The position numbers and the translations under genes were made by a program. From assembly GCA_035906255.1 (NCBI GenBank), contig JAMIFM010000029.1, positions 50,944-114,943 on the forward strand: 64,000 bases of DNA. The letters run 5' to 3'. Below are positions 1 through 64,000 of this stretch, in pieces. The DNA comes from Bacteroidia bacterium (GTDB lineage: Bacteria; Bacteroidota; Bacteroidia; UBA8524). Positions within the stretch are counted from its first letter, which is position 1, and each line of letters opens with the position of its first letter. The notes beneath the pieces are model-generated. The model searched no databases. It was given only the letters and a program-made list of their open reading frames with translations, and had not been told where the DNA came from.

Positions 1-2
1 TT

Positions 3-614
3 TCAAAAGGCAAGGCGGGCGAAGACATCCAACGCCAATACGGACAGGGCAATATCGAGTTTATTGATATGAGCTTTAAAGTACGCTACAAGCTGGGCGC
101 AATGGCCGCTTCTTCAAACGCTACGGTAAACATTATCGACACTACCATTGCCAAAACGGAAGGACGTACCGATTTGCATCAAGGCATTTTGCCCGGCAAG
201 ATGGCTTTTGCTATCGGAGCGATACGTTTGGCCTATGGCGAAACCGCAGGATTACCCGAAACAGCGCTGTACCGTAGTCGCAAGTACGGGTTTAACATCA
301 CCCCCGCAGCGGCAGAACAGGCGCAGTTTGTTCCTGCCTTGCTTCAAAACAGCCGATTTGAATTTTGGCAAGGGTCGCGCAGGCTGATAAACGAGCAGGT
401 AGAGACCTTTTTTGCCGACACGGACAGCATCGAAGAAGGCGGCCACCTGTTAGACTGTTTGACCCTCGATAACCCTAAATTATTGATGCCCGACGAAGTT
501 TTATCGGGGATAATCGTTCCCCCTATAACGGGAGCGTCACTGAGTGCGGATGCCTGTATCGAGCTGAAAGTTATCGGTACAGCCGCCCAATTACGCAAAA
601 CATCTGCTGTTTAA
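3..614 (+). CDS. Hypothetical structural-type protein, probably 5'-truncated by window
   Basis: The reading frame is open from nt 3 to the first ATG at 69. A strong intrinsic terminator follows. Product not recognisable. Confidence 0.6.
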   Translation, partial: SKGKAGEDIQRQYGQGNIEFIDMSFKVRYKLGAMAASSNATVNIIDTTIAKTEGRTDLHQGILPGKMAFAIGAIRLAYGETAGLPETALYRSRKYGFNITPAAAEQAQFVPALLQNSRFEFWQGSRRLINEQVETFFADTDSIEEGGHLLDCLTLDNPKLLMPDEVLSGIIVPPITGASLSADACIELKVIGTAAQLRKTSAV

Positions 615-630
615 CCTACCATAACCCAAC

Positions 631-661
631 GGGGGACGGTGTAAGCCGCCCCCCTTTTTTT
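631..661 (+). terminator. Intrinsic terminator
   Basis: GGGGGACGG / CCGCCCCCC hairpin (one mismatch) followed by a T7 run. Confidence 0.8.
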
Positions 662-668
662 AACACTC

Positions 669-1037
669 ATGAGACGATTAAAGACATTAAATATCAGTTT
701 GGCTGCTGCTACTGCGGCAGGTACTTACTCCTATACGTTTACAGCGGACAAGGATATGCAACTGGTAACTGCCATTGCCGTTGCGGAAAACAAACGCAAT
801 GCCTCGGACATCTACCGCATCGGTTTAAAACCGACCAACGGCGGTGATGTAGTGATTGACGTTTGCAACCGTGCCTTTTGGGTAGTGGATGCCGCTACGC
901 CCATTAATGAGCGAATGCTCTTTTTAGGTGAAGGCGGCATTATCGCGCAAGGCTACCAATATACCGTATCGGTGACCCTTGTAGAAAACCTTGTCGGCGC
1001 ACTGAATTTGGATATGGTATTTGACCAACGCAGCTAA
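669..1037 (+). CDS. Hypothetical protein (122 aa)
   Basis: ORF in a co-directional packed array with protein-like composition. No motif recognised. Confidence 0.55.
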   Translation: MRRLKTLNISLAAATAAGTYSYTFTADKDMQLVTAIAVAENKRNASDIYRIGLKPTNGGDVVIDVCNRAFWVVDAATPINERMLFLGEGGIIAQGYQYTVSVTLVENLVGALNLDMVFDQRS

Positions 1038-1042
1038 AGGCT

Positions 1043-1306
1043 ATGGTAAATTGGGAAGACTACAGATACACGGGCGATAACGACAGTTTTCCGCACGAAG
1101 GATATTCAGGGTACAGTGTCGAAAATACGGGAACGGTCAACGTAACCTTAAACGACAACACCCTGCTCACTCCCGGACAGGAACGGGTATTCCCTTATTT
1201 CCCCGACCACTATTACAAAGGGTCGGTACGCCTTTTATGGGCAACCGCAGCAGGCACTAAAAACATTACCGTCAGAGCCTTTCGGATAACAGACCACTGT
1301 CAGTAG
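1043..1306 (+). CDS. Hypothetical protein (87 aa)
   Basis: ORF 5 nt after the previous stop. No motif recognised. Confidence 0.5.
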   Translation: MVNWEDYRYTGDNDSFPHEGYSGYSVENTGTVNVTLNDNTLLTPGQERVFPYFPDHYYKGSVRLLWATAAGTKNITVRAFRITDHCQ

Positions 1307-1335
1307 TCGGTGGTCAGTTGACAAAAACACTAACC
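1306..1335 (+). promoter_or_regulatory. Conserved intergenic element, copy 1 (GTCGGTGGTCAGTTGACAAAAACACTAACC)
   Basis: About 30 nt, near-identical to 3685-3713. Both copies sit 25-30 nt upstream of an ATG (1364 and 3737). Confidence 0.45.
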
Positions 1336-1363
1336 CCAACCCCTAACAACTAACAACCAAAAG

Positions 1364-2326
1364 ATGCAAACCCCGTTCGGAAATACCCCCAATACGACCA
1401 ATTACAACACCTACGGAGCTGCCATCGGTTCGGGGGAAGGTTTTGTATTGGACAGGGTTGCGGGGGCTAAAATGGCGGTATCGGTGCGTAAGCTCTCACA
1501 AGGGTATTCGGGTAACTATGCCCGTATCAGAAGAGCATCGGACAATTTAGAATCTGATATTACTACCCCTTACGGGGGCTTTATCTCACCACAAGCAGCG
1601 GTATCGGACGGCAGCGGACTGCAAGGTTGGCTTTCAGGTGCAGACGGCGCAGGGGTAAGATGGTACGACCAAAGCGGGGCAGCGGCACATTTAACTCAAA
1701 ATACCGCAGCGAACCAGTTTTTGTTACGCTTTGGTTTTACGGGCAACCGTACCGCCTTTGCAGGCAAGCCCTTATCGGATTACCAATGGGTGTATCCTGC
1801 CTCTACGGGCAACTACCTCTTTGGGGCGAACAAACAGTTCTGTTTTCATTTTGTAGTAAAAACCAACGTAGTGGGCGGGTCGGATTTCGGTATGTTTTAC
1901 CACATCGCCTCGGTCAATGACCTTGTACGCGGAATGATACTAAGGGTGGTAGGTTCGGGTAGCGGTTACAAAGCAGGATTTGTGGGCGGGGATTTAAACG
2001 CTACGGTTAATATGTCAACGGTAAGTGTTTTTGACAATACCCGACCGCACCATATTCTTTTCTGCTACGATGGTACAGTAAACACCTCATGGACGGACAG
2101 GCTGACAGTGTATGTGGACGGTATCGCCAGCCCGATGGCGGCATCGTTCCAAACAGGGCCGTTCCCTGCACCGTTGACGCAACCCGTTACCATACCGAGG
2201 GTATGGGCACCCTATACCGCAATTACCAACAGCGGTTTATCCGAAGCTATCCTTTGGGATAGGTTACTCACCCAAACAGAAATTTCATTTCTCACCCAAA
2301 ACACCCGCAAAGCCTATGGACTATAA
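1364..2326 (+). CDS. LamG / concanavalin-A-like lectin-fold protein (possible receptor-binding or fibre component)
   Basis: The C-terminal half has a Laminin_G_3-like pattern: HHILFCYDG...LTVYVDG...GLSEAILWDRLLTQTEISFL. Confidence 0.6.
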   Translation: MQTPFGNTPNTTNYNTYGAAIGSGEGFVLDRVAGAKMAVSVRKLSQGYSGNYARIRRASDNLESDITTPYGGFISPQAAVSDGSGLQGWLSGADGAGVRWYDQSGAAAHLTQNTAANQFLLRFGFTGNRTAFAGKPLSDYQWVYPASTGNYLFGANKQFCFHFVVKTNVVGGSDFGMFYHIASVNDLVRGMILRVVGSGSGYKAGFVGGDLNATVNMSTVSVFDNTRPHHILFCYDGTVNTSWTDRLTVYVDGIASPMAASFQTGPFPAPLTQPVTIPRVWAPYTAITNSGLSEAILWDRLLTQTEISFLTQNTRKAYGL

Positions 2327-2558
2327 ATATTACACCGCCGTATGCTTTGACACGTTGAACGAAGCTGCCCAATTTTCACAAAGCTGCCTTTCCCCGCATA
2401 CAGGGGAAGATGCCGCCACACAGTATATGTACCCCGTCGGCTTTACCGATACAGAAAAATACGCCGTAGTGGTGTACGATTTAAACACCCTTTCGCAAGC
2501 AGACATTTTAAAAGTAACCATACAAAAAATAAGCACAGACTTTATACCCCTTCATTAG
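2316..2558 (+). CDS. Hypothetical protein (80 aa)
   Basis: ORF overlapping the previous stop by 11 nt. No motif. Confidence 0.45.
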   Translation: MDYKYYTAVCFDTLNEAAQFSQSCLSPHTGEDAATQYMYPVGFTDTEKYAVVVYDLNTLSQADILKVTIQKISTDFIPLH

Positions 2559-2560
2559 CC

Positions 2561-2821
2561 ATGTTTGACAAACAACTCACTTTAAAACAAGCCATCGGCA
2601 TTGTTGTATCAGCCGTTACCCTCTGTGGGGGAGCATGGGTGGACATGAAAATATCAGTGGCAAGGCAAGACAATGCCATATCAGAAACCGAACGCCGATT
2701 GGAAGAAACGCGGCGCACTGAAGAGGAACATTACCACGAGTTGAAAGTTTCCAACCAAGCCATCTATGACAAGCTGGTAGAAATACAGGTTTCACTACAA
2801 AACAAGCAAGACCGCCCATGA
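2561..2821 (+). CDS. Single-pass membrane protein with coiled-coil tail (86 aa)
   Basis: N-terminal hydrophobic helix AIGIVVSAVTLCGGAWV followed by a charged heptad-like region. Confidence 0.5.
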   Translation: MFDKQLTLKQAIGIVVSAVTLCGGAWVDMKISVARQDNAISETERRLEETRRTEEEHYHELKVSNQAIYDKLVEIQVSLQNKQDRP

Positions 2822-3636
2822 ATTTTAACCACATCATACAAGGGAGCGCACTGCGCGTAGCGGTCAACGGCAGGGCATTAACCATCTGCAAGCGGTACGA
2901 AGAGATAACAGAAGGGGGCAACACCCCTGAAAACTACGTCCGCGAAGTATTGCAGGGCATGGGCTTATCCCGCTGTACGGTCGAGGTATTCCGCTCCAAC
3001 GGCAACTCCTTTAAAAAAGACAGTCAGTTTGAATATTCCTTAAACGGTCATTCACACGCACAACGCACACCTTCGGGCATTCCGTTAAGCGGTGCGTTTG
3101 AGGGCATGGTTTATACAGGCCACGAAGCACTTTTGGCCAAACAGTACGAAAAATGGTACAACGAAGAAGCCGACAAAAACCGCAAGCTGCGCACTGAGCT
3201 GGACGAGGCGACCCGCGAACTGAACAAAACCAAAAACGATTTGCAGCTTTTGGAAATGCGCAAGGAACTGGAGGCAGAGCAAAAAGCCCTTGTGCTGGAA
3301 AAAGAAAACAAAAAGGGATTGAGCGGGATTGCCGACACGATTGAAAAGTACCCCTTCTTGCAAGGGCTATTGGACAAAATCATGGACAATTTCAGTTCAC
3401 AAGGAAAAACGGGCGGACTGGAAGGCATCGACGACCCTGAAATACAACAGGCCGTTACAGAGGCCACCCAACAGCTTATTAAGCTGGCAACGACCGACCG
3501 CGAGCATTTTGCCTACGTAACCCTTGCCGCCGACAAGCTGGCCGCCGACAAAGAAATGGCTAAGTATATCTACAACTGGATGAATACACCTACTGAGGGC
3601 AGTCAGCAGACGACGGCCAATACACCGCCGCTTTAA
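2818..3636 (+). CDS. Coiled-coil protein (272 aa; scaffold-like, function unknown)
   Basis: 4-nt overlap with the upstream ORF. Long K/E/L-rich coiled-coil segment (aa ~110-170). Confidence 0.55.
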   Translation: MNFNHIIQGSALRVAVNGRALTICKRYEEITEGGNTPENYVREVLQGMGLSRCTVEVFRSNGNSFKKDSQFEYSLNGHSHAQRTPSGIPLSGAFEGMVYTGHEALLAKQYEKWYNEEADKNRKLRTELDEATRELNKTKNDLQLLEMRKELEAEQKALVLEKENKKGLSGIADTIEKYPFLQGLLDKIMDNFSSQGKTGGLEGIDDPEIQQAVTEATQQLIKLATTDREHFAYVTLAADKLAADKEMAKYIYNWMNTPTEGSQQTTANTPPL

Positions 3637-3684
3637 TGGTCGATAGTCAGCAGACGACAGTCCTCAGCAAAACCGTTGACCGTC

Positions 3685-3713
3685 GTCCGTGGACAGTTGA
3701 CCAAACACTAACC
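3685..3713 (+). promoter_or_regulatory. Conserved intergenic element, copy 2 (GTCCGTGGACAGTTGACCAAACACTAACC)
   Basis: Matches 1306-1335. Preceded by two copies of AGTCAGCAGACGAC (3601-3614, 3645-3658). Confidence 0.45.
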
Positions 3714-3736
3714 ACTAATCCCCAATCACAAAAAAA

Positions 3737-3934
3737 ATGGCACAACTCATCATTAACACCACAGAAACCGACCTTTTGGCGCAGAAAAACCGCGCTGCCG
3801 CCCTGCAACGCCTTGCAGACAGCCCCTTTTCCAACTCCTTTTTGTCACTATTGGCCGAATGGTCAAAAATCAAAGGGGCGGAAGAAAAGATTGTACAAAA
3901 TAAAGGAGCGATAAAAGCCAAACTGATACTGTAA
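3737..3934 (+). CDS. Hypothetical protein (65 aa)
   Basis: Preferred over the overlapping ORF 3636-3914 because the conserved element lies just upstream and the composition is more protein-like. Confidence 0.45.
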   Translation: MAQLIINTTETDLLAQKNRAAALQRLADSPFSNSFLSLLAEWSKIKGAEEKIVQNKGAIKAKLIL

Positions 3935-3935
3935 G

Positions 3936-4877
3936 GTGGATTCTAAAGGGTATAAAGACATCGGCATCGGTGCAGGAGTATTCCTGCTCGCCTTCGGGGT
4001 GTACCGCTTTTTCCGTAAAAAGGATTTGGCAGAAACCCCCGGCACGGACGAGTATCAGGAAGCTGCCTTAAAGCAGATTACCGTGGACACTAAAAAACTG
4101 GCTCGCGATAGTTTTTTCTATAAAAGCACCGCCGACCAGTTGGAAAATGAACTCTCGCGCCGTGTTGCCATCTTTGACATCTTCACCTACGATACCAAAA
4201 AGGTATTTTCAGCAGTGGACGGCCTAAACACCGAGGAACTCAAGCAACTGTTAAAATCCTTCGGGGTGCGCAGCTTAAAGAGTTTCAACCTTGTAAAGCT
4301 GAAAGACGGGGGGACGCTTTTGGAGTGGTTCGACAACATCCTTTCCAAAACCGACCTTGACCGTATGCGGCAGGTATTTGCAGCCACAGGGCTGTGGGCG
4401 AAAGCCGACAGCACCAAAGCCAAAGAAAATTACCTCAACTACCTAACTGCGTGGATGGGTAACAACCTTAGCAAAGTGAAATACCCCAATGCCCGTTTAA
4501 CAGTGGGCAGACCCGTGTACTCCACCTATACAGGCAAGGAAAACATGAGCTACTTAGACAACGGGTGGTGGGATATTAACAGTTGGCGGGCTAAAAAAGG
4601 CCAAACGGGGGACTTTTACGTGCGCCCTTCGGATGCCGCCCGACCCATTGGGACAATATCGGATATAATGCGCCTTACCGAAGCTGATAAATTGGGGCAA
4701 GTGCCTTTAATCAAGGTAAAAATTACCCACCCCCAACTGTTCACCAACGCCCCAAACCCTTTGTTAAACCGTGAAGTGTGGCTTATCCCTTCGCGGCTCA
4801 CCGACACCCCGTATAAGCCGCCCTTGGAAGGGATAGGCTTTTCACAACACCCTCAAAAACTTACAGAACTACTTTAA
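3936..4877 (+). CDS. N-terminally membrane-anchored protein (313 aa)
   Basis: GTG start 1 nt after the previous stop. TM helix IGIGAGVFLLAFGVYRFF. Remainder not recognisable. Confidence 0.55.
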   Translation: MDSKGYKDIGIGAGVFLLAFGVYRFFRKKDLAETPGTDEYQEAALKQITVDTKKLARDSFFYKSTADQLENELSRRVAIFDIFTYDTKKVFSAVDGLNTEELKQLLKSFGVRSLKSFNLVKLKDGGTLLEWFDNILSKTDLDRMRQVFAATGLWAKADSTKAKENYLNYLTAWMGNNLSKVKYPNARLTVGRPVYSTYTGKENMSYLDNGWWDINSWRAKKGQTGDFYVRPSDAARPIGTISDIMRLTEADKLGQVPLIKVKITHPQLFTNAPNPLLNREVWLIPSRLTDTPYKPPLEGIGFSQHPQKLTELL

Positions 4878-5120
4878 ATGAAACGACTTAAAAACTTTTT
4901 TGCCATTGTCTATAAAAACCGCAGGACTTCGTTTGCGGGGCTGGTGTGCTTAATTGCCGCACGGCTGTTTTATACCGCCCAAATCTCCACCGAAGAATTT
5001 TTATCGGTAATGGGCTTTTGCTCTGCTTTGGGGTTCTTTCTTGCCAAAGACGGGCAAACCCAAACAGAATACGACAAAGAACATAAAACAGGGGCATACA
5101 CACGATGGGGGGGCAAGTGA
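4878..5120 (+). CDS. Small two-TM membrane protein (holin-like by size and topology only)
   Basis: 80 aa with two hydrophobic helices. Starts right after the upstream stop and lies upstream of the muramidase. Confidence 0.45.
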   Translation: MKRLKNFFAIVYKNRRTSFAGLVCLIAARLFYTAQISTEEFLSVMGFCSALGFFLAKDGQTQTEYDKEHKTGAYTRWGGK

Positions 5121-5671
5121 GGATAAAATACATTCTTATCTGCCTTTTACTGGCCGCTGTAATCGTATTTGTGTATTCCCTTAAATGCGATAGGTCGGAT
5201 AAGCCACCGACCGCAGCTTACCGACCGCCGACCGATACATGGGTTACTATCCCGCGCAGTGTCCATACTACCGACACGGTTACAAAAACCCTGTACGTTC
5301 CGATTGTGCAAACACCGCCCCACGATACGGTATTTATCGGAATAGATACCGCCCAAATCCTCCGTGAATATTTTACCAATAGCCTTTACAAAGAGGTGTA
5401 CTCGGACAGTGCTATGGAGATAGAAATTACCGACAGCATTGCCCACAACCGCCTTGTGTCCCAAAGTGTGCGCTACAAAACCAAAATCCCCCCTGTACCC
5501 CCTGCCGTTCAACTTTGGGCGGGGGTAATTGCCGATACCCGCAAAACAACAGGGGTGGCCTTGTACCTGAAAGACAAAAAACAACGGTTGTACGGGGTGG
5601 GGTTCTCTACCGATAAATCCGTTTGTTTCAGTGTGGCCGTGCCCCTTTTTAAAACAGGAGGCACACGCTGA
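5105..5671 (+). CDS. N-terminally anchored protein (188 aa)
   Basis: TM helix ILICLLLAAVIVFVY. 16-nt overlap with the upstream ORF across a G7 run (5107-5113). Confidence 0.5.
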   Translation: MGGQVRIKYILICLLLAAVIVFVYSLKCDRSDKPPTAAYRPPTDTWVTIPRSVHTTDTVTKTLYVPIVQTPPHDTVFIGIDTAQILREYFTNSLYKEVYSDSAMEIEITDSIAHNRLVSQSVRYKTKIPPVPPAVQLWAGVIADTRKTTGVALYLKDKKQRLYGVGFSTDKSVCFSVAVPLFKTGGTR

Positions 5672-6300
5672 TGGACGCTGTTTTTGAATTGTGGAACGAG
5701 TACATACTCAAAGAGTGGGAAGGGGGTATTGCCGACCGACCATTGCGCGATGACCCCGGTGGTTTAACAAACAAGGGGGTAACAATTGCCGTTTGGAAGG
5801 AATGGGCTCCCAAGTTATTTGGAATAACAGGCAACGAAACCACCCTGCGCCAACTCACCGAAGCCCAAGCCAAACGGGTGGCTTATGAAATCTACTGGAA
5901 GTTTTACGGCATTGACAAAGTAACCAATCCTGCCATTAAGCTGCTGCTTGCTGACTCAGTATGGGGCGGTGGCGGTTACAGCAGTTTGGGGTACAAAACA
6001 GGCAGTTACGCCCAACGTGCCGCACAAATCAACAAAGACAATCAAGCCAACTCCAACCTGTTTAATGTGCTTGTAAACCGCAGGCTGGCCTATTTGCGCA
6101 GCTTAAAGAACTATGAAGTAAACAAGAACGGTTGGGAAAACCGCGTGTGGAAGGGCGACCCTCAACGCCTTTCATTAACACAGGTGGTAGCCAAATACAA
6201 ACTTAACAACGCCGTAGTAGGTATTAGCTTGGTCAGTGCTATTGCATTGGCATTGGTAGCAAGGGCGGTGTACAAAAAGATTAAAAAGCCAAAGAAATGA
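5671..6300 (+). CDS. GH108-type muramidase / peptidoglycan hydrolase with C-terminal TM anchor
   Basis: N-terminus EWEGGIADRPLRDDPGGLTNKGVT fits the GH108 EGG...D.GG.T..G.T pattern. C-terminal helix VVGISLVSAIALALVARAV followed by a KK-rich tail. Confidence 0.7.
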   Translation: MDAVFELWNEYILKEWEGGIADRPLRDDPGGLTNKGVTIAVWKEWAPKLFGITGNETTLRQLTEAQAKRVAYEIYWKFYGIDKVTNPAIKLLLADSVWGGGGYSSLGYKTGSYAQRAAQINKDNQANSNLFNVLVNRRLAYLRSLKNYEVNKNGWENRVWKGDPQRLSLTQVVAKYKLNNAVVGISLVSAIALALVARAVYKKIKKPKK

Positions 6301-7073
6301 ACCTGCCAAAATTTAAGAACCAGCACGAAGTAAACCAGTATATCCAAACCTTTATCGCCCAAAAAGACGGTAAAGGGGAAGGATATACCACAGAAGACAA
6401 GGAACTGATAGCCCGTTATTCGGGTAGCGGCGGTCTTGCCTCCAAAGGGGCGAAAGCAGACGCAGGGCTACTGTATGAATTTTATACCCCTGATTGGCTT
6501 TGCGGATTAATGTGGAAACTTGCCCTGCATCACGGATATGACGGGGGAACGGTATTAGAACCTTCGTGTGCTACGGGTAATCTTTTTAAAGATGCCCCCG
6601 ATGAAAGTAAATGTGTGGGGTTCGAGACCAATCCCACCACTGCACGTATCGCCCAAATCCTTTATCCCAAAGCAACCATACATACTGGCTATTTTGAAAC
6701 GGCCTTTTTAGACCCCCCGCGTTTTGTCTCTAAACTCAAAGGCAAAACAACGTGGTTGAAAGAATACCCTTTTTCTTTGGTTATCGGCAACCCACCGTAT
6801 GGCCTTTACAAGAACCGTTACAGCAGCTACTTTGATAAAAGACTGTTTAAACAGGTAGAGATATTTTTCATTTACCAAGCCCTACAACTGCTCACTTCGG
6901 GCGGGCTATTGGTGTACTTGTTAAGCCAAAACTTTTTACGTACCGGCGATAAGTACAACAATGCAAAAGAGGCCATCGGAAAATATGCCGACCTGATAGA
7001 TGCTTACCGACTGCCCAAAGTATTTACACATTCGGATGTGCCTACCGATATACTGGTTTTGAAAAGGAAATAG
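6297..7073 (+). CDS. N6-adenine DNA methyltransferase (gamma-type motif order)
   Basis: EFYTP, then AdoMet motif LEPSCATGNLF, then catalytic VIGNPPYG. Confidence 0.8.
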   Translation: MNLPKFKNQHEVNQYIQTFIAQKDGKGEGYTTEDKELIARYSGSGGLASKGAKADAGLLYEFYTPDWLCGLMWKLALHHGYDGGTVLEPSCATGNLFKDAPDESKCVGFETNPTTARIAQILYPKATIHTGYFETAFLDPPRFVSKLKGKTTWLKEYPFSLVIGNPPYGLYKNRYSSYFDKRLFKQVEIFFIYQALQLLTSGGLLVYLLSQNFLRTGDKYNNAKEAIGKYADLIDAYRLPKVFTHSDVPTDILVLKRK

Positions 7074-7076
7074 CAG

Positions 7077-7298
7077 CTAATCGTCAAATATTGAAGTATA
7101 AGGCTTTATAAGGGTGAGGTTTTCTATTTCATCAACTTTTACATATTCCCTTTCCAGTGTAATGTGATTAAAAAACCGAAATGTCTGATTTGAATGGCTG
7201 AACTCTGAAAAGTAAGTCCCTTCGCAGTAAATGCCCTCCTTAGTAAAGAAGCTAATTTCATCAAGATAACTAAGTTCTTTCACTGAAACCTCTTTCAT
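7077..7298 (-). CDS. Hypothetical small protein on opposite strand (moron-like)
   Basis: The only reverse ORF inside the block. AT-rich. Start taken at MKEVSV. No motif. Confidence 0.4.
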   Translation of the reverse strand: MKEVSVKELSYLDEISFFTKEGIYCEGTYFSEFSHSNQTFRFFNHITLEREYVKVDEIENLTLIKPYTSIFDD

Positions 7299-7352
7299 AC
7301 CCCACAAAGATATAGCCTAAAGAAATAGGTAAAACATTTTAAGTTTTTAACA

Positions 7353-7565
7353 ATGACCGACAACCAAATACAACAACTAAGAACCGAAGTGCGCAAGGAG
7401 CTGCAAAACCTTGCCCCTTCCATATATCCATATTTTTCAAAGCTGGCAAAGGATGGCGACGGTTTAAACCAAGCAGAAGCAACGGTAATAGGATACATGG
7501 CAAAAAATGCCGTATCGGTGATGAGTGCCATTGCCCAATTGGAGGGGGAATATGAAGCGGGATAA
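7353..7565 (+). CDS. Hypothetical protein (70 aa)
   Basis: ORF whose end overlaps the helicase start. No motif. Confidence 0.45.
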   Translation: MTDNQIQQLRTEVRKELQNLAPSIYPYFSKLAKDGDGLNQAEATVIGYMAKNAVSVMSAIAQLEGEYEAG

Positions 7566-10500
7566 ACACCACGTATCACAGCATCCCAAGTTTGTAAGGG
7601 GCAGGCTCAAAGCATTTGCACACTTCATTGAGACGCTTCCAGATACCGAGGACAAGCACAGCCCCCGCGAACTTTTAAAAATGGGGTTTGTACACCCCGA
7701 TATTGAATACAACGTATCGGCCAAAACCGCACAGTTCGGGGTCAGCCAATCCGAAGCCCCCTTGACCTTTACAGAACTTACCAATTATTCGACGTGGTTT
7801 TATATACACCCCGAAAAAGTAGCAGGCCATGAAACGATAGTTACCTCGCGTGATTTTCCGATAAAAGTAAACGGCGACCGACAAACCATTACCAATACAA
7901 TTACACAAAACCTGCATATTTCATCCAATACCCCAAAGCTCCAACCCCAACATCCCGATTCTGATAAAATGAAACGACTAAGGTTAGCCACTGCCAAAGC
8001 AAAAGCACTTGCCCTGAAACTTAAACTGGATACCAACGCAATAAACGGGGTAGAAAGCGGTTCCCACATCGGCCAAAAATCGGCTCAAAATCGGCAAAAT
8101 ATCGGTGGTTTTCCGCCCTTAGACCCTGCCGTATATGAACTGCTAAAAACCCTGCCTTATGAAAAGGTATCGGGGTTATCGGGATTAGGTAAGCTAACCC
8201 CCGCCAAAGGCCAAAAACAACCCATGCTTTCCTTCAAAGAAGTGGATGAATTGTACAACGCAGGCATTACTACCGAAGAAAAGCAGGCGTGGGTGTATTA
8301 TCAAAAATCCAAAGGCAATAAAATGTTGGGGTGGGATAAGTACGATACCGGAAAACCCTCACCGCAAAAGATTACGGAATTGATGGAAAAAGGGGCGTTG
8401 TTTTACTTAGGCGGGGAATTATTGCCCTATCCTGTGTACTCCTACGGTAATATCTACGACCGACTGATAGACCTTGAAAAAGACAAAGCAGACATTGTAG
8501 ATACCTTTGGCCAAAAGGCATTTGAAGCCCATAAAAAGGCATTGGATACTGCCAAGCCCAAAGAAATAAGCGTACGTGCCCCCGATATTAAAGACCGTCC
8601 TAAAATCTCGGTGGTTTCAAAGTTTGCCTCAAATGAATTATCGTTTAAGATATACGGGTTAAACGAAGCATTGGTAGATGTTTCCTTACCCTCTGATGCT
8701 GCCAGTGAAGGAATATCCCTGCAACGGGCATTCTCGGCATGGATGAAGAAATTGGACGATACCCAATTTCAAAACGTAACTGCCTACGAAATCCAACGGT
8801 ACTACTTAGAAGCCCGCAATTACCCTCGTGGGATGGAAGAAGCCGAAAAGGAACTTATCGAGCAATACGCACCATTAGAGGGAGAACAACTCTTTTCGCG
8901 TTTCCTCTTTGAAGCCTTAACCGACGAAGACAAAGTAAAATTAGACTTTACGTGGAACCGCCAATACAACGGTCAAAGTTCGGTACAATACCAGCGCATC
9001 CCCGTAGGTTTTGAATGCTCCGCCATATTTAAAACCGCCCCCCTTTCCATTACCCCCATACAACGCGAAGGTATTGCCTTTATGACTGCCGTAGGCAGTG
9101 GCTTAATTGCTTACGATGTAGGGGTAGGTAAAACCATGACCGCCATTATCAATATTGCCAATGCCCTATACAGCGGTAAATGCAAACGTCCCCTAATTGT
9201 AGTTCCTAACCCCACCTATAACAAATGGTTAAAAGAACTTTTCGGGTACACCGATAAAGTTACAGGCCAAGAAATTTCAGGGGTGCTGACAGGAACGGGT
9301 TACCAGCTAAACGAATGGTACAATTTGGGAACGGACGTGCAAGGCAAAATTAACCTTAAAAACCCCGTTGCCGAAAAATCCGTTACCGTCCTTACCTACG
9401 AAGGGTTTATGCGTTTGGGGTTCTCTCAAAAACTAATGGAAGGGCTTTTTGAAGACCTTTCCCATATTATCCACCAAACTGACCCCGATAAAGGGGAAAC
9501 AAAACGGGACATTGCCAAACTCAATCAAAAGCTGGAGGAACTAATCGGCGGCTCTAACAAGGAAACGGTAGTCAATGTGGATGATTTGGGGTTTGACTTT
9601 ATCTGTGTGGACGAAGCCCACAACTACAAAAACGTTTTCAGTTATGTACCCCCCGATGAAGAAGGCAACAAACGCTTCAAATTCGACGGCGGCCAAAGCG
9701 CAAGGGCGCAAAAGATGTTCTTTATCACCAATTACATACAGCGCACCTATGGAGCGAATGTAATGATGCTGACGGCTACCCCTTTTACCAACAACCCGAT
9801 GGAAATCTATTCCATGCTCTCAATGGTGGGGTATGAAAACATGAAAAAGTACGGTGTTCGCAACCTGTACGATTTTATGGAAACCTTTATCAATCAGTCC
9901 TACGAGTATGTAATGACCTATCAGGGGGATATTGCCAAAAAGCACGTGGTAAAATCGTTTAACAACCGTTTGGTGTTGCAACGCTTGATATACAACCACA
10001 TTAACTACAAAACAGGCGAAGAGGCAGGGGTCAAACGACCTTGTAAAATCAACCTGCCCCGCACCACTAAAACGGACGAGAAAACAGGACTGCCCATAAA
10101 GCTACCCCCCAACGAGCAGGTAGTGACTTACCTGCAAATGACCGAAGAGCAGCAAACCAACCAAGCCTTTATTAACGACCATCCCAACAAAGTATCAAGG
10201 CTGGAAAAGCTAAAGGCCATTATGCGCTGTTTGGGCTGGAGCTTGGACAATGCGCTGTCCCCCTTCATCTTTACCAAAGAAACCCCTGCGGATTATAAAG
10301 AGTTTGTAGAGAAAAGCCCCAAAATCATGTACACCGTTGCGTGTATCCGTTCGGTAAAGCAATGGCACGAAAAGCGGAACGAACCCGTTTCAGGACAGGT
10401 TATCTATATGAACCGAGGCAAAGAGTACTTTAAGTACATTGTCGAATACCTTGAAAAAGAACTTGGCTTTAAGCCCTCTGTAAAATACAGGGGGGCAACG

Positions 10501-11751
10501 GTGAGCGAAGTGGAGGTAATCACTTCGGAAATTTCCCAATCCCGCCGTGAAATCATCAAAGATGCCTTTTTGGACGGGGTAGTAAAAGTAATTATCGGCA
10601 CGGCTACTATCCGCGAAGGGATTGATTTGCAGCGCAAGGGGACGGTGCTGTACAACTGCTACCCCGATTGGAACCCCACCGATGCTAAACAGTTGGAAGG
10701 ACGTATATGGCGGCAAGGAAATGAATACGGTTATGTAAGGGTGGTAATGCCCTTAGTTCAGGACTCTATGGACGTCTTTGTATTCCAAAAGCTGGAAGAG
10801 AAAACCCAACGGATTAACGATATATGGTACAGAAGCGACCGAGGCAATGTATTGGATTTGGATAGTTTGGATACCGAAGAGGTAAAATTTGCCCTTTATA
10901 CCAATATTGCGGAACTGGCCAAAATTGCCTTAGAGAAAGAACAGCGAGAACTGGACAACCAGCTCAAAATACTAAAATCCCAAATTGATACGGTCAATAA
11001 CGTTGCAGTTTACAAAGCAGGGCTATTAAAATACCGCGAGGAATGTAACAAATACCCGAATAACTGGCGGATTAGTTTAATGAACTTTTTAGCCAACTCT
11101 GCCGAAAACCAAGCTCCCCTGTGGAGCAAAACGGTAAAGGAAATGGAAGAAATTAGGGAACGTGCTTTTGAGCTTGCCAAAGAAATAGACGCTTACATGG
11201 TGCAGCCCCAACAAACCGACCGCGAACTATTGAACCTGTACCGTAAAGTATCCCCGACTGTTTTTGCCACCCGTTATATCCTAACTATACCGCATTCTAC
11301 TTTTGAAAGCCTTAAAATCTATATGGGTGCTATTGCAAAAGCGGAGAAAACCGTATTTGAGGCAAAAGGGTATTCAATGGATACAGATTTTGAGGTGGTG
11401 AAAGAACAACTGGTGCAAGAGCAGAACCGCATTGAAGAACTTTACGCCCAACTGAAAAGCCCCGAAAATTATTCCCGCATCACCGAGGATATTATCCGCA
11501 AAAAGCAAAAACTAAAAGTAAGCGGTCGTTTACCGCAAACAGCGGCAATGGACTTTGCAGGATTAAACCACCTGTTAGCCTATCAGTTTAATCCTACCGA
11601 CAATGGAAGTTGCATTATCCCGTTGCCCGGTGCTGCACCCAAACCCAAACCCCAAAACACCGAAGCTGATGACAGGGAACGTCGCAAACGCCTTGCGCTT
11701 GCAAAAGCAAAAGCCCTTGAACTTAAAATCAAATTATTAAACGTAGCTTAA
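7552..11751 (+). CDS. SNF2-family helicase-like protein, about 1400 aa, with long unassigned N- and C-terminal regions
   Basis: Walker A DVGVGKTMTAI, motif II CVDEAHNYKN, motif III LTATPFTNNPMEIYS, C-lobe GTATIREGIDLQ and WNPTDAKQLEGRIWRQGN. ATG at 7552 is preferred to the GTG at 7525. Confidence 0.85.
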   Translation: MKRDKHHVSQHPKFVRGRLKAFAHFIETLPDTEDKHSPRELLKMGFVHPDIEYNVSAKTAQFGVSQSEAPLTFTELTNYSTWFYIHPEKVAGHETIVTSRDFPIKVNGDRQTITNTITQNLHISSNTPKLQPQHPDSDKMKRLRLATAKAKALALKLKLDTNAINGVESGSHIGQKSAQNRQNIGGFPPLDPAVYELLKTLPYEKVSGLSGLGKLTPAKGQKQPMLSFKEVDELYNAGITTEEKQAWVYYQKSKGNKMLGWDKYDTGKPSPQKITELMEKGALFYLGGELLPYPVYSYGNIYDRLIDLEKDKADIVDTFGQKAFEAHKKALDTAKPKEISVRAPDIKDRPKISVVSKFASNELSFKIYGLNEALVDVSLPSDAASEGISLQRAFSAWMKKLDDTQFQNVTAYEIQRYYLEARNYPRGMEEAEKELIEQYAPLEGEQLFSRFLFEALTDEDKVKLDFTWNRQYNGQSSVQYQRIPVGFECSAIFKTAPLSITPIQREGIAFMTAVGSGLIAYDVGVGKTMTAIINIANALYSGKCKRPLIVVPNPTYNKWLKELFGYTDKVTGQEISGVLTGTGYQLNEWYNLGTDVQGKINLKNPVAEKSVTVLTYEGFMRLGFSQKLMEGLFEDLSHIIHQTDPDKGETKRDIAKLNQKLEELIGGSNKETVVNVDDLGFDFICVDEAHNYKNVFSYVPPDEEGNKRFKFDGGQSARAQKMFFITNYIQRTYGANVMMLTATPFTNNPMEIYSMLSMVGYENMKKYGVRNLYDFMETFINQSYEYVMTYQGDIAKKHVVKSFNNRLVLQRLIYNHINYKTGEEAGVKRPCKINLPRTTKTDEKTGLPIKLPPNEQVVTYLQMTEEQQTNQAFINDHPNKVSRLEKLKAIMRCLGWSLDNALSPFIFTKETPADYKEFVEKSPKIMYTVACIRSVKQWHEKRNEPVSGQVIYMNRGKEYFKYIVEYLEKELGFKPSVKYRGATVSEVEVITSEISQSRREIIKDAFLDGVVKVIIGTATIREGIDLQRKGTVLYNCYPDWNPTDAKQLEGRIWRQGNEYGYVRVVMPLVQDSMDVFVFQKLEEKTQRINDIWYRSDRGNVLDLDSLDTEEVKFALYTNIAELAKIALEKEQRELDNQLKILKSQIDTVNNVAVYKAGLLKYREECNKYPNNWRISLMNFLANSAENQAPLWSKTVKEMEEIRERAFELAKEIDAYMVQPQQTDRELLNLYRKVSPTVFATRYILTIPHSTFESLKIYMGAIAKAEKTVFEAKGYSMDTDFEVVKEQLVQEQNRIEELYAQLKSPENYSRITEDIIRKKQKLKVSGRLPQTAAMDFAGLNHLLAYQFNPTDNGSCIIPLPGAAPKPKPQNTEADDRERRKRLALAKAKALELKIKLLNVA

Positions 11752-11752
11752 T

Positions 11753-12469
11753 ATGATAGCCATTACCCCCAAAAACCTAACTACCGCCCCTATTAATTGG
11801 GCGTTATTACCCAAAGACCTGCAATCAGAAAAAGAGAACCTTGAACTCTACGAAGAATTTTACGACGAAGACACGTCTATCAAACAGAACGTGGATAAAC
11901 TGATAGATGTAATCAAGAAAACCCACAAAGAGGCAGGAAACAAGCCCGCCCCAAAAAAAGCAAGGGGAGTGAAAAAGCTACCTAAAGTTAAAGCCCCTGC
12001 TAAAACCAAACTGCCACGAAAAAAAAAGAGGACGGTAAAAAGGACTGCCGCCCCAAAGAAGAAAAAGGCAGCGGCCAAAAAGACGAAACGCAAAGCCATT
12101 GTAAAAACTAAAATCAAAGTGGTTAAAGAAAAAGCCCTTGTGAACGTTAAGAAATACAGCCTTGAATTACAACTGATAAAGTCTTTTATCGCCATGAAAG
12201 GCAAAGACCGCAAAGTAACCGCCATCCGTAACTTTTTAAAAAGGATAGAATCGGCTAAAAGCAATACCAACGTATCTTCTCAAAAATCCCTGCTTACCGT
12301 TATTGCCCAACGCATGAAAACAGCATTGGCAGGATTATCGGATAATGTGGAATTTGTGCGCAATATCAACATTGCTGAAGATTTGTTAAAGAAATGCAAG
12401 GAGGCTGTGAAAAATGCCAAGCCAAGATTACAAGTGCAATACTTATCGGGTTTGAAGCCAAAAAAGTAG
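11753..12469 (+). CDS. Lysine-rich, histone-H1-like probable DNA-binding protein (238 aa)
   Basis: Central roughly 70-aa tract KPAPKKARGVKKLPKVKAPAKTKLPRKKKRTVKRTAAPKKKKAAAKKTKRK. Starts 1 nt after the helicase stop. Confidence 0.55.
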   Translation: MIAITPKNLTTAPINWALLPKDLQSEKENLELYEEFYDEDTSIKQNVDKLIDVIKKTHKEAGNKPAPKKARGVKKLPKVKAPAKTKLPRKKKRTVKRTAAPKKKKAAAKKTKRKAIVKTKIKVVKEKALVNVKKYSLELQLIKSFIAMKGKDRKVTAIRNFLKRIESAKSNTNVSSQKSLLTVIAQRMKTALAGLSDNVEFVRNINIAEDLLKKCKEAVKNAKPRLQVQYLSGLKPKK

Positions 12470-13149
12470 GTAGGGCGGACAGTCCGCGGACACGTCCGAC
12501 GGGTAGTCCGTCCGTAAGAAAATTAGCTATATCGGGGTTTACTCCCATAAATGAAATACAGCCTGCAAAGGGCACTTTTAGCTTAAAAGGCGACCTGGGC
12601 AGGTTCTTAGGGAACTTGGAACGCTATAAGCTGGCCATCACCCTTGAGGGCGACCAAGGTTCAGGTAAAACCCAATTTGCGTTTCAGTTGGCCGACGGGT
12701 TTGCGGATTTGGGAATGAAAATCGGGTTTTACTCCTTAGAAATCGGAGCAAACTCCAATATCGTAATGACCAATCGCGATAAATACCTAAAACCTGCCAA
12801 CCGTGAACGTTTGTTTGTGAGTGAGGAAAACTCACTAAAAGACGTTCGGGAAAAGGCAAAGGTTTTTGATGTGATTATTATCGACAGTTGGACAAAGCTG
12901 GACGTGGATAGTTCAGAGTTTGATAAGCTGAGAAAGGATTTTCCGAACTGCATTTTTATTGTGATTTTTCAACGTACCTCACAAGGGAAAATACGCGGGG
13001 GAACTAAACCGTTGTACGATGCCGGAATAAATATCATGATTCACAAAGTGGACAATACTTTTACGAACAACTACGCCGATTGTACTAAAAACAGGTATGG
13101 GCAAACGGGTTTGCAGTATAATGTCAGCCAAAAACGGCTGGTAGGATAG
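12394..13149 (+). CDS. RecA/DnaB-like P-loop ATPase
   Basis: Walker A GDQGSGKT, FYSLEI (DnaB-like H1a), Walker B VIIIDSW. The only in-frame ATG lies 76 nt inside the upstream gene, so the true N-terminus is uncertain (see frameshift finding). Confidence 0.7.
   Translation: MQGGCEKCQAKITSAILIGFEAKKVGRADSPRTRPTGSPSVRKLAISGFTPINEIQPAKGTFSLKGDLGRFLGNLERYKLAITLEGDQGSGKTQFAFQLADGFADLGMKIGFYSLEIGANSNIVMTNRDKYLKPANRERLFVSEENSLKDVREKAKVFDVIIIDSWTKLDVDSSEFDKLRKDFPNCIFIVIFQRTSQGKIRGGTKPLYDAGINIMIHKVDNTFTNNYADCTKNRYGQTGLQYNVSQKRLVG
12460..12466 (+). other. Candidate -1 ribosomal frameshift slippery heptamer A_AAA_AAG
   Basis: In the zero frame of 11753-12469 the sequence reads cc[A AAA AAG] TAG. The -1 frame continues as KKVGRAD, which is the ATPase ORF. 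A GC-rich CGGAC/GTCCG cluster starts about 7-10 nt downstream. Confidence 0.45.
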
Positions 13150-13197
13150 AATTAAGTATATTTGCTTTCCTTGTTTAAGGAAAATTGCAATCGACAG

Positions 13198-13225
13198 GCC
13201 GCAGGGATGCGGCTTTTGCTTTTTT
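13198..13225. terminator. Bidirectional terminator hairpin
   Basis: GCCGCA-GGGA-TGCGGC followed by a T-run. Sits between convergent genes. Confidence 0.65.
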
Positions 13226-13841
13226 ATAAATTTTTTAACTTTTCTTTGAGTTCTATTGCTCTTTTCACAAGTGTCCTAATTCTTCCGATTGTTTTTTCCG
13301 GTTCCCCTTGTTTGTCATAAAAACGGTCTAAGGCATTACAGGCAGGGTTGCCTTTATTGCCAAAGTAATGAACAAACGTACTTTTATACAATTCATTTAA
13401 AGATTTGGCATATACAGGCTCAAAAAACTCTATGGTTTTAGAAGTGTTTGCCACCAACTTGCAAGCACAGTCGTATAACCTGAAGTCGTCTTTTTTCCAG
13501 TGCTTTTTATGAAAGAAGTATAAGTCCTCCAAAAGTTCTGCTTCAAATTCGTGAGAAACAATTCCACCTTTATAGAGGCGCTTTATTGAAAAATACAATT
13601 TGTCATTTTTATTATAACGCTTGCTGTAAGAAGAAATTTCTGTATCTGACTTGATTTGTTCTAACAATTCGGCACTGCTTAACGCCTCTACCTTATAATT
13701 CCCCGCAGGTGGTGCAGCATAAAAATCATTATCCAACGCACAGGTGATTGAAAAATCAATACCATCACGGATTTCCAAACGTTCCCCTGTTGTTTTATCG
13801 TAAAAATGGCCGTTTTTGTACGTTAATATTTTTGTTATCAT
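13224..13841 (-). CDS. Hypothetical protein (206 aa), orphan, AT-rich
   Basis: Long ORF. Start taken at MITKILTYKNG (ATG 13841). No motif recognised. Confidence 0.55.
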   Translation of the reverse strand: MITKILTYKNGHFYDKTTGERLEIRDGIDFSITCALDNDFYAAPPAGNYKVEALSSAELLEQIKSDTEISSYSKRYNKNDKLYFSIKRLYKGGIVSHEFEAELLEDLYFFHKKHWKKDDFRLYDCACKLVANTSKTIEFFEPVYAKSLNELYKSTFVHYFGNKGNPACNALDRFYDKQGEPEKTIGRIRTLVKRAIELKEKLKNL

Positions 13842-13959
13842 CTCGATTTCCGCAAATATAGATGAATTACCCCGCAGCATAGCTGTGAGAAATTCTTTAG
13901 ATTAAAACAGGTTGATGAATAAAAATGCTATTAATGTATAGAAAGAAAAGCACTAAACA

Positions 13960-14004
13960 GGGTGTTATCACCCTTGTTCTGAAAGCCCACCCCCGTTACC
14001 TTTG
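13960..14004 (+). promoter_or_regulatory. Operator-plus-promoter head 1
   Basis: GGGTGTTATCACCCTTG (inverted GGTG-N4-CACC overlapping a -33 TTG), a 20-nt spacer, then the -7 box TACCTTTG at 13997-14004. Confidence 0.45.
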
Positions 14005-14010
14005 GTTTCC

Positions 14011-14107
14011 TTTTGATTTTTAGTTGTGCACCTATGTATATACTATCAAATTGCACTTGTTGATGTGTCATCACAAGATTAAAACCGCTCCAATGGGCGG
14101 TTTTTTT
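14011..14107 (+). ncRNA. Candidate short hairpin-terminated transcript 1 (about 95 nt)
   Basis: Lies between promoter head 1 and intrinsic terminator ACCGCTC-CAAT-GGGCGGT plus T7 (14084-14107). Internal hairpin CTTGTTGATG/CATCACAAG. The 5' end is inferred. Confidence 0.3.
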
Positions 14108-14136
14108 GTTTTATTACCCTTGTTCCCTTGTATTTT

Positions 14137-14181
14137 GGGTGTTTTCACCCTTGATAACTCAGCCTTCGCCTTCTATTTTTG
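14137..14181 (+). promoter_or_regulatory. Operator-plus-promoter head 2
   Basis: GGGTGTTTTCACCCTTG, a 20-nt spacer, then -7 box TATTTTTG (14174-14181). Same geometry as head 1. Confidence 0.45.
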
Positions 14182-14187
14182 TCCCGT

Positions 14188-14280
14188 GTGTATTATTTTA
14201 AAACATTGATTTGATAAATTATCTATCCCAAGATATATAATCAAATTTCCACGAAGGCAGCAGGGATGCAGCCTTTTTTA
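14188..14280 (+). ncRNA. Candidate short hairpin-terminated transcript 2 (about 90 nt)
   Basis: Long AT hairpin ATTTGAT...ATCAAAT with inner TATCT/AGATA, then terminator GGCAGCA-GGGA-TGCAGCC plus T6 (14256-14279). The 5' end is inferred. Confidence 0.3.
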
Positions 14281-14310
14281 GTATCGTCTATTCTTTAGCA
14301 CTCAAAAAAT

Positions 14311-14355
14311 GGGTGTTTTCACTGTATTAATTTCTTTAGTATAAAAATACATTTG
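14311..14355 (+). promoter_or_regulatory. Operator-plus-promoter head 3 (degenerate)
   Basis: GGGTGTTTTCAC retains only the left half of the repeat. -7 box TACATTTG at 14348-14355. Confidence 0.3.
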
Positions 14356-14482
14356 CAATACTGCATTTTAATGGCTGTTTGTCTCTTTACCATAAAACGT
14401 TCTTTATACAGGCATAGTAGCAGTATGTTTCTAAAAACAACGTGTTGTTGAACCAGTGTTGGTGTTGTAATTGGTAGTTTAC

Positions 14483-14490
14483 TACCTTTG
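14483..14490 (+). promoter_or_regulatory. -7 promoter box TACCTTTG
   Basis: Exact match to the Bacteroidota TAnnTTTG consensus. TTG candidates lie 15-21 nt upstream. Positioned about 80 nt before the structured RNA. Confidence 0.4.
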
Positions 14491-14567
14491 TGTAAATGAT
14501 AAACTCTTTAGAAACATCAAAACTTAGTCAATAAGGATAACATATAACGTGTCCTGATGATAGTCCC

Positions 14568-14725
14568 TGTTAGGAAATCGGCGAAAATTTAATAACACGG
14601 CGGACTGGCATCCGAGGACATACCCTCAAAAAAGGGTATGTTGCTCAATGCTATTGCCGTGTTGGGTTCTTCGCCGAACCTCCTAACGCAATCAGCAAAG
14701 GGTGCATACCCTTTTTGAGTTTTTA
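14568..14725 (+). ncRNA. Candidate structured RNA / cis-regulatory leader with intrinsic terminator
   Basis: Nested helices: 14569-75/14681-87 (7 bp), 14578-85/14670-77 (8 bp), 14594-602/14655-63 (9 bp), 14606-10/14648-52 (5 bp), apical 14618-26/14633-41 (9 bp). Terminator AAAGGGT-GCAT-ACCCTTT plus T-run at 14697-14725. Class unknown. Confidence 0.45.
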
Positions 14726-15009
14726 AAAGTTTACCCAATAAAAAGTATCATTTTGCAGTTTTTCGTAAAATTAATAATAGCTGTTGCGATTTTTACCAAT
14801 TGCAGGAAAATACTATGAGATATTTTCGAAAACCATTTATACCTAAACAAAAAGAGCAACGATTATATAGCTATAACAATGATATTATAACTGTATAAAT
14901 TATTCAATCTAATCATATAGCATTGTGCTAAAGAAATTGCATGAAAAAGTTAAACCCAATTATTATATGTATTTCTATTATGAAAAAAGTAACTAAACAC
15001 AATTCATCT

Positions 15010-15822
15010 ATGAAAACCTTTGCAGGTAAAATCATCCTTGCTTCGGCATTCCTTCTATCTGTAATTTCAATCAAAGCACAACGTTGCGGGGTCAATGGCA
15101 TAACCTTTACCCAACAAGCAGGGTTTGGTAACAATAGCCAAATTATTATCGGCGGTTATGGCCAAAATGACGGTGCAATCAATTTTAACTGCTACAGCGA
15201 CAGTTCTGTTTATGGCCGTTCACGTATCTTCAACCGCCCTGTGGGTATGCTACCGCCTGCGGGTAGCCCCGTCCCCACATGGAGTTCACGGGTATTTCAG
15301 GACTTGCCTGCGGGCATCCTACGTATTCAAACCAGTGGGGTGAACAACGCTTGTTATGACTCTGTGAACTGGAACCGTGGGCTTACGATGCACACAAGTG
15401 GCAATGTAGGCATCGGTGCGAACCCCGTTTCGGGTTTTATGCTGGCGGTAAACGGCGGTATCGCCTGTAAAAACGATGTGTTTATCACCCTGACAGGCAT
15501 CACATGGCCTGACTATGTTTTTACACCTTCATACCGCTTAAAACCGCTTGCCCAATTAGAGCAAGAAATTGACAGCTTGGGACATTTACCTGAAATGCCA
15601 TCGGCGCAAACTGTGGAAGCCGAGGGAATGTCAGTAACAGACATTACAACTACCGTAGTTAAAAAGGTAGAAGAATTGACGCTCTACACCATCGACCAGC
15701 AGAAACAACTCGATGCGTTGGCGAAGGACAATGCCGACCTGAAAAAACAAACCGAGAAGTTGCTAAAGCGTAACGAAGAACTAAACGCTTTGGTTGAACG
15801 TCTTTTAAAAGAAAAAGAATAA
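15010..15822 (+). CDS. Secreted fibre-like protein with conserved C-terminal WPDYVF...HLPEMPS...EELTLY coiled-coil module
   Basis: Signal peptide MKTFAGKIILASAFLLSVISIKAQ (the ORF also opens at 14941 and 14980). The C-terminal 105 aa are homologous to the tail of 44038-45174. Confidence 0.7.
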   Translation: MKTFAGKIILASAFLLSVISIKAQRCGVNGITFTQQAGFGNNSQIIIGGYGQNDGAINFNCYSDSSVYGRSRIFNRPVGMLPPAGSPVPTWSSRVFQDLPAGILRIQTSGVNNACYDSVNWNRGLTMHTSGNVGIGANPVSGFMLAVNGGIACKNDVFITLTGITWPDYVFTPSYRLKPLAQLEQEIDSLGHLPEMPSAQTVEAEGMSVTDITTTVVKKVEELTLYTIDQQKQLDALAKDNADLKKQTEKLLKRNEELNALVERLLKEKE

Positions 15823-15844
15823 CTTTGAATAAATAACTTAATCA

Positions 15845-16639
15845 ATGCGTTTCCTTCTTTTTGTTTTGATTGTATTTTGGTTTATTTTAGGTTTAAGTAG
15901 TTGTAAAAAAGATTCTCCAGAAACAATACAGCCTGAACCTACCCCGAAACCGTATTATAATTGCAGGGTTTTGATAAATGACATCCGCGATGAGTTTGGA
16001 AATTTCGTAAAATTTGATACCCATATAAAAATGTTGGTAACAGACTCTATCGGAGATACTGTTTATACGGATTATTACTCAGCAAGTAAGACAGATATAA
16101 CTTTTCCGTTAACCATTGGCACATACACTATTGCAATATTTGATACAACTGAAAACTGGGCACCGTATTACATAAATCATAAGGTCTATCCACCAAGAGG
16201 TGGAGAGCCAAATATGTATACGATAGGGATGACAAAGCAACCAAAGTATAAGTTAAAAGTGGTTTCAACAATAGATACAACGGCAATAATCAATAGGTTT
16301 ACAAAAGAAAGGTATATTATTCTAAATTTAGTATCTACGGATACTGTGAATAAATCCTATTTTATTGCACATATATTTAAGAAACCGCAAAGTTATCCCA
16401 TAAATGACCCTTCAATTTTAACAGGCTTTTATAGTTATATTGAAAATGGCAAGGGTCATGTTTCGTTGAGTCTTTTAGATGCAAGCCATGAATTTATTGC
16501 CAAAGGTGATACATTTTACGTGGTTTTAGTTGAAGCTGCGAATAGTTGGTATTTCTGTTCAAAGACAGAAGGCTTTGGCAATAGGGTTTACTATAACGCT
16601 ACTGGTAAATCAGTACAAAACTTTCAATTCGTAAATTAG
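15845..16639 (+). CDS. Lipoprotein (264 aa), unknown function
   Basis: Lipobox LGLSSC. No counterpart in the paralogous operon. Confidence 0.65.
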   Translation: MRFLLFVLIVFWFILGLSSCKKDSPETIQPEPTPKPYYNCRVLINDIRDEFGNFVKFDTHIKMLVTDSIGDTVYTDYYSASKTDITFPLTIGTYTIAIFDTTENWAPYYINHKVYPPRGGEPNMYTIGMTKQPKYKLKVVSTIDTTAIINRFTKERYIILNLVSTDTVNKSYFIAHIFKKPQSYPINDPSILTGFYSYIENGKGHVSLSLLDASHEFIAKGDTFYVVLVEAANSWYFCSKTEGFGNRVYYNATGKSVQNFQFVN

Positions 16640-16641
16640 CC

Positions 16642-17436
16642 ATGAAAAGTTTAAAATTCTTATTTGTAGTAGTCTTAATAGGTTATTTAATTTTTTTCAA
16701 TACAAGTTGCAAAAAAGAAAAATGCCAAGACCCGACAAACCCTGAATGTGAGAACTACGACCCCTGCTACGGCGAAAAGCCCGTAATGGCAGAAATCGTT
16801 CTCTCGCAGCGGGCAGAACCCAGTTCAAGTGGAGTATTAGGAAAATTATACCTCAATGAAGGAGGAGATGTATTTCCTCGAATGCAAATCCGTTTCCATT
16901 GCCCGCTGGAAGGCGCAAAATATACATGGACATTGGGTGCGGAAACCATTACAGAGCAAACCTTTGAGCGGAATTTTTTTACTGTTCCATACGGCGTTTA
17001 TACAGTGAAACTCATTGTAGAGAAATCCCCCAACACCAATTGTTATCCGAGTGATGACGGCTTCGATACGGTGATAAAAACCTTCGAAATAGTTCCTGTA
17101 TGTGAATTAGAAACTATAGGGATTTTTAAGGGTAAATGGGACGGCGTCCCACAATTGGATAGTTCAGTTATTACATTTCGCTCATATAGAGATGCTTCAT
17201 ACTCAGATAGCTGTTCATTTGGACTTCCTGTATTTACAAACCTTCAGAACAAGGGGGACACATTGTATGGTGCTTATACCTACATATCGAATAAAGAGGT
17301 TGTTAATTACCACCCAGGCCATTTGGGGATAGGTAATCTAAATCTGAATGTAAATCCTCTAACAAAAGTTGTGGTACTTGATTACTACATTGGAACAACG
17401 CACTTTTTATTTAAGGGCAGGAAAATAGCTAATTAA
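16642..17436 (+). CDS. Lipoprotein (264 aa), paralogue of 43215-44030
   Basis: Lipobox FNTSC. Shares YTW..G, C.P.DD and a C-terminal F.G[KR][KR] pattern with the 271-aa lipoprotein. Confidence 0.65.
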   Translation: MKSLKFLFVVVLIGYLIFFNTSCKKEKCQDPTNPECENYDPCYGEKPVMAEIVLSQRAEPSSSGVLGKLYLNEGGDVFPRMQIRFHCPLEGAKYTWTLGAETITEQTFERNFFTVPYGVYTVKLIVEKSPNTNCYPSDDGFDTVIKTFEIVPVCELETIGIFKGKWDGVPQLDSSVITFRSYRDASYSDSCSFGLPVFTNLQNKGDTLYGAYTYISNKEVVNYHPGHLGIGNLNLNVNPLTKVVVLDYYIGTTHFLFKGRKIAN

Positions 17437-17452
17437 CAGAACCAATTACCTT

Positions 17453-20272
17453 ATGAAAAAAATTAAACAACGGCTGCTGTTAGCAGTAGCCTTGGTGTCA
17501 TACATCTGCTCATTCGGGCAAGATTGTGTACGCCTGATACGCACCAAATACGACAGTGCGCAAAACAATGAACTCTCTCCCTTTTTCCCGGGTAAAATCA
17601 ACCCGTGGTTAAACAGCTTTGACTTTGCACGTATAGACAACGGCACTGCATTTCATGACATCGACCTTAACCCGCTTGCAGGATGGATTATTCCCGGAAT
17701 GACGGGCAGCAATTACAAAATGAAAAGCCCGTTCAGCGTAGCTATGGCCTCTGAATACAATTATTTGAGCAGGCCATTTGGAGGAGGTAGCTCGGTGTAC
17801 GATGCAGATATTTGGTGGGAAGACGGATGGGAACTAATGTGGATGAACACAGGTTATTTTCCTAATGGAGACCCCGTTAACGTAGCTGATACAAACCGTA
17901 TTTTGAAGGGTAGTTATGGGTTAGCAAATCCAAGAACTCCATATATTATTTTATACAATCGTTATACGGGGAAGCTGAGAGTGTTTGCTAATTTATTTAC
18001 TGATTATAACAATTATAAAGACATCAGTATGGTATTAAAGCATACTCAGGGGTTAGATAAATCAGGTATATTCAGGCATTTGTTAAATTATGACTATTCT
18101 CTCGACCAACCAAGTAACATAATAGAGGTTCGCTCGTTTAATCACAACGAAAACAACAATACCTTGTGGTGGTCATCAGACTTTCAATTGGGTTATGACC
18201 CTTGTGTTTGTGAAAAGGAAAGCACAATCGATTTTTATTTTTGGGCACGTAAAAATCAAAATATTAATCTATATGGACGGATTGTTCAGCAGGATATGGA
18301 TTTATCGGTATTGGGCAATCCTGACTATAAAAACTTTCTTGCTAATGAAGCAGTAAATAGTGCTGCAAATGGAGCAGAAGGAGGAACACTGCTATTCAAA
18401 CGGTTTGATAGCTTGCTGGTGAAATACGACCGCGAGCTGGAATTATACAATACCCAACTCAACAGTTATAACCATCCGTTCAATTCGACCATGCGCACTA
18501 TCCTTAAATCCGCAAAAGATGGGGTAAGTGCCGCAGGGGGTGCGTTTGTTGCTAAACCATTGGGCGACTTCTTTTTACGCCAACTCGTAAAAATCGACGG
18601 TCCTACTAAGAAAGACACCACCACTGCATCAGGTTGGGCAGAAGAGGTGAACAAAGCTACCAAAGGTCAGTTAGGTAAAGCGTTTGACTTTTTGTCAATG
18701 GCGGCTTTGGGCGATGATTTTACCAAAGAACCGCAACGCCCCTCCATGCCGACCGCTACTTTCAGCGAAATGAAAATTGCTGGGGTAATCTCTGACTCAG
18801 GTTTTGTGAATGTATCGAATTTTTTAACACCCGGCTCATACAAATACCCGCAGCAATTAACTGCATATAATTACCCTGCCTACAATAATGCCGTGGGCTT
18901 ATACGCCCTATTGCGTAAGCCAGCAGTAAAAGGGCTGCGCGACCAGTTTCCAACCCGCACATTGGTATCCCTTGACACGGTGTTAGTCGATACCGTGGTT
19001 ACAGGCAGCATCAAGGTAATAAATATCCGTACCAACGAAGTAAATACCGTTGAGCATCATAACAAACTGTTTTTGAATGTTGCCGAGCCGTTGAAATACA
19101 AACTCAACAAAGCCCTCGATTTTGACATGGATAAAACCAAACTTTACGTGTCATTTTCCGTTGAGTTGGAAAACACCATCCCCAACGGTGACAACTGCTT
19201 TACGCTGCACCTGACCGAAGACAACGAAAACTTTTACCTACGGGACGTTATTCCTGTGCCAGCCACAACATCCTACCAGTTGTTTTATGAAACCCCGTGG
19301 AAAAATATCGAAGACATTGGCGACCATTTCTTCAAGATGGATTTCAAGAATAGCTACGAAGCATTTGGAGTGAGAAAAACATCATTGACGGTGTTTGAGG
19401 GCGACACAACCGTAAATGTGGGTGAACTGAAAGAATGCGTGGATGAAACCCAAGCCTCGTTCAAAATCAAAAAAATCAAAATGAAAGTGGCAGCCGATAT
19501 GTATTTTGACCAGTTGGGGTCGAACGGGTTGCAGAACAATAATTTCCAAACCTTCACCTATCTGTTGTTCGACCCTGCAAATGAAATTAACTGGATTACC
19601 GATGCGCCCGACTCGTCAGATGTAAAACGCAGGAAAGTAGATAATCTGTCATTGACCAACGAAGTGATTGAACCCACCGACCCGTTTGTATTTGAAACCA
19701 ACGGCAATACCTTAATCATCAATGCAAAAAATATCGACCTTAGCGGCACTATTAGTGTGCAATCGGGGTTTGATGCCGTATTGCAGGCTACCGGAAACAT
19801 CACGGGCATCAGCAGCAACACCAGCATTGGCCGTGACATCCGCCTGAAAAACGTCAGCGGATATTCACCTTTCGGTAAAAACTACGAAACCACCGAACAG
19901 GAATTGACCGACTATTGTAAAGACGGTGAAAACGGCTACCAAGCTCATAAAGCTGCTAATAAAATGGCAGAAGAGGCGACATCTGAATCACCAGCCGAAA
20001 CAGCAGAGGAAAAAGAAATAACGGTTTCCGTCTATCCAAACCCTACGCAAAACCGTTTGTTTGTTAGCACTTCGGCTGACGATGATAAAGAATATAGCTT
20101 TGCGGTAATTGATTTAATGGGACGCTCCCTTATTAATGAGACTGTTAGAGGCGCAAACCAACCGCAGTTTGAAATCACCACCGATGCACTGGCAGCAGGC
20201 ACATACCTGCTAATCATTAAAACGTCAGACGGTGAGGTAAACCAAGCACACCGAATAGTTATTCTGAAATAG
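17453..20272 (+). CDS. Large secreted protein with type-A T9SS C-terminal sorting domain (939 aa); N-terminal 850 aa unassigned
   Basis: Signal peptide. CTD VSVYPNPTQNRLFV...AAGTYLLIIKTSDGE...IVILK. Homologous to 40686-43202. Confidence 0.8.
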   Translation: MKKIKQRLLLAVALVSYICSFGQDCVRLIRTKYDSAQNNELSPFFPGKINPWLNSFDFARIDNGTAFHDIDLNPLAGWIIPGMTGSNYKMKSPFSVAMASEYNYLSRPFGGGSSVYDADIWWEDGWELMWMNTGYFPNGDPVNVADTNRILKGSYGLANPRTPYIILYNRYTGKLRVFANLFTDYNNYKDISMVLKHTQGLDKSGIFRHLLNYDYSLDQPSNIIEVRSFNHNENNNTLWWSSDFQLGYDPCVCEKESTIDFYFWARKNQNINLYGRIVQQDMDLSVLGNPDYKNFLANEAVNSAANGAEGGTLLFKRFDSLLVKYDRELELYNTQLNSYNHPFNSTMRTILKSAKDGVSAAGGAFVAKPLGDFFLRQLVKIDGPTKKDTTTASGWAEEVNKATKGQLGKAFDFLSMAALGDDFTKEPQRPSMPTATFSEMKIAGVISDSGFVNVSNFLTPGSYKYPQQLTAYNYPAYNNAVGLYALLRKPAVKGLRDQFPTRTLVSLDTVLVDTVVTGSIKVINIRTNEVNTVEHHNKLFLNVAEPLKYKLNKALDFDMDKTKLYVSFSVELENTIPNGDNCFTLHLTEDNENFYLRDVIPVPATTSYQLFYETPWKNIEDIGDHFFKMDFKNSYEAFGVRKTSLTVFEGDTTVNVGELKECVDETQASFKIKKIKMKVAADMYFDQLGSNGLQNNNFQTFTYLLFDPANEINWITDAPDSSDVKRRKVDNLSLTNEVIEPTDPFVFETNGNTLIINAKNIDLSGTISVQSGFDAVLQATGNITGISSNTSIGRDIRLKNVSGYSPFGKNYETTEQELTDYCKDGENGYQAHKAANKMAEEATSESPAETAEEKEITVSVYPNPTQNRLFVSTSADDDKEYSFAVIDLMGRSLINETVRGANQPQFEITTDALAAGTYLLIIKTSDGEVNQAHRIVILK

Positions 20273-20329
20273 CTACTACTCCTGTTTATAAATAGTCCCA
20301 CTCTGAAGGGATGCACAGTGTTTTACACC

Positions 20330-20365
20330 ATAGCCGCACCAAAATTGGTGCGGCTATATTTAAAT
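20330..20365 (+). terminator. Terminator hairpin after the cargo gene
   Basis: 11-bp stem ATAGCCGCACC / GGTGCGGCTAT followed by a weak AT-rich tail. Confidence 0.5.
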
Positions 20366-20382
20366 GTAAATTTACCAGTCTT

Positions 20383-20757
20383 ATGAAGCAACTAACTAAC
20401 CGATGGAATGACTTACAAGAACGTGCGAAATCCTTTCTTAATAGCACTGCGCACCAATACTACACAATCGACATCACCACGTTACCTAATCAGGGTGGGG
20501 TGTATTTAATCTGTCTTGTGGACGAAACTCTAAATGAAACCCCTCTTTATATCAACTTCACCAACAACCTCCGCAACGAAATCTTTACCAAGCAGCTTGC
20601 CTACATCTTAACTACCTCTGAAAGTTCCAACGGTACGGCCACCATTTTAAGAAGTAATTGTTACCTTCGTTATGTGGTCGAACCCGACCCAAAGGAGCAA
20701 ATGGCTCTCACCGTGGCCGTCTCTTTGGAGTTAAAACCCCTTTATCAAAACAACTAA
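20383..20757 (+). CDS. Hypothetical protein with weak GIY-YIG-like N-terminal pattern (124 aa)
   Basis: GGVYLICL...PLYINFTNNLRNEI resembles GIYxI...YIG.T.NLRxR. Start moved to 20383 because the longer ORF runs through the terminator hairpin. Confidence 0.35.
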   Translation: MKQLTNRWNDLQERAKSFLNSTAHQYYTIDITTLPNQGGVYLICLVDETLNETPLYINFTNNLRNEIFTKQLAYILTTSESSNGTATILRSNCYLRYVVEPDPKEQMALTVAVSLELKPLYQNN

Positions 20758-20861
20758 GGTGCTGCACCTATGTTGTACCTACATTTTAAAATCAATAAAA
20801 AAACACAGTATAAAGTATTGTAATAAAGATTTTTACAGGTATTTATATAAGTTTATATCAT

Positions 20862-20962
20862 TCTCCTTTAGAGGAAGACGACTTTGGGAACGTCGGGTTA
20901 AGTGATAATTGGGTAGGGGTAAATCAAACCTCCCTCAGTCCCTCCTTGCTTAAGGAGGGAAG
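20862..20962. repeat. Intergenic direct repeat, copy 1 (about 95 nt, hairpin mosaic)
   Basis: GACGACTTTGGGAACGTCGGGTTAAGTGATAATTGGGTAGGGGTAAATCAAACCTCCCTCAGTCCCTCC... is near-identical to copy 2. Confidence 0.75.
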
Positions 20963-21012
20963 CCACGCGCAAGGCCATTTACCCCGTCCTAATAATTGTT
21001 TTACTGGCAGTA

Positions 21013-21118
21013 TCCTTCCCCTGTAGGGAAGATGACTTTGTGAACGTCGGGTTAATTGATAATCGGGTAGGGGGTAAATCAAACCTCCCTCAGTCCCTCC
21101 TGTTTTAGGAGGGGCTAG
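21013..21118. repeat. Intergenic direct repeat, copy 2
   Basis: GATGACTTTGTGAACGTCGGGTTAATTGATAATCGGGTAGGGGGTAAATCAAACCTCCCTCAGTCCCTCC... Begins with hairpin CCTTCCCCTGTAGGGAAG. Confidence 0.75.
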
Positions 21119-21192
21119 GGGAGGTCGAAATATGTTATTCCCGCCTGCACGGGATGACGGGTAGGGGTCTTTCGACAGGCTCAAGACGGAAG

Positions 21193-22059
21193 CTATTTCA
21201 CATACTCTAACAACTTGCGTTTAACCGAATCGTATTGTGACCAAGGGATAAAGTGGTTTTCGTTTTCAAACGTAACTACTTCTTTTTTTGAGGCATTGGT
21301 AAGCATTTTTTCATAAAAGGGTACGTTGCCGTAGGGCACCAGCATATCCTTTTTGCCATGCATAATGGTACAGGATACGCGAATGTTTCGCCACAAAGGC
21401 ATCATCTTGTCTAACTCACCCTTTAAAGGCATTAGTTCAAGATTACTGGCCACCATTTCAGGGGGCATAATGGCTTGTATCACCCCTAATTTTAAGAAAT
21501 ATCGGTAATACTCCCGTTTCTCCATCGCAGGGTCGATAGATGGGGCTAAAAAAACCAGTGCACTCATAGCATCAGGAAAATCCATTGCCATGCGTGCAAT
21601 AATAGGGCCGCCAAGTGAGTGCCCCACTAATACAGGCTTTTGCGCCGCTTTGCTAGTGGCAAGTATAGGGGCTATCATTGCCGCTTGTGCCTGCATTGAT
21701 GGTTCTGCATCACCCGCGCCGCTGTTGCCGTAACCCGGCCGGTCAACCGAAACCAAACAAGCGTAATTGGTTAAGGCAGTATCTTTAAAATAATCCATGT
21801 AAGCACTCCAGCTACCGGGTGAGCCGTGCACAAACACAATCATAGGTTTGTTTACATCGCCAATTTGGGCATACCCGATAGTACGTCCGTGTGCTTCGTA
21901 GGTTAATAATTGAGGTTGAAGTTCCGAACCTTTAAACTCCTTTTTCAATTTTTTTTCAGATACTGTAAAGCTGGCGCATTGCGTAAATGCACCAAGAACC
22001 ACATACAGCCCAAACAGCACCAAAATTATTCTGTACAGTACAGGGCCTACCAGTTTCAT
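21193..22059 (-). CDS. Alpha/beta-fold hydrolase
   Basis: N-terminal TM/signal region. Nucleophile elbow VGHSLGG. HG oxyanion motif FVHGSPGS. Confidence 0.75.
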   Translation of the reverse strand: MKLVGPVLYRIILVLFGLYVVLGAFTQCASFTVSEKKLKKEFKGSELQPQLLTYEAHGRTIGYAQIGDVNKPMIVFVHGSPGSWSAYMDYFKDTALTNYACLVSVDRPGYGNSGAGDAEPSMQAQAAMIAPILATSKAAQKPVLVGHSLGGPIIARMAMDFPDAMSALVFLAPSIDPAMEKREYYRYFLKLGVIQAIMPPEMVASNLELMPLKGELDKMMPLWRNIRVSCTIMHGKKDMLVPYGNVPFYEKMLTNASKKEVVTFENENHFIPWSQYDSVKRKLLEYVK

Positions 22060-22061
22060 GC

Positions 22062-22760
22062 TTATAAGAGTTCTTTTAGTTGAAGCAAACTATGGATTTC
22101 AGTTTGCACCACATGGCTGTGAGGTATTTTTTCAGGATTAAAGAAAATGTGGTCAACCCCTGCTGCTTTGGCACCGCCAATATCAGTTTCAATATTATCT
22201 CCAACCATTATTGCTTCGTGGCTATTCGCCCCATGTGTATTTAGCAAATGCTCAAAAATTCGTGGGTCGGGCTTAGCAAAGCCAATTGATTCTGAAGTTA
22301 ATACGTGGCTGATGAAAGGAGCAATACCGCTATGGCTTAGTTTGCGGTGTTGTGTTTCTTCAAACCCGTTGGTAATGATTGAAAGCGTGTATTTGTTATA
22401 CAGATACTCTAATACTTCTAACGCGTGGGGGAAAACGTTGGTTTTTGTAGGGCAAATATCAAGGTATAACTGCCAGATGCCTTGGGGCATGTGAGCTTCA
22501 TCAACTCCAAGAGCGGCAAAACTATCGGTAAACCGTTTTTCGCGCAGGGTGGCTTTGTCTATTTCTCCTCTGCCATACTGTGCCCACATAGCATGGTTTA
22601 TTTTTTCGTACACCACTATAAAGTCATCAGGGTGCTGCACTCCAAAATTCTTTAAACCATAATGATGGTATAAATGCTCCAGTGTTTCTTGTGAATTCTT
22701 CTCAAAATCCCACAAGGTGTGGTCAAGGTCAAAAAAAATGTGTTTGTATTTCAGTTCCAT
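22062..22760 (-). CDS. HAD-superfamily hydrolase, YjjG-like nucleotidase
   Basis: FFDLDHTLWDF (DxDxT), ITNG, VGDNIETDIGGAKAAG. Confidence 0.75.
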   Translation of the reverse strand: MELKYKHIFFDLDHTLWDFEKNSQETLEHLYHHYGLKNFGVQHPDDFIVVYEKINHAMWAQYGRGEIDKATLREKRFTDSFAALGVDEAHMPQGIWQLYLDICPTKTNVFPHALEVLEYLYNKYTLSIITNGFEETQHRKLSHSGIAPFISHVLTSESIGFAKPDPRIFEHLLNTHGANSHEAIMVGDNIETDIGGAKAAGVDHIFFNPEKIPHSHVVQTEIHSLLQLKELL

Positions 22761-23416
22761 TACAATTTTGGGCCAAAAGCAAGGTCGCCTGCATCACCAA
22801 GCCCGGGTACAATATATCCGTGCGAATTTAACTCATCATCCACTGCCCCTACCCAAAAAATTGCATCGGGAAATTGCTCACTTAAAAAAGCAAGTCCTTG
22901 CCTGCTTGCAACAACAACCACAATATGTATTTGTTTTGGTTTGCCCCTGCTCATCAACGCATTCAAAGTAAACGCAATCGATTTGCCCGTAGCCAACATA
23001 GGGTCGGCAAAAATAAGAACCCTGTCATCAAGCGGCGGGGTGGCAACGTACTCAACCACCACCTCAAAAGAACTTTCATCAATGTATTTTCTATACGCTG
23101 ATATATAAGCCCTGTCAGCCTCGTCAAAAAAGTTTGCCAAGCCTTGCTGCACAGGCAGCGCAGCCCTTAGTACGCTGGCTATAACGGGAGAGTATGCCAG
23201 TACCTTGGTATGCGTTACTGCCAAAGGGGTAACTGTTTCAACCTCTTTATATTCTAACCATTTGCTCACTTCGTAGGCCATAATTTCACCTACCCGTTCC
23301 ATATTGCGGTTAAACCGCATGCGATCTTGCTGTACATTTTTGTCTCTTATCTGTGTAAGAAACTGCTGTATTATTGAGTTTTTCTCGCTTAAAACTGTAA
23401 TTTTGTTCATAGGCAC
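22760..23416 (-). CDS. upp: Uracil phosphoribosyltransferase
   Basis: PRPP-binding loop VLIFADPMLATGKS. Length of 218 aa fits. YIVPGLGDAGD near the C-terminus. Confidence 0.85.
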   Translation of the reverse strand: MPMNKITVLSEKNSIIQQFLTQIRDKNVQQDRMRFNRNMERVGEIMAYEVSKWLEYKEVETVTPLAVTHTKVLAYSPVIASVLRAALPVQQGLANFFDEADRAYISAYRKYIDESSFEVVVEYVATPPLDDRVLIFADPMLATGKSIAFTLNALMSRGKPKQIHIVVVVASRQGLAFLSEQFPDAIFWVGAVDDELNSHGYIVPGLGDAGDLAFGPKL

Positions 23417-23496
23417 AGTGTAGTTATTTGGTTAACTTGTTGTAAATCAATAACTTTTAATAGTTGGCACACTTTTGGTTTTATAACAATAAAGTT

Positions 23497-23901
23497 ATGA
23501 ATAGGATACAACAAAACATAGCAAAGATTTCAGTGGTGGTTTTGGTAACCGTTTTATCGGCGTTTACCTACCAAACTGACATTTTTGACAGTGTGGCTAC
23601 AGCAATACGCGGAAACAATGCAAAAGATGTGGCGGGATACTTTAACTCGAGTGTTGAATTAAACATTGATAACAGCGAAGGTGTGTACAGCAAAACCCAA
23701 GCTGAAATGGTACTTAAAAACTTTTTTACCCAGCACGCCTGCACCAAGTTTGATATTACCCACCGTGCCAAGTCTTATGGCAGCAACAGTTTTGCCATCG
23801 GCAGTTACAAATCGGCTTCGGGCAACTACCGTGTTACCGTTTATGTGAAAGAAATAAGCGGCAAAAACCTGATACACGAAATGAAATTTGAGAAGGAATA
23901 A
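23497..23901 (+). CDS. DUF4783-like secreted protein
   Basis: Signal-anchor, then IRGNNAKDVAGYF...VELNI...YSKTQAEMVLKNFF...YRVTVYVKE pattern. Start taken at MNRIQQ. Confidence 0.55.
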   Translation: MNRIQQNIAKISVVVLVTVLSAFTYQTDIFDSVATAIRGNNAKDVAGYFNSSVELNIDNSEGVYSKTQAEMVLKNFFTQHACTKFDITHRAKSYGSNSFAIGSYKSASGNYRVTVYVKEISGKNLIHEMKFEKE

Positions 23902-24031
23902 GCTCTTTTTCCTTCTGTCACAAAAATCAAAAACTCTTCTTTAACCTTCATTGCTTCGTAACAAATGGCGGCTGTATATGCGGTTTAGGCATAATAGTTG
24001 TACCTTGCGGTAATCACGTTTTATACAGCAG

Positions 24032-25693
24032 ATGGATACGATGAATGATTGGAAAAAGAACCTGCGATATGATATACCTGCGGGTTTGGTAGTGTTTTTA
24101 GTCGCACTCCCTTTGTGTTTGGGTATTGCCCTTGCATCAGGTGCCCCGCTTATGTCTGGCATTATTGCGGGCATTGTCGGGGGTATAGTAGTAGGCTCTC
24201 TTAGTCATTCAAATCTTAGTGTTAGTGGCCCGGCAGCAGGTCTTACTTCAATTGTACTTGCCTCTTTAGCCGAACTTAAAACGTATGAAGTTTTTTTAGT
24301 GGCAGTTGCCATAGCAGGCGTTTTGCAAATACTTTTCGGGTTGCTAAAAACAGGGGCTATTGGTAATTATGTTCCGTCGCCTGTAATTAAGGGTATGCTG
24401 GCAGCCATTGGTGTTATCCTGATACTAAAACAAATTCCGCACGCATTAGGCTATGATGCCGATTATGAGGGGGATGAGAGCTTTGAGCAACCTGATGGTA
24501 CCAACACCTTCAGCACCATTTGGTTTGCCATACGTACCTATCGTCCCGCGGCTATAATTATTACCGCAGTAACAGTGGCTATACTGATTGTATGGGAATT
24601 AAAACCGCTTAAAAAATTACTCTTTTTTCAACTGGTACCGGGTGCATTAATCGCTGTTTTGTCAGGGGTGATGATAAACAACCTTGTGTTTACGGGTATG
24701 GGTGATGGTTTTGTGCTTGACGGTAACCACTTGGCCAATATTCCTAAAAGCGCAGGTATTGGCGGATTTTTCAGCAGCCTTAGTTTTCCTGATTTTTCAG
24801 GGCTGGGCAATTTTGCTGTATGGAAAGTTGCCATAACTATTGCATTGGTAGCCAGTTTAGAATCGTTGCTGAGCGTTGAAGCAGTTGATAAAATAGACCC
24901 TGATAAAAAAATAACCTCTAAAGACCGTGAGTTGGTTGCCCAAGGAGTGGGTAATACTGTATCGGCATTTTTGGGCGGCTTGCCCATTACCGCAGTTATT
25001 GTGCGTAGTTCGGCCAATGTGAATGCAGGTGGAAAAACCCGCTTCTCAGCAATTTTTCATGGCGCACTATTATTGATAAGTGTTTTGTTTTTTGCTCCTT
25101 GGTTAAATATGATACCCCTTTCGGCATTGGCGGGTGTGTTGTTTTTTGTGGGATACAAGCTCACATCACCCACAGTGATAAAAAGTGTTACTCAAAAAGG
25201 GTATATGCAATACGTTCCGTTTTTTGTAACCATAGCGGCCATACTTTTCACCGACTTATTAGTAGGAATTTTGATTGGTATAGGCGTGGGTATGCTGTTT
25301 ACAATACGCACCAATATGCAGAAAGCGGTGGTTTTTACCCGTCATAACAACAACTACCTGCTGCGTTTTAGAAAGGATGTGTATTTTTTGAACATTAAGA
25401 ACGTAAAGGACATTTTGGCAAAGGTACCTAACAACAGTAATTTACTGATAGATACTTCGAGGGCTAACTTTATTGACCCTGATATTATTGAGTTGATTGA
25501 GGATTTTAGCTGCACGGCGGTGGCAAAAGGTATTGGTCTTGAGGTAGTGGGCAGTTTGAGTTACGTAGAGGAGAAGGCATCGTACCTGAAAATGTGCCGC
25601 GAACAGGAAAAGGGGAACAAAAATACCAAAAATACTACCGTAGGGCGCGGCACGCCTGTGCAAGAGGAACAACACATTGCGCAGAAAATTTAA
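24032..25693 (+). CDS. SulP-family anion (sulfate/bicarbonate) transporter with C-terminal STAS domain
   Basis: Multi-TM core of SulP type, with VPSPVIKGMLAAIG. Soluble tail of about 120 aa. Confidence 0.85.
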   Translation: MDTMNDWKKNLRYDIPAGLVVFLVALPLCLGIALASGAPLMSGIIAGIVGGIVVGSLSHSNLSVSGPAAGLTSIVLASLAELKTYEVFLVAVAIAGVLQILFGLLKTGAIGNYVPSPVIKGMLAAIGVILILKQIPHALGYDADYEGDESFEQPDGTNTFSTIWFAIRTYRPAAIIITAVTVAILIVWELKPLKKLLFFQLVPGALIAVLSGVMINNLVFTGMGDGFVLDGNHLANIPKSAGIGGFFSSLSFPDFSGLGNFAVWKVAITIALVASLESLLSVEAVDKIDPDKKITSKDRELVAQGVGNTVSAFLGGLPITAVIVRSSANVNAGGKTRFSAIFHGALLLISVLFFAPWLNMIPLSALAGVLFFVGYKLTSPTVIKSVTQKGYMQYVPFFVTIAAILFTDLLVGILIGIGVGMLFTIRTNMQKAVVFTRHNNNYLLRFRKDVYFLNIKNVKDILAKVPNNSNLLIDTSRANFIDPDIIELIEDFSCTAVAKGIGLEVVGSLSYVEEKASYLKMCREQEKGNKNTKNTTVGRGTPVQEEQHIAQKI

Positions 25694-25715
25694 CAAACAA
25701 AACACTGAAAACTAA

Positions 25716-26360
25716 ATGGATATAATTGATAAGATATTTTTACAAAACAAGGCGTGGGCAGAAGATAAACTGCACGATGACCCGAACTTTTTTAACACGC
25801 TGAAATCAGGCCAGCAACCCGATTTTTTTTGGATTGGATGTTCGGATAGCCGTGTGCCTGCCAATGAGATTACCAACACTGCTTCAGGACAAATATTTGT
25901 GCACCGCAATATTGCCAATATGGTGGTGAATACGGATATGAATTTAATGAGCGGGTTGCAATTTGCTATTGAAGAGCTAAAAGTGAAACACGTGATTGTT
26001 TGCGGTCACTATGGTTGTGGGGGCGTTAAAGCAGCCCTTTCGAACAAACATCACGGATTGATAAATAAATGGATACGCAACATAAAAGATGTGTACCGTT
26101 TGCACCGCGATGAGATTGACAGTGTACCCAACGATGAAAGAAGGGTGAATAAATTGGTTGACTTAAATGTGATTGAGCAAACCCATAACGTGTCAAAAAC
26201 CTCTATTGTGCAGCAAGCATGGCTAAACGGCGAAGGCCCGCATTTGCACGGGTGGGTATATGACCTTGGGGATGGTTTGCTAAAAAGCCTAATTCATATC
26301 AAACCGGGCGACCCCATTGACCCTATTTATAGATTTTCGGATTTAGAGGCTGACGATTAA
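25716..26360 (+). CDS. can: Beta-class carbonic anhydrase
   Basis: WIGCSDSRVP, FVHRNIANMV, VCGHYGCGGV. Collinear with the E. coli Can pattern. Confidence 0.9.
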   Translation: MDIIDKIFLQNKAWAEDKLHDDPNFFNTLKSGQQPDFFWIGCSDSRVPANEITNTASGQIFVHRNIANMVVNTDMNLMSGLQFAIEELKVKHVIVCGHYGCGGVKAALSNKHHGLINKWIRNIKDVYRLHRDEIDSVPNDERRVNKLVDLNVIEQTHNVSKTSIVQQAWLNGEGPHLHGWVYDLGDGLLKSLIHIKPGDPIDPIYRFSDLEADD

Positions 26361-26399
26361 TATTACATCTCGTCATAACTGATTAAAGCCATCATACCG

Positions 26400-26760
26400 A
26401 CAGGCATAAAGTCTGTTTTACCTTTCCCTACCCTTCTGCCCTTCGACAAGCTGTGTGCTGTGGCCACACGATTGCCCCTGAGCATTGAGGCTGTCATGCT
26501 GAACGATATGAAGCATTTTATCCATCTTTAACACATTTGCAATAAGGTTCTTCGCTATCGCTCGGAATGGCAGGGCAGGTACATCTCCCTTAGTCCCCCT
26601 TTGCGGGTAGAAATACTGAGCTTGTCAAAGTTGCGCGTGGGACAGGAGATTTACAGGAGGTTGAAAAGTGAGATTCCCGCCTGCGCGGGAATAACTTGCT
26701 CCCACCCATTTGCTTCGGCTCAAAAAGATTGCTTCGGGAGACCTCGCAATGACGATATAT
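26400..26760. repeat. Mosaic of short intergenic hairpin repeats
   Basis: Contains CTTCGACAAGCTG, GTCATGCTGAACGATATGAAGCAT, TTCGCTATCGCTCGGAATGGCA, CTCCCTTAGTCCCCC and ATTCCCGCCTGCGCGGGAAT. These modules recur at 21.1, 40.0 and 56.4 kb. Confidence 0.7.
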
Positions 26761-26766
26761 TGTGTA

Positions 26767-28323
26767 CTACCTCGGCGTTAGCGTAATCACAGGGCACATC
26801 ATTTCTTCAAGGCTTATACCGCCGTGCTGAAACGTGCCTTTGTAATAATTTACGTAGTAATTGTAGTTATTTGGGTAGGCAAAAAAGCTGTAATTATCAG
26901 CAAAGGCAAATGTTGAGCTAACGTGCAACTTTGGTAAAAAAGCATCGGCGGGGTTGCGCACCTCAAAAGCATCACCTTTATCGTAATTAAGGTTTTTACC
27001 TTGTTTGTAGCGCAGGTTGGTATTGGTATTGCGGTCGCCTATAATTTTCACGGGGTCTTTTACGCGCACACTGCCGTGGTCGGTAGTTATTACCAGTTTT
27101 ATCTTTTTCTCGGCAATTTTTTTCAATGCTTCCCAAAGCGGAGAATGCTCAAACCACGATTTGGTAACCGAACGGTAGGCCGCTTCGTCCTCGCTAAGTT
27201 CGCGCATCAGGCTCACATCGGTTCGGGCGTGGCTAAGGGCATCGACAAAGTTGTAAACTATTACGTTTAACCGGTTGCTCATCATATTCATGATGTTTTC
27301 AGCCATGTCTTTACCCCCCTCAAGGTTGGTAACTTTTGTGTAGCTGGTTTTTATGTTACGGCGCAGGCGTTGCAAATAATCGTTCAAAAATTCAAGTTCG
27401 TGCAGGTTTTTACCGCCCTCATCCTCGTCATTACTCCACAATTTGGGGAAACGCTTTTCCATATCGCTGGGCAATAACCCTGAGAAGATTGAATTGCGTG
27501 CATATTGTGTGGTAGTTGGTAAGATAGCCATGTACAGGTCTTCATCCTCCACCCTGAACATTTCGGCAATAATGGGCTGTATCACCTTCCATTGGTCGTA
27601 GCGCAGGTTATCAATCAATAAAAAGAAAACAGGCTCGTCGCTGCCGTCAAGCAACGGCAATACCTTTTTGCGCAATAAAGTGTTGCTCATCACAGGCTTG
27701 CTGTCATCGTCGCTTTTCAGAAACTTTAAGTAGTTATCTTTTATAAAGCGCGAGAAGTTGTGATTAGCATCCGTCCGTTGGGTTTCAAGCACCTCTTGCA
27801 TCCCCTCTTCGCCCGTTTGGCTCAGTTCCAAGTCCCAATACACCAACTTGCGGTATATATTCTTCCACTCCTCAAAATCCATACGATCCATAAACGCCAT
27901 ACTGATAGCCCTAAACTCCTGCTGGTAGCCCATTGCCGTTTTTTCGCTTACCAAACGTTTGTTGTCAATCAGCTTTTTAAGCGAAAGCAGTATTTGGTTG
28001 GGGTTAACGGGTTTTATCAGGTAATCGGCAATTTTACTGCCGATGGCATCCTCCATTATGTGTTCTTCTTCGCTTTTGGTAATCATTACCACCGGAATTA
28101 GCGGGAAATCGGCTTTTATGCGGCTAAGGGCTTCAAGGCCACTTATACCGGGCATATTTTCATCAAGAAAAATTACGTCAAAGTGTTGCTTTTGAGTTTC
28201 TTCAATGGCATCAATACCATTGGTAACGGTAACTACGTCGTAGCCTTTGCTTTTCAGGAACAAGATGTGGGGCTTCAGCACATCTATTTCATCATCGGCC
28301 CAAAGTATTTTTGCGTTACTCAT
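26767..28323 (-). CDS. porX: PorX-type T9SS response regulator (CheY receiver + PglZ/alkaline-phosphatase-like domain)
   Basis: ILWADDEIDVLKPHILFLKSKGY...FLDENMPGISGLE receiver. C-terminal PglZ-like region with TTDHGS. 518 aa. Confidence 0.8.
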   Translation of the reverse strand: MSNAKILWADDEIDVLKPHILFLKSKGYDVVTVTNGIDAIEETQKQHFDVIFLDENMPGISGLEALSRIKADFPLIPVVMITKSEEEHIMEDAIGSKIADYLIKPVNPNQILLSLKKLIDNKRLVSEKTAMGYQQEFRAISMAFMDRMDFEEWKNIYRKLVYWDLELSQTGEEGMQEVLETQRTDANHNFSRFIKDNYLKFLKSDDDSKPVMSNTLLRKKVLPLLDGSDEPVFFLLIDNLRYDQWKVIQPIIAEMFRVEDEDLYMAILPTTTQYARNSIFSGLLPSDMEKRFPKLWSNDEDEGGKNLHELEFLNDYLQRLRRNIKTSYTKVTNLEGGKDMAENIMNMMSNRLNVIVYNFVDALSHARTDVSLMRELSEDEAAYRSVTKSWFEHSPLWEALKKIAEKKIKLVITTDHGSVRVKDPVKIIGDRNTNTNLRYKQGKNLNYDKGDAFEVRNPADAFLPKLHVSSTFAFADNYSFFAYPNNYNYYVNYYKGTFQHGGISLEEMMCPVITLTPR

Positions 28324-28340
28324 AGTTTACTCGTTTGTTG

Positions 28341-28348
28341 CAAAGGTA
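28341..28348 (-). promoter_or_regulatory. -7 promoter box TACCTTTG (minus strand)
   Basis: CAAAGGTA on the plus strand, 18 nt upstream of the porX ATG. Confidence 0.45.
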
Positions 28349-28405
28349 ACGAAGAATCGGGCTTTTTATTTGAAGGTAAAGTGTGATAATCTGCAATTGC
28401 GTCAA

Positions 28406-28975
28406 TCACCGCCTGAAAAGAAAATCAAGCACATCGTTTAGCAACTCATTTAATAAGTAAAGGATATAGATAAGCAGTGCCAAGCCCAGAATAAATACCA
28501 ACCAAGCCAACCCGATTGAAATAAGCCACTCTACAAAAATGTAAATAAGAATTATAACAATAAAAACGACTATGTACAATACGAACTCACCCAAGCCGGT
28601 ATCCCAAAAATCTTCAAAAAATGAACTGCTGTTTTGAGTTTGATTTTCTTTTGTATTATTAATTGATTTTGCTTTGATTTTTGAGTTTTGTGTTGTTGTT
28701 TTTTTTGCTGATGAGACAGGTTGTTCGGCCTGTTTTTTAATTGCGGGTATTTGAGGCAAAGCAACGGTAGGGGCATTTATTATTTGCTTAGGTTGTATTA
28801 TAGGTAAGGTTGTTTTTACGAATAAGGTTATTTGTTTTTTGGCAGTTTTGCGTTTAGCCGTTTGTTCTTTTTTTGGCTGTGCTTTTACTTTGGGTATGCG
28901 GCCAAACCTCTTGCTGCTGCAACTGCTTGACAGTATTAAAACAGCAACCGATGTAATAAGTATATTGTTTTTCAT
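28406..28975 (-). CDS. Low-complexity K/Q/T-rich lipoprotein-like membrane protein
   Basis: Lipobox LSSSC. Long K/Q/T-rich linker. C-terminal pair of hydrophobic helices. Confidence 0.55.
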   Translation of the reverse strand: MKNNILITSVAVLILSSSCSSKRFGRIPKVKAQPKKEQTAKRKTAKKQITLFVKTTLPIIQPKQIINAPTVALPQIPAIKKQAEQPVSSAKKTTTQNSKIKAKSINNTKENQTQNSSSFFEDFWDTGLGEFVLYIVVFIVIILIYIFVEWLISIGLAWLVFILGLALLIYILYLLNELLNDVLDFLFRR

Positions 28976-28992
28976 AACTGTTGGTGGTTAAA

Positions 28993-29026
28993 GCCCCCTT
29001 TTCCGAAATATATCAAAAAAGGGGGC
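28993..29026. terminator. Strong hairpin terminator
   Basis: GCCCCCTTTT / AAAAGGGGGC 10-bp stem with T-runs on both strands. Confidence 0.7.
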
Positions 29027-29034
29027 GTATATTT

Positions 29035-30165
29035 TTACTTTGAATAATCTGTTCTTTTGGCATTGAAACCGAAGGTAATACCTGCACGCCAGTTATCGCG
29101 AGCGGGAACTACATAGATGTTTACAGGGATATTAACCCTGCCCGATTTAAATGATTTACCTACGGCAAACACAAAACCTGAGCTAAACTCGAGTTTACCA
29201 CGTGCATCCAGTTGTTTTTCGGTTTCTACAGGGATGGGTAGCAGTTTGCCGTTACTGTCTCTTTTGTCCCAATCCTGCACGCGTACCCACTTATTTTCGT
29301 AATAAAAACCTTCGGCTTTGGGTATAAGGCTGATGGTTGGACCAAAGGCAAACTCCCAACCGCTTTTATTGCTGCGGAAACCGTGCAAAAAAGTCATAGA
29401 GGGGCTAAACATCCCTTGGTCTAACCCGTTAATAGCCGGAATTAATTCAAACAATGCCTGAAAGTTACCCGAGTTTAGGTATTGAAATTCTTTTTGATAC
29501 CCGAACATGGTCATAAAAGGGTTGGCATTATAACCGCCTTGGTTGGTAGGGGCACTTAGCCTTCTTGCTGTGGGGCCTCCTAAGTATGTAATCCCTGTGC
29601 GTGGGCCGCTAAGTACCAGTTTGGTTACACCGGGGTTGTTCACTTCGCTTTCATAAGCCTCTTCTTTTGATAAGGTTCGATAGGTAAGTTCATTGTACGA
29701 TAAGCCCCAAAACTTGCGCACGCTCATGTGTATCATATTGGGTAATTCTTCGGGGATGTTTTGAAACTCCAATACCTGCGATTTTTCGAGTGTATTATCC
29801 TTTACGTTAAACAATCGCATAATTACTATGATATGCTTGCCGTAATTCTCAATACTGCCGCTAAGGGCTTTAGATGCGTTTAAATAATGTGCTGCCTGCA
29901 TAATGCAGCTTTTGCCGAAGCAAGTATCTAATTTTAAGCGTTGGGCTGAAAGAATGCCTTTCAAATCTTGGCGGTTAATCACCTCAAACTGGTCGGTTTT
30001 TTCAACTTCAAGCCTAAACAGGTTTCCGCAATCATCAGAGCTGTAGGTTACATTAAGGGCTTCAAAGTTTAGTACCGCTATTACGGGTTTTTGAGCGAAG
30101 GTGGTGTTGGCAGTAAAAACTGCTACTGCAAATGCTATCAGGGTAAAAAGGTTTTTTGCTTTCAT
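29035..30165 (-). CDS. Secreted / outer-membrane-associated protein (376 aa), unknown function
   Basis: Signal peptide ending TFAQ. N-terminal domain of the IAVLNFE type. Beta-rich C-terminal half. Confidence 0.55.
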   Translation of the reverse strand: MKAKNLFTLIAFAVAVFTANTTFAQKPVIAVLNFEALNVTYSSDDCGNLFRLEVEKTDQFEVINRQDLKGILSAQRLKLDTCFGKSCIMQAAHYLNASKALSGSIENYGKHIIVIMRLFNVKDNTLEKSQVLEFQNIPEELPNMIHMSVRKFWGLSYNELTYRTLSKEEAYESEVNNPGVTKLVLSGPRTGITYLGGPTARRLSAPTNQGGYNANPFMTMFGYQKEFQYLNSGNFQALFELIPAINGLDQGMFSPSMTFLHGFRSNKSGWEFAFGPTISLIPKAEGFYYENKWVRVQDWDKRDSNGKLLPIPVETEKQLDARGKLEFSSGFVFAVGKSFKSGRVNIPVNIYVVPARDNWRAGITFGFNAKRTDYSK

Positions 30166-30442
30166 GGTATTTGTTTTTTTGATGAAGCAAAGTTGACTCT
30201 TACCAACCCCTTATTTAAAAGGCTTACTGCAAGCTGTGTATTTTGTTTTAGTGTTTTTTGCGGGTACGCGATAAGAACTCAATAAGTAGTTGCAAAAATT
30301 GCAAATCAACATTTCTACGAGGGTGTTTTTGGCGTTTAGTCGTATTTTGGGGATGCTCTCGGCGCGTATTAAGCCTACATTTTTTAGAGAGGGTGTTGCA
30401 AAAGTCTATTTTCACCTAAACGGCGAATGAACATACTCATGC

Positions 30443-30501
30443 TGCCACAAAGGCACGAAGACGCAAAGCATTTGTATTACGAACTTATTGACTTTGTGGC
30501 A
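30443..30501. repeat. Inverted repeat TGCCACAAAG...CTTTGTGGCA
   Basis: 10-bp arms with a 39-nt spacer inside a 470-bp ORF-free gap. Confidence 0.55.
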
Positions 30502-30635
30502 AAATAAGCAGCAAGCATTTTCAGTTCAACAAAACGCGAAAGAAATGTAGTTTTAACTTTTGAGACCATCCTACACGACTTAATGGAGCAGGATTTTATA
30601 TTCTGCATTACAACGGGTTTTATCCGTTATTGCTA

Positions 30636-31025
30636 TTAAACCAAATAGGGAAAAAAGACTAATACGCCGATAACTGCGGCAGTTATAGCGGCTATTAAAA
30701 CAGCTCCGGCGGCAACATCTTTTACCCAGCCTGCCTTTGGGTTTTGTTGGGGCGAAACTAAATCTACCAGTTTTTCAATGGCACTGTTTATTGCTTCGGC
30801 CACTAATACAATGCCGATGGCAAGGATTATAAACAACCACTCGGTGCGGGTAATATCAAAAACAAAGCCTGCTATTATAACTGCGATGGCCGCAAACGAA
30901 TGAAAGCGGAAATTAAACTCTGATGAGAGTACTTTGGCAATGCCCGAAAAGGCATACTTAAAAGAGGTAAGAAACTTTGTGGGGGTTGTATGGCTACCCT
31001 GCTTACGCATTTTTTTGCAAGGCAA
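30636..31025 (-). CDS. dgkA: Prokaryotic diacylglycerol/undecaprenol kinase family protein
   Basis: FKYAFSGI, three TM helices, EAINSAIEKLVD. The start may be the ATG at 31010. Confidence 0.75.
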   Translation of the reverse strand: MPCKKMRKQGSHTTPTKFLTSFKYAFSGIAKVLSSEFNFRFHSFAAIAVIIAGFVFDITRTEWLFIILAIGIVLVAEAINSAIEKLVDLVSPQQNPKAGWVKDVAAGAVLIAAITAAVIGVLVFFPYLV

Positions 31026-31491
31026 TCATTTGCAAGGCAGTAGCAGCAGCTTCAACTCCTTTATTGCCATGCTTACCTCCTGAACGGTCTAATGCCTGTT
31101 GTTGGTTATCAGTAGTTAATACTCCAAAAATTACAGGTTTATTATGGTTTAGTCCCACGTTCATAATGCCGTTGGCGGCTGCATCGCAAATAAAATCAAA
31201 GTGGCGGGTTTCGCCCTGTATCACACAACCGATAGTAATAACGGCATCAATGCCTTCTTTTTTTGCCAGTAGTTGTGCGCCCAAGGCCAACTCAAAAGTA
31301 CCGGGCACATATACCGTAGTAATGTTTTTGGCCTTTACACCGTTTTCGGTAAGGCATTCAACCGCACCTTTCAGCAAGGCACCCGTAACTTCTTCGTTCC
31401 ATTTAGAAACAACAATGCCCACGCGGTATTTGATTCCGTTGGGCAGTTGTGCGGCATCAATAGCCGATAAATTTTTGAGGCTGGTAGCCAT
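31003..31491 (-). CDS. ribH: 6,7-dimethyl-8-ribityllumazine synthase
   Basis: RVGIVVSKWNEEVT, VPGTFELA, GCVIQGETRHFDF, GNKGVEAA. Confidence 0.9.
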   Translation of the reverse strand: MATSLKNLSAIDAAQLPNGIKYRVGIVVSKWNEEVTGALLKGAVECLTENGVKAKNITTVYVPGTFELALGAQLLAKKEGIDAVITIGCVIQGETRHFDFICDAAANGIMNVGLNHNKPVIFGVLTTDNQQQALDRSGGKHGNKGVEAAATALQMIALQKNA

Positions 31492-31499
31492 CGTATGTC

Positions 31500-32201
31500 T
31501 TAAAAATCAAAGCTGTTAACGCCTGCTTTTGCACTGGCACGTGCAATGTATTTTTCAATATCGCGGGCGGTTTCGCTTTCGTTAAACTCTTTCTTAATGC
31601 GGGTGTAAGTAGCTGCTGCCTCTTTGTGTTTACCAAGGTTTTCTTGTACCAGTCCCAGTTTTTTCAGCATCACAGGGGTTGAATATGGGTTGGCAGAAAA
31701 GTTGGCCGCTTTTTGGTAGCTGCTTTCTGCTTCATCCATATTACCCAATTCGCTTTGGCAATCGCCAACAAGACCGATAACCATCGGGCGAATTAGCTCA
31801 TCATCTAATTTAAATTTTTCAAGGTAAGTAAGGGCTGTGGTATAATCACCTTTAACCATATAGGCTTTGCCGGCCATCAATGCTGCTTTTTGTGCAGCTT
31901 TTGTACCGCTGTACTCTTCTACAAATTCAATAGCTCCAATAGGCTCTTCAGCTTTTGGGTTGCCATTCAATACCAAATCAAAAGAGTCTTTTGAAAAATA
32001 ATACTCCATCATCCAAAGCCTCGAGTTGGCTTCGGCCTCTTTAGTATCATTCATATAGGTAAGACCAAAAAAACCGACAATAGCCAGCACCAACACACCG
32101 GCTCCAATTTGCACGGCACGTTTATTTTTTTGGTAAAACTGTTCAACCTTGCTTACGCCGCCGCCCAGTTGTTCATCAATAGTTTCTTTTATTTCGCTCA
32201 T
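31500..32201 (-). CDS. Membrane-anchored TPR-repeat protein (YfgM-like architecture)
   Basis: One N-terminal TM helix, then TPR-like helical repeats. Confidence 0.6.
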   Translation of the reverse strand: MSEIKETIDEQLGGGVSKVEQFYQKNKRAVQIGAGVLVLAIVGFFGLTYMNDTKEAEANSRLWMMEYYFSKDSFDLVLNGNPKAEEPIGAIEFVEEYSGTKAAQKAALMAGKAYMVKGDYTTALTYLEKFKLDDELIRPMVIGLVGDCQSELGNMDEAESSYQKAANFSANPYSTPVMLKKLGLVQENLGKHKEAAATYTRIKKEFNESETARDIEKYIARASAKAGVNSFDF

Positions 32202-32226
32202 TGTGTTGTTTCTCTACGGTTTGGGG

Positions 32227-33231
32227 TTAGTCCATTATAAAAGGATAGTTTGCCTCTTGGTACACATCGCTGTATATTTCAGAAGCATCAGGATAGGGTG
32301 AGTTTTCAGCAAACTCAACGCTATCGTTCACAATTTTCTCAATTTTTTCTTCAAGTTCTTCCAATTGTTTTTCGTTCAGCCATTTATTTGACAGTATTGT
32401 GGCTTTTACTTTCTCAATCGGGTCTTGGTTTTTATAGTCTTCTACTTCTTCTTTGGTGCGGTATTTAGCGGGGTCGCTCATACTATGACCACGGTAGCGG
32501 TAGGTACGTATTTCTAAAAATGTAGGGCCGTCGCCTTTGCGTGCGCGTTGCACAGCTTCGTCCATTGCCTCGTGCACAGCTTCAACGGTCATCCCGTCAA
32601 CAGCAGCATTCGGCATCTCAAACGCATCGCCTATTTTGTGTATATCCAGCATATTGGTAGTACGTTGTACTGAGGTACCCATAGCATATCCGTTGTTTTC
32701 ACACACAAATATCACAGGCAACTTCCACAACATAGCCATGTTAAATGCTTCGTTTAATGCTCCTTGACGCACAGCACCATCGCCCATAAAACACACACAC
32801 ACGTTTTTAGTGCCGTTGTATTGCTCAGCAAAGGCAATACCTGCACCCAAAGGTATTTGGCCGCCCACAATACCGTGACCGCCAAAAAAGTTGTGCTCTT
32901 TGCTAAACATGTGCATACTGCCGCCCTTGCCCTTGCTGCAACCATCTATCTTTCCGTATAGTTCGGCCATTATAGCATTGGCACTAATGCCGCAACCCAA
33001 CGCGTGGGCGTGGTCGCGGTATGCAGTAATAATTTTATCGTCTTTGGTAACGGCACTCATAGTACCGGCCACCACAGCTTCCTGCCCTATGTATAAGTGG
33101 CAAAAACCTTTAATCTTTTGCTGTCCGTATAGCTGTGCCGATTTCTCTTCAAAACGGCGCATCAACAGCATCTCATCGTACCACTTCACGTAGGTTTCTT
33201 TACCAAACTTTGCTTGCGCTTTCTTAGCCAT
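32227..33231 (-). CDS. pdhA: Pyruvate dehydrogenase E1 alpha subunit
   Basis: GFCHLYIGQEA, GDGA...QG, YRYRGHSMSDP. Start at 33231 (MAKKAQ) because a -7 box lies inside the longer ORF. Confidence 0.85.
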   Translation of the reverse strand: MAKKAQAKFGKETYVKWYDEMLLMRRFEEKSAQLYGQQKIKGFCHLYIGQEAVVAGTMSAVTKDDKIITAYRDHAHALGCGISANAIMAELYGKIDGCSKGKGGSMHMFSKEHNFFGGHGIVGGQIPLGAGIAFAEQYNGTKNVCVCFMGDGAVRQGALNEAFNMAMLWKLPVIFVCENNGYAMGTSVQRTTNMLDIHKIGDAFEMPNAAVDGMTVEAVHEAMDEAVQRARKGDGPTFLEIRTYRYRGHSMSDPAKYRTKEEVEDYKNQDPIEKVKATILSNKWLNEKQLEELEEKIEKIVNDSVEFAENSPYPDASEIYSDVYQEANYPFIMD

Positions 33232-33250
33232 GTTATTTTTTAAAGAATTG

Positions 33251-33258
33251 CAAAAATA
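33251..33258 (-). promoter_or_regulatory. -7 promoter box TATTTTTG (minus strand)
   Basis: CAAAAATA on the plus strand, 20 nt upstream of the pdhA ATG at 33231. Confidence 0.4.
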
Positions 33259-33453
33259 GACTTTTTTACACATTTCAAAAACTCATATTAGGCTTGGCGA
33301 CTATATTATACTTAGCCCCCCCTTTAGTAAGCCTCTGATTGTGTCGGTTTAATTTGTAACAGATTGATTATAAAATAATAATACTGCTACTGCGACTAAT
33401 ATTTTGTAACTTTACTACTACTATTTAACTAACCACTAAACCGAACTACCGTT

Positions 33454-34182
33454 ATGAAAAACTTTTTACTCCTTTTTCTTTGGGCTACGTTTTCCGTCGT
33501 TCAAACTGCGTATGGCCAAAAAACCAATACGCTTCCTAATAAGCAACAAGACCAACAGGTACAGCAACAGCAGCAAAAGAAACCGCCGCCTTATGTTTTT
33601 AAAACAGATTATGATGTGAAGATGAAAGAGGTGGATACAAAGGTGAACAACGCTGTGGGCACTGCACTTACGTTGAAAAAAGAACTTGGCGGCAAGCTTG
33701 ATAAAGTGGACGAACTTGACAGCAAGATGCAACAGGTGGAAGAAATTTTGAATTCGGCAAATTTTAAAATCAGTTTAACATCGGACTCACTAAAAAAAAC
33801 CCGTTTTTCAGTAGAAGAAATAAAAGCCGAAACCGATAAAAAAATTGGAGAACTAAATGCCAATGCAAGCAAGCAACAAACTTTTATTTGGGGGGCAATG
33901 GCATTGGCACTATTGCTAAGTTTAGGCTTGGTGTTGCTGATGAATAACAGGCTACGCAAACAAAGAAACGCTATGTTTCGCCAATCAGAAGAGTTTAACA
34001 GCCGCTTGGTTACTGAGCTTGAAAAACAAAGCAAGACAACAGGCGATGAATTGGTGCAGTTTAAAATGCGGATGCAAGACGATGTGAACCGCATACGCAC
34101 TGAAATCCGCTCGAACAATGAGGCGGCAACGGCGCAATTAAATGCAATAATTGAGCGGTTGGATGCGCCTAAGGAGGTATAG
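33454..34182 (+). CDS. Secreted coiled-coil protein with one internal TM helix
   Basis: Signal peptide, Q-rich tract, coiled coil, TM WGAMALALLLSLGLVLLM, second coiled coil. Confidence 0.6.
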   Translation: MKNFLLLFLWATFSVVQTAYGQKTNTLPNKQQDQQVQQQQQKKPPPYVFKTDYDVKMKEVDTKVNNAVGTALTLKKELGGKLDKVDELDSKMQQVEEILNSANFKISLTSDSLKKTRFSVEEIKAETDKKIGELNANASKQQTFIWGAMALALLLSLGLVLLMNNRLRKQRNAMFRQSEEFNSRLVTELEKQSKTTGDELVQFKMRMQDDVNRIRTEIRSNNEAATAQLNAIIERLDAPKEV

Positions 34183-34215
34183 TCTGAATATAAAATTCAG
34201 GCCTTTTGCAGGTAA

Positions 34216-34253
34216 CGTTCCGAATGGTTTTAAACCATTCGGAACGAATTTTT
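34216..34253. terminator. Perfect palindromic terminator
   Basis: CGTTCCGAATGGTTT / AAACCATTCGGAACG followed by a T5 run. Sits between convergent genes. Confidence 0.75.
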
Positions 34254-34285
34254 GCAATGAAGGCAGGCTTTATGTCCGGCGATAG

Positions 34286-34927
34286 CTAATCCAAAAAAGC
34301 AATCTTTCTTGTTGCTATCAGTTTCCTTCTATCCGATTTTTTTAAATCGCTGTTATTGAGAATTATAGCTGTTATACTTGGTGATTTAGCCAGCCTAGTA
34401 ATATCATTTATTAATTTTTTATCAGTAATCCCTTCCATATTAATTGTTAAAAATTTTAACTTCTTTAATCCCAATACCCCTTCTGGTATTTTAGTAATTG
34501 TGTTTCTTTCTCCAGAAAGGTCTATGATCTCCAAGTTTTCACAAAATTTAAGACTATCAGGAATTGACAAATCATCTATTGAACCTTCGATTTCCAAACA
34601 TCTAAGTTTGGTTAAAAAACCAATGTGATTAGACATTCTTAACACCCCTTTACCTGTGATTTCCAATTCAATAACATTATTAAAAAGAGCAATGTTATCG
34701 CTGATATTGATGTATTTACTTTTAAGACTATCTTGAAGCAAAAGCGAACATATTGAGTCGGGAGGCACGCGAAAGGATTTATGGTTATCGATATCATACT
34801 CTTGGTAACAGAACACAATTTCATTCATATAATTCTGCACCCAGTTGTGTTTTAACCTAAGCAACGAGTCTTGCCCTCTTACAATTCCAAATAATGGTAT
34901 AACAACTATTAGTAAAAATATTCTCAT
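34286..34927 (-). CDS. Leucine-rich-repeat protein, secreted
   Basis: Signal peptide. LRR-like units (LxxLxLxxN/I..IP). AT-rich gene. Confidence 0.6.
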   Translation of the reverse strand: MRIFLLIVVIPLFGIVRGQDSLLRLKHNWVQNYMNEIVFCYQEYDIDNHKSFRVPPDSICSLLLQDSLKSKYINISDNIALFNNVIELEITGKGVLRMSNHIGFLTKLRCLEIEGSIDDLSIPDSLKFCENLEIIDLSGERNTITKIPEGVLGLKKLKFLTINMEGITDKKLINDITRLAKSPSITAIILNNSDLKKSDRRKLIATRKIAFLD

Positions 34928-35016
34928 TGTACGAAGTAGAACAGAGATAAGAAATAAAAATGGCTCTACGTTTAACGTCGAGCCACAATATAAATTTATA
35001 GTAAATTCAGTATGGA

Positions 35017-35985
35017 TTAGCTATTGGCCATCATACGCTTCAAATTCTCAAGCATATCTTTGGTCATAGCATCAAGGTCGTACTTAGGTTGCCAGCCCCA
35101 ATCAGCGCGCGCTACACTATCATCAATACTATCGGGCCAACTGGCAGCTATTGCCTTGCGTACTTGGTCAATATCATAACTCATCGTAAAACCGGGCATT
35201 ACCTTAGCAATGCTGGCTGCAATTTCTTCAGGGTTAAAGCTCATACCTGCCACATTGTAGCTGCTGCGTATGGTAAGTTTATCCGCAGGGGCTTCCATCA
35301 GGCTGATAGTGGCATTCAGCGCATCAGGCATATACAACATGGGCAATGTTGAATCTTGTGGCAAGAAGCACGAAAATTTATTGTGTTTCAACGCCTCGTG
35401 GTAAATATCAACGGCATAATCCGTAGTGCCGCCACCGGGGGCTGATTTATAGCCTATTAAACCGGGGTAGCGTATGCTGCGCACATCCACACCGTATTTT
35501 TTAAAATAATACTCGCAATAACGCTCGCCTGCCTGCTTGCTGATACCGTAAATAGTATTAGGATCCATCACGCAATGTTGCGGGGTATTTACAGCAGGAG
35601 TATTTGGGCCAAAAACGGCAATACTGCTGGGCCAGTATATTTTACCCGTTTTGTATTCAATAGCAGCGTCTAACACATTAAACAAGCCATCCATGTTCAG
35701 TTCCCATGCAAACTTGGGGTGCTTTTCAGCCGTAGCCGAAAGTAATGCTGCCAAGTGGTACACTTGTTTGGGTTTGTATTTGGTAAACAATTCGGCAAGG
35801 CGGGGTTTATCCAGCACATCCAGCACCTCGTAGGGGCCTGTTTGGGTAAGTACTGCATTCACATCAGCAGCGGGCTTCACGTCACTGGCTACCACGTTAC
35901 TGCCGCCGTGCAATGCGCGCAGTGCTTCTACCAGTTCAGTTCCCAATTGGCCTGCTGAGCCTATTACCAAAATTGTGTCGTTCAT
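35017..35985 (-). CDS. NAD-dependent epimerase/dehydratase (extended SDR; L-threonine-3-dehydrogenase-like)
   Basis: ILVIGSAGQLGTEL Rossmann motif. YGISK catalytic YxxxK. Confidence 0.75.
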   Translation of the reverse strand: MNDTILVIGSAGQLGTELVEALRALHGGSNVVASDVKPAADVNAVLTQTGPYEVLDVLDKPRLAELFTKYKPKQVYHLAALLSATAEKHPKFAWELNMDGLFNVLDAAIEYKTGKIYWPSSIAVFGPNTPAVNTPQHCVMDPNTIYGISKQAGERYCEYYFKKYGVDVRSIRYPGLIGYKSAPGGGTTDYAVDIYHEALKHNKFSCFLPQDSTLPMLYMPDALNATISLMEAPADKLTIRSSYNVAGMSFNPEEIAASIAKVMPGFTMSYDIDQVRKAIAASWPDSIDDSVARADWGWQPKYDLDAMTKDMLENLKRMMANS

Positions 35986-36027
35986 TGTTGTATTGATTTT
36001 GAGGATGCGAATTTAAACGGTAGCGGC

Positions 36028-36801
36028 TTACTTCAAATAATAAAAATGCACATACTTTATAAACTTACTGTAGGCATTGCCGCAACTGATTATAAAGCCT
36101 GTTTTACCCTGAAGGATGCCCAAGCGCATAAAAAACGACTGAAAAAATGACCATAACGGATTGAATACCAATTTTATAAACGCGACTTTTTTGCCCTTTC
36201 GTTTAAGCTCATCCGCACCCAGTTTTCCATAGGTGTTCATTTTTAAAAAGTATTTATCGATGCTTTGAAACGAATAATGCAGTATGTCGCACTTTAATGC
36301 AGCAACAACGCCACCTGCCGTCAGCTCCACATCTTCGTGAACGGCTGAAGTATTGAAGCGTGCATACTTGCGGTTAAACAATCGTTTCTGCCTATCGGGA
36401 TACCAGCCGCAATAACGTATCCATTCACCCATAAAAAAGGTTTTGCGGGGCATAGTATATACAGGCTTAGCAGCCCAGCCTGCGTTTAGCTGCTCCCATT
36501 TGGTTTCAACCTCTTTGCGCAATTCGGCACTTATTTCTTCATCGGCATCCACCCAAAAAATCACATCGTGTTTGGCTTTGCCTACCCCCAGTTGCTTGGT
36601 AGCAGCATAGCCCTGCCATTCAACTTTAATAAATTTTGTATTATGATAGCTTTGAGCTACCTGCGGGGTGCGGTCGGTACTGCCTGAATCCAACACCAAT
36701 ACCTCATCTATCCATTGCAACGATTCGAGACAACGGGCAATGTTGGTTTCTTCATTATTGGCCAGTACAACGGCGCTTATCGGCAAAAGGTTTTGTGCCA
36801 C
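36028..36801 (-). CDS. Family-2 glycosyltransferase
   Basis: ISAVVLANNEE...VLDSGSTDRT...VDADE (DxD). CAAAACTA (a minus-strand TAGTTTTG -7 box) at 36809-36816. Confidence 0.8.
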   Translation of the reverse strand: MAQNLLPISAVVLANNEETNIARCLESLQWIDEVLVLDSGSTDRTPQVAQSYHNTKFIKVEWQGYAATKQLGVGKAKHDVIFWVDADEEISAELRKEVETKWEQLNAGWAAKPVYTMPRKTFFMGEWIRYCGWYPDRQKRLFNRKYARFNTSAVHEDVELTAGGVVAALKCDILHYSFQSIDKYFLKMNTYGKLGADELKRKGKKVAFIKLVFNPLWSFFQSFFMRLGILQGKTGFIISCGNAYSKFIKYVHFYYLK

Positions 36802-36932
36802 AGTGCCGCAAAACTACGTATTTTGACGGGCATTGGCACATCTCCTCAATTTTTAGCGTAAACGTATTTTTTTAACTACACCCAAACGTTATTTCTTTGT
36901 AAAGTGTCTATACACAAAACACCTTACAGCCA

Positions 36933-38342
36933 ATGAATAAGATTTTTACATACATTTTCTGCTTGCTGTTGCTGGCTACCAACCAACTTACGGCACAAAC
37001 CAACGGCCATTGCGGCACCACCCTTACCGATGAGGTAAAACAGCAACTGCTTGATTACGCCCAAAACGGTCGTGGATTTACCACCAAAAGTGCTGCCCAA
37101 TATTACGTGCCTATTTATTTTCATTTTGTGGGTGATGATGCAGGCAAAGGGTTCTACAACAGTCATCAGTTGATGCAGGATTTGTGTGAGTTGAACCGCC
37201 AATATGCAGCCGTAGGCTTTTATTATTACTTAGCGGGAATAAGCTATATAAAGAACTACTCTTATTTCGACCATGATTATAACAAAGGCTACGATATGAT
37301 GCGTCAAAACAATAAGCCCAACGTAGCCAACGTGTATATTGTACTAAATCCAGCGGGCAACTGCGGTTACTTTTCACCCGGACGAAATGGTGTAGCTGTG
37401 GGTAAAAACTGCATGGGAACGGGAGCAACTACTTTGGCTCACGAAATGGGGCACTTTTTCTCGCTTCCTCACCCCTTTGATAATGTTACAGGTGTTAAGG
37501 AGTACGTAAACGGAACTAACTGTGCAGTAGCAGGAGATTTGTTTTGTGATACCCGCGCTGATTTTTTAAATACCCGTTGGAATTGCCCATACACAGGCGG
37601 TCAGCTTGACCCTTTGGGTGACCCTTACGATCCGGATGAAACTTTGTTTATGAGTTATGCTTCAGACCATTGCGCTCACCGTTTTTCGGACGAGCAAATT
37701 GATGCGATGAAATATAATATAAACACCAGCCGCACCAACCTTAAAGGCCCGTTGCAAGACACAATGCCCGTGCAGCAAGTTGCTACCCGTATTTGGCCTC
37801 CGGATAATGCGGCACAAAAACCCACCGAATCTAAATTTATGTGGAACAGTGTCCCCGGCGCTTCGTATTATATATTCCAAATTTCTCAAATCACTGTATT
37901 CCCCGGCAACTTACCCGTTGATGTTATGACAACGGATACCAGTTATATAGCTACGGGACTTGTTAACGACCGTACCTACCGCTGGAGGGTACGCCCTGTA
38001 TATGCAGGACGTACTTGCACCGATTTTCCATCTGACGTGGGCGTGTTCGTTACATCGCTAACCACAGGTGTTGAAGCCGCTGTAAATGGCACAAATGTGT
38101 TGATATATCCTAATCCTGCTGCTAAAAACTCTACACTTACTGTTGCTTTCCAAACAGAGCAAGCAGAAGGAGTAAATGCTTCGGTTACTACCGTAGAAGG
38201 CAAAAAAATCAGCAACATTATGTTAGAAAAACAAAGTGCCTTGCAATACAGCCTTCCGATTGATGAGTTACCCGCAGGGGTTTATTTTATTGAGCTTACT
38301 AATGGAAGCACAATTACCCGCCACAAACTAATGGTGGAGTAA
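36933..38342 (+). CDS. Secreted zinc metalloprotease (metzincin / M43-like) with type-A T9SS C-terminal domain
   Basis: Signal peptide. LAHEMGHFFSLPHPF (HExxHxxxxxH). CTD VLIYPNPAAKNSTL...GVYFIELTNG. Confidence 0.7.
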   Translation: MNKIFTYIFCLLLLATNQLTAQTNGHCGTTLTDEVKQQLLDYAQNGRGFTTKSAAQYYVPIYFHFVGDDAGKGFYNSHQLMQDLCELNRQYAAVGFYYYLAGISYIKNYSYFDHDYNKGYDMMRQNNKPNVANVYIVLNPAGNCGYFSPGRNGVAVGKNCMGTGATTLAHEMGHFFSLPHPFDNVTGVKEYVNGTNCAVAGDLFCDTRADFLNTRWNCPYTGGQLDPLGDPYDPDETLFMSYASDHCAHRFSDEQIDAMKYNINTSRTNLKGPLQDTMPVQQVATRIWPPDNAAQKPTESKFMWNSVPGASYYIFQISQITVFPGNLPVDVMTTDTSYIATGLVNDRTYRWRVRPVYAGRTCTDFPSDVGVFVTSLTTGVEAAVNGTNVLIYPNPAAKNSTLTVAFQTEQAEGVNASVTTVEGKKISNIMLEKQSALQYSLPIDELPAGVYFIELTNGSTITRHKLMVE

Positions 38343-38470
38343 AATGCCTGTCTTTTGCGAATAATTACACCTAAAAAGCATTTTTATCGTTTACCTTTTG
38401 TTATAGGCGATGTATTAATACCAAAATTGGAACAGATATTGGATTAATAAAAAAAGAAACTGACACGACT

Positions 38471-39283
38471 ATGAAAAAGGTAATTGTATTAATGAGTGTT
38501 TTTGGGGCTTTGGCTACTTTGCCGGCCTTTATCGATAAAGATAAAGTGGAACCGGAATACCGCACTTTTGAGATGCGGAAAATAACCAACAAAGCCTTTA
38601 CCTATGGTGAAAAATTAAATTACCGTGTTCACTACGGATTTGTGAATGCAGGTGATATTGAATTGCAGGTGAAACCAAACCCTGTAAATATAAACGGCAG
38701 GTATGCCTACCATATAGATGGTTTTGGTAAGTCTCGCTCTGGTTTTGACTGGATGTTTAAAGTACGCGACCGCTTTGAAACGTATATTGATACCCAAGCC
38801 ATTTTACCCCTTCAGTTTGTTAAAAACCAAAAAGAAGGTGGCTATGAGGATACCGACTTTGTAATTTTTGACCACAAGCTGAAAAAGTATTTCAGTAAAA
38901 AAGGTAGCAAAACCACCCCTATTGATATACAAGATGTATTATCAGTAGCGTACTACGCCCGCACATTGGATGTAAGAAACTCGCCCATAGGCACTGAGTT
39001 TACTCTGAATGTGTATTTGGACAATGAAATTTATCCGCTGGTATTTAAGATTGACGGACGCGAAGTATTAAATACCGACGTGGGTAAAATAAACTCAATA
39101 CGTGTTATCCCTCAAGTAATCAATGGCCGCGTGTTTAAAGATAAAAACGCCATGAAAGTATGGGTAAGTGATGATGAGAACAAACTGCCCTTGCGCATAC
39201 AGGCTGATATTTTGGTAGGCTCAATAAAAGCTGACATTACAGGCCACTCAGGATTGAGAGGCGAATTGAACGTTAAGAAATAA
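38471..39283 (+). CDS. DUF3108-like secreted protein
   Basis: Signal peptide. YRVHYGFVNAGDIEL and KVWVSDDENKLPLRI patterns. Confidence 0.55.
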   Translation: MKKVIVLMSVFGALATLPAFIDKDKVEPEYRTFEMRKITNKAFTYGEKLNYRVHYGFVNAGDIELQVKPNPVNINGRYAYHIDGFGKSRSGFDWMFKVRDRFETYIDTQAILPLQFVKNQKEGGYEDTDFVIFDHKLKKYFSKKGSKTTPIDIQDVLSVAYYARTLDVRNSPIGTEFTLNVYLDNEIYPLVFKIDGREVLNTDVGKINSIRVIPQVINGRVFKDKNAMKVWVSDDENKLPLRIQADILVGSIKADITGHSGLRGELNVKK

Positions 39284-39302
39284 CAATTACAATTACCTTT
39301 GA

Positions 39303-39340
39303 CCCCGCTTGCCCCTTTTTTGGCGCAGCGGGGTTTTTTA
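39303..39340 (+). terminator. Intrinsic terminator
   Basis: CCCCGCT...AGCGGGG stem followed by a T6 run. A TACCTTTG box at 39294-39301 just upstream may serve pnuC. Confidence 0.65.
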
Positions 39341-39352
39341 TTTTAACACGCT

Positions 39353-40009
39353 TTGGATTTTTTTAGCACCCACAATATTGCATTTACATGGCTGGGGTAT
39401 AACATGAGTTATACCGAGCTGATAGCTACCGTTTTTGGTATAGCAGCCACAATTCTTTCAGCCATGCGTATCACTTATACATGGCTGGTAAATATGGTAG
39501 CCGTTGTACTGTTTGCTACCATATCATACCAACTGAAGTTATACAGCGATTTAATTTTACAGGCATATTATTTTAGCATGGGGGTACTGGGTTGGTTGTG
39601 GTGGAACAAAAAAGCCAGTAACCACTTTGTGCACGTAGGATATTGGTCGCCGGGTTTAAATATCTATTTGTTAACCGTTGCGGGCATACTAACAGCCGCA
39701 GCCATCGTGGGCTATTGCACCTCTAACTTCCATATTTGGATGCCGCAATGGTTCCCGCACCAAGCCTCGTTGCCCTACCTTAGTTCATTAGTATTAATAA
39801 TGAGTTTAGTAGGCACCTACCTGATGGGTCGCCGTTATATCGAAAACTGGTGGTTGTGGGCAGTAAGTAATCTTATCTCGGCAGGAATTTACCTTTCATT
39901 AGGCAGCCTGTTTATTTTTATTTCTTACCTTATTTTTTGGGTAATAGGTCTTAGCGGTTGGTACAATTGGCAAAAAGAATACCGCACGGCAAAAACCGAC
40001 CTCGCTTGA
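39353..40009 (+). CDS. pnuC: Nicotinamide riboside transporter PnuC family
   Basis: Seven-TM profile. LGYNMSYTELIATVFGI and WWLWAVSN patterns. TTG start is uncertain. Confidence 0.7.
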   Translation: MDFFSTHNIAFTWLGYNMSYTELIATVFGIAATILSAMRITYTWLVNMVAVVLFATISYQLKLYSDLILQAYYFSMGVLGWLWWNKKASNHFVHVGYWSPGLNIYLLTVAGILTAAAIVGYCTSNFHIWMPQWFPHQASLPYLSSLVLIMSLVGTYLMGRRYIENWWLWAVSNLISAGIYLSLGSLFIFISYLIFWVIGLSGWYNWQKEYRTAKTDLA

Positions 40010-40075
40010 GCCTCATGTCTTGAGCTTGCCGTCTTGAGCTTGCCGAAAGACCCCTTCCCCTACAGGGGAAGGAAA
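40010..40075. repeat. Intergenic repeat modules (tandem GTCTTGAGCTTGCC x2 plus CCTTCCCC/GGGGAAGG hairpin)
   Basis: Reverse-complement match to TCTTTCGACAGGCTCAAGAC at 21168-21187. Its hairpin matches the one at 21014-21033. Confidence 0.7.
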
Positions 40076-40129
40076 AGTTAAGGCGCTGACTATATAAAGA
40101 TTCAGGATTGGGTAAACATAAGGGGAGTT

Positions 40130-40516
40130 TTATGCCCTTGAGGGTTCCCAAAGCTCTATCTTATTACCTTCGGGGTCTATAATCCAGCCAAATTTACCTA
40201 CGCCGTCCATACTCTCAGTGTGCTCCATTACCTGTACGCCTTCATCGCGCAAGGTTTGCAACAGCCAATCAAGGTTTTCAACCCGCAGATTAAACATAAA
40301 AGCGTTGTTTGACGGTTCAAAATACTTGGTTTCTTGCTTAAACATTGAAAACACTGTGGTGCCTCTTTTATCGGGTTTGGGATCTTCGTCCCAAAAAAAT
40401 ACGTGGTAACCGTTTTCGCCGAACGATAAGCCAAGGTGCTTATCATACCATGCTGCTAATGCTTTTGTGTCGCGGGCTTTAAAAAAAGCACCGCCAATGC
40501 CTGTTACTCGTTTCAT
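40130..40516 (-). CDS. VOC / glyoxalase-family protein
   Basis: MKRVTGIGGAFFKARD...GWIIDPEGNKIELWEP. Start at 40516. Confidence 0.8.
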   Translation of the reverse strand: MKRVTGIGGAFFKARDTKALAAWYDKHLGLSFGENGYHVFFWDEDPKPDKRGTTVFSMFKQETKYFEPSNNAFMFNLRVENLDWLLQTLRDEGVQVMEHTESMDGVGKFGWIIDPEGNKIELWEPSRA

Positions 40517-40636
40517 AGTAAATAAAAAATTATAGGGCAATAAAAACCAAAGATAGCCGTATGGCGCATCACCCGAAAGGATGATTTTGGAAAAATAGGA
40601 GAGATTCCGATTAATTAATGTTTGGTCTACAAACAA

Positions 40637-40664
40637 CTGAAGCCGGTCTTTTGACCGGCTTCAG
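40637..40664. terminator. Terminator hairpin after the 838-aa cargo gene
   Basis: CTGAAGCCGGTC-TTTT-GACCGGCTTCAG 12-bp stem. Confidence 0.65.
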
Positions 40665-40685
40665 GATAATAATTACTAAATGCTG

Positions 40686-43202
40686 TTATTTTAACAGCAC
40701 CAGCCTGTTTGTTTCGTAGATGGTATTGTTTTCGGTAGTTACTGCTATATAATACACCCCTGATGAAACTCCCTCAAGGTCAATATCAATCTTATTTCCG
40801 TACATTGATAACTGAACGGGTATTAATTTAATTACTTGACCTGTTACGTTGGTTATTGTAATTTCAGCAGATTGTATGCTTGGGCTTAAGAGTTCAAGAA
40901 TTGTTGTTTTTGCAGTCGGGTTGGGATAAACTTCTGAAAAATATGCCAAATTATTCTTCGCTTTGTTTTCGGCTTTTTTCAAATTCCACAAACTGTCTAT
41001 AACATCCTCGCTTTTAGCAGCATGCTGATTTCCTCGGTAAGTCATTCCCGAAATCTGGTTACTACAAAATTGTTTAACATAGGTATGGGTTTTAGGATCC
41101 ATAGGGTTATTACACACCATGGGTAAGGCACTTATTATTAAGTCAACCCCCGGTCCTATATTAACATTGCTTTGAACTTCTATCAAGTTGCGAGCAATAA
41201 GTTTTGCAGGGTTATTAGGATCACCCGTTAGTGTTGTGCCTGAGGTAATAACAATTTTATCGGTAGCAAAAACTATCTTGTTTGCAGGAAAATTAATGGT
41301 GCCGCTTAAAGTAACGATACCTCCTGCGCCGGTGCCGTTTAATACTTGGTAGCTACCCATAGGTTTTGGGTTTGCAGTACCCGGGGTTATTGTTTGGCTG
41401 ATATTTACTGGATAAGTAAAAACATGGGTTGCCCTGTTGTTAATACCATTACTGCCAAGGTCGGTTGAAACCAATTCAATATAAAACTTTAAGCGTACTT
41501 TTTGAAGGTCGCTTACCAAATCCCCCCTTATGGAAGCATGGTAACGCGATACTAATTCTTTGAAACAACTTATGGGGACCAACGGACTCATATACCTTAC
41601 GGTATTAGCCGTAGGTTCTAAATTTGTTAATTCATCCATTGCGTGGATATTAGACGAAGAGCCAGGTGGCAATTGTATAGTATTAACTATCTCAAAAGCC
41701 ACTTTTATTACCGTTTTGCTCATATCTACATTAGCGATGGGGTTAAACGCATATTCTAAATCTTCATCAAGCCATAATGTCCGTTTTAAGTGTGCCTCAG
41801 GCAAGGTTCCCCATACGGGGTCAGTCACCATTATTGAATATACACTGTCGTGGGCACGCACTGTTGGTTTTTTTAATAAGGCAAAAGTTCCTAAAATTTC
41901 ATTGTAGGTTGGGTATTCGGGCAAAATGTTATTGTTTGCATCTCTTGTGTTATTGATATTTTCCTCAAGATTATTCTCCCCGTCTTTAGAACCCGGTGTG
42001 GAAAAAGAGAATGCCCCGCCGCCATACTCGTCAACTTTTGTCCATGTACCTTGAAGTTTTGCAAGGGCAGTAATTGTATTTACAGACTTGGGCGAACCTG
42101 CCCCAAGTCCAATACCCATAGCACCCGTAGTAAAATCGCTATATGAAGTCAGTAACTTTTTAAAGGCCTCCGCCTGTGCTTTAGGGTCGTTGCTTGTGCT
42201 GGCTTTTTCCCATGTTTTATCATATTCATATATACCGTCTGCAAGTTTACCCGTTAGCTTAAAGAAACTGATAGCATCCTTTTGCGATTGGGATAAATTT
42301 CCTTTTAATTCAAAAAGCGATAAAAGGTTTACAATACTGCCAAAATTCCAAACACCTGTTGACGCACCAACTGCAATACTAACGATTGCGGGAGCCACCG
42401 TTTTTGCTACCGTCAGTACTCCGTTTGAAGGGTCGGTTTGGGTAATTGTTTGCCAAGTGCCATTAATTATTCCTTCCATGTTTATATCGGCTTGGCTGTA
42501 GAACTCAAAATTAACATCTACTTGGCCTTGATACTTGCACACACAGGGGTCATAGGCAACAGGCAAATCAATCCAAAAGAAATAATTTTCGTTATTGGGG
42601 AAATAGGTAGGCATTCGAATAGAAGTTACCTCCGTTTGTTGGTCAAGAGCCTGTGCCGTTTCGCCTCCCAAACTAAGCAAACTGCTGGCATTTAATGATG
42701 CTTGACCTGAAACTAAAGCCCCTTTGGGGTGCGAAAACTTTACTACAACTGTTTTGTATGTATAGTCGGGGTTTCTTAGACTGGCAAACATCCTTATCAA
42801 ACCTTGGTGTTTGTTGTAAAGAATAATATATGGAATCTTTACTGTTCGTTGACGTGAGGTAGTGTTGTCATTAAATTTTCCAAGATTAGCTTTTAAAAGC
42901 TCCCAACCATCAGCATACTCATAGTCACTATTAGTTCCGTTGGCAAGGTCGATATAATTAAAGTTCGGGTCAGCAGTATGCCAAGGTGATAATATTGGAT
43001 AACTTGGATAACCGTTGGGGTAGCATGTGAAATTGGGACTTGCGGCAGGCAATTCCCAACTAATAAAGTTTGCTGCGCTTGATTTTTCAAGATTTACCGG
43101 GCTTACCGGATTTGTTACAATACCCTTTTCGTCACACGTAGTTTGTGCATAAACCAAAAAGGATATCAGTGTATTAAACAATACAAAAACAATTTTTTTC
43201 AT
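40686..43202 (-). CDS. Large secreted protein with type-A T9SS C-terminal sorting domain (838 aa), paralogue of 17453-20272
   Basis: Signal peptide ending YAQ. CTD VYPNPTAKTTILEL...GVYYIAVTTEN...LVLLK. Shared blocks: ADGWELL, PYIILYNKHQGLIRMFASL, YDPCVC. Confidence 0.8.
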   Translation of the reverse strand: MKKIVFVLFNTLISFLVYAQTTCDEKGIVTNPVSPVNLEKSSAANFISWELPAASPNFTCYPNGYPSYPILSPWHTADPNFNYIDLANGTNSDYEYADGWELLKANLGKFNDNTTSRQRTVKIPYIILYNKHQGLIRMFASLRNPDYTYKTVVVKFSHPKGALVSGQASLNASSLLSLGGETAQALDQQTEVTSIRMPTYFPNNENYFFWIDLPVAYDPCVCKYQGQVDVNFEFYSQADINMEGIINGTWQTITQTDPSNGVLTVAKTVAPAIVSIAVGASTGVWNFGSIVNLLSLFELKGNLSQSQKDAISFFKLTGKLADGIYEYDKTWEKASTSNDPKAQAEAFKKLLTSYSDFTTGAMGIGLGAGSPKSVNTITALAKLQGTWTKVDEYGGGAFSFSTPGSKDGENNLEENINNTRDANNNILPEYPTYNEILGTFALLKKPTVRAHDSVYSIMVTDPVWGTLPEAHLKRTLWLDEDLEYAFNPIANVDMSKTVIKVAFEIVNTIQLPPGSSSNIHAMDELTNLEPTANTVRYMSPLVPISCFKELVSRYHASIRGDLVSDLQKVRLKFYIELVSTDLGSNGINNRATHVFTYPVNISQTITPGTANPKPMGSYQVLNGTGAGGIVTLSGTINFPANKIVFATDKIVITSGTTLTGDPNNPAKLIARNLIEVQSNVNIGPGVDLIISALPMVCNNPMDPKTHTYVKQFCSNQISGMTYRGNQHAAKSEDVIDSLWNLKKAENKAKNNLAYFSEVYPNPTAKTTILELLSPSIQSAEITITNVTGQVIKLIPVQLSMYGNKIDIDLEGVSSGVYYIAVTTENNTIYETNRLVLLK

Positions 43203-43214
43203 GATAGTCTGTTT

Positions 43215-44030
43215 TTAATTTACTCGTTTACCTGTAAACCAGTATCTCGTTTTAATAATAGGGTCGCCAACTTTCCAATCTGCATATTTTCTATCTAAGG
43301 CTTCGGTCTCGATATGTAAAGTTTGGTTATCATTCTCCAAACTGAAGTTTATCCAAAAATGCCCCTTTTCCCCGTTGCTTGAAGATGACGATCCCGCTTT
43401 AACATTTAGTCTTCTCAACCGCAAAATCCTTTCAAAATCAGTGTTTTTTGGGGTAATAGGTGAGAAAACCGGGAGGCCATCCAAATAAAGACCTGTGTAT
43501 GGAAATCCGCTTAAAGAATCTGTAACCATTGTGTCGGGGTTAATATAAACACGCCTTAATGTGTTAGGATCATGTTTAAAAAACCCTTCATAAGTACCTT
43601 TAATGTATGTGCCGGCTTTAAAATGTAGCTTTCTCACGAAGGTTGCTATGGTGTCATCAGGAAAACACTCACTTGGGGGTTTCCTTACAGTTAACCAGAT
43701 ATCTATACTTCTTCCACCTTGATTATAAAAATCGCCGAAAAGTAGCGTAACACTTCTTGTTGTCCTCCGTTGAGGGTCAGTACCAGTTTTCCACGAATAG
43801 GTGACCCCGTCATCGGGGGCTTGTTTTGCCGTAAACTTTACAGTTAACCAACCTGCCGTATCCGTATCATATAGCTCAATATCTTTAAAATAGGTATCCT
43901 GCGGGTCTTCCTGCATATAAAAATCAGCCGATAGCGGGTTCGCATTGTCGCATATATCCTGCTTATCGGGCTTGCAGCTTACAAGGGTTACTATAAGTGG
44001 TACTAATACTATTAACAAAAAGGGTTTCAT
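43215..44030 (-). CDS. Lipoprotein (271 aa), paralogue of 16642-17436
   Basis: Lipobox TLVSC. YSW..G, C.P.DD and FTGKR patterns. Confidence 0.65.
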   Translation of the reverse strand: MKPFLLIVLVPLIVTLVSCKPDKQDICDNANPLSADFYMQEDPQDTYFKDIELYDTDTAGWLTVKFTAKQAPDDGVTYSWKTGTDPQRRTTRSVTLLFGDFYNQGGRSIDIWLTVRKPPSECFPDDTIATFVRKLHFKAGTYIKGTYEGFFKHDPNTLRRVYINPDTMVTDSLSGFPYTGLYLDGLPVFSPITPKNTDFERILRLRRLNVKAGSSSSSNGEKGHFWINFSLENDNQTLHIETEALDRKYADWKVGDPIIKTRYWFTGKRVN

Positions 44031-44037
44031 GTCACCT

Positions 44038-45174
44038 CTATTTATTAATTAATTTTTCGGCTTGTTTTTTCAAAAGTTCAACTTCATCAGTCAATACCTT
44101 TATTTGTTTTTCTTGTGCAATACTATACAAAGTTAACTCCTCAATCTTCTGCATTTGCAGGGGTACAATTTCATTAACGCTTAAGCCGTTTTCAAGCATT
44201 TGTTCTTCACTGGGGATATTGGGAAGGTGTGAATTGAGGGCAATAAATTTCTCAACATCAGATAAAAGCATTAAATCATACCCCGCTTTAAAAACAGTAT
44301 CAGGCCACCAAATAGCTCTGGTTTTAACATTAAGAACTTGTATTTCTCCCCTAAGCTCTACATTACCATCTTTATCCATACGCAACCCCCCTGTTTGTCC
44401 GCTTGTGCTCCAAGGCGCAATTACAAGTGAGCCATTTAGGTTTGAGCCGTTTGCTCCTTTTCCGTCAGTAAAAAACATCCCTTGGTCATACTGTTGCGAA
44501 ATAGAGTTATATCCGTCATTAGCTAATAAGGGAATAAACATAACGTGTTGCGTTCTGTTATTTGAGCCAAATTGTTGGCGACCTACTATGAAGCCCGGAT
44601 AATTATATGCTCCCAAACTCTTTACATCAAAAGTAGCGCGGGGAGCTTCAATATTAACCCCTGCAACTCCGTTGGGGCAAACCATAAACCTGCTGGTGTA
44701 TGCTCCTGATGTTTGACTTACAACAAGCGAGTTATTTTGTGTTCGAGCCCAAATCATTGGCTTGCTGTTGTTTAAATATGTGCCGTATTGGCGTAATGTG
44801 AAATCAGCAGTGGGGTATGTTTGTGAAACAGGAGGGCCTATTCCGGGTTCTGGGTTTGTTATTAAAACGGGTTCTGCTATGCCATCAAAAGACACCGGGT
44901 AATACTTTGCCGGAACAAAGGGACATGCGGTGTTTGAGATAACCAAACCAAGCTGGCTGTCGTCACAATATTGAATTTCCTGCCAGCCTACCGGAGCCAT
45001 CACACCAATGCCAACTGCATTGATGGTGGTTGTTTGATTTGGTGGAGGATTCCAAGAACCTGGTACCTGTGCTGATATTGTTGCTGAGAGAACCATAATA
45101 GCTAAAGAAGCAAAGGTTTTTGTGCAATTAGCCTTAAGTAAAGATTTAATAAATAATGAGTCTAGTTTTTTCAT
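44038..45174 (-). CDS. Secreted fibre-like protein with C-terminal WPDTVF...HLPNIPS...EELTLY coiled-coil module
   Basis: Signal peptide ending SAQ. The last 89 aa are homologous to the tail of 15010-15822. Confidence 0.7.
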   Translation of the reverse strand: MKKLDSLFIKSLLKANCTKTFASLAIMVLSATISAQVPGSWNPPPNQTTTINAVGIGVMAPVGWQEIQYCDDSQLGLVISNTACPFVPAKYYPVSFDGIAEPVLITNPEPGIGPPVSQTYPTADFTLRQYGTYLNNSKPMIWARTQNNSLVVSQTSGAYTSRFMVCPNGVAGVNIEAPRATFDVKSLGAYNYPGFIVGRQQFGSNNRTQHVMFIPLLANDGYNSISQQYDQGMFFTDGKGANGSNLNGSLVIAPWSTSGQTGGLRMDKDGNVELRGEIQVLNVKTRAIWWPDTVFKAGYDLMLLSDVEKFIALNSHLPNIPSEEQMLENGLSVNEIVPLQMQKIEELTLYSIAQEKQIKVLTDEVELLKKQAEKLINK

Positions 45175-45384
45175 AGAATGAAATTGATTAGTTATACAAT
45201 AATATAATGCCTTCTAGGAGTTTAGATAGCCGAAGGTACTAAATAGGAAGAAACTGCCAAAATAGCAAAGACTTGTAGAGGTATCCTTTCGTCGAAAAAC
45301 GATAGAAGTGGCTAAAACAGGGGTGTCGTTTTAGCAGAGAGAAATAGAAAATGACAAAAAAAAGACAAAACGCCGTTTAGAGTA

Positions 45385-46614
45385 TTACTCAATATCCGTG
45401 CTCAGTTTGTAACGGCAAATTCGTCCGTTGCCTTTATCAGCCACATACACAATTTCTTTAAAATAACTGATACCGCTGGGTTGGTTAAACTGGAACGGAC
45501 CTGCACCTTTACCGCCGAATGAGGCTATAATTTGTTTGCGGGTGGGGAAGTTGGCGGGTGGGTTCACACCTTCAATACCTGCACGGGTAAATTGGTATAT
45601 TGAATCTTTTTTGCTGTCGGCTACAAAAATGTAGCCCGTAGCATCCGTTGCAATGTAAACATCGGCAGGGTTGCCAAAACGGAACGATTGGTATAAGAAA
45701 CGGTTGCTTTTTGAGGTATCAAAACTTAGCAATGCCGTGTTTTCGCCATAGCTGCGTGAACCCAAATCAGGGTCGAAAGTTTCTTTAATCCATAACACCC
45801 TAAACTCTACTGATGGATTAGTATCGGCTTGACAAAGTATGAAATCGCGGCTTTTATCCATGCCGAAAAGGCGTTGTGGCGGAGCTGCAAACCCTGCAAT
45901 GGCAGATACACCCAAACAAGAGCGAAGGCTGGATGTTTGAGGGTTCAAACCGTTGGTATAGCCTGTGTTTGCGCCGTTGGAGTTAAAAATAAGTACAGTA
46001 TTATCAGGCCTTGCCGCCGTATTAAAATCGTTTTTAGGCCCTGTACGTGATACATACAAGGTATTATCTTCTAAAGTAGTTAGCCCTGTAAATTTAACTG
46101 CTACATCATCAGCCCCGCGAAAAGCTACCTGCTGACGCGATAAATCAGCCGATGGATGTATCAATGTATCCGTAAACACAGGGTTTCCTGCCCCCGATGG
46201 GTTAATAATATGATAAACTGCTGCTAAATCATAATCCTGCCCACCGATGTTTTGGGTAATCCTTCCGGCCACATACAAATGCAAGCGGCGATCCATTACC
46301 ACGTCTGTTGCTCCGGGTATAGGTATAGTGCGGTAGCGCGTTCCTTTTTGGTCAAGTATGTGCACACCCATATCATCTACCACATATACCATTTCATCGT
46401 ACCCCACATACACATCAACAGGGTTTACAAAACCGTTGAAAAACGGAAGAACAGGCACATAGCCCACATTTTGGGGCACCAGTTCAGGGTCAATTTTCCC
46501 TTGCTCAAAAATCTCATTAGTAGTGTCGTTCTCTTTCTTGCCGAAAAAGAAATTACACGACGAACTTACCATCACGCCGCACAAAAGGGCTATATATAAA
46601 GGCTTTTTCACCAT
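45385..46614 (-). CDS. NHL / beta-propeller-repeat lipoprotein
   Basis: Lipobox VSSSC. NHL-like unit FNQPSGISYFKEIVYVADKGNGRICRY. The ATG abuts the stop of the upstream barrel gene. Confidence 0.6.
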   Translation of the reverse strand: MVKKPLYIALLCGVMVSSSCNFFFGKKENDTTNEIFEQGKIDPELVPQNVGYVPVLPFFNGFVNPVDVYVGYDEMVYVVDDMGVHILDQKGTRYRTIPIPGATDVVMDRRLHLYVAGRITQNIGGQDYDLAAVYHIINPSGAGNPVFTDTLIHPSADLSRQQVAFRGADDVAVKFTGLTTLEDNTLYVSRTGPKNDFNTAARPDNTVLIFNSNGANTGYTNGLNPQTSSLRSCLGVSAIAGFAAPPQRLFGMDKSRDFILCQADTNPSVEFRVLWIKETFDPDLGSRSYGENTALLSFDTSKSNRFLYQSFRFGNPADVYIATDATGYIFVADSKKDSIYQFTRAGIEGVNPPANFPTRKQIIASFGGKGAGPFQFNQPSGISYFKEIVYVADKGNGRICRYKLSTDIE

Positions 46615-47613
46615 TTATTTCAATCGTATTCCCAACGTCAGGCGATGCACATTGCCCAAACGGGTTTTATTGTTTAAGCTGTAATCAATGCTAAATTTCC
46701 CGAAACGGCGGGGCAGCATATACCCCACACCAATAGGCGGAAATCCGTCTTCATCTTGTCCTATTTCATACCCTGTGCGGATAAACAGCATATTTTTTAT
46801 GCCATACTCTAATCCCAACGCAAGGGTTTCATTATTATCAGCAGGGTGATTTAGCTGCAATGATGTGCGCAGCACTTGGTTTCTTGTCTTTACGGCATCT
46901 ATCGAAGCCCCTAACCTAAAAGTTGTAGGCACTGAAAGGGTTTCAAAATTTGTTATTTCCTGCTCGCCTGTATTTTTTAATACACTCACCTTACCGCTGG
47001 GTTGCACGTTAATACCAAAGTTGGTAAGGGTAACGGCAAAGCGAAGGTTGCGTACTTCACGTATCAAATAATCAAGCCCCAAATCAAACATTACGTTGTT
47101 AACTGCCACTCCGGCCATTCCTTCACGAGCATATTTACCTGTCATACCAAACGTAAAGTTACTGGTAAGTATGCGGGCATACGATGCACTTAGTACAAAA
47201 CTTGAGGGTGAAAATTTACGACCAGTCCCAAGCGGCTGGTACTCGGTGGTTTCATCCATTTCGCCTGTATTCAGCGACATTACATTAACACCCCAAAATG
47301 CCTGTTGGCCGCTACGCATGGCAAAAGCCCCCCATGCCATGTTTATCCCTGCATAGTACAGTGTGTTACCTGCCTGTACATGGTATTTTGCAGTATCAAT
47401 GCGTGAAAGTGCTGCGGGGTTCCAATACAGGGCACTTAAATCATCCGACACTGAAATAAAACTTCCGGCCATGCCGGTACTGCGGGCATCGGGGGCAATT
47501 TTTAAAAATTGCATTCCTGTGGTGCCCGTGCGAGAATTACCGAACGAGGGTAGTACCTGTGCGTTTAACGTGCAGGTAGCTAATGTTGCAAGTATGAGTA
47601 ATGTAAACCTCAT
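46615..47613 (-). CDS. PorV/PorQ-family T9SS outer-membrane beta-barrel (length favours PorQ)
   Basis: Signal peptide. GMQFLKIAPDARSTGMAGSF...YWNPAAL N-terminal signature. 332 aa of beta-strand-rich sequence. Confidence 0.6.
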   Translation of the reverse strand: MRFTLLILATLATCTLNAQVLPSFGNSRTGTTGMQFLKIAPDARSTGMAGSFISVSDDLSALYWNPAALSRIDTAKYHVQAGNTLYYAGINMAWGAFAMRSGQQAFWGVNVMSLNTGEMDETTEYQPLGTGRKFSPSSFVLSASYARILTSNFTFGMTGKYAREGMAGVAVNNVMFDLGLDYLIREVRNLRFAVTLTNFGINVQPSGKVSVLKNTGEQEITNFETLSVPTTFRLGASIDAVKTRNQVLRTSLQLNHPADNNETLALGLEYGIKNMLFIRTGYEIGQDEDGFPPIGVGYMLPRRFGKFSIDYSLNNKTRLGNVHRLTLGIRLK

Positions 47614-47787
47614 ATAAAAAGTGTCGCAAATTACTACCTTTTACCCTGTTTGTGATTATGCGGGGGTTAAATTTGATGTTGTGATAACACGAGCGCGCCT
47701 TGTAAAGCAAGATTTATCCTCTTTTCCCGATTACGCTATTTATATTTTACCTGAGGTATATCATTTCAAATAAACTAACGCTTGTTG

Positions 47788-47795
47788 TACCTTTG
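47788..47795 (+). promoter_or_regulatory. -7 promoter box TACCTTTG
   Basis: Exact consensus 25 nt before the ATG at 47820. It overlaps the TTG start proposed by the ORF track. Confidence 0.45.
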
Positions 47796-47819
47796 CGGCG
47801 TTATTTAGAACGATTACAA

Positions 47820-48824
47820 ATGATAAGTACTGATATATGTATAATTGGCGCGGGTCCTGTGGGTTTGTTTGCGGTTTTTGAAGCAGGGCTGCTAAAATTG
47901 CGCTGCCACGTAATGGATGTTTTGCCTCAGGTGGGCGGCCAGTTGAGCGAGATTTATCCCAAAAAACCTATTTACGATATTCCCGGTTACCCAAGTATTT
48001 TGGCGCAAGACCTTATTGATAACCTGATGGAGCAAATTGCCCCTTTTCATCCTACTTTTACGTTGGGCGAAAGGGTGGAGGGACTTGAAAAACAAGAAGA
48101 CGGCTCTTTTATTATAACTACTAAAGAGGGCACTCAAGTTCATGCCAAAACGGTTTGCATAGCAGGCGGTTTAGGTTGTTTTGAGCCTCGTAAACCTGCG
48201 CTTGCCAATATTGACCAATTTGAAGGCAAAGGAATCACCTATATGATTAAAGACCCTGAAACTTACAGGGGGAAAAAGGTGGTGCTGGCAGGCGGTGGCG
48301 ATAGTGCGCTTGACTGGGCTATTTACCTTGCCGATGTGGCTTCTGAGTTATCGCTGGTGCACCGCAACGAGAGTTTTAGGGGTGCGCCCGACAGTGCCGG
48401 AAAGGTAGTTCAATTGGCTCAAGACGGTAAAATTAAGCTGTATTTGAGTAGTAATATTACTGAACTGAATGGTAACGGGGTACTAAAGAGCCTCACCATT
48501 CAAGACAAGGATAAAACCAGCCATCCTGTGGACATTGACTATTTCATTCCTTTGTTTGGGCTTAGCCCTAAACTGGGGCCTATTGAGGCATGGGGACTGA
48601 ATATTGATAAACAAGCTATTGAGGTGGACACTGAAAAGTTTGAGACCAACGTACCCGGAGTGTTTGCCATTGGTGATATTAATACCTATCCCGGTAAATT
48701 AAAACTGATACTAAGCGGTTTTCACGAGGCAGCACTAATGTCGCACGGGGTGTATCGGTACATTAACCCCGGTAAGGTGCTTAACCTGAAGTACACAACG
48801 GTTAACGGGATTCAAGCGTTTTAA
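47820..48824 (+). CDS. Ferredoxin-NADP+ reductase, thioredoxin-reductase-like (YumC type)
   Basis: ICIIGAGPVGLFA, GGQLSEIYPKKPIYDIPGYP, LAGGGDSALDWA, FAIGDI. Confidence 0.8.
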   Translation: MISTDICIIGAGPVGLFAVFEAGLLKLRCHVMDVLPQVGGQLSEIYPKKPIYDIPGYPSILAQDLIDNLMEQIAPFHPTFTLGERVEGLEKQEDGSFIITTKEGTQVHAKTVCIAGGLGCFEPRKPALANIDQFEGKGITYMIKDPETYRGKKVVLAGGGDSALDWAIYLADVASELSLVHRNESFRGAPDSAGKVVQLAQDGKIKLYLSSNITELNGNGVLKSLTIQDKDKTSHPVDIDYFIPLFGLSPKLGPIEAWGLNIDKQAIEVDTEKFETNVPGVFAIGDINTYPGKLKLILSGFHEAALMSHGVYRYINPGKVLNLKYTTVNGIQAF

Positions 48825-48924
48825 ATTTTTGATTTTATGATTTATAGATTAGTTGATTGAACAAAGTAGCTTTGTGGCTTATAATCGATAAATCAACCAG
48901 TCAAAAAATCTGTAAATTCAATAA

Positions 48925-49248
48925 ATGACAAATGAAATAACAGTGTACGTGCTGAACGATAACGGGGATAAAGAACCCGTTATTGCCCCTACGGACATGG
49001 CTCTTAGTTTGATGGAGGTTTTAAAGGGCAGCGGTTATCCCATTGAAGCCCGTTGCGGAGGTATGGCTCTTTGCGCCACTTGCCACGTGGAGGTATTGAA
49101 CGATGTGCCCCTTACACCCCAAACCGACGACGAAATGGATATGCTTGATACTGTGCCAAACATTACTCCTACCAGCCGTTTGAGTTGCCAAATAAAAATT
49201 ACCGACGAAATGGATGGCTTGGAAGTCCGCATTTTGGGTGAGCAATAG
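48925..49248 (+). CDS. 2Fe-2S ferredoxin (adrenodoxin/putidaredoxin type)
   Basis: CGGMALCATCHV...LSCQI cysteine pattern. TAGCTTTG -7 box at 48867-48874. Confidence 0.8.
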   Translation: MTNEITVYVLNDNGDKEPVIAPTDMALSLMEVLKGSGYPIEARCGGMALCATCHVEVLNDVPLTPQTDDEMDMLDTVPNITPTSRLSCQIKITDEMDGLEVRILGEQ

Positions 49249-49289
49249 CCGCCGTCATTAATATTTTTCCCTGTTCGAATTTAAAATGT

Positions 49290-49337
49290 GTGTTACGGTG
49301 TTATGTTGTTACACTGTTATTGTGTTACAAATGTTAC
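49290..49337. repeat. Six tandem degenerate 8-nt units (N)TGTTAY(N)
   Basis: gtgttacg gtgttatg ttgttaca ctgttatt gtgttaca aatgttac. Confidence 0.7.
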
Positions 49338-49501
49338 GCGCCGCACAAGGGGTTCATTGCAATGAGTAAAAGCACACCGTTCGAGTTTCAAAGAGCTTGA
49401 TTGTTTCGTGTTAATTGGAAAATTGTGTCAATGGACTGCTGACAAACCAACTTGTTCATAGTATCACCCAAAAGTGGCACCGTATGCTTGCCGGAAACGT
49501 C

Positions 49502-49801
49502 CTATCCCCAGCTGCCTCCAAAAAATGGTTCAGTACATAATATATAAATTGTATATATTAAAAATGCCCATGCCAATAGCCCCATAAAATATATAAGATT
49601 AAGCATTTCTTCCTTAATTTTTGAGGTAATATAAATAAGTAGAACAAGAGGGAACGTAAAGATAAAAGCGATTGCTACAAATGCCCCAAAAGCAAGTACA
49701 TTGCCTTTGCTTCCTGTTATTGCCCCTGCTAAAGCGGGTATAATTAGCATAGCAATTATCACCGCCGGAAAATAATATTTGGCCAGTTTCAGTTTCCACA
49801 T
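49502..49801 (-). CDS. Small three-TM membrane protein (99 aa), tandem paralogue B
   Basis: Starts MWKLKLAKYY. Shares a 24-nt identical 5' DNA segment with the paralogue at 49840-50139. Confidence 0.6.
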   Translation of the reverse strand: MWKLKLAKYYFPAVIIAMLIIPALAGAITGSKGNVLAFGAFVAIAFIFTFPLVLLIYITSKIKEEMLNLIYFMGLLAWAFLIYTIYILCTEPFFGGSWG

Positions 49802-49839
49802 AACTCGTGTATTATCTATCATTATTAAAAAAAACAGAC

Positions 49840-50139
49840 TTAATCAAAACCGTCTATAAGTAAAGAACCAGTGTATAACTTATAGGCTATAAATGAGAGG
49901 AATATCCATGCTAACAACATACCAAAATATACAAGGCTGAGTGATTGTTGTTTTTTACCTGATGTGATATATATAACGCCTACAATAGGAAAAGTGGCTA
50001 AATACACCAATAACATTACTATCATCCATTTAACCATTACTGCGGTTTCATTACTTATAGAGCCACCTATGAGTGGTATAAGCACAACCCCGATTATAAT
50101 TGCAGGCACATAATACCTTGCCAGTTTCAGTTTCCACAT
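49840..50139 (-). CDS. Small three-TM membrane protein (99 aa), tandem paralogue A
   Basis: Starts MWKLKLARYY. Same length and topology as paralogue B. Confidence 0.6.
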   Translation of the reverse strand: MWKLKLARYYVPAIIIGVVLIPLIGGSISNETAVMVKWMIVMLLVYLATFPIVGVIYITSGKKQQSLSLVYFGMLLAWIFLSFIAYKLYTGSLLIDGFD

Positions 50140-50150
50140 AACTTTTATAG

Positions 50151-50870
50151 TTAATGCAATACTATGTTTGCTTTGCGTATCCTTTGCCAATAAATGGCGA
50201 TTGCTGCTAAAATTAAGCAAAAACCAATAATAAAAAGAGGCCAGTTATAGTGCACGGGTATAAATGTTAAACCTGCCTTCATTAGTTCTTCTGCTCCCGG
50301 CCACTGCCAACTGCCATACTTTCTGCCCGCATACTCAACAAAAGGCCACATAAAAGTTATTAAAATTATGCCGCAACCAATCAGCATAGTGCCCCACTCA
50401 CGCTTGCGTAAACGTCTCACAGCTCCCTTATGCTCATGCCCGATAATAATTGCCGCTAACCCTATCATGCTTAATGAAACTAAGCACGGTGTAATAACAG
50501 GCCCGTACCACGCCACAGGAATTAAAAATAATAAATCCCACTCAAAAAGGTTTTGCGGCCAGCCCAGCAGAACGTATAAGAAAACGTAATAAAAAATATC
50601 CCACACGGCAAAGCAAAACATAAACCAAGCAAACCTTGATAATCTGGTTTTTGCCAGCATCATACCTGCTGCTACCAGCATTACTACGGTAGCAGCCTCC
50701 CGTCCCAGTTCGGTTATTAAAATTATCGGAGCCATGCCGCGCATGGGGAATACAAACCCGTCAGGGTATAGCATATACCGCAGGTACACCACCACCGCAC
50801 TCTCTAAAAATGCCATTGCTATTGCAAACGCCAATGCAATAACATATTTGTTTTTAATTTCTGCTTCCAT
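50151..50870 (-). CDS. Polytopic membrane protein (239 aa)
   Basis: About 7 hydrophobic helices. Start at MEAEIKNKY. 17-nt overlap with the upstream gene. Confidence 0.6.
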   Translation of the reverse strand: MEAEIKNKYVIALAFAIAMAFLESAVVVYLRYMLYPDGFVFPMRGMAPIILITELGREAATVVMLVAAGMMLAKTRLSRFAWFMFCFAVWDIFYYVFLYVLLGWPQNLFEWDLLFLIPVAWYGPVITPCLVSLSMIGLAAIIIGHEHKGAVRRLRKREWGTMLIGCGIILITFMWPFVEYAGRKYGSWQWPGAEELMKAGLTFIPVHYNWPLFIIGFCLILAAIAIYWQRIRKANIVLH

Positions 50871-52407
50871 TTTCTTCAGGGGTTTGGATGGTTGCAGGTG
50901 CCAAAGTATCAGGGATGGCGATGTGGTACTTATCATAATTTAATGAGTTTAGGTACAGGTAATTAGTATGTCCCGTAAAATTCCACGATTGCCAGCCCTC
51001 ATTCCTGTGTTTCTCGGTAAACCTCACTGCTTTGTGTGTAAACTTCTCTGCCAGATTGTTATACTCCCATTCTTTATAGTGTCGTAGTGTCTTGGGGTCT
51101 GTGGTTGCTTCGTTCATCCATTCTTCAAGCAATGGCAGGTTGCGGTTTGATAGGCTTAACAGGTACTCAATATCAGGGTCTTCATTTATTATGTTCGCTT
51201 GTTTAAGATTATAACGGGTGATAATAATATCCCAGTCGATAGGACTGTTTGCCACAAGCACAACAAAAAAGGCAATAAAATTAATACGCACTAAATACCA
51301 GTTAGGTTTTTTTGCATATATTTTTATTGCTGTAAAAAAAAGTCCAAAAGAGGCAAGCAACAAGTAGAAAAATACCCCTACGCGTTTGTAGGTAAGCCCG
51401 TCTTCAATATCAATGTATAACAAATTTTTATAAGCTCCTGTGGCGGTAAGCAAAAGGTTTTGAATTATCCAAACAAGAGCAAGTAATTGCAGCGTTTTAG
51501 CCTTTTCTTCAAAATTTAAGTTACCTCTAAAGAAATACAGAATAATGCCTACTGCTATAATTATTGAGAAAATTAGTGCGCCAACCCCTTGGTGTACCAT
51601 TTGCGAGTAATCAAGACTGGGGTTAGCACTTACTCCTCCGGCTAAAAAGGCAACATCAGAAGCATTTACTATTAACAACAAAGCATTTAACAGTCCTAAT
51701 AATAAAACGCCGGCCTTATTTTCGAGCGTAGTTTTAATAGATTCTTCTCCGTCTGTCACACTAAGTTTGGCAATAAGAGGTTGACCCAGTTTTTGTTCCT
51801 CACGGTCAATAAACTTAATACGGCGGTTTTTTAGCAATGCAAACGAAACAAAAACACCCAACACTGTACACATTATCCAGCCGAAAGAAATAAAACTGAA
51901 ATTAATCTGTTGTAGTAATTGATTAAAAGCACTGCTGGTTGCACTATACAGTAATACAAATAATATAAATACGCTGAATATTATTATATATACAAACCAA
52001 TTGTTTCTTGGTTTTTTCTCCGTGTCTCTTTTTTTGTTTTCGCCCGCCACATGACCCTGCCTAAATGAGTTGGGCAAGGATAGCGGAAAAGCCAAACCGG
52101 TTTGTATAAAGTTAAGAATTGCCGAGGCACGGGGCTGGTGACTGTACCCTGCCACCAACACTAATGAGAAAAAGGAAGCCACCAATGAAACAAAGCTGCC
52201 ATACAGTATCATTCCGCTTAGCGAAACCAGCAAGGCAACAACACTAAACCACCAGTTCTTGCTTTTAATAATTTGTGAAGATTGCAATACTAAGCCTGCT
52301 ACGATAAAAAAGCTATACAGCGCATAGTTAATGCCTGCGGCTTGGTTATAAAACAAATAGGCAAATAAAATTCCGCCTATCAATATGAGCCAATCTTTTG
52401 TTTTCAT
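50854..52407 (-). CDS. Large polytopic membrane protein (517 aa; DUF4153/DUF4173-like guess)
   Basis: More than 10 TM helices and a soluble C-terminal region of about 110 aa. Family assignment is tentative. Confidence 0.55.
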   Translation of the reverse strand: MKTKDWLILIGGILFAYLFYNQAAGINYALYSFFIVAGLVLQSSQIIKSKNWWFSVVALLVSLSGMILYGSFVSLVASFFSLVLVAGYSHQPRASAILNFIQTGLAFPLSLPNSFRQGHVAGENKKRDTEKKPRNNWFVYIIIFSVFILFVLLYSATSSAFNQLLQQINFSFISFGWIMCTVLGVFVSFALLKNRRIKFIDREEQKLGQPLIAKLSVTDGEESIKTTLENKAGVLLLGLLNALLLIVNASDVAFLAGGVSANPSLDYSQMVHQGVGALIFSIIIAVGIILYFFRGNLNFEEKAKTLQLLALVWIIQNLLLTATGAYKNLLYIDIEDGLTYKRVGVFFYLLLASFGLFFTAIKIYAKKPNWYLVRINFIAFFVVLVANSPIDWDIIITRYNLKQANIINEDPDIEYLLSLSNRNLPLLEEWMNEATTDPKTLRHYKEWEYNNLAEKFTHKAVRFTEKHRNEGWQSWNFTGHTNYLYLNSLNYDKYHIAIPDTLAPATIQTPEENGSRN

Positions 52408-52424
52408 GCTATTTAAGGGTTTAA

Positions 52425-53150
52425 TTATTTTATGTTTCTTATCGTTTCTCTTACATCCAAAAAGAAATTACTACCCCCGTCGTTTATAAGAATGAAGGTT
52501 TTAGAGGGGTCGCCAAAAAACGGACTTAGTGTATAGGATAGCTGTGCCCCGATGAAAGCAAACATTATTGCCCATGCAAACAAAAACCAGAGGGCTTTTT
52601 GCCCGTTGCTGTTTGCCGGAGTTAGTAGTTGCCCTGAGTTATCGGTAGTGTATTGGGGTTTAGGCCAAGCTGTAGTTATAATTTCGCCCATTTGTGCATA
52701 AAACAGACGGATGCCTATAAACCCTGCAATACTGAAAACCACAATGTTTATGAATTTATAAAACTCATAACCGTTAGTAGTTATCAGAAAAAAGAAGGTA
52801 ACAGGGGCAAACGCTGCCAGCACCAAGCTAATGTAGGTGAGGCTTAGTAGCATTAATCCCAGTAGTTGTTTTAACCCCTGCTGAATGCCTAAGTAGGAAA
52901 GGAACATATACAGCGTTGGAAAACAAATTGCGGTAGTAAGCAAAAACAGTATAGGCAGTTTAACTGCTGATACTGTGGCTTGCAACGCATCGTAGCGGGC
53001 ACCTATTAAAAGGCCGTAGCTCATAAGCAGGCCAAGGCATAACGCAAACAGGGCGGTAAATTCTTTAACCGTTAAACCTTCGCCCAAGGTGCGGTTTAGT
53101 ACTGCTTGTTTGTTTCGGAGCAGTTGCTGTAAAGTGGCTGAGATACTCAT
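52425..53150 (-). CDS. Polytopic membrane protein (241 aa)
   Basis: 5-6 TM helices. Preceded by the palindromic operator motif. Confidence 0.6.
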   Translation of the reverse strand: MSISATLQQLLRNKQAVLNRTLGEGLTVKEFTALFALCLGLLMSYGLLIGARYDALQATVSAVKLPILFLLTTAICFPTLYMFLSYLGIQQGLKQLLGLMLLSLTYISLVLAAFAPVTFFFLITTNGYEFYKFINIVVFSIAGFIGIRLFYAQMGEIITTAWPKPQYTTDNSGQLLTPANSNGQKALWFLFAWAIMFAFIGAQLSYTLSPFFGDPSKTFILINDGGSNFFLDVRETIRNIK

Positions 53151-53164
53151 AATTATTATTTTGT

Positions 53165-53195
53165 TTTAAAAAGCACTTTGTGTTGCAAAGTGTAT
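53165..53195 (-). promoter_or_regulatory. Palindromic operator/promoter motif, copy 1
   Basis: TTAAAAAGCACTTTGTGTTGCAAAGTGTATG (plus-strand reading). 7-bp inverted repeat CACTTTG/CAAAGTG. Confidence 0.55.
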
Positions 53196-53208
53196 GCGCA
53201 AAAAAAAT

Positions 53209-53508
53209 TTAGTCGATGTTTTTTATAAAATTTTCAAGGCTGTCAATGTGGTTTCTAAACGCTTTCTGTCCTTCTTGTGTAGCCGTATAAGTAGTGTTGG
53301 TTTTTTTGCCTATAAATCCCTTTCGCACACTCACATACCCTGTCTTTTCAAGCGCAGTTATGTGGCTGGCAAGGTTGCCGTCGGTAACATCCAGCATTTC
53401 TTTAAGCGTATTAAAGTCAATGCTGTTATTCACCATCAGCACACTCATTATTGCCAGCCGTGTGCGGTTCTCAAATGCCTTATCAAATCCGTTAAGTAGT
53501 GGTTTCAT
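53209..53508 (-). CDS. Small winged-helix transcriptional regulator (99 aa)
   Basis: NRTRLAIMSVL...FNTLKEMLDVTDGNLASHITALEKTGYVSVRK is typical of ArsR/MarR-like wHTH proteins. Confidence 0.7.
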   Translation of the reverse strand: MKPLLNGFDKAFENRTRLAIMSVLMVNNSIDFNTLKEMLDVTDGNLASHITALEKTGYVSVRKGFIGKKTNTTYTATQEGQKAFRNHIDSLENFIKNID

Positions 53509-54146
53509 CCTTTCCGGTCATACTTATACCACATCACCCCGCCATATACAATGTGCATCAGGCCAAATCCTACCGCCCAAAACTCAAGCCCGTAGCCTAC
53601 ATTAAACATTGCTATCAGTCCCAAAACAATTTCGGTAATACCCAAATAGCGTATATCGTCAAAAGTGTATTTGCTTGCATTTAATAATGCAAATCCATAA
53701 AATACAAGCGTAGCAGGGGCAATCAATCCATACTCTTGGTGGTGTAGCAACGCCAAACAAAATATGCCCCCGGCACCCAACGGCAACAGCATATTAATAA
53801 ACAGCCGTTTTGTAGTATTGTCCCAAATTTTTTGCTTCACTTTGTTTGCCTTACGCAAAGTGAAGAATGTTGCTGACGCAAGTGCCAGCAGTAATGTTAC
53901 TGCCCCAATCAGCAAAAGGTTTGTTATAACCCGTTTTTCAAGCTCAATGTCAATAAAAGCATACGACTCAAAGGTGTTACGTAATCCTTCTTTGCTAAGG
54001 TAGAAATGCGTAAATACCGCCGCAGCTATGCCGCACACACCCGCCGCTACCCCTGATATACCGCTAAGTGATAAGAACCTCGAAGAACGGTCCATCAGCT
54101 GCCGTATCTCTTTTAGGTCGTTTAACTGGTTTTCTTTATTGCTCAT
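53505..54146 (-). CDS. Membrane protein (213 aa, about 5 TM)
   Basis: 4-nt ATGA overlap with the regulator gene. Operator motif abuts its ATG. Confidence 0.6.
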   Translation of the reverse strand: MSNKENQLNDLKEIRQLMDRSSRFLSLSGISGVAAGVCGIAAAVFTHFYLSKEGLRNTFESYAFIDIELEKRVITNLLLIGAVTLLLALASATFFTLRKANKVKQKIWDNTTKRLFINMLLPLGAGGIFCLALLHHQEYGLIAPATLVFYGFALLNASKYTFDDIRYLGITEIVLGLIAMFNVGYGLEFWAVGFGLMHIVYGGVMWYKYDRKG

Positions 54147-54176
54147 TTAAAAAGCACTTTGTATTGCAAAGTAATG
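54147..54176 (-). promoter_or_regulatory. Palindromic operator/promoter motif, copy 2
   Basis: TTAAAAAGCACTTTGTATTGCAAAGTAATG. 27 of the 30 aligned positions are identical to copy 1. Confidence 0.55.
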
Positions 54177-54268
54177 AACGATTGATGAAATATCCAAACA
54201 ATTTTTTTATCGAAATACAAACCTAAACTGTAAAAGCAGATGGTTAACTTTGGTAAAACCTTTCGGGT

Positions 54269-54802
54269 ATGGAGTTTAATCTTGAAAAATCGTTACAGCT
54301 GTTAGCGCGCACGCCAACAGTTATAAAACTACTATTGAACGGGTTGGACGACGAATGGATAAGGAATAATGAGGGAGGAGAAACATGGAGTCCGTTTGAT
54401 GTGGTCGGGCATTTGTTACACGGAGAAATTACCGATTGGATACCTCGCTTAGAAAAGATACTAAACGAGGATGGCGACAAGAATTTTGTTCCGTTTGACA
54501 GGTTTGCACAGTTTAATGAGAGCAAAGGCAAAACCCTTGAACAATTGCTGGATGAATTTATTGGGGCAAGAGCGCACAACCTCGCCATTTTAAAGGCAAA
54601 AAACATAACCCCTGCTGATTATAAAAAAACGGGCATTCACCCCGTCTTCGGTACTGTTACCCTTGAGCAACTGCTAAGTACATGGACGGTGCACGATTTG
54701 GCGCACATAAACCAAATTACAAGAGTAATGGCCAAACAATACAGGGAGGCAACCGGCCCTTGGCTTGAATATTTAAGTGTATTAAATGACCGAATGGCCT
54801 GA
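54269..54802 (+). CDS. DinB-family (DinB_2-like) metal-dependent four-helix-bundle protein
   Basis: WSPFDVVGHLLHGE and VHDLAHINQI histidine motifs. TAACTTTG -7 box at 54245-54252. Confidence 0.65.
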   Translation: MEFNLEKSLQLLARTPTVIKLLLNGLDDEWIRNNEGGETWSPFDVVGHLLHGEITDWIPRLEKILNEDGDKNFVPFDRFAQFNESKGKTLEQLLDEFIGARAHNLAILKAKNITPADYKKTGIHPVFGTVTLEQLLSTWTVHDLAHINQITRVMAKQYREATGPWLEYLSVLNDRMA

Positions 54803-54892
54803 TTTTAACTTTTGGGTTGTTTTTTTTAATATTTTATTTTATTATTTTCGTAATAGGAAGGTTGCTGCCTTTCTAACCACAGTTGCTATTAT

Positions 54893-56308
54893 ATGAATAC
54901 TGAACCTGCTAATACTGACGGCTTGGGAGAAGCCCCACCAAACAGTTTACTCACAGCGCTTTTAAATTCTTTTTCGGGAATAGTGTTTTTGGTTGATGCA
55001 GATACAGGGAAAATGATTTATAGCAGCAGGCTACCTTCTGAATGGTTAGGATACGCCGATAGTAAAGGAACGGGTGAGGAAATTTTTGTTGCCGAAAGCT
55101 TGCTTCACCCCGATGATTTACCGGCTTATAGAACACGGATAAACGAACTAAGGAAGCTACAGCCCAACCAAATACACGAAGCAAAAGAAAGGTATAAACA
55201 TACACAGGGTGGCTACAGGTGGTTTGCTACCCGCTACATAGTGTATGAAACAACAACCGCGGGTGAGGCCAAAACCTTAATGGGGTTGGCCTACGATATT
55301 AGTGAACAGGAAATACAGCAGAAAGAGGTTGAAAAGCTGGCTTTGATAGCCCAAAAAACAACCAATGCCATTATAATTACCAACCGCAACCTAAAAATTA
55401 CTTGGATAAACGACGGCTATACCCACCTGACGGGCTATACCTTAGCAGAAGTAAAGGGAAAACGAGCCACCGATTTGCTGGCAGAGCATACGAGCAATGC
55501 AGAGACCATACTACGGATTAATGAATGTGTGGAGCAAGGAACAAGTTTTGTGGAAGAGTTGGGCGGATATACAAAAGCCGGCGACGAATATTGGATGCGG
55601 ATAAATGCCGACCCTATACCCGACCTTAGCGGGAAAACGGATAGTTTTATTGCCATAGGCCAAAATATTACCGAGCTGAAAAAAAACAGCGAGGAATTAA
55701 TAAAATCGAACGAACGGCTAAGGCATTATGCCTTCTTTACCTCACATCAGCTTCGTTCGCCTGTTGCCGATATACTTTCAATATTGGATGTGGTTGATTA
55801 CGACCACCCTGAAAACCCTGATAACAGACGCTTATTAAACGATTTAAAAACGGTATCTGTTAAGCTGGATGGGGTTATACACGATTTAAACAAAATTGTA
55901 TCGGCTGATAGGGTTCGTTATGCAGATGAAAACCGCGAAAACCATCCCCTGCAAAGTATTATGCTGGTGGACGACGACCGCGTGTTTAATAATATCACCA
56001 CTATGATTTTGCGGAAACTAAGCCCGCAACTTGCCATTTTAAGCTATACACATGCTGCCAATGCACTTGAAACCCTAAAAAGCTCTAAAGTACCCGACGC
56101 TGTTTTTTTAGATATTAATATGCCCGATATGAACGGGTGGGAGTTTTTAAGCCAGCTTGAAACAACGGGGATTAATGTGCCCGTTTATATGTTAACCTCC
56201 TCTATTGACCCTGAGGACATTAAAAGGGCAAAGGCATACGGGCACGTAAAAGGCTATTTTACCAAACCGCTCACCAAAAGCGTACTCACAAAGTATTTTA
56301 TTTTTTAG
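54893..56308 (+). CDS. PAS-PAS-DHp(HisKA)-receiver protein lacking an ATP-binding catalytic domain
   Basis: Two PAS-like segments. H-box FFTSHQLRSPVADI. About 70 aa later, the receiver IMLVDDD...FLDINMPDMNGWE...YFTKP. No N/G1/G2 boxes. Confidence 0.7.
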   Translation: MNTEPANTDGLGEAPPNSLLTALLNSFSGIVFLVDADTGKMIYSSRLPSEWLGYADSKGTGEEIFVAESLLHPDDLPAYRTRINELRKLQPNQIHEAKERYKHTQGGYRWFATRYIVYETTTAGEAKTLMGLAYDISEQEIQQKEVEKLALIAQKTTNAIIITNRNLKITWINDGYTHLTGYTLAEVKGKRATDLLAEHTSNAETILRINECVEQGTSFVEELGGYTKAGDEYWMRINADPIPDLSGKTDSFIAIGQNITELKKNSEELIKSNERLRHYAFFTSHQLRSPVADILSILDVVDYDHPENPDNRRLLNDLKTVSVKLDGVIHDLNKIVSADRVRYADENRENHPLQSIMLVDDDRVFNNITTMILRKLSPQLAILSYTHAANALETLKSSKVPDAVFLDINMPDMNGWEFLSQLETTGINVPVYMLTSSIDPEDIKRAKAYGHVKGYFTKPLTKSVLTKYFIF

Positions 56309-56335
56309 CCCAAGATGAATTTTGTGTTAACTGCA

Positions 56336-56375
56336 AAGGGACAGTCGCAAAAGTTGAGACTGTCCCTTTTTTGTT
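56336..56375 (+). terminator. Intrinsic terminator
   Basis: AAGGGACAGTC / GACTGTCCCTT 11-bp stem followed by a T6 run. Confidence 0.8.
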
Positions 56376-56400
56376 TGTATGTTCAGAGCTTTGCTCCCCT

Positions 56401-56480
56401 GTCATTCCGAAGCGCAGCGAGGAAACTTATTGCAAGTGTGTTAACAAAGCGCGATAAGTTGCTTCCTACGTCAGCATGAC
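56401..56480. repeat. Imperfect inverted repeat of the GTCATTCCGAAGCGCAGCGAGGAA type
   Basis: GTCATTCCGAAGCGCAGCGAGGAAACTTAT ... ATAAGTTGCTTCCTACGTCAGCATGAC. Related to modules at 26.4-26.6 kb. Confidence 0.65.
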
Positions 56481-56502
56481 AGCAATTATCCGGTAAACAA
56501 AG

Positions 56503-56552
56503 CCACAATAACAAAGAGGCTGCCTCAAAAGACACCCTCTTTGTTATTGTGG
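56503..56552 (-). terminator. 17-bp perfect hairpin downstream of the adaptor gene
   Basis: CCACAATAACAAAGAGG / CCTCTTTGTTATTGTGG. Confidence 0.6.
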
Positions 56553-56569
56553 GCACATTGCCTTAAAAA

Positions 56570-57991
56570 TTAGTCTGTTTTCTTGCGGTTAAACAACTGG
56601 TTCTTGTCCACCACTTCTACTATATCACCGTTTTTCAACGTTTTTGATACCGCACTGTAAGGCCCTGTAATAATCTTGTCTCCCGGTTTCACGCCCTCCA
56701 ATATTTGTATGTGCTTACTGTCTTGTATGCCTGTTTTCACTTCCACCATCACCACTTTTCCGTTTTCAATTTTAAACACCACCTCTTTTTTCTCATCCTT
56801 CACATCGTCATCTTTTTTGCCCTTAGCATTTGTATTGCCTGTTGAGTTATCTTCTTCACCCGGTGGCGGGGGTTCTTCTCCTCCCTCATCCTCTTTATCG
56901 GCCTCCTTCTCTTCCTTGCCTTTTTTATCGTTAGAGCGTGTAGTAACCGATTCGATAGGAATACTCAATACTTTACGCTGAATATCGGTTTGAATATCAG
57001 CCGTGCCCGACATACCCGGGCGGAAGGGCGATAATTTATTGCTCATTCCTTTCATCAAATCGGTGTATGATTCGCGTAAAATGCGCACCTTCACTTCAAA
57101 ATTGGTTACTTGGTCGGTACTGGTAGTAGTGGTTGATGAAGTAGCCGAGTTGGCCACTTCTTTTACAATGCCTTTAAATTTCTTACCGGGGTAAGCGTCC
57201 ACCTCAACAATAGCAGTATCGCCCAGCGATACACGGATAATATCATTCTCGCTCACATCCACCTTCATCTCCATCTGCGTTAAATCGGCAATGCGTAGCA
57301 ACTCTGTACCCGCCATTGTTGCCGTTCCTACCACGCGCTCGCCCCTTTTCACATTCAGCTTAGATATTACACCGTCCATAGTTGCAAAAATCTCTGTACG
57401 CAACAGGTTTTTGCTGCTTTGGTTTAGCAACGCTTCCGAAGCATCAACATTAAACTTGGCTGCCTCAACACTCGCTTTTGCGGCTTCTATTTCACGCACG
57501 GCAGCTTGGTAGGTGCTTTGGCTGGTTTCAAACTCAGCATCCGAAATCACATTATCATCGTGCAGTTTTTTGTTACGTTTATAGGCAGGTTCTATTTCCG
57601 ATTTCATCCTTGCCTCTTGTTGCGCCAAACGGGCTTTGGCGTTTTCATAATTTGCCCGTGCATTGTTTAAGTTTGCACGGCTGCGCGATTCATCACTTTG
57701 CAAAAGGTCGGGGTTAATACGCACCAACAATTGTCCTTTTTTCACACTGTCGCCCTCGTTCACAAACAAATCCACAATCTCGCCCGATACCTCGGGGGCA
57801 ATTTTCACCTCTATTTCGGGTTGTATTTTTCCGTTAGAGCTAACTATTTCAGTAATGTCACGATTTTCGGCAGCTTCAACAGAAACCTTTTGGTGGCTTT
57901 CTTTATTACCGAAAGCAACCATTAAAATACCTATGACTACTACAAAAATCAGTAGCCAGTAGTACCATGCCAGTTTAAATTTCTTTTTCAT
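56570..57991 (-). CDS. Efflux periplasmic adaptor (HlyD/MacA-like MFP) with acidic/lysine low-complexity insert
   Basis: N-terminal TM, coiled-coil hairpin and barrel-sandwich pattern. Insert NDKKGKEEKEADKEDEGGEEPPPPGEEDN...KKDDDVKDEKKE. Confidence 0.75.
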   Translation of the reverse strand: MKKKFKLAWYYWLLIFVVVIGILMVAFGNKESHQKVSVEAAENRDITEIVSSNGKIQPEIEVKIAPEVSGEIVDLFVNEGDSVKKGQLLVRINPDLLQSDESRSRANLNNARANYENAKARLAQQEARMKSEIEPAYKRNKKLHDDNVISDAEFETSQSTYQAAVREIEAAKASVEAAKFNVDASEALLNQSSKNLLRTEIFATMDGVISKLNVKRGERVVGTATMAGTELLRIADLTQMEMKVDVSENDIIRVSLGDTAIVEVDAYPGKKFKGIVKEVANSATSSTTTTSTDQVTNFEVKVRILRESYTDLMKGMSNKLSPFRPGMSGTADIQTDIQRKVLSIPIESVTTRSNDKKGKEEKEADKEDEGGEEPPPPGEEDNSTGNTNAKGKKDDDVKDEKKEVVFKIENGKVVMVEVKTGIQDSKHIQILEGVKPGDKIITGPYSAVSKTLKNGDIVEVVDKNQLFNRKKTD

Positions 57992-58010
57992 GTATTGCTA
58001 AGTGTGTAGG

Positions 58011-59435
58011 TTATTGGTTGGTAATCTTTCCGGTGTTGTAAAACTCAATGGTTTTCATACGGAACAACAATTCATATTTAGCCTGTACCATATTAGTTTC
58101 GGCACGGGCAAGGTTATTTTTTATCAATGCAAACTCGGCATAGTTCATCAATCCTGCATCGTTGCGGGCGTTGGCAAACTCATAGCTTTTTTGTTGCGCC
58201 TCAATGTTTTCTTTTGATGAGGTATATTTTGCTTTTGCAGCCTCGTATTGTGTAACAGCGGTGGTCACATCCCTGTACACAGTATTTTCGGCCTGTTTTT
58301 TATTCAAATCAGCAATCTGTATGCTGTTTTTGGCATTGCTGATAGAGTTATTTACCTGCCATCCGTTAAATATCGGAATACTCATACTAACTCCAACAAA
58401 CTTACCCAAGTTGTCATTTAACTGCTGGCCAAAAGGAGTAACCGAAGCAGTAGTAGGAATGGCATAAGGTGCTATCACGGGGTTACCGTTAAGGTCGGTA
58501 TAAAGTTCACGGGTACCTATGGTGGTATAACCGCCGTAGTTCTTAAACGACTCTGAATATACCGAACTGATTGAGCCGCTTAATGAAATACGGGGACTGC
58601 GGCCGCCCAACGCGACTTTGTGTGCATACAACGAACTGTTTACACGGTATTGCGCGGCTCTTATTTCAGGGGCAGTTTGTGAAAAATTGGAATAAATAGT
58701 TTGCGGACTGTACACAGGCAGGTTTTCAAAATCTTGGGTGATGGTGGGTTTCACCACTTTATCGTCTCCAGTGGGCTGGTACATCATCAGTTGCCACAAG
58801 GTAAGGTACGATAGTTCCAGTTGGTTTTGTGCATTTACCAGCGTAAGGTTCTCGCTACTCAACTGGGCTTTTAGGTCAAGTACGGTATTAACCGGTTGTC
58901 GTCCCGCATCAACCAGCTTTTGTGCCCTGTCAAGCTGTTGTTGTGTGGTTTGCATTTGAACGCGGCTCACTTCTGCAATTTCTTCGTTCAATACTACTTG
59001 CAAAAAAGCAGCGGCAATGTTAAGTGCTACCGTGTTTCGGGTGGCATCCAAATCTTGCTTGGCAGCCTTTAGTGTGGCATCGTTTTGTTTAATGGTATTT
59101 TGGTTTTGCAACCCGCTGAAAAGCGTAACATTACCGCTAATGCTAAAGTTATTACTGCGTATTTGCTGCACTGCAAACGCGTTTGTAAAAGGGTCGATAG
59201 AGCGACCGAAGTTATAGTTGTTTGATGCGTTTGCATTGATGCTGGGCAACAACGATAATTTGCTTTGCAGCAGGTTATTGGTAGCCGTGCTCAATTGGGC
59301 TTGGCTTTGCTGCACGGTAATGTTGTTCTTCAGCGCGTGGTTAATGCAGTCTTCAAGCGTCCAATTGGTTTGGGCTCCTGTTTGCAATGTTGCACTAATG
59401 ATGAGCGCAACTATTAAGTACAGTTTGTTTTTCAT
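58011..59435 (-). CDS. TolC-family outer-membrane efflux protein
   Basis: Signal peptide. Two tandem OEP-type repeats (LTLEDCINHALKNN..., coiled-coil segments). Start at MKNKLYL. Confidence 0.8.
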   Translation of the reverse strand: MKNKLYLIVALIISATLQTGAQTNWTLEDCINHALKNNITVQQSQAQLSTATNNLLQSKLSLLPSINANASNNYNFGRSIDPFTNAFAVQQIRSNNFSISGNVTLFSGLQNQNTIKQNDATLKAAKQDLDATRNTVALNIAAAFLQVVLNEEIAEVSRVQMQTTQQQLDRAQKLVDAGRQPVNTVLDLKAQLSSENLTLVNAQNQLELSYLTLWQLMMYQPTGDDKVVKPTITQDFENLPVYSPQTIYSNFSQTAPEIRAAQYRVNSSLYAHKVALGGRSPRISLSGSISSVYSESFKNYGGYTTIGTRELYTDLNGNPVIAPYAIPTTASVTPFGQQLNDNLGKFVGVSMSIPIFNGWQVNNSISNAKNSIQIADLNKKQAENTVYRDVTTAVTQYEAAKAKYTSSKENIEAQQKSYEFANARNDAGLMNYAEFALIKNNLARAETNMVQAKYELLFRMKTIEFYNTGKITNQ

Positions 59436-59510
59436 GGTACTGATTAAAAAACAAAACAATATTATTGTGTAAAATTAAGGCCAACAGGTTTTTCTCGATA
59501 AATAAGACAA

Positions 59511-60119
59511 ATGTTTCGGTATAATACCCCACAACTGATGCCTTGGCTTATGCCTGCGATTACTTGGAGAATGCCGCAGGAGGGTAAAAGCATATACCTG
59601 ACGTTTGATGACGGCCCGCACCCCGAGATAACCGAGTGGGTGATGGATGAACTGGAAAAGTACAACGCTAAAGCTACCTTTTTTTGTGTGGGCGATAACG
59701 TGCGCAAATTTCCCAAAACATTCAGTAACCTTTTACAGCGGGGCCATCGTATAGGCAATCATACCTATAACCACCTGAACGGCTGGGCTACTGATAACCC
59801 CACCTATTTAAGCAATATTGAGCAGTGTGATGAATACACGCGCAGTAACCTTTTTAGACCACCTTACGGTAAGATAGGATTGCGCCAGTTTAGGGCGGTG
59901 CGCAAAAAGTATCAAATTATTTACTGGTCTATCCTGTCGCGCGATTTTGAAACAGCATTGAATGTTGAGGAGAGCTTGGCTTATATGCTTGAGCATACTA
60001 CCGACGGTTCTATCGTACTTTTTCACGATAGTGAGAAAGCTGAAAAAAACATGAAGGAACTTTTACCCCGATTTTTACAGCACTTCTCGCAACAGGGGTA
60101 TCAGTTTGTTACTCTGTAA
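59511..60119 (+). CDS. Polysaccharide deacetylase (NodB homology domain)
   Basis: YLTFDDGPHPE, GNHTYNH, LFHDS. Confidence 0.85.
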   Translation: MFRYNTPQLMPWLMPAITWRMPQEGKSIYLTFDDGPHPEITEWVMDELEKYNAKATFFCVGDNVRKFPKTFSNLLQRGHRIGNHTYNHLNGWATDNPTYLSNIEQCDEYTRSNLFRPPYGKIGLRQFRAVRKKYQIIYWSILSRDFETALNVEESLAYMLEHTTDGSIVLFHDSEKAEKNMKELLPRFLQHFSQQGYQFVTL

Positions 60120-60387
60120 CGATTAAATTTTTAACAGAAAAGACTTCGCCAACTGAGACAGCATTCGGTTTAACTGAAATTACTCTGCAAGTAAAAACAG
60201 TCTTTATCAAAGGGCGTATTGCGGTTGGTTTATATTTTACATGTACTTCAATCCCCACAATTTTCCATATACTCTTATCATTAACCAAATATTGTCCTAT
60301 AATGGGTTTATAGTCGTGAGGGAACTTTAGGGTCAAAAAATCACCTAATGGGTCTATTTTATGAACAAAAACAACCTCTACTTCCAC
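60109..60387 (-). CDS. Hypothetical protein (92 aa)
   Basis: ORF immediately downstream of the methyltransferase gene. No motif. Confidence 0.4.
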   Translation of the reverse strand: MEVEVVFVHKIDPLGDFLTLKFPHDYKPIIGQYLVNDKSIWKIVGIEVHVKYKPTAIRPLIKTVFTCRVISVKPNAVSVGEVFSVKNLIVTE

Positions 60388-60390
60388 AAT

Positions 60391-61032
60391 TCACCTCTTT
60401 CTTCGTGCTATAATTACTAAATGAACGGATGTGTTGCCGTTGGCCGCTACATAATTTATCCGCTCAACCGTTGTTACGGCAAACCCGTTTTGTTTTAATA
60501 CACCCGTCAAATAGTCCTCGTTGTAGTAATATACGAACATCCGATTATTGCCCTTGCTATCCGTTCCCCAATCTGATGTTGCGTAGTCTCCCTCAATAGT
60601 GCTTAAATACAAAACACCGTCAGGAAGTAATAAGTTAAAACAGTTTTTAATTAGCCGTTCGCATTCCGTTTTCTCCAAATACGGCAAGCAAAAGCCGCAC
60701 ATCACTCCGTTGTACTTAGCGGTAATGCTGCTAATTTGCCTGCAATCCATTATACTCACAGTTGCCCGCGGGTTGTTTTGTTTTGCCAATGCTGCCATAG
60801 CGGGCGAAACATCAATAGCCTCAATTGTATAATCGGGTCTTTTCGCAAGTAAGTACTTTGTAATGTTTCCCGGGCCGCAACCAATCTCAAAAATCCGGGC
60901 ATCGGGTTGCTCTGCCAAATCGCAAAACACATCATACGTGTTGTTATACAAATCCAAGTCCATAAACTTATCATTGTAAGCATCCGCCAGCTTGTTCCAG
61001 CTTTCAAACGTAGTTGTATATCTGTCGGTCAT
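60391..61032 (-). CDS. Class I SAM-dependent methyltransferase
   Basis: Motif I IFEIGCGPGNIT, post-I IEAIDVSP. Confidence 0.75.
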   Translation of the reverse strand: MTDRYTTTFESWNKLADAYNDKFMDLDLYNNTYDVFCDLAEQPDARIFEIGCGPGNITKYLLAKRPDYTIEAIDVSPAMAALAKQNNPRATVSIMDCRQISSITAKYNGVMCGFCLPYLEKTECERLIKNCFNLLLPDGVLYLSTIEGDYATSDWGTDSKGNNRMFVYYYNEDYLTGVLKQNGFAVTTVERINYVAANGNTSVHLVIIARRKR

Positions 61033-61107
61033 TCAGCGTAAATGTACAGCAAACCATTTTACAATGCTTTCTTATTTTATACCTTGCACAAGCAAAAATC
61101 CTAACGA

Positions 61108-61923
61108 ATGCAGAACGAAACGGTTTCTTTTAAGATTTATCCGCTTGAACCCTCGGCTCAAGTAATATCCATAGGCATTGTACAACTAACAAGAGACGAT
61201 TTTGCGGCTCAGTTTTCAGTAGCTGTAAGTGGTGAAACAAATTTTGAACCGCCGTTATTATACAGCATAGATACTCCTATATACATGGAGGTGGGATATG
61301 ATGACAACTTGCGCGGATTATTTGAGGGCAAAATAACCGAAGTGGAATTACACAGCAGCGAGTCGCTTGGGTTTTATTACACCTATAAATGCGAGAGTGA
61401 TAGGAGGAAACGTTTAATGCAATCTGCCGCCAATGTGGAATACAGGCCTGTATTGGGTGAAAATGTGTTAGCACTTGGTTTAACTAATAACGGGGCTAAA
61501 ACAATAGGAAGCGTAAAAGTGCAAGGCACAACAGACGTTTGGTGCGATTATGAGATTGATTTTAGCGGAATAGGGAGCATGTTTGGAAAAGGGAAAGTGA
61601 GCCGTGTACGCCATATTGTGACCGATGCGAATTGGACTACCGAAGTGTTTGTGGATGTTGAAATACCCACAGAAGACACAAGCAAAGTTGTTTTGCAAAC
61701 ACCTAAAGGCAACAGCATAATACTTGATGACGGTACAAATAGCATTGTATTGAAAGACGCAGCAGGAAATAGTATAAAAATGGGATACGGTGGTATTGAA
61801 ATAACGTCAGAAAGCAGTATCAACACCAACGCAGAGTATATTAAGCAAGTTTCTAAAGGCAGACAGATAATTAAGGCCGGAGAAGAGCTTAGATTAGAGG
61901 GAAATATTATAAATATTAATTAA
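61108..61923 (+). CDS. Short spike-like protein (gpV / gp5 / VgrG-C-terminal-like beta-helix), 271 aa
   Basis: C-terminal repeats KGNSIILDDGTNSIVLKDAAGNSIKMGYGGIEITSESSI. Followed 8 nt later by a PAAR gene. Confidence 0.5.
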   Translation: MQNETVSFKIYPLEPSAQVISIGIVQLTRDDFAAQFSVAVSGETNFEPPLLYSIDTPIYMEVGYDDNLRGLFEGKITEVELHSSESLGFYYTYKCESDRRKRLMQSAANVEYRPVLGENVLALGLTNNGAKTIGSVKVQGTTDVWCDYEIDFSGIGSMFGKGKVSRVRHIVTDANWTTEVFVDVEIPTEDTSKVVLQTPKGNSIILDDGTNSIVLKDAAGNSIKMGYGGIEITSESSINTNAEYIKQVSKGRQIIKAGEELRLEGNIININ

Positions 61924-61931
61924 ACATTGGT

Positions 61932-62234
61932 ATGCGCCCAGCTGCACGAGAAGACGACAGGCAGGTTTGCCCGATGACTGAGAAAACGTCTAAAGGCGAT
62001 TTTCCACACCACGGGGGTATTATTTTAGCCCCATGCTCACCCAATGTTTTTATTTGTGGGAAACCTGCTGCACGGATTGGCGATAAATTGTTTTGCATGG
62101 GAACTGAAAACAAGATTGAGAGTGGATCGCCTACTGTGAGGATAAATGGCCTTTCCGCCGCACGAGCAGGTGACTCAACTTCGCACGGCGGACGGATAGA
62201 CAGTGGTGCACCTACGGTGAATATTGGAGGCTAA
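61932..62234 (+). CDS. PAAR-domain protein (100 aa, no extension domain)
   Basis: RPAARED, GKPAARIGD and GLSAARAGD motifs with interspersed CP/GSPTV/GAPTVNIGG segments. Confidence 0.8.
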   Translation: MRPAAREDDRQVCPMTEKTSKGDFPHHGGIILAPCSPNVFICGKPAARIGDKLFCMGTENKIESGSPTVRINGLSAARAGDSTSHGGRIDSGAPTVNIGG

Positions 62235-62237
62235 ACA

Positions 62238-63656
62238 TCAGGCTTTTGCCCGTTCCCTTACCCTTTCAAACGTATCATCTACCAACAACTGCCCGTTTTC
62301 AAAAACCGTTACCAATTGGTCTTGCAGGTGTGGTAGTTCTTCTTGGCGCACTGTTTTGTAGTTGCCTTCAGTTTTCACCAACTTCAACCTACCCGCCTTT
62401 GATTTTTTAAAAGATAGGGTAATGTTGCCCTGAGCGTCTAACTCCATAGGGCGTTTTTGCACATCTGCTGCCTTTCCGCCCACCTCAGCATACGAGCATT
62501 TAAACGCAAATTTTTGGGTGTCGCGGTCAACCTTTTGCAACAATGCCCCGCCCATACCTAACACAAGGTTTTCAGCACTTATGCCGTGTTGTTTCAAGGC
62601 TTCGTATATCTCTTTTATCGAGTCGTAATTAATCCCGTCGCCTTGTATCACGCGCACTTGTGGAGGCAGCACTTTATACCCTTTACTGTTTACCGTGTAC
62701 CCGAATTTGTCCATCAAAATATCAAACACACGGTTAAGCGTAGCCACAGGGTCGCCACTATCGGGGCGTATTACTAACGTGCCTTCGCGCGCTAACACCA
62801 TCTCTTTCAGCTCAGTACCCCAATACTCAGCACAAGCTCTGAAAATATCAAAAGAGTCGGAAACACAGGCAATAACACCCGTAGGAAAGGTTGTTAGAAT
62901 GTGTTTAAAGATGTCCAACTCGCCCTCTTCTCCCAACAAGGTACATATAGAGTGCTCTGTGGCAGGTATCGACATTCCGTACACTTTTTGGGTATTGTAA
63001 TACCGTTGGGCAAACACACTACCCATTAGCGTATCACTTCCCATAAAATTTAACAAATGGGCAGCACCGCCCAATCCGGCACTTTCTACCGAACTCACCC
63101 CGCGAAAACCAAAATCATTCAGCACAAAGTCAATCCCTGCTTTGGCTTCATCGTTGGCAGTTTCAGCATAATAGTGTTCTATCACCTTGCGTATTTGGTG
63201 TGATAAAGAGGCTACCGTGCAGGGATACCATACCTGCACCAGCAGGGTTTCTAAAAAGTTGGGTAGCCAAAAACACTCAGGGTCGGTGTTTTCAATTGTC
63301 ATCATCACATTGCTCACAGGCACATTTGTACCTTCGGGCACGGCCTTTATGCGCACAGGCAAACGGCCGTTGTGTTGTTTAACAATGTAATCAAACTTGC
63401 TGCGGTCAAACACATCATTACGGCCAAAAACGCTTTGCAATACTTTTTCGGCAGCATCAATTTTTTCAGTGGTAATTACTTCCCCCTCAAGGTATTGTTT
63501 GATAAAATATTGCAGGCCGAAGAACACCGTTTGGGGAAATAATCCGCCCCTGCTTTCAAAATAAGAATAAACCTTTTGTGTGCCGGGATAATATAGTTTG
63601 TGGTGCGAGTATTTATAGGCATCAGCCAGTAGTACTAAATTTTCTTGTGTTGTCAT
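62238..63656 (-). CDS. nadV: Nicotinamide phosphoribosyltransferase
   Basis: NLVLLADAYKYSHHKLYYPGT, FGFRGVSS. 472 aa, NAMPT-like overall. Confidence 0.8.
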   Translation of the reverse strand: MTTQENLVLLADAYKYSHHKLYYPGTQKVYSYFESRGGLFPQTVFFGLQYFIKQYLEGEVITTEKIDAAEKVLQSVFGRNDVFDRSKFDYIVKQHNGRLPVRIKAVPEGTNVPVSNVMMTIENTDPECFWLPNFLETLLVQVWYPCTVASLSHQIRKVIEHYYAETANDEAKAGIDFVLNDFGFRGVSSVESAGLGGAAHLLNFMGSDTLMGSVFAQRYYNTQKVYGMSIPATEHSICTLLGEEGELDIFKHILTTFPTGVIACVSDSFDIFRACAEYWGTELKEMVLAREGTLVIRPDSGDPVATLNRVFDILMDKFGYTVNSKGYKVLPPQVRVIQGDGINYDSIKEIYEALKQHGISAENLVLGMGGALLQKVDRDTQKFAFKCSYAEVGGKAADVQKRPMELDAQGNITLSFKKSKAGRLKLVKTEGNYKTVRQEELPHLQDQLVTVFENGQLLVDDTFERVRERAKA

Positions 63657-63743
63657 AATGTTGTTTCTTAACTTTTTTAATCGTTGGGTGAACTCCCCTC
63701 CTTGTGGGGTTTGTGAGTTGAAAAGGAGGGGTTGGGGGAGGTG

Positions 63744-64000
63744 TCAAACCGCCAAATTGTGCAAGAGCATAGTTACCAAAACGGTGTGTTCGGCGGTTAT
63801 TTCCTTGCGGGTTATCATTGCTTGCAAGTCTTTAACCGCAAACCATTGCACGGCTTCAATATCATCGGCTGCTTGCGGTTGGCCATACACGTGATTGGTT
63901 TTATATAGCAGGGTAATGATTTTGTCTTCCTCACTGCGGTACCGCCAATCGTCAATTTTAGCTGAACCTACATATTCCATTGTCCCTGTTTCAATGCTTC
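63744..64000 (-). CDS. Probable Nudix-family hydrolase, C-terminal part (5' end outside window)
   Basis: Frame is open to the window edge. Position upstream of nadV fits the common nadM/Nudix-nadV pairing. The Nudix box itself is not in the window. Confidence 0.4.
   Translation of the reverse strand, partial: SIETGTMEYVGSAKIDDWRYRSEEDKIITLLYKTNHVYGQPQAADDIEAVQWFAVKDLQAMITRKEITAEHTVLVTMLLHNLAV

Follow-up and report, generated by a model that had tools for sequence, protein, structure and literature searches.

Two operons on opposite strands of the 64,000-nucleotide stretch of DNA analyzed here (the window) each encode, in the same order, a fiber-like protein (FIB), a lipoprotein (LIP), and a large cargo protein with a T9SS sorting domain. 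This raises the question of whether they constitute a functional module or a recent duplication and, if a module, what it would do. The layout proposed in a first-pass annotation was recovered at the same coordinates: operon A (plus strand) comprises four co-directional ORFs, described there as 2 to 22 nt apart and found to have gaps of 22, 2, and 16 nt, in that order, while operon B (minus strand, 45174 to 40686) runs from the fiber-like protein through the lipoprotein to the 838-aa cargo, with gaps of 7 and 12 nt, and ends at a terminator-like hairpin (Table 1). Signal peptides and the lipoboxes reported for ORF2 and ORF3 (NTSC in the latter, LIP-A) are seen in the translations, and operon B has a lipobox as well. 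For ORF1, the signal peptide and the C-terminal module stand, but the start as called does not: the database gene call (P0061) has 270 aa, and a start at M24 (position 15010), which is probably the true one, leaves a clean signal peptide (IKA/Q). An island of atypical GC content adjoins the cassette, and a PorV/PorQ-family gene is also present in the window.

Table 1. Features of the two operons (positions in the window)
Feature	Position	Strand	Length	Remarks
FIB-A (ORF1)	14941..15822	+	293 aa as first called	tail-fiber-like, secreted
ORF2	15845..16639	+	264 aa	extra lipoprotein, lipobox LSSC
LIP-A	16642..17436	+	264 aa	conserved cassette lipoprotein, lipobox Cys23
CARGO-A	17453..20272	+	939 aa	
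CARGO-A signal peptide	17453-17518	+		cleavage before Q23
CARGO-A conserved N-domain	17519-18262	+		residues 23-270; motifs DGWEL, PYIILYNRYTGKLRVF, YDPCVC
CARGO-A helical insert	~18350-18724	+		AF2 model, low confidence
CARGO-A beta-rich body	18740-19957	+		variable long hairpin at residues 492-543; then linker
CARGO-A type A CTD	20024-20269	+		
CARGO-B (P0200)	40686..43202	-	838 aa	same family as CARGO-A
CARGO-B type A CTD	~40716-40931	-		residues 758-829
LIP-B	43215..44030	-	271 aa	lipobox LVSC
FIB-B	44038..45174	-	378 aa	tail-fiber-like
Terminator-like hairpin	40637..40664	-		strong; 12-bp stem, 8 G-C pairs; 22 nt past the CARGO-B stop codon

Each member of operon B had been described as a distant homolog of its operon A counterpart, and pairwise BLASTP bears this out. 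CARGO-A and CARGO-B align over their N-terminal 264 aa (E value, 3e-18; 27% identity) and over their C-terminal halves (9e-14); the motifs EDGWEL/ADGWEL and YDPCVC, singled out earlier as shared, both lie inside the N-terminal alignment, together with PYIILYN. The match between FIB-A and FIB-B (2e-20) is confined to the C-terminal ~130 aa. The pairwise match of LIP-A and LIP-B is marginal (9e-4); profile searches begun from either of them reach the same 83 ORFs. The first-pass annotation had read the pattern Y[TS]W..G, C.P.DD, and F.G[KR][KR] from the two lipoproteins; in the family alignment, little or no variation is seen at W96, G99, C134, P136, D138, F257, and G259. All three protein pairs are evidently true but distant paralogs, beyond chance, and cassettes A and B are, judging from their sequences, anciently diverged copies of one three-gene cassette. 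ORF2 is a lineage-specific extra outside this conserved cassette and no paralog of the other lipoproteins: its hhalign match with the LIP family is limited to the 30-residue lipoprotein signal, and a profile search found a homolog only in one close relative (L008).

In a survey of GTDB species genomes (57 loci with 62 cargo genes), a LIP gene was found directly upstream of 57 of the 62 cargo genes, as a single copy in 49 cases, as two copies in 4, and as three in 4. The median LIP-cargo gap is 5.5 nt on the basis of ORFs, and independent gene calls at L001, L003, and L065 give gaps of 1 to 3 nt or a 4-nt overlap. Of the 47 informative cassettes, 39, which represent distant lineages, have FIB directly upstream of LIP (median gap, 10 nt), and the other 8 have no FIB. 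The cassette, which has had no name so far, is thus conserved across dozens of environmental Bacteroidota species. The LIP-cargo pair is its invariant core, while the fiber is a modular, exchangeable accessory that belongs to a wider family, found also in phage tail modules. The earlier suggestion that the operons represent a functional module and not a product of recent duplication is supported: the three families co-occur widely outside this genome, and the cargo N-terminal regions match no characterized family (see below).

The closest relatives of all three cassette A proteins are found at L007, L008, and L009. CARGO-B and LIP-B are both nearest to L058, whereas the head of FIB-B most resembles FIB proteins encoded at L010, L005, and L015. 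Several diverged cassettes are carried by single genomes; between tandem cassettes, cargo identity is 29 to 37% and LIP identity is 33 to 41%. LIP genes also form tandem arrays of one to three copies (31 to 96% identity), and orphan LIP genes are located after the cargo genes of L003, L042, and L063.

In FIB-A, a signal peptide is followed by a head that contains Cys, a GNVGIG motif, the conserved C-terminal module (WPDYVF...HLPEMPS...EELTLY), and finally a coiled coil; FIB-B has the same C-terminal module with a different type of head. The heads of FIB homologs are of adhesion type (LamG, YadA head, and fn3), and the family includes database entries under the names “tail fiber protein” and “Chaperone of endosialidase”. 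As in phage tail fibers of the endosialidase type (Peptidase_S74), GNVGIG-type motifs precede the conserved C-terminal module and coiled coil, and this module is also found at the end of ORFs in phage tail gene clusters (L074 and L069); on a viral contig, an 878-aa ORF beside a baseplate-wedge gene ends in it. Cellular FIBs differ from phage tail fibers in that they carry Sec signal peptides and short heads and lack a PF13884 match, and a search of 50,697 GenBank phage records returned no FIB match. The module is swapped between cassettes, and the type of FIB head does not follow the inheritance of the LIP-cargo pair. FIB genes also occur alone or in tandem arrays without LIP or cargo (six copies in Aquimarina, four in Sulfitobacter, and one in A. 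spongiae). Given these lone copies and arrays and the swapping, the link between FIB and the pair may be a loose one. Together with the eight cassettes that have no FIB, they would also fit a reading in which the LIP-cargo pair alone is the unit and FIB and ORF2 are operon neighbors of independent function. However, FIB linkage in 39 of 47 cassettes of distant lineages, at a median distance of 10 nt, would be hard to reach without selection, and we regard this reading as rather improbable.

The type A T9SS sorting domain assigned to ORF4 is confirmed for both cargos by matches to the Por_Secre_tail model PF18962 (7.7e-10 for CARGO-A and 1.3e-10 for CARGO-B) and to the type A model TIGR04183 (3.9e-9 and 2.5e-10). 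The cargo family comprises ~1150 clusters at 50% identity, and the sorting domain is present in 154 of 160 full-length representatives (96%). The remaining ~830 aa of the cargo have no match in Pfam, NCBIfam, PHROGs, PADLOC, or PDB by sequence or profile search, nor was any enzyme, toxin, peptidase, hydrolase, or vWA domain detected in these libraries. The AF2 model of CARGO-A is beta-rich (pLDDT, 77.5), and its Foldseek matches in PDB and BFVD are unconvincing, with TM scores of ~0.2 or less; the first-pass annotation had likewise been unable to assign the N-terminal parts to a family. The conservation profile is uneven. The long hairpin, which is the least conserved segment and rich in indels, and residues 581 to 660 are the most variable parts of CARGO-A. 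Conservation is highest in the N-domain, with invariant E127, R176, D218, D249, C251, and C253. Such a pattern fits a site for catalysis or partner binding better than the variable tip of an adhesin. Homologs of the cargo core also stand alone on plasmids of Vibrio (V. coralliilyticus among them), at loci flanked by IS elements and with neither an adjacent lipoprotein nor FIB nor T9SS. Because these homologs would work without LIP, FIB, and T9SS, LIP is apparently dispensable for the activity of the core.

In the AF2 model of LIP-A (pLDDT, 88.7), a PKD-like domain, which would act as a spacer, is followed by a C-terminal FABP/calycin-like small up-and-down beta-barrel, and a Cys-rich linker (C.DP.NP.C.NYDPCYG) is present. 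Weak PKD matches in Pfam were obtained for 6 of 22 LIP members. The best Foldseek matches are SGBP-B, from the Bacteroides surface glycan-binding lipoproteins (E value, 1.5e-3; probability, 0.95), PKD domains, FABP-type barrels, and a B12-binding lipoprotein (7biz). K-K-D/E is common after the lipidated Cys, and two or more acidic residues occur at positions +3 to +6 in 26 of 79 members; in many members, these residues resemble the surface-export signal C-X-K-(D/E)2 (PMC5080379). Because the window LIPs have a single acidic residue after the Cys (CKKEK and CKPDK), surface exposure of LIP-A and LIP-B is uncertain.

LIP shares with SGBP-B and similar surface lipoproteins that have an Ig-like spacer a lipid-anchored N terminus, an Ig/PKD-like spacer, and a compact beta domain at the C terminus. 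The structural matches of LIP and the export-like residues raise the idea of ligand or nutrient capture, in which the LIP barrel would hold a small hydrophobic or glycan ligand and the cargo would be a secreted or surface capture protein (SGBP, Sus-like, or hemophore type). However, the full-length structural matches are weak (E values at or above 1.5e-3; TM, ~0.2), the cargo has no recognizable binding or catalytic domain, and such systems give FIB no role. Moreover, neither a PUL or SusC/D context nor a conserved TonB-dependent transporter or other uptake gene was found beside the cassette at the loci examined, which makes this a poor candidate. The mfa operon also combines lipoprotein genes with a CTD-bearing cargo, so that LIPs could be type V pilins, with the cargo as an accessory or tip subunit similar to Mfa5. 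PDB contains many structures of type V pilins, but no FimA or Mfa pilin is among the 50 best PDB matches of LIP, and no Pfam pilin match was obtained. In addition, type V pilins are longer than LIP, and a vWA domain is absent from the cargo; a pilus operon is thus largely refuted and very improbable.

A more serious rival is a guarded effector or toxin, in which the cargo would be harmful (membrane active or a novel enzyme), LIP its cognate outer membrane inhibitor or immunity protein, and FIB the part that targets victims. The model for such a pair is the KLIKK/potempin system of Tannerella forsythia, in which genes for T9SS cargos are immediately preceded by lipoprotein ORFs. The encoded potempins, beta-barrel inhibitors anchored in the outer membrane, form stable complexes that protect the producer from KLIKK peptidases (PMC9890683). 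The cassette shares with it a tightly coupled lipoprotein gene directly 5' of a co-directional cargo with a C-terminal sorting domain, a small beta-barrel lipoprotein at the outer membrane, and several cognate pairs per genome. The LIP arrays and orphans, the ICE-like region that contains the L065 cassette, the atypical-GC island beside the window cassette, and the IS-flanked Vibrio loci would suit a toxin as well, and the invariant acidic, Arg, and Cys residues of the N-domain would suit an active site. However, KLIKK cargos are recognizable peptidases encoded without a fiber gene in one oral species; potempins are single barrels of 98 to 132 aa, half the size of LIP (~265 aa, PKD-like domain plus barrel); and neither a sequence link nor a Foldseek link was found, with potempins absent from the 50 best PDB matches of LIP. 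The Vibrio homologs, moreover, have no adjacent lipoprotein that could guard them. As for membrane activity, the cargo resembles beta-barrel pore-forming toxins (staphylococcal leukocidin and alpha-hemolysin; MACPF) in being beta-rich, elongated, and secreted with long hairpins, and leukocidin and gamma-hemolysin prepores are its top Foldseek PDB matches (E value, 4e-5; probability, 0.87). A real superposition is ruled out by TM scores of 0.19 to 0.21 and an rmsd of ~30 Å; there is no sequence-family match, the long hairpin is the least conserved part of the cargo, and a conserved element for membrane insertion, whether hydrophobic or amphipathic, is lacking (median maximum hydropathy of the insert, 1.18, versus 1.03 in a control region). 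On balance, a guarded toxin seems unlikely, if less so than the readings considered above.

We tentatively favor a surface module exported by T9SS, in which a cognate LIP holds the cargo and a trimeric fiber adds target binding. Sec carries all three proteins across the inner membrane, as shown by the signal-peptidase-I sites with Gln at +1 in FIB and the cargo and by the lipobox of LIP. From what is known of the family, the cargo would then pass through the T9SS translocon by means of its type A domain to a place on or outside the cell surface. LIP would be acylated and anchored in the outer membrane, probably surface exposed in many members, where it would bind its cognate cargo and hold or guard it; we infer this binding from the strict adjacency, near-zero gaps, co-inheritance, and co-divergence of the two. 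FIB would use its C-terminal module and coiled coil to oligomerize, probably as a trimer, and would present an exchangeable binding head. FIB has, however, no T9SS CTD, lipobox, or barrel that would account for a route to the surface. The whole would be an outward-facing device for binding to, or contact-dependent interaction with, other cells or particles, and the several diverged cassettes of a genome would then differ in specificity. The conservation and co-divergence of the cassette, the T9SS sorting domains and the PorV/PorQ-family gene, the beta-rich cargo without an enzyme or toxin domain, its variable hairpin, the SGBP-B match and export-like residues of LIP, and the adhesion-type heads and phage-type module of FIB support this reading; the conserved N-domain, the LIP-free Vibrio homologs, the single acidic residue of the window LIPs, the loose link and the lack of surface-targeting features of FIB, and Foldseek matches to adhesins and S-layer proteins that are as weak as those to toxins count against it.

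Among T9SS-exported appendages, SprB-type cargos use type B sorting domains. Like SprB and the GhpA grappling hooks with GhpB/C (bioRxiv 10.1101/2024.01.29.577165), the cassette cargo would be a Sec and T9SS substrate displayed at the cell surface, adjoined by accessory outer membrane genes and with a possible role in contacting other cells. GhpA and SprB, however, are Ig-repeat proteins of ~6000 aa, whereas the cassette cargo has ~900 aa and a type A domain, and the proposed GhpA anchors are PorP-/PorE-like and encoded downstream, whereas the cassette partner is an upstream lipoprotein. At nine loci, the cargo gene is followed, with overlapping stop and start codons, by a gene for a small OMP_b-brl_2 barrel, which recalls the outer membrane anchors downstream of GhpA.

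ORF calling in the window reproduced exactly the two operons of the first-pass annotation, one on the plus strand (14941-20272; operon A) and one on the minus strand (45174-40686; operon B). Both encode a tail-fiber-like protein (FIB), a lipoprotein (LIP), and a large T9SS-sorted protein (cargo), and operon A contains an extra lipoprotein gene, ORF2. The distant paralogy previously noticed between the two operons is statistically real for all three proteins. The cargos match each other over the N-terminal 264 aa (E value, 3e-18; 27% identity) and over the C-terminal half (E value, 9e-14), and the match between the fiber-like proteins (E value, 2e-20) is restricted to the last ~130 aa. LIP-A and LIP-B reach a pairwise E value of only 9e-4, and iterated profiles seeded with either one retrieve the same 83 ORFs in related loci. 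The true start of ORF1 (FIB-A) is most likely at 15010, which gives the 270-aa database protein P0061. ORF2 was considered as a third LIP paralog and rejected, because its match to other lipoproteins is limited to the signal peptide; it has no family match and a sole homolog in a close relative (locus L008), and its position between FIB and LIP is confined to this lineage. No perfect TAnnTTTG promoter motif was found upstream of operon A or B; a sigma-70 promoter scan is uninformative for Bacteroidota.

Coordinates of the cassette genes, of neighboring and related features, and of the regions of the cargo model
Feature	Sequence	Position	Strand	Length	Remark
FIB-A (ORF1)	Window	14941-15822	+	293 aa	22 nt to ORF2
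ORF2, lipoprotein	Window	15845-16639	+	264 aa	2 nt to LIP-A
LIP-A	Window	16642-17436	+	264 aa	16 nt to CARGO-A
CARGO-A	Window	17453-20272	+	939 aa	
FIB-B	Window	45174-44038	-	378 aa	7 nt to LIP-B
LIP-B	Window	44030-43215	-	271 aa	12 nt to CARGO-B
CARGO-B	Window	43202-40686	-	838 aa	
Terminator-like hairpin	Window	40664-40637			12-bp stem; after CARGO-B
NHL-repeat lipoprotein	Window	46614-45385	-		Pair with PorV/PorQ, 210 nt upstream of operon B
PorV/PorQ-family outer-membrane protein	Window	47613-46615	-		NF033709, 177 bits (cutoff, 90)
LamG-like protein	Window	1364-2326			Higher-GC region
GH108 phage-type lysozyme	Window	5671-6300			Higher-GC region
Eco57I-like N6-methylase	Window	6297-7073			Higher-GC region
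SNF2-family helicase	Window	7525-11751		1408 aa	Higher-GC region
N-domain	Cargo model	Residues 24-270			Well defined
Helical insert	Cargo model	Residues about 300-425			Low confidence
Beta-rich body	Cargo model	Residues 492-543, 627-707			Very long strands
Small beta unit	Cargo model	Residues 730-800			Then linker, then sorting domain
Region with OMP_b-brl_2 barrel after cargo	L003	3424-7094 and 8001-11506			
Region with OMP_b-brl_2 barrel after cargo	L001	10961-11623			
Region with complete FIB-LIP-cargo cassette	L065	1-14804			In 3.79-Mb contig
Array of FIB genes	L064	1375-7883			Aquimarina sp. AD10; six
Array of FIB genes	L067	2978-8263			Sulfitobacter alexandrii; four
ORF ending in FIB module	L074 (IMG/VR)	3607-6243		878 aa	Directly after baseplate-wedge gene
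ORF ending in FIB module	L069 (IMG/VR)	5473-6306			Adjoins tail and tail-fiber genes (PHROGs)
Cargo-core homolog on Vibrio plasmid	L096	7386-9824			NZ_CP072682
Cargo-core homolog on Vibrio plasmid	L097	7602-10292			NZ_CP080240
Cargo-FIB chimera	L048	7992-9101			Putridiphycobacter roseus SM1701

The trio also co-occurs beyond this genome. In a survey with each GTDB species represented by one genome, 57 loci were obtained; ORFs were called in all of them and searched with iterated HMMs of the window proteins. The loci derive mostly from Flavobacteriales (Cryomorphaceae, Crocinitomicaceae, Brumimicrobium, Fluviicola, Owenweeksia, Putridiphycobacter, and Cryomorpha), Chitinophagales/Saprospiraceae, and Cytophagales, with one additional Ignavibacteria MAG. 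LIP family genes directly precede, on the same strand, 57 of the 62 cargo genes for which sufficient upstream sequence was available (one copy in 49 cases, two in 4, and three in 4), with a median LIP-cargo gap of 5.5 nt, and a FIB gene directly precedes LIP in 39 of the 47 cases with further upstream DNA. Independent gene calls on metagenomic contigs give the identical order, with gaps of 1 to 3 nt or overlaps of 4 nt. Several genomes carry several diverged cassettes, as in Cryomorpha ignava, which has three tandem cassettes in one locus (L025) plus those of L028 and L046; the cargos of paralogous cassettes are 29 to 37% identical and the LIPs 33 to 41%. Orphan LIPs and LIP arrays also occur among the surveyed loci.

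The linkage of LIP and cargo is thus near-obligatory and tightly spaced, and the pair is co-inherited, while FIB is frequent but exchangeable. Cargo, LIP, and FIB of cassette A are all closest to those of the same loci (L007, L008, and L009). In cassette B, the cargo and LIP are closest to L058 and the FIB head is closest to the FIBs of L010, L005, and L015. These nearest relatives indicate that the LIP-cargo pair is the core of the cassette and FIB an accessory. Three further genes were considered as conserved components and rejected because each is found in a subset of loci only: (i) a small OMP_b-brl_2 barrel (~216 aa; precomputed Pfam) that follows the cargo in 9 loci with overlapping stop and start codons, (ii) a ~151-aa protein without a family that takes the place of this barrel in 8 other loci, and (iii) a LuxR-type regulator present in 7 loci.

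FIB, LIP, and cargo all bear Sec signals. In the cargos, the signal peptides are visible in the translations (MKKIKQRLLLAVALVSYICSFG/QDC and MKKIVFVLFNTLISFLVYA/QTT; the slash marks the predicted cleavage), and the Gln at the predicted cleavage site (Q23) is invariant in an alignment of 29 sequences. Gln at position +1 after the signal peptidase site is usual in Bacteroidota. Both cargos end in a type A sorting domain, matching TIGR04183 (E values, 3.9e-9 for cargo A and 2.5e-10 for cargo B) and PF18962 (7.7e-10 and 1.3e-10) above the curated cutoffs. The sorting domain is present in 154 of 160 full-length family members. A HMMER census of 1.84 billion cluster representatives, with both window cargos minus their sorting domains, returned 1150 proteins at an E value of ≤1e-3, 738 at ≤1e-10, and 243 at ≤1e-30; the best 150 of these 1150 are mostly 800 to 1050 aa long, the shorter ones being partial or truncated. 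With cargo A lacking the sorting domain as query, 60 clusters were obtained, which are unnamed or named “T9SS type A sorting domain-containing protein.”

The N-terminal parts of the cargos, for which the first-pass annotation could name no family, were likewise without a match in HMM libraries and in Foldseek searches of PDB and BFVD. The ~830-aa body had no counterpart in Pfam, NCBIfam, PHROGs, PADLOC, or PDB sequences, whether the window cargos or 29 aligned family members were considered. Across all seven proteins of the two operons, Pfam, NCBIfam, PHROGs, and PADLOC yielded Por_Secre_tail alone, apart from weak PKD matches in LIP. Among the 29 family members Pfam likewise detected only Por_Secre_tail, and PDB sequence and profile searches with the cargos matched CTD structures only. 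No peptidase domain was detected in the cargos or the 29 family members by Pfam, NCBIfam, or PDB searches, nor was a leukocidin, MACPF, aerolysin, or other toxin family found in the cargo with Pfam and NCBIfam. The cargo has no known catalytic or toxin domain.

The AlphaFold2 model of the cargo (pLDDT, 77.5; pTM, 0.63) has the regions listed in the table. The best-conserved parts of the cargo are the motifs of the N-domain (DGWEL, PY.ILYNRY.GKLR.F, and DPCVC) and residues 421 to 500 and 541 to 560; the N-domain also contains invariant charged and Cys residues. The long hairpin (501 to 540) and residues 581 to 660 are the least conserved and contain indels. Good Foldseek superposition was obtained for the sorting domain only. 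Against PDB, staphylococcal leukocidin/gamma-hemolysin prepores ranked first (E value, 4e-5; Foldseek probability, 0.87) without superposition (target-normalized TM, 0.19 to 0.21; rmsd, about 30 Å), followed at similar quality by S-layer proteins, GH2 enzymes, class II viral fusion proteins, and adhesins. In PDB and BFVD together, the top matches of the cargo had TM scores of about 0.3 or less with large rmsd, and BFVD offered none better; we counted none of these as a match for the body. Membrane insertion of a beta-hairpin was rejected, as the hairpin at residues 492 to 543 is the most variable region (14 to 31% gaps). An alpha-helical pore former was rejected as well: the Gly/Ala-rich hydrophobic stretch of cargo B (hydropathy, 1.83), which had hinted at a membrane-inserting helix, is not kept across the family. 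The hydropathy of the cargo insert does not exceed that of the control region.

A Cys after a hydrophobic signal was found in 79 of 83 LIP ORFs, the lipobox Cys (C23) is invariant in the family alignment, and most LIPs continue after it with a Cys-rich linker, C.DP.NP.C.NYDPCYG. The residues following the lipid Cys, most commonly K, K, and D/E, resemble the experimentally defined surface-export signal C-X-K-(D/E)2 (PMC5080379). Of 79 LIPs, 40 have K at +2, 38 have K at +3, 46 have D/E at +4, and 26 have two or more acidic residues between +3 and +6. The window LIPs (CKKEK and CKPDK) match this signal only in part, with a single acidic residue in the stretch. The LIP model (pLDDT, 88.7) comprises a PKD-like domain and a C-terminal FABP/calycin-like barrel. 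Foldseek matched it to Bacteroides surface glycan-binding lipoproteins (E value, 1.5e-3; probability, 0.95; low TM), to PKD domains (TM of 0.5 to 0.6 relative to the target), and to FABP-type barrels (TM of about 0.43), as well as to a B12-binding surface lipoprotein; a weak Pfam PKD match in 6 of 22 members was the sole Pfam signal of the 22 scanned. A cassette devoted to ligand capture is a less supported reading of these folds, and we regard it as improbable. Neither type V pilins nor potempins, the lipoprotein inhibitors of the Tannerella forsythia KLIKK peptidases, appeared among the top 50 PDB matches of LIP. As LIP also lacks a Pfam pilin family, a type V pilus (Fim/Mfa) operon was rejected, and even a merely pilus-like operon is highly improbable.

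The conserved part of FIB is a C-terminal module (GNVGIG...[WP]PDYVF...HLP..PS...EELTLY) followed by a coiled coil, and the heads preceding it vary (LamG, YadA head, fn3, and InlB-type repeats). No T9SS domain, lipobox, or barrel was found in FIB. The module has a much broader distribution than the cassette and occurs in Bacteroidota and in some Proteobacteria. FIB genes also stand alone or in tandem where LIP and cargo are missing; Aquimarina sp. AD10 has six of them, Sulfitobacter alexandrii four, and A. spongiae one. Downstream of the Aquimarina array lies a gene for a subtilisin-type T9SS cargo. With this independent distribution on the one side and the frequent position of FIB before LIP on the other, it seems unlikely that FIB is merely a neighbor of the LIP-cargo pair, a less supported reading that overlaps the others. 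The module is present in 28 IMG/VR contigs, including two in which it lies in phage tail modules (L074 and L069), and no match was found in 50,697 GenBank phage records. Like Peptidase_S74 in phage tail fibers, the module can lie at the C terminus of fiber genes within tail modules, but FIB lacks PF13884, which was absent from FIB-A and FIB-B (E value cutoff, 1) and from 10 homologs (cutoff, 0.01). We infer that the module is a fiber-terminating oligomerization module.

One cassette may lie in mobile DNA, and cargo relatives occur on plasmids. In L065, genes for a TrwC relaxase, an integrase, AlpA, SSB, and a methylase lie to one side of the cassette and MerR/MerT/HMA (mercury resistance) genes to the other, which suggests that an integrative element carries it. 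A phage-borne cassette was considered and rejected, since IMG/VR contains no cargo relative. Homologs of the cargo core were found, unexpectedly, on Vibrio plasmids (tblastn E value, 6e-13; family HMM E values, 3e-59 and 2e-36). They are 812 to 896 aa long, have Sec signal peptides and the motifs GWEL, PY.ILYNR..KLRV, and DPC, and cover the N-domain, the insert, and the first beta region of the cargo. Neither a sorting domain nor an adjacent LIP or FIB was found for them, and PDB sequence and profile searches gave no match. One Vibrio homolog is flanked by IS5 copies, and one has an extra ~160-aa N-terminal region without a family. Members of V. coralliilyticus, V. lentus, V. campbellii, and V. 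parahaemolyticus carry hypothetical annotations throughout.

As a working model, the cargo would be exported by the T9SS, LIP would reside in the outer membrane and bind its cognate cargo, and FIB would form an oligomeric fiber that adds a binding head. We tentatively favor the view, which may be right but is far from secure, that the cassette forms a surface module that faces outward and serves to bind or contact other cells or particles, on account of the domain types of LIP and FIB homologs, the variable cargo hairpin, and the occasional downstream outer-membrane barrel. This barrel recalls the anchoring genes adjacent to that of GhpA, a T9SS appendage protein (bioRxiv 10.1101/2024.01.29.577165).

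The main rival, which we consider rather unlikely, is that the cargo is an effector and LIP its guard, as in the KLIKK/potempin system, in which the ORFs just upstream of the T9SS cargos are those of lipoproteins that act as outer-membrane beta-barrel inhibitors (PMC9890683). The gene order is identical, with a co-directional lipoprotein ORF immediately upstream in 57 of 62 cassettes and, in the window, at gaps of 16 and 12 nt. Also in its favor are the orphan and arrayed LIPs, the charged and Cys residues that are invariant in the cargo N-domain, the island and plasmid locations, and the weak likeness to pore-forming toxins. However, the cargo has no conserved membrane-insertion element, and the Vibrio homologs occur without LIP. 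The systems also differ in that KLIKK cargos are peptidases of known catalytic class, whereas the window cargo has no peptidase domain, and in that potempins are 98 to 132 aa long with an OB-fold or eight-stranded barrel, whereas LIP has 264 to 271 aa with a PKD-like domain and a barrel. It is quite unlikely, though conceivable, that the cargo family is a structurally new T9SS-delivered attack protein guarded by LIP and aimed by a subunit derived from phage tail fibers; it might, for instance, damage membranes or degrade cell surfaces and have a fold so far missing from PDB. Such a protein would be the T9SS counterpart of a receptor-targeted bacteriocin or contact weapon, and its core would have moved onto Vibrio plasmids too, including those of a coral pathogen.

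There are hundreds of thousands of T9SS cargos, and most of the large ones lacking enzyme domains still await an explanation. Our analysis defines one large unannotated cargo family, of about 1150 clusters at 50% identity, that comes with an almost obligatory cognate LIP and a frequent phage-tail-fiber-like partner. The components are of known kinds (T9SS cargo, outer-membrane lipoprotein, and tail-fiber-like protein), and one characterized system sets a precedent for a lipoprotein paired with a T9SS cargo. In the databases, the cassette proteins are named “hypothetical protein” or “T9SS type A sorting domain-containing protein” throughout, and literature searches on the motif, T9SS toxins, immunity lipoproteins, and tail fibers turned up neither the family nor the cassette. 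Cassettes are present in freshwater, marine, and sludge Bacteroidota, with several diverged copies per genome, and constitute a concrete, testable three-protein module with culturable carriers (Cryomorpha ignava QSSC 1-22, Brumimicrobium mesophilum JCM 14063, and Putridiphycobacter roseus SM1701). The module provides a second case, after KLIKK/potempin, for the idea that T9SS cargos have dedicated lipoprotein partners, and it puts a phage tail-fiber C-terminal module to cellular use. If the cargo is an effector, abundant environmental bacteria would possess a new weapon class; if it belongs to an adhesin complex, the cassette would represent a new surface architecture.

Within the window, positions 1 to 12,000 have a GC content of 0.44 to 0.50, compared with about 0.41. 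This higher-GC region (1-13880), which adjoins operon A and contains several ORFs without a family, looks like a defense or mobile island. A PorV/PorQ-family gene lies close to operon B, and the T9SS core genes (sprA/sov and porK-N) are located outside the 64-kb window. In L001, PorU and PorV genes lie about 3 kb upstream of the cassette. The link to PorV/PorQ is not general, given that no homolog of the window gene clustered with ORFs of the other loci.

A single chimera was found in Putridiphycobacter roseus (L048), in which the cargo N-domain (residues 1 to 297) is fused in-frame to the FIB C-terminal module. It sits between two LIP genes. With no other chimera among 194 family proteins, we did not take it as a Rosetta-stone link; it is most simply explained by an in-frame deletion between tandem cassettes. 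Truncated cargos occur in L051 (Brumimicrobium mesophilum) and L045. Some cassette records are labeled Bifidobacterium, Saccharibacteria, Akkermansia, or Oscillatoria amoena (loci L030, L057, and L060; database proteins P0009, P0180, and P0185); because the T9SS sorting domain is present, these are probably mis-binned or contaminating Bacteroidota contigs.
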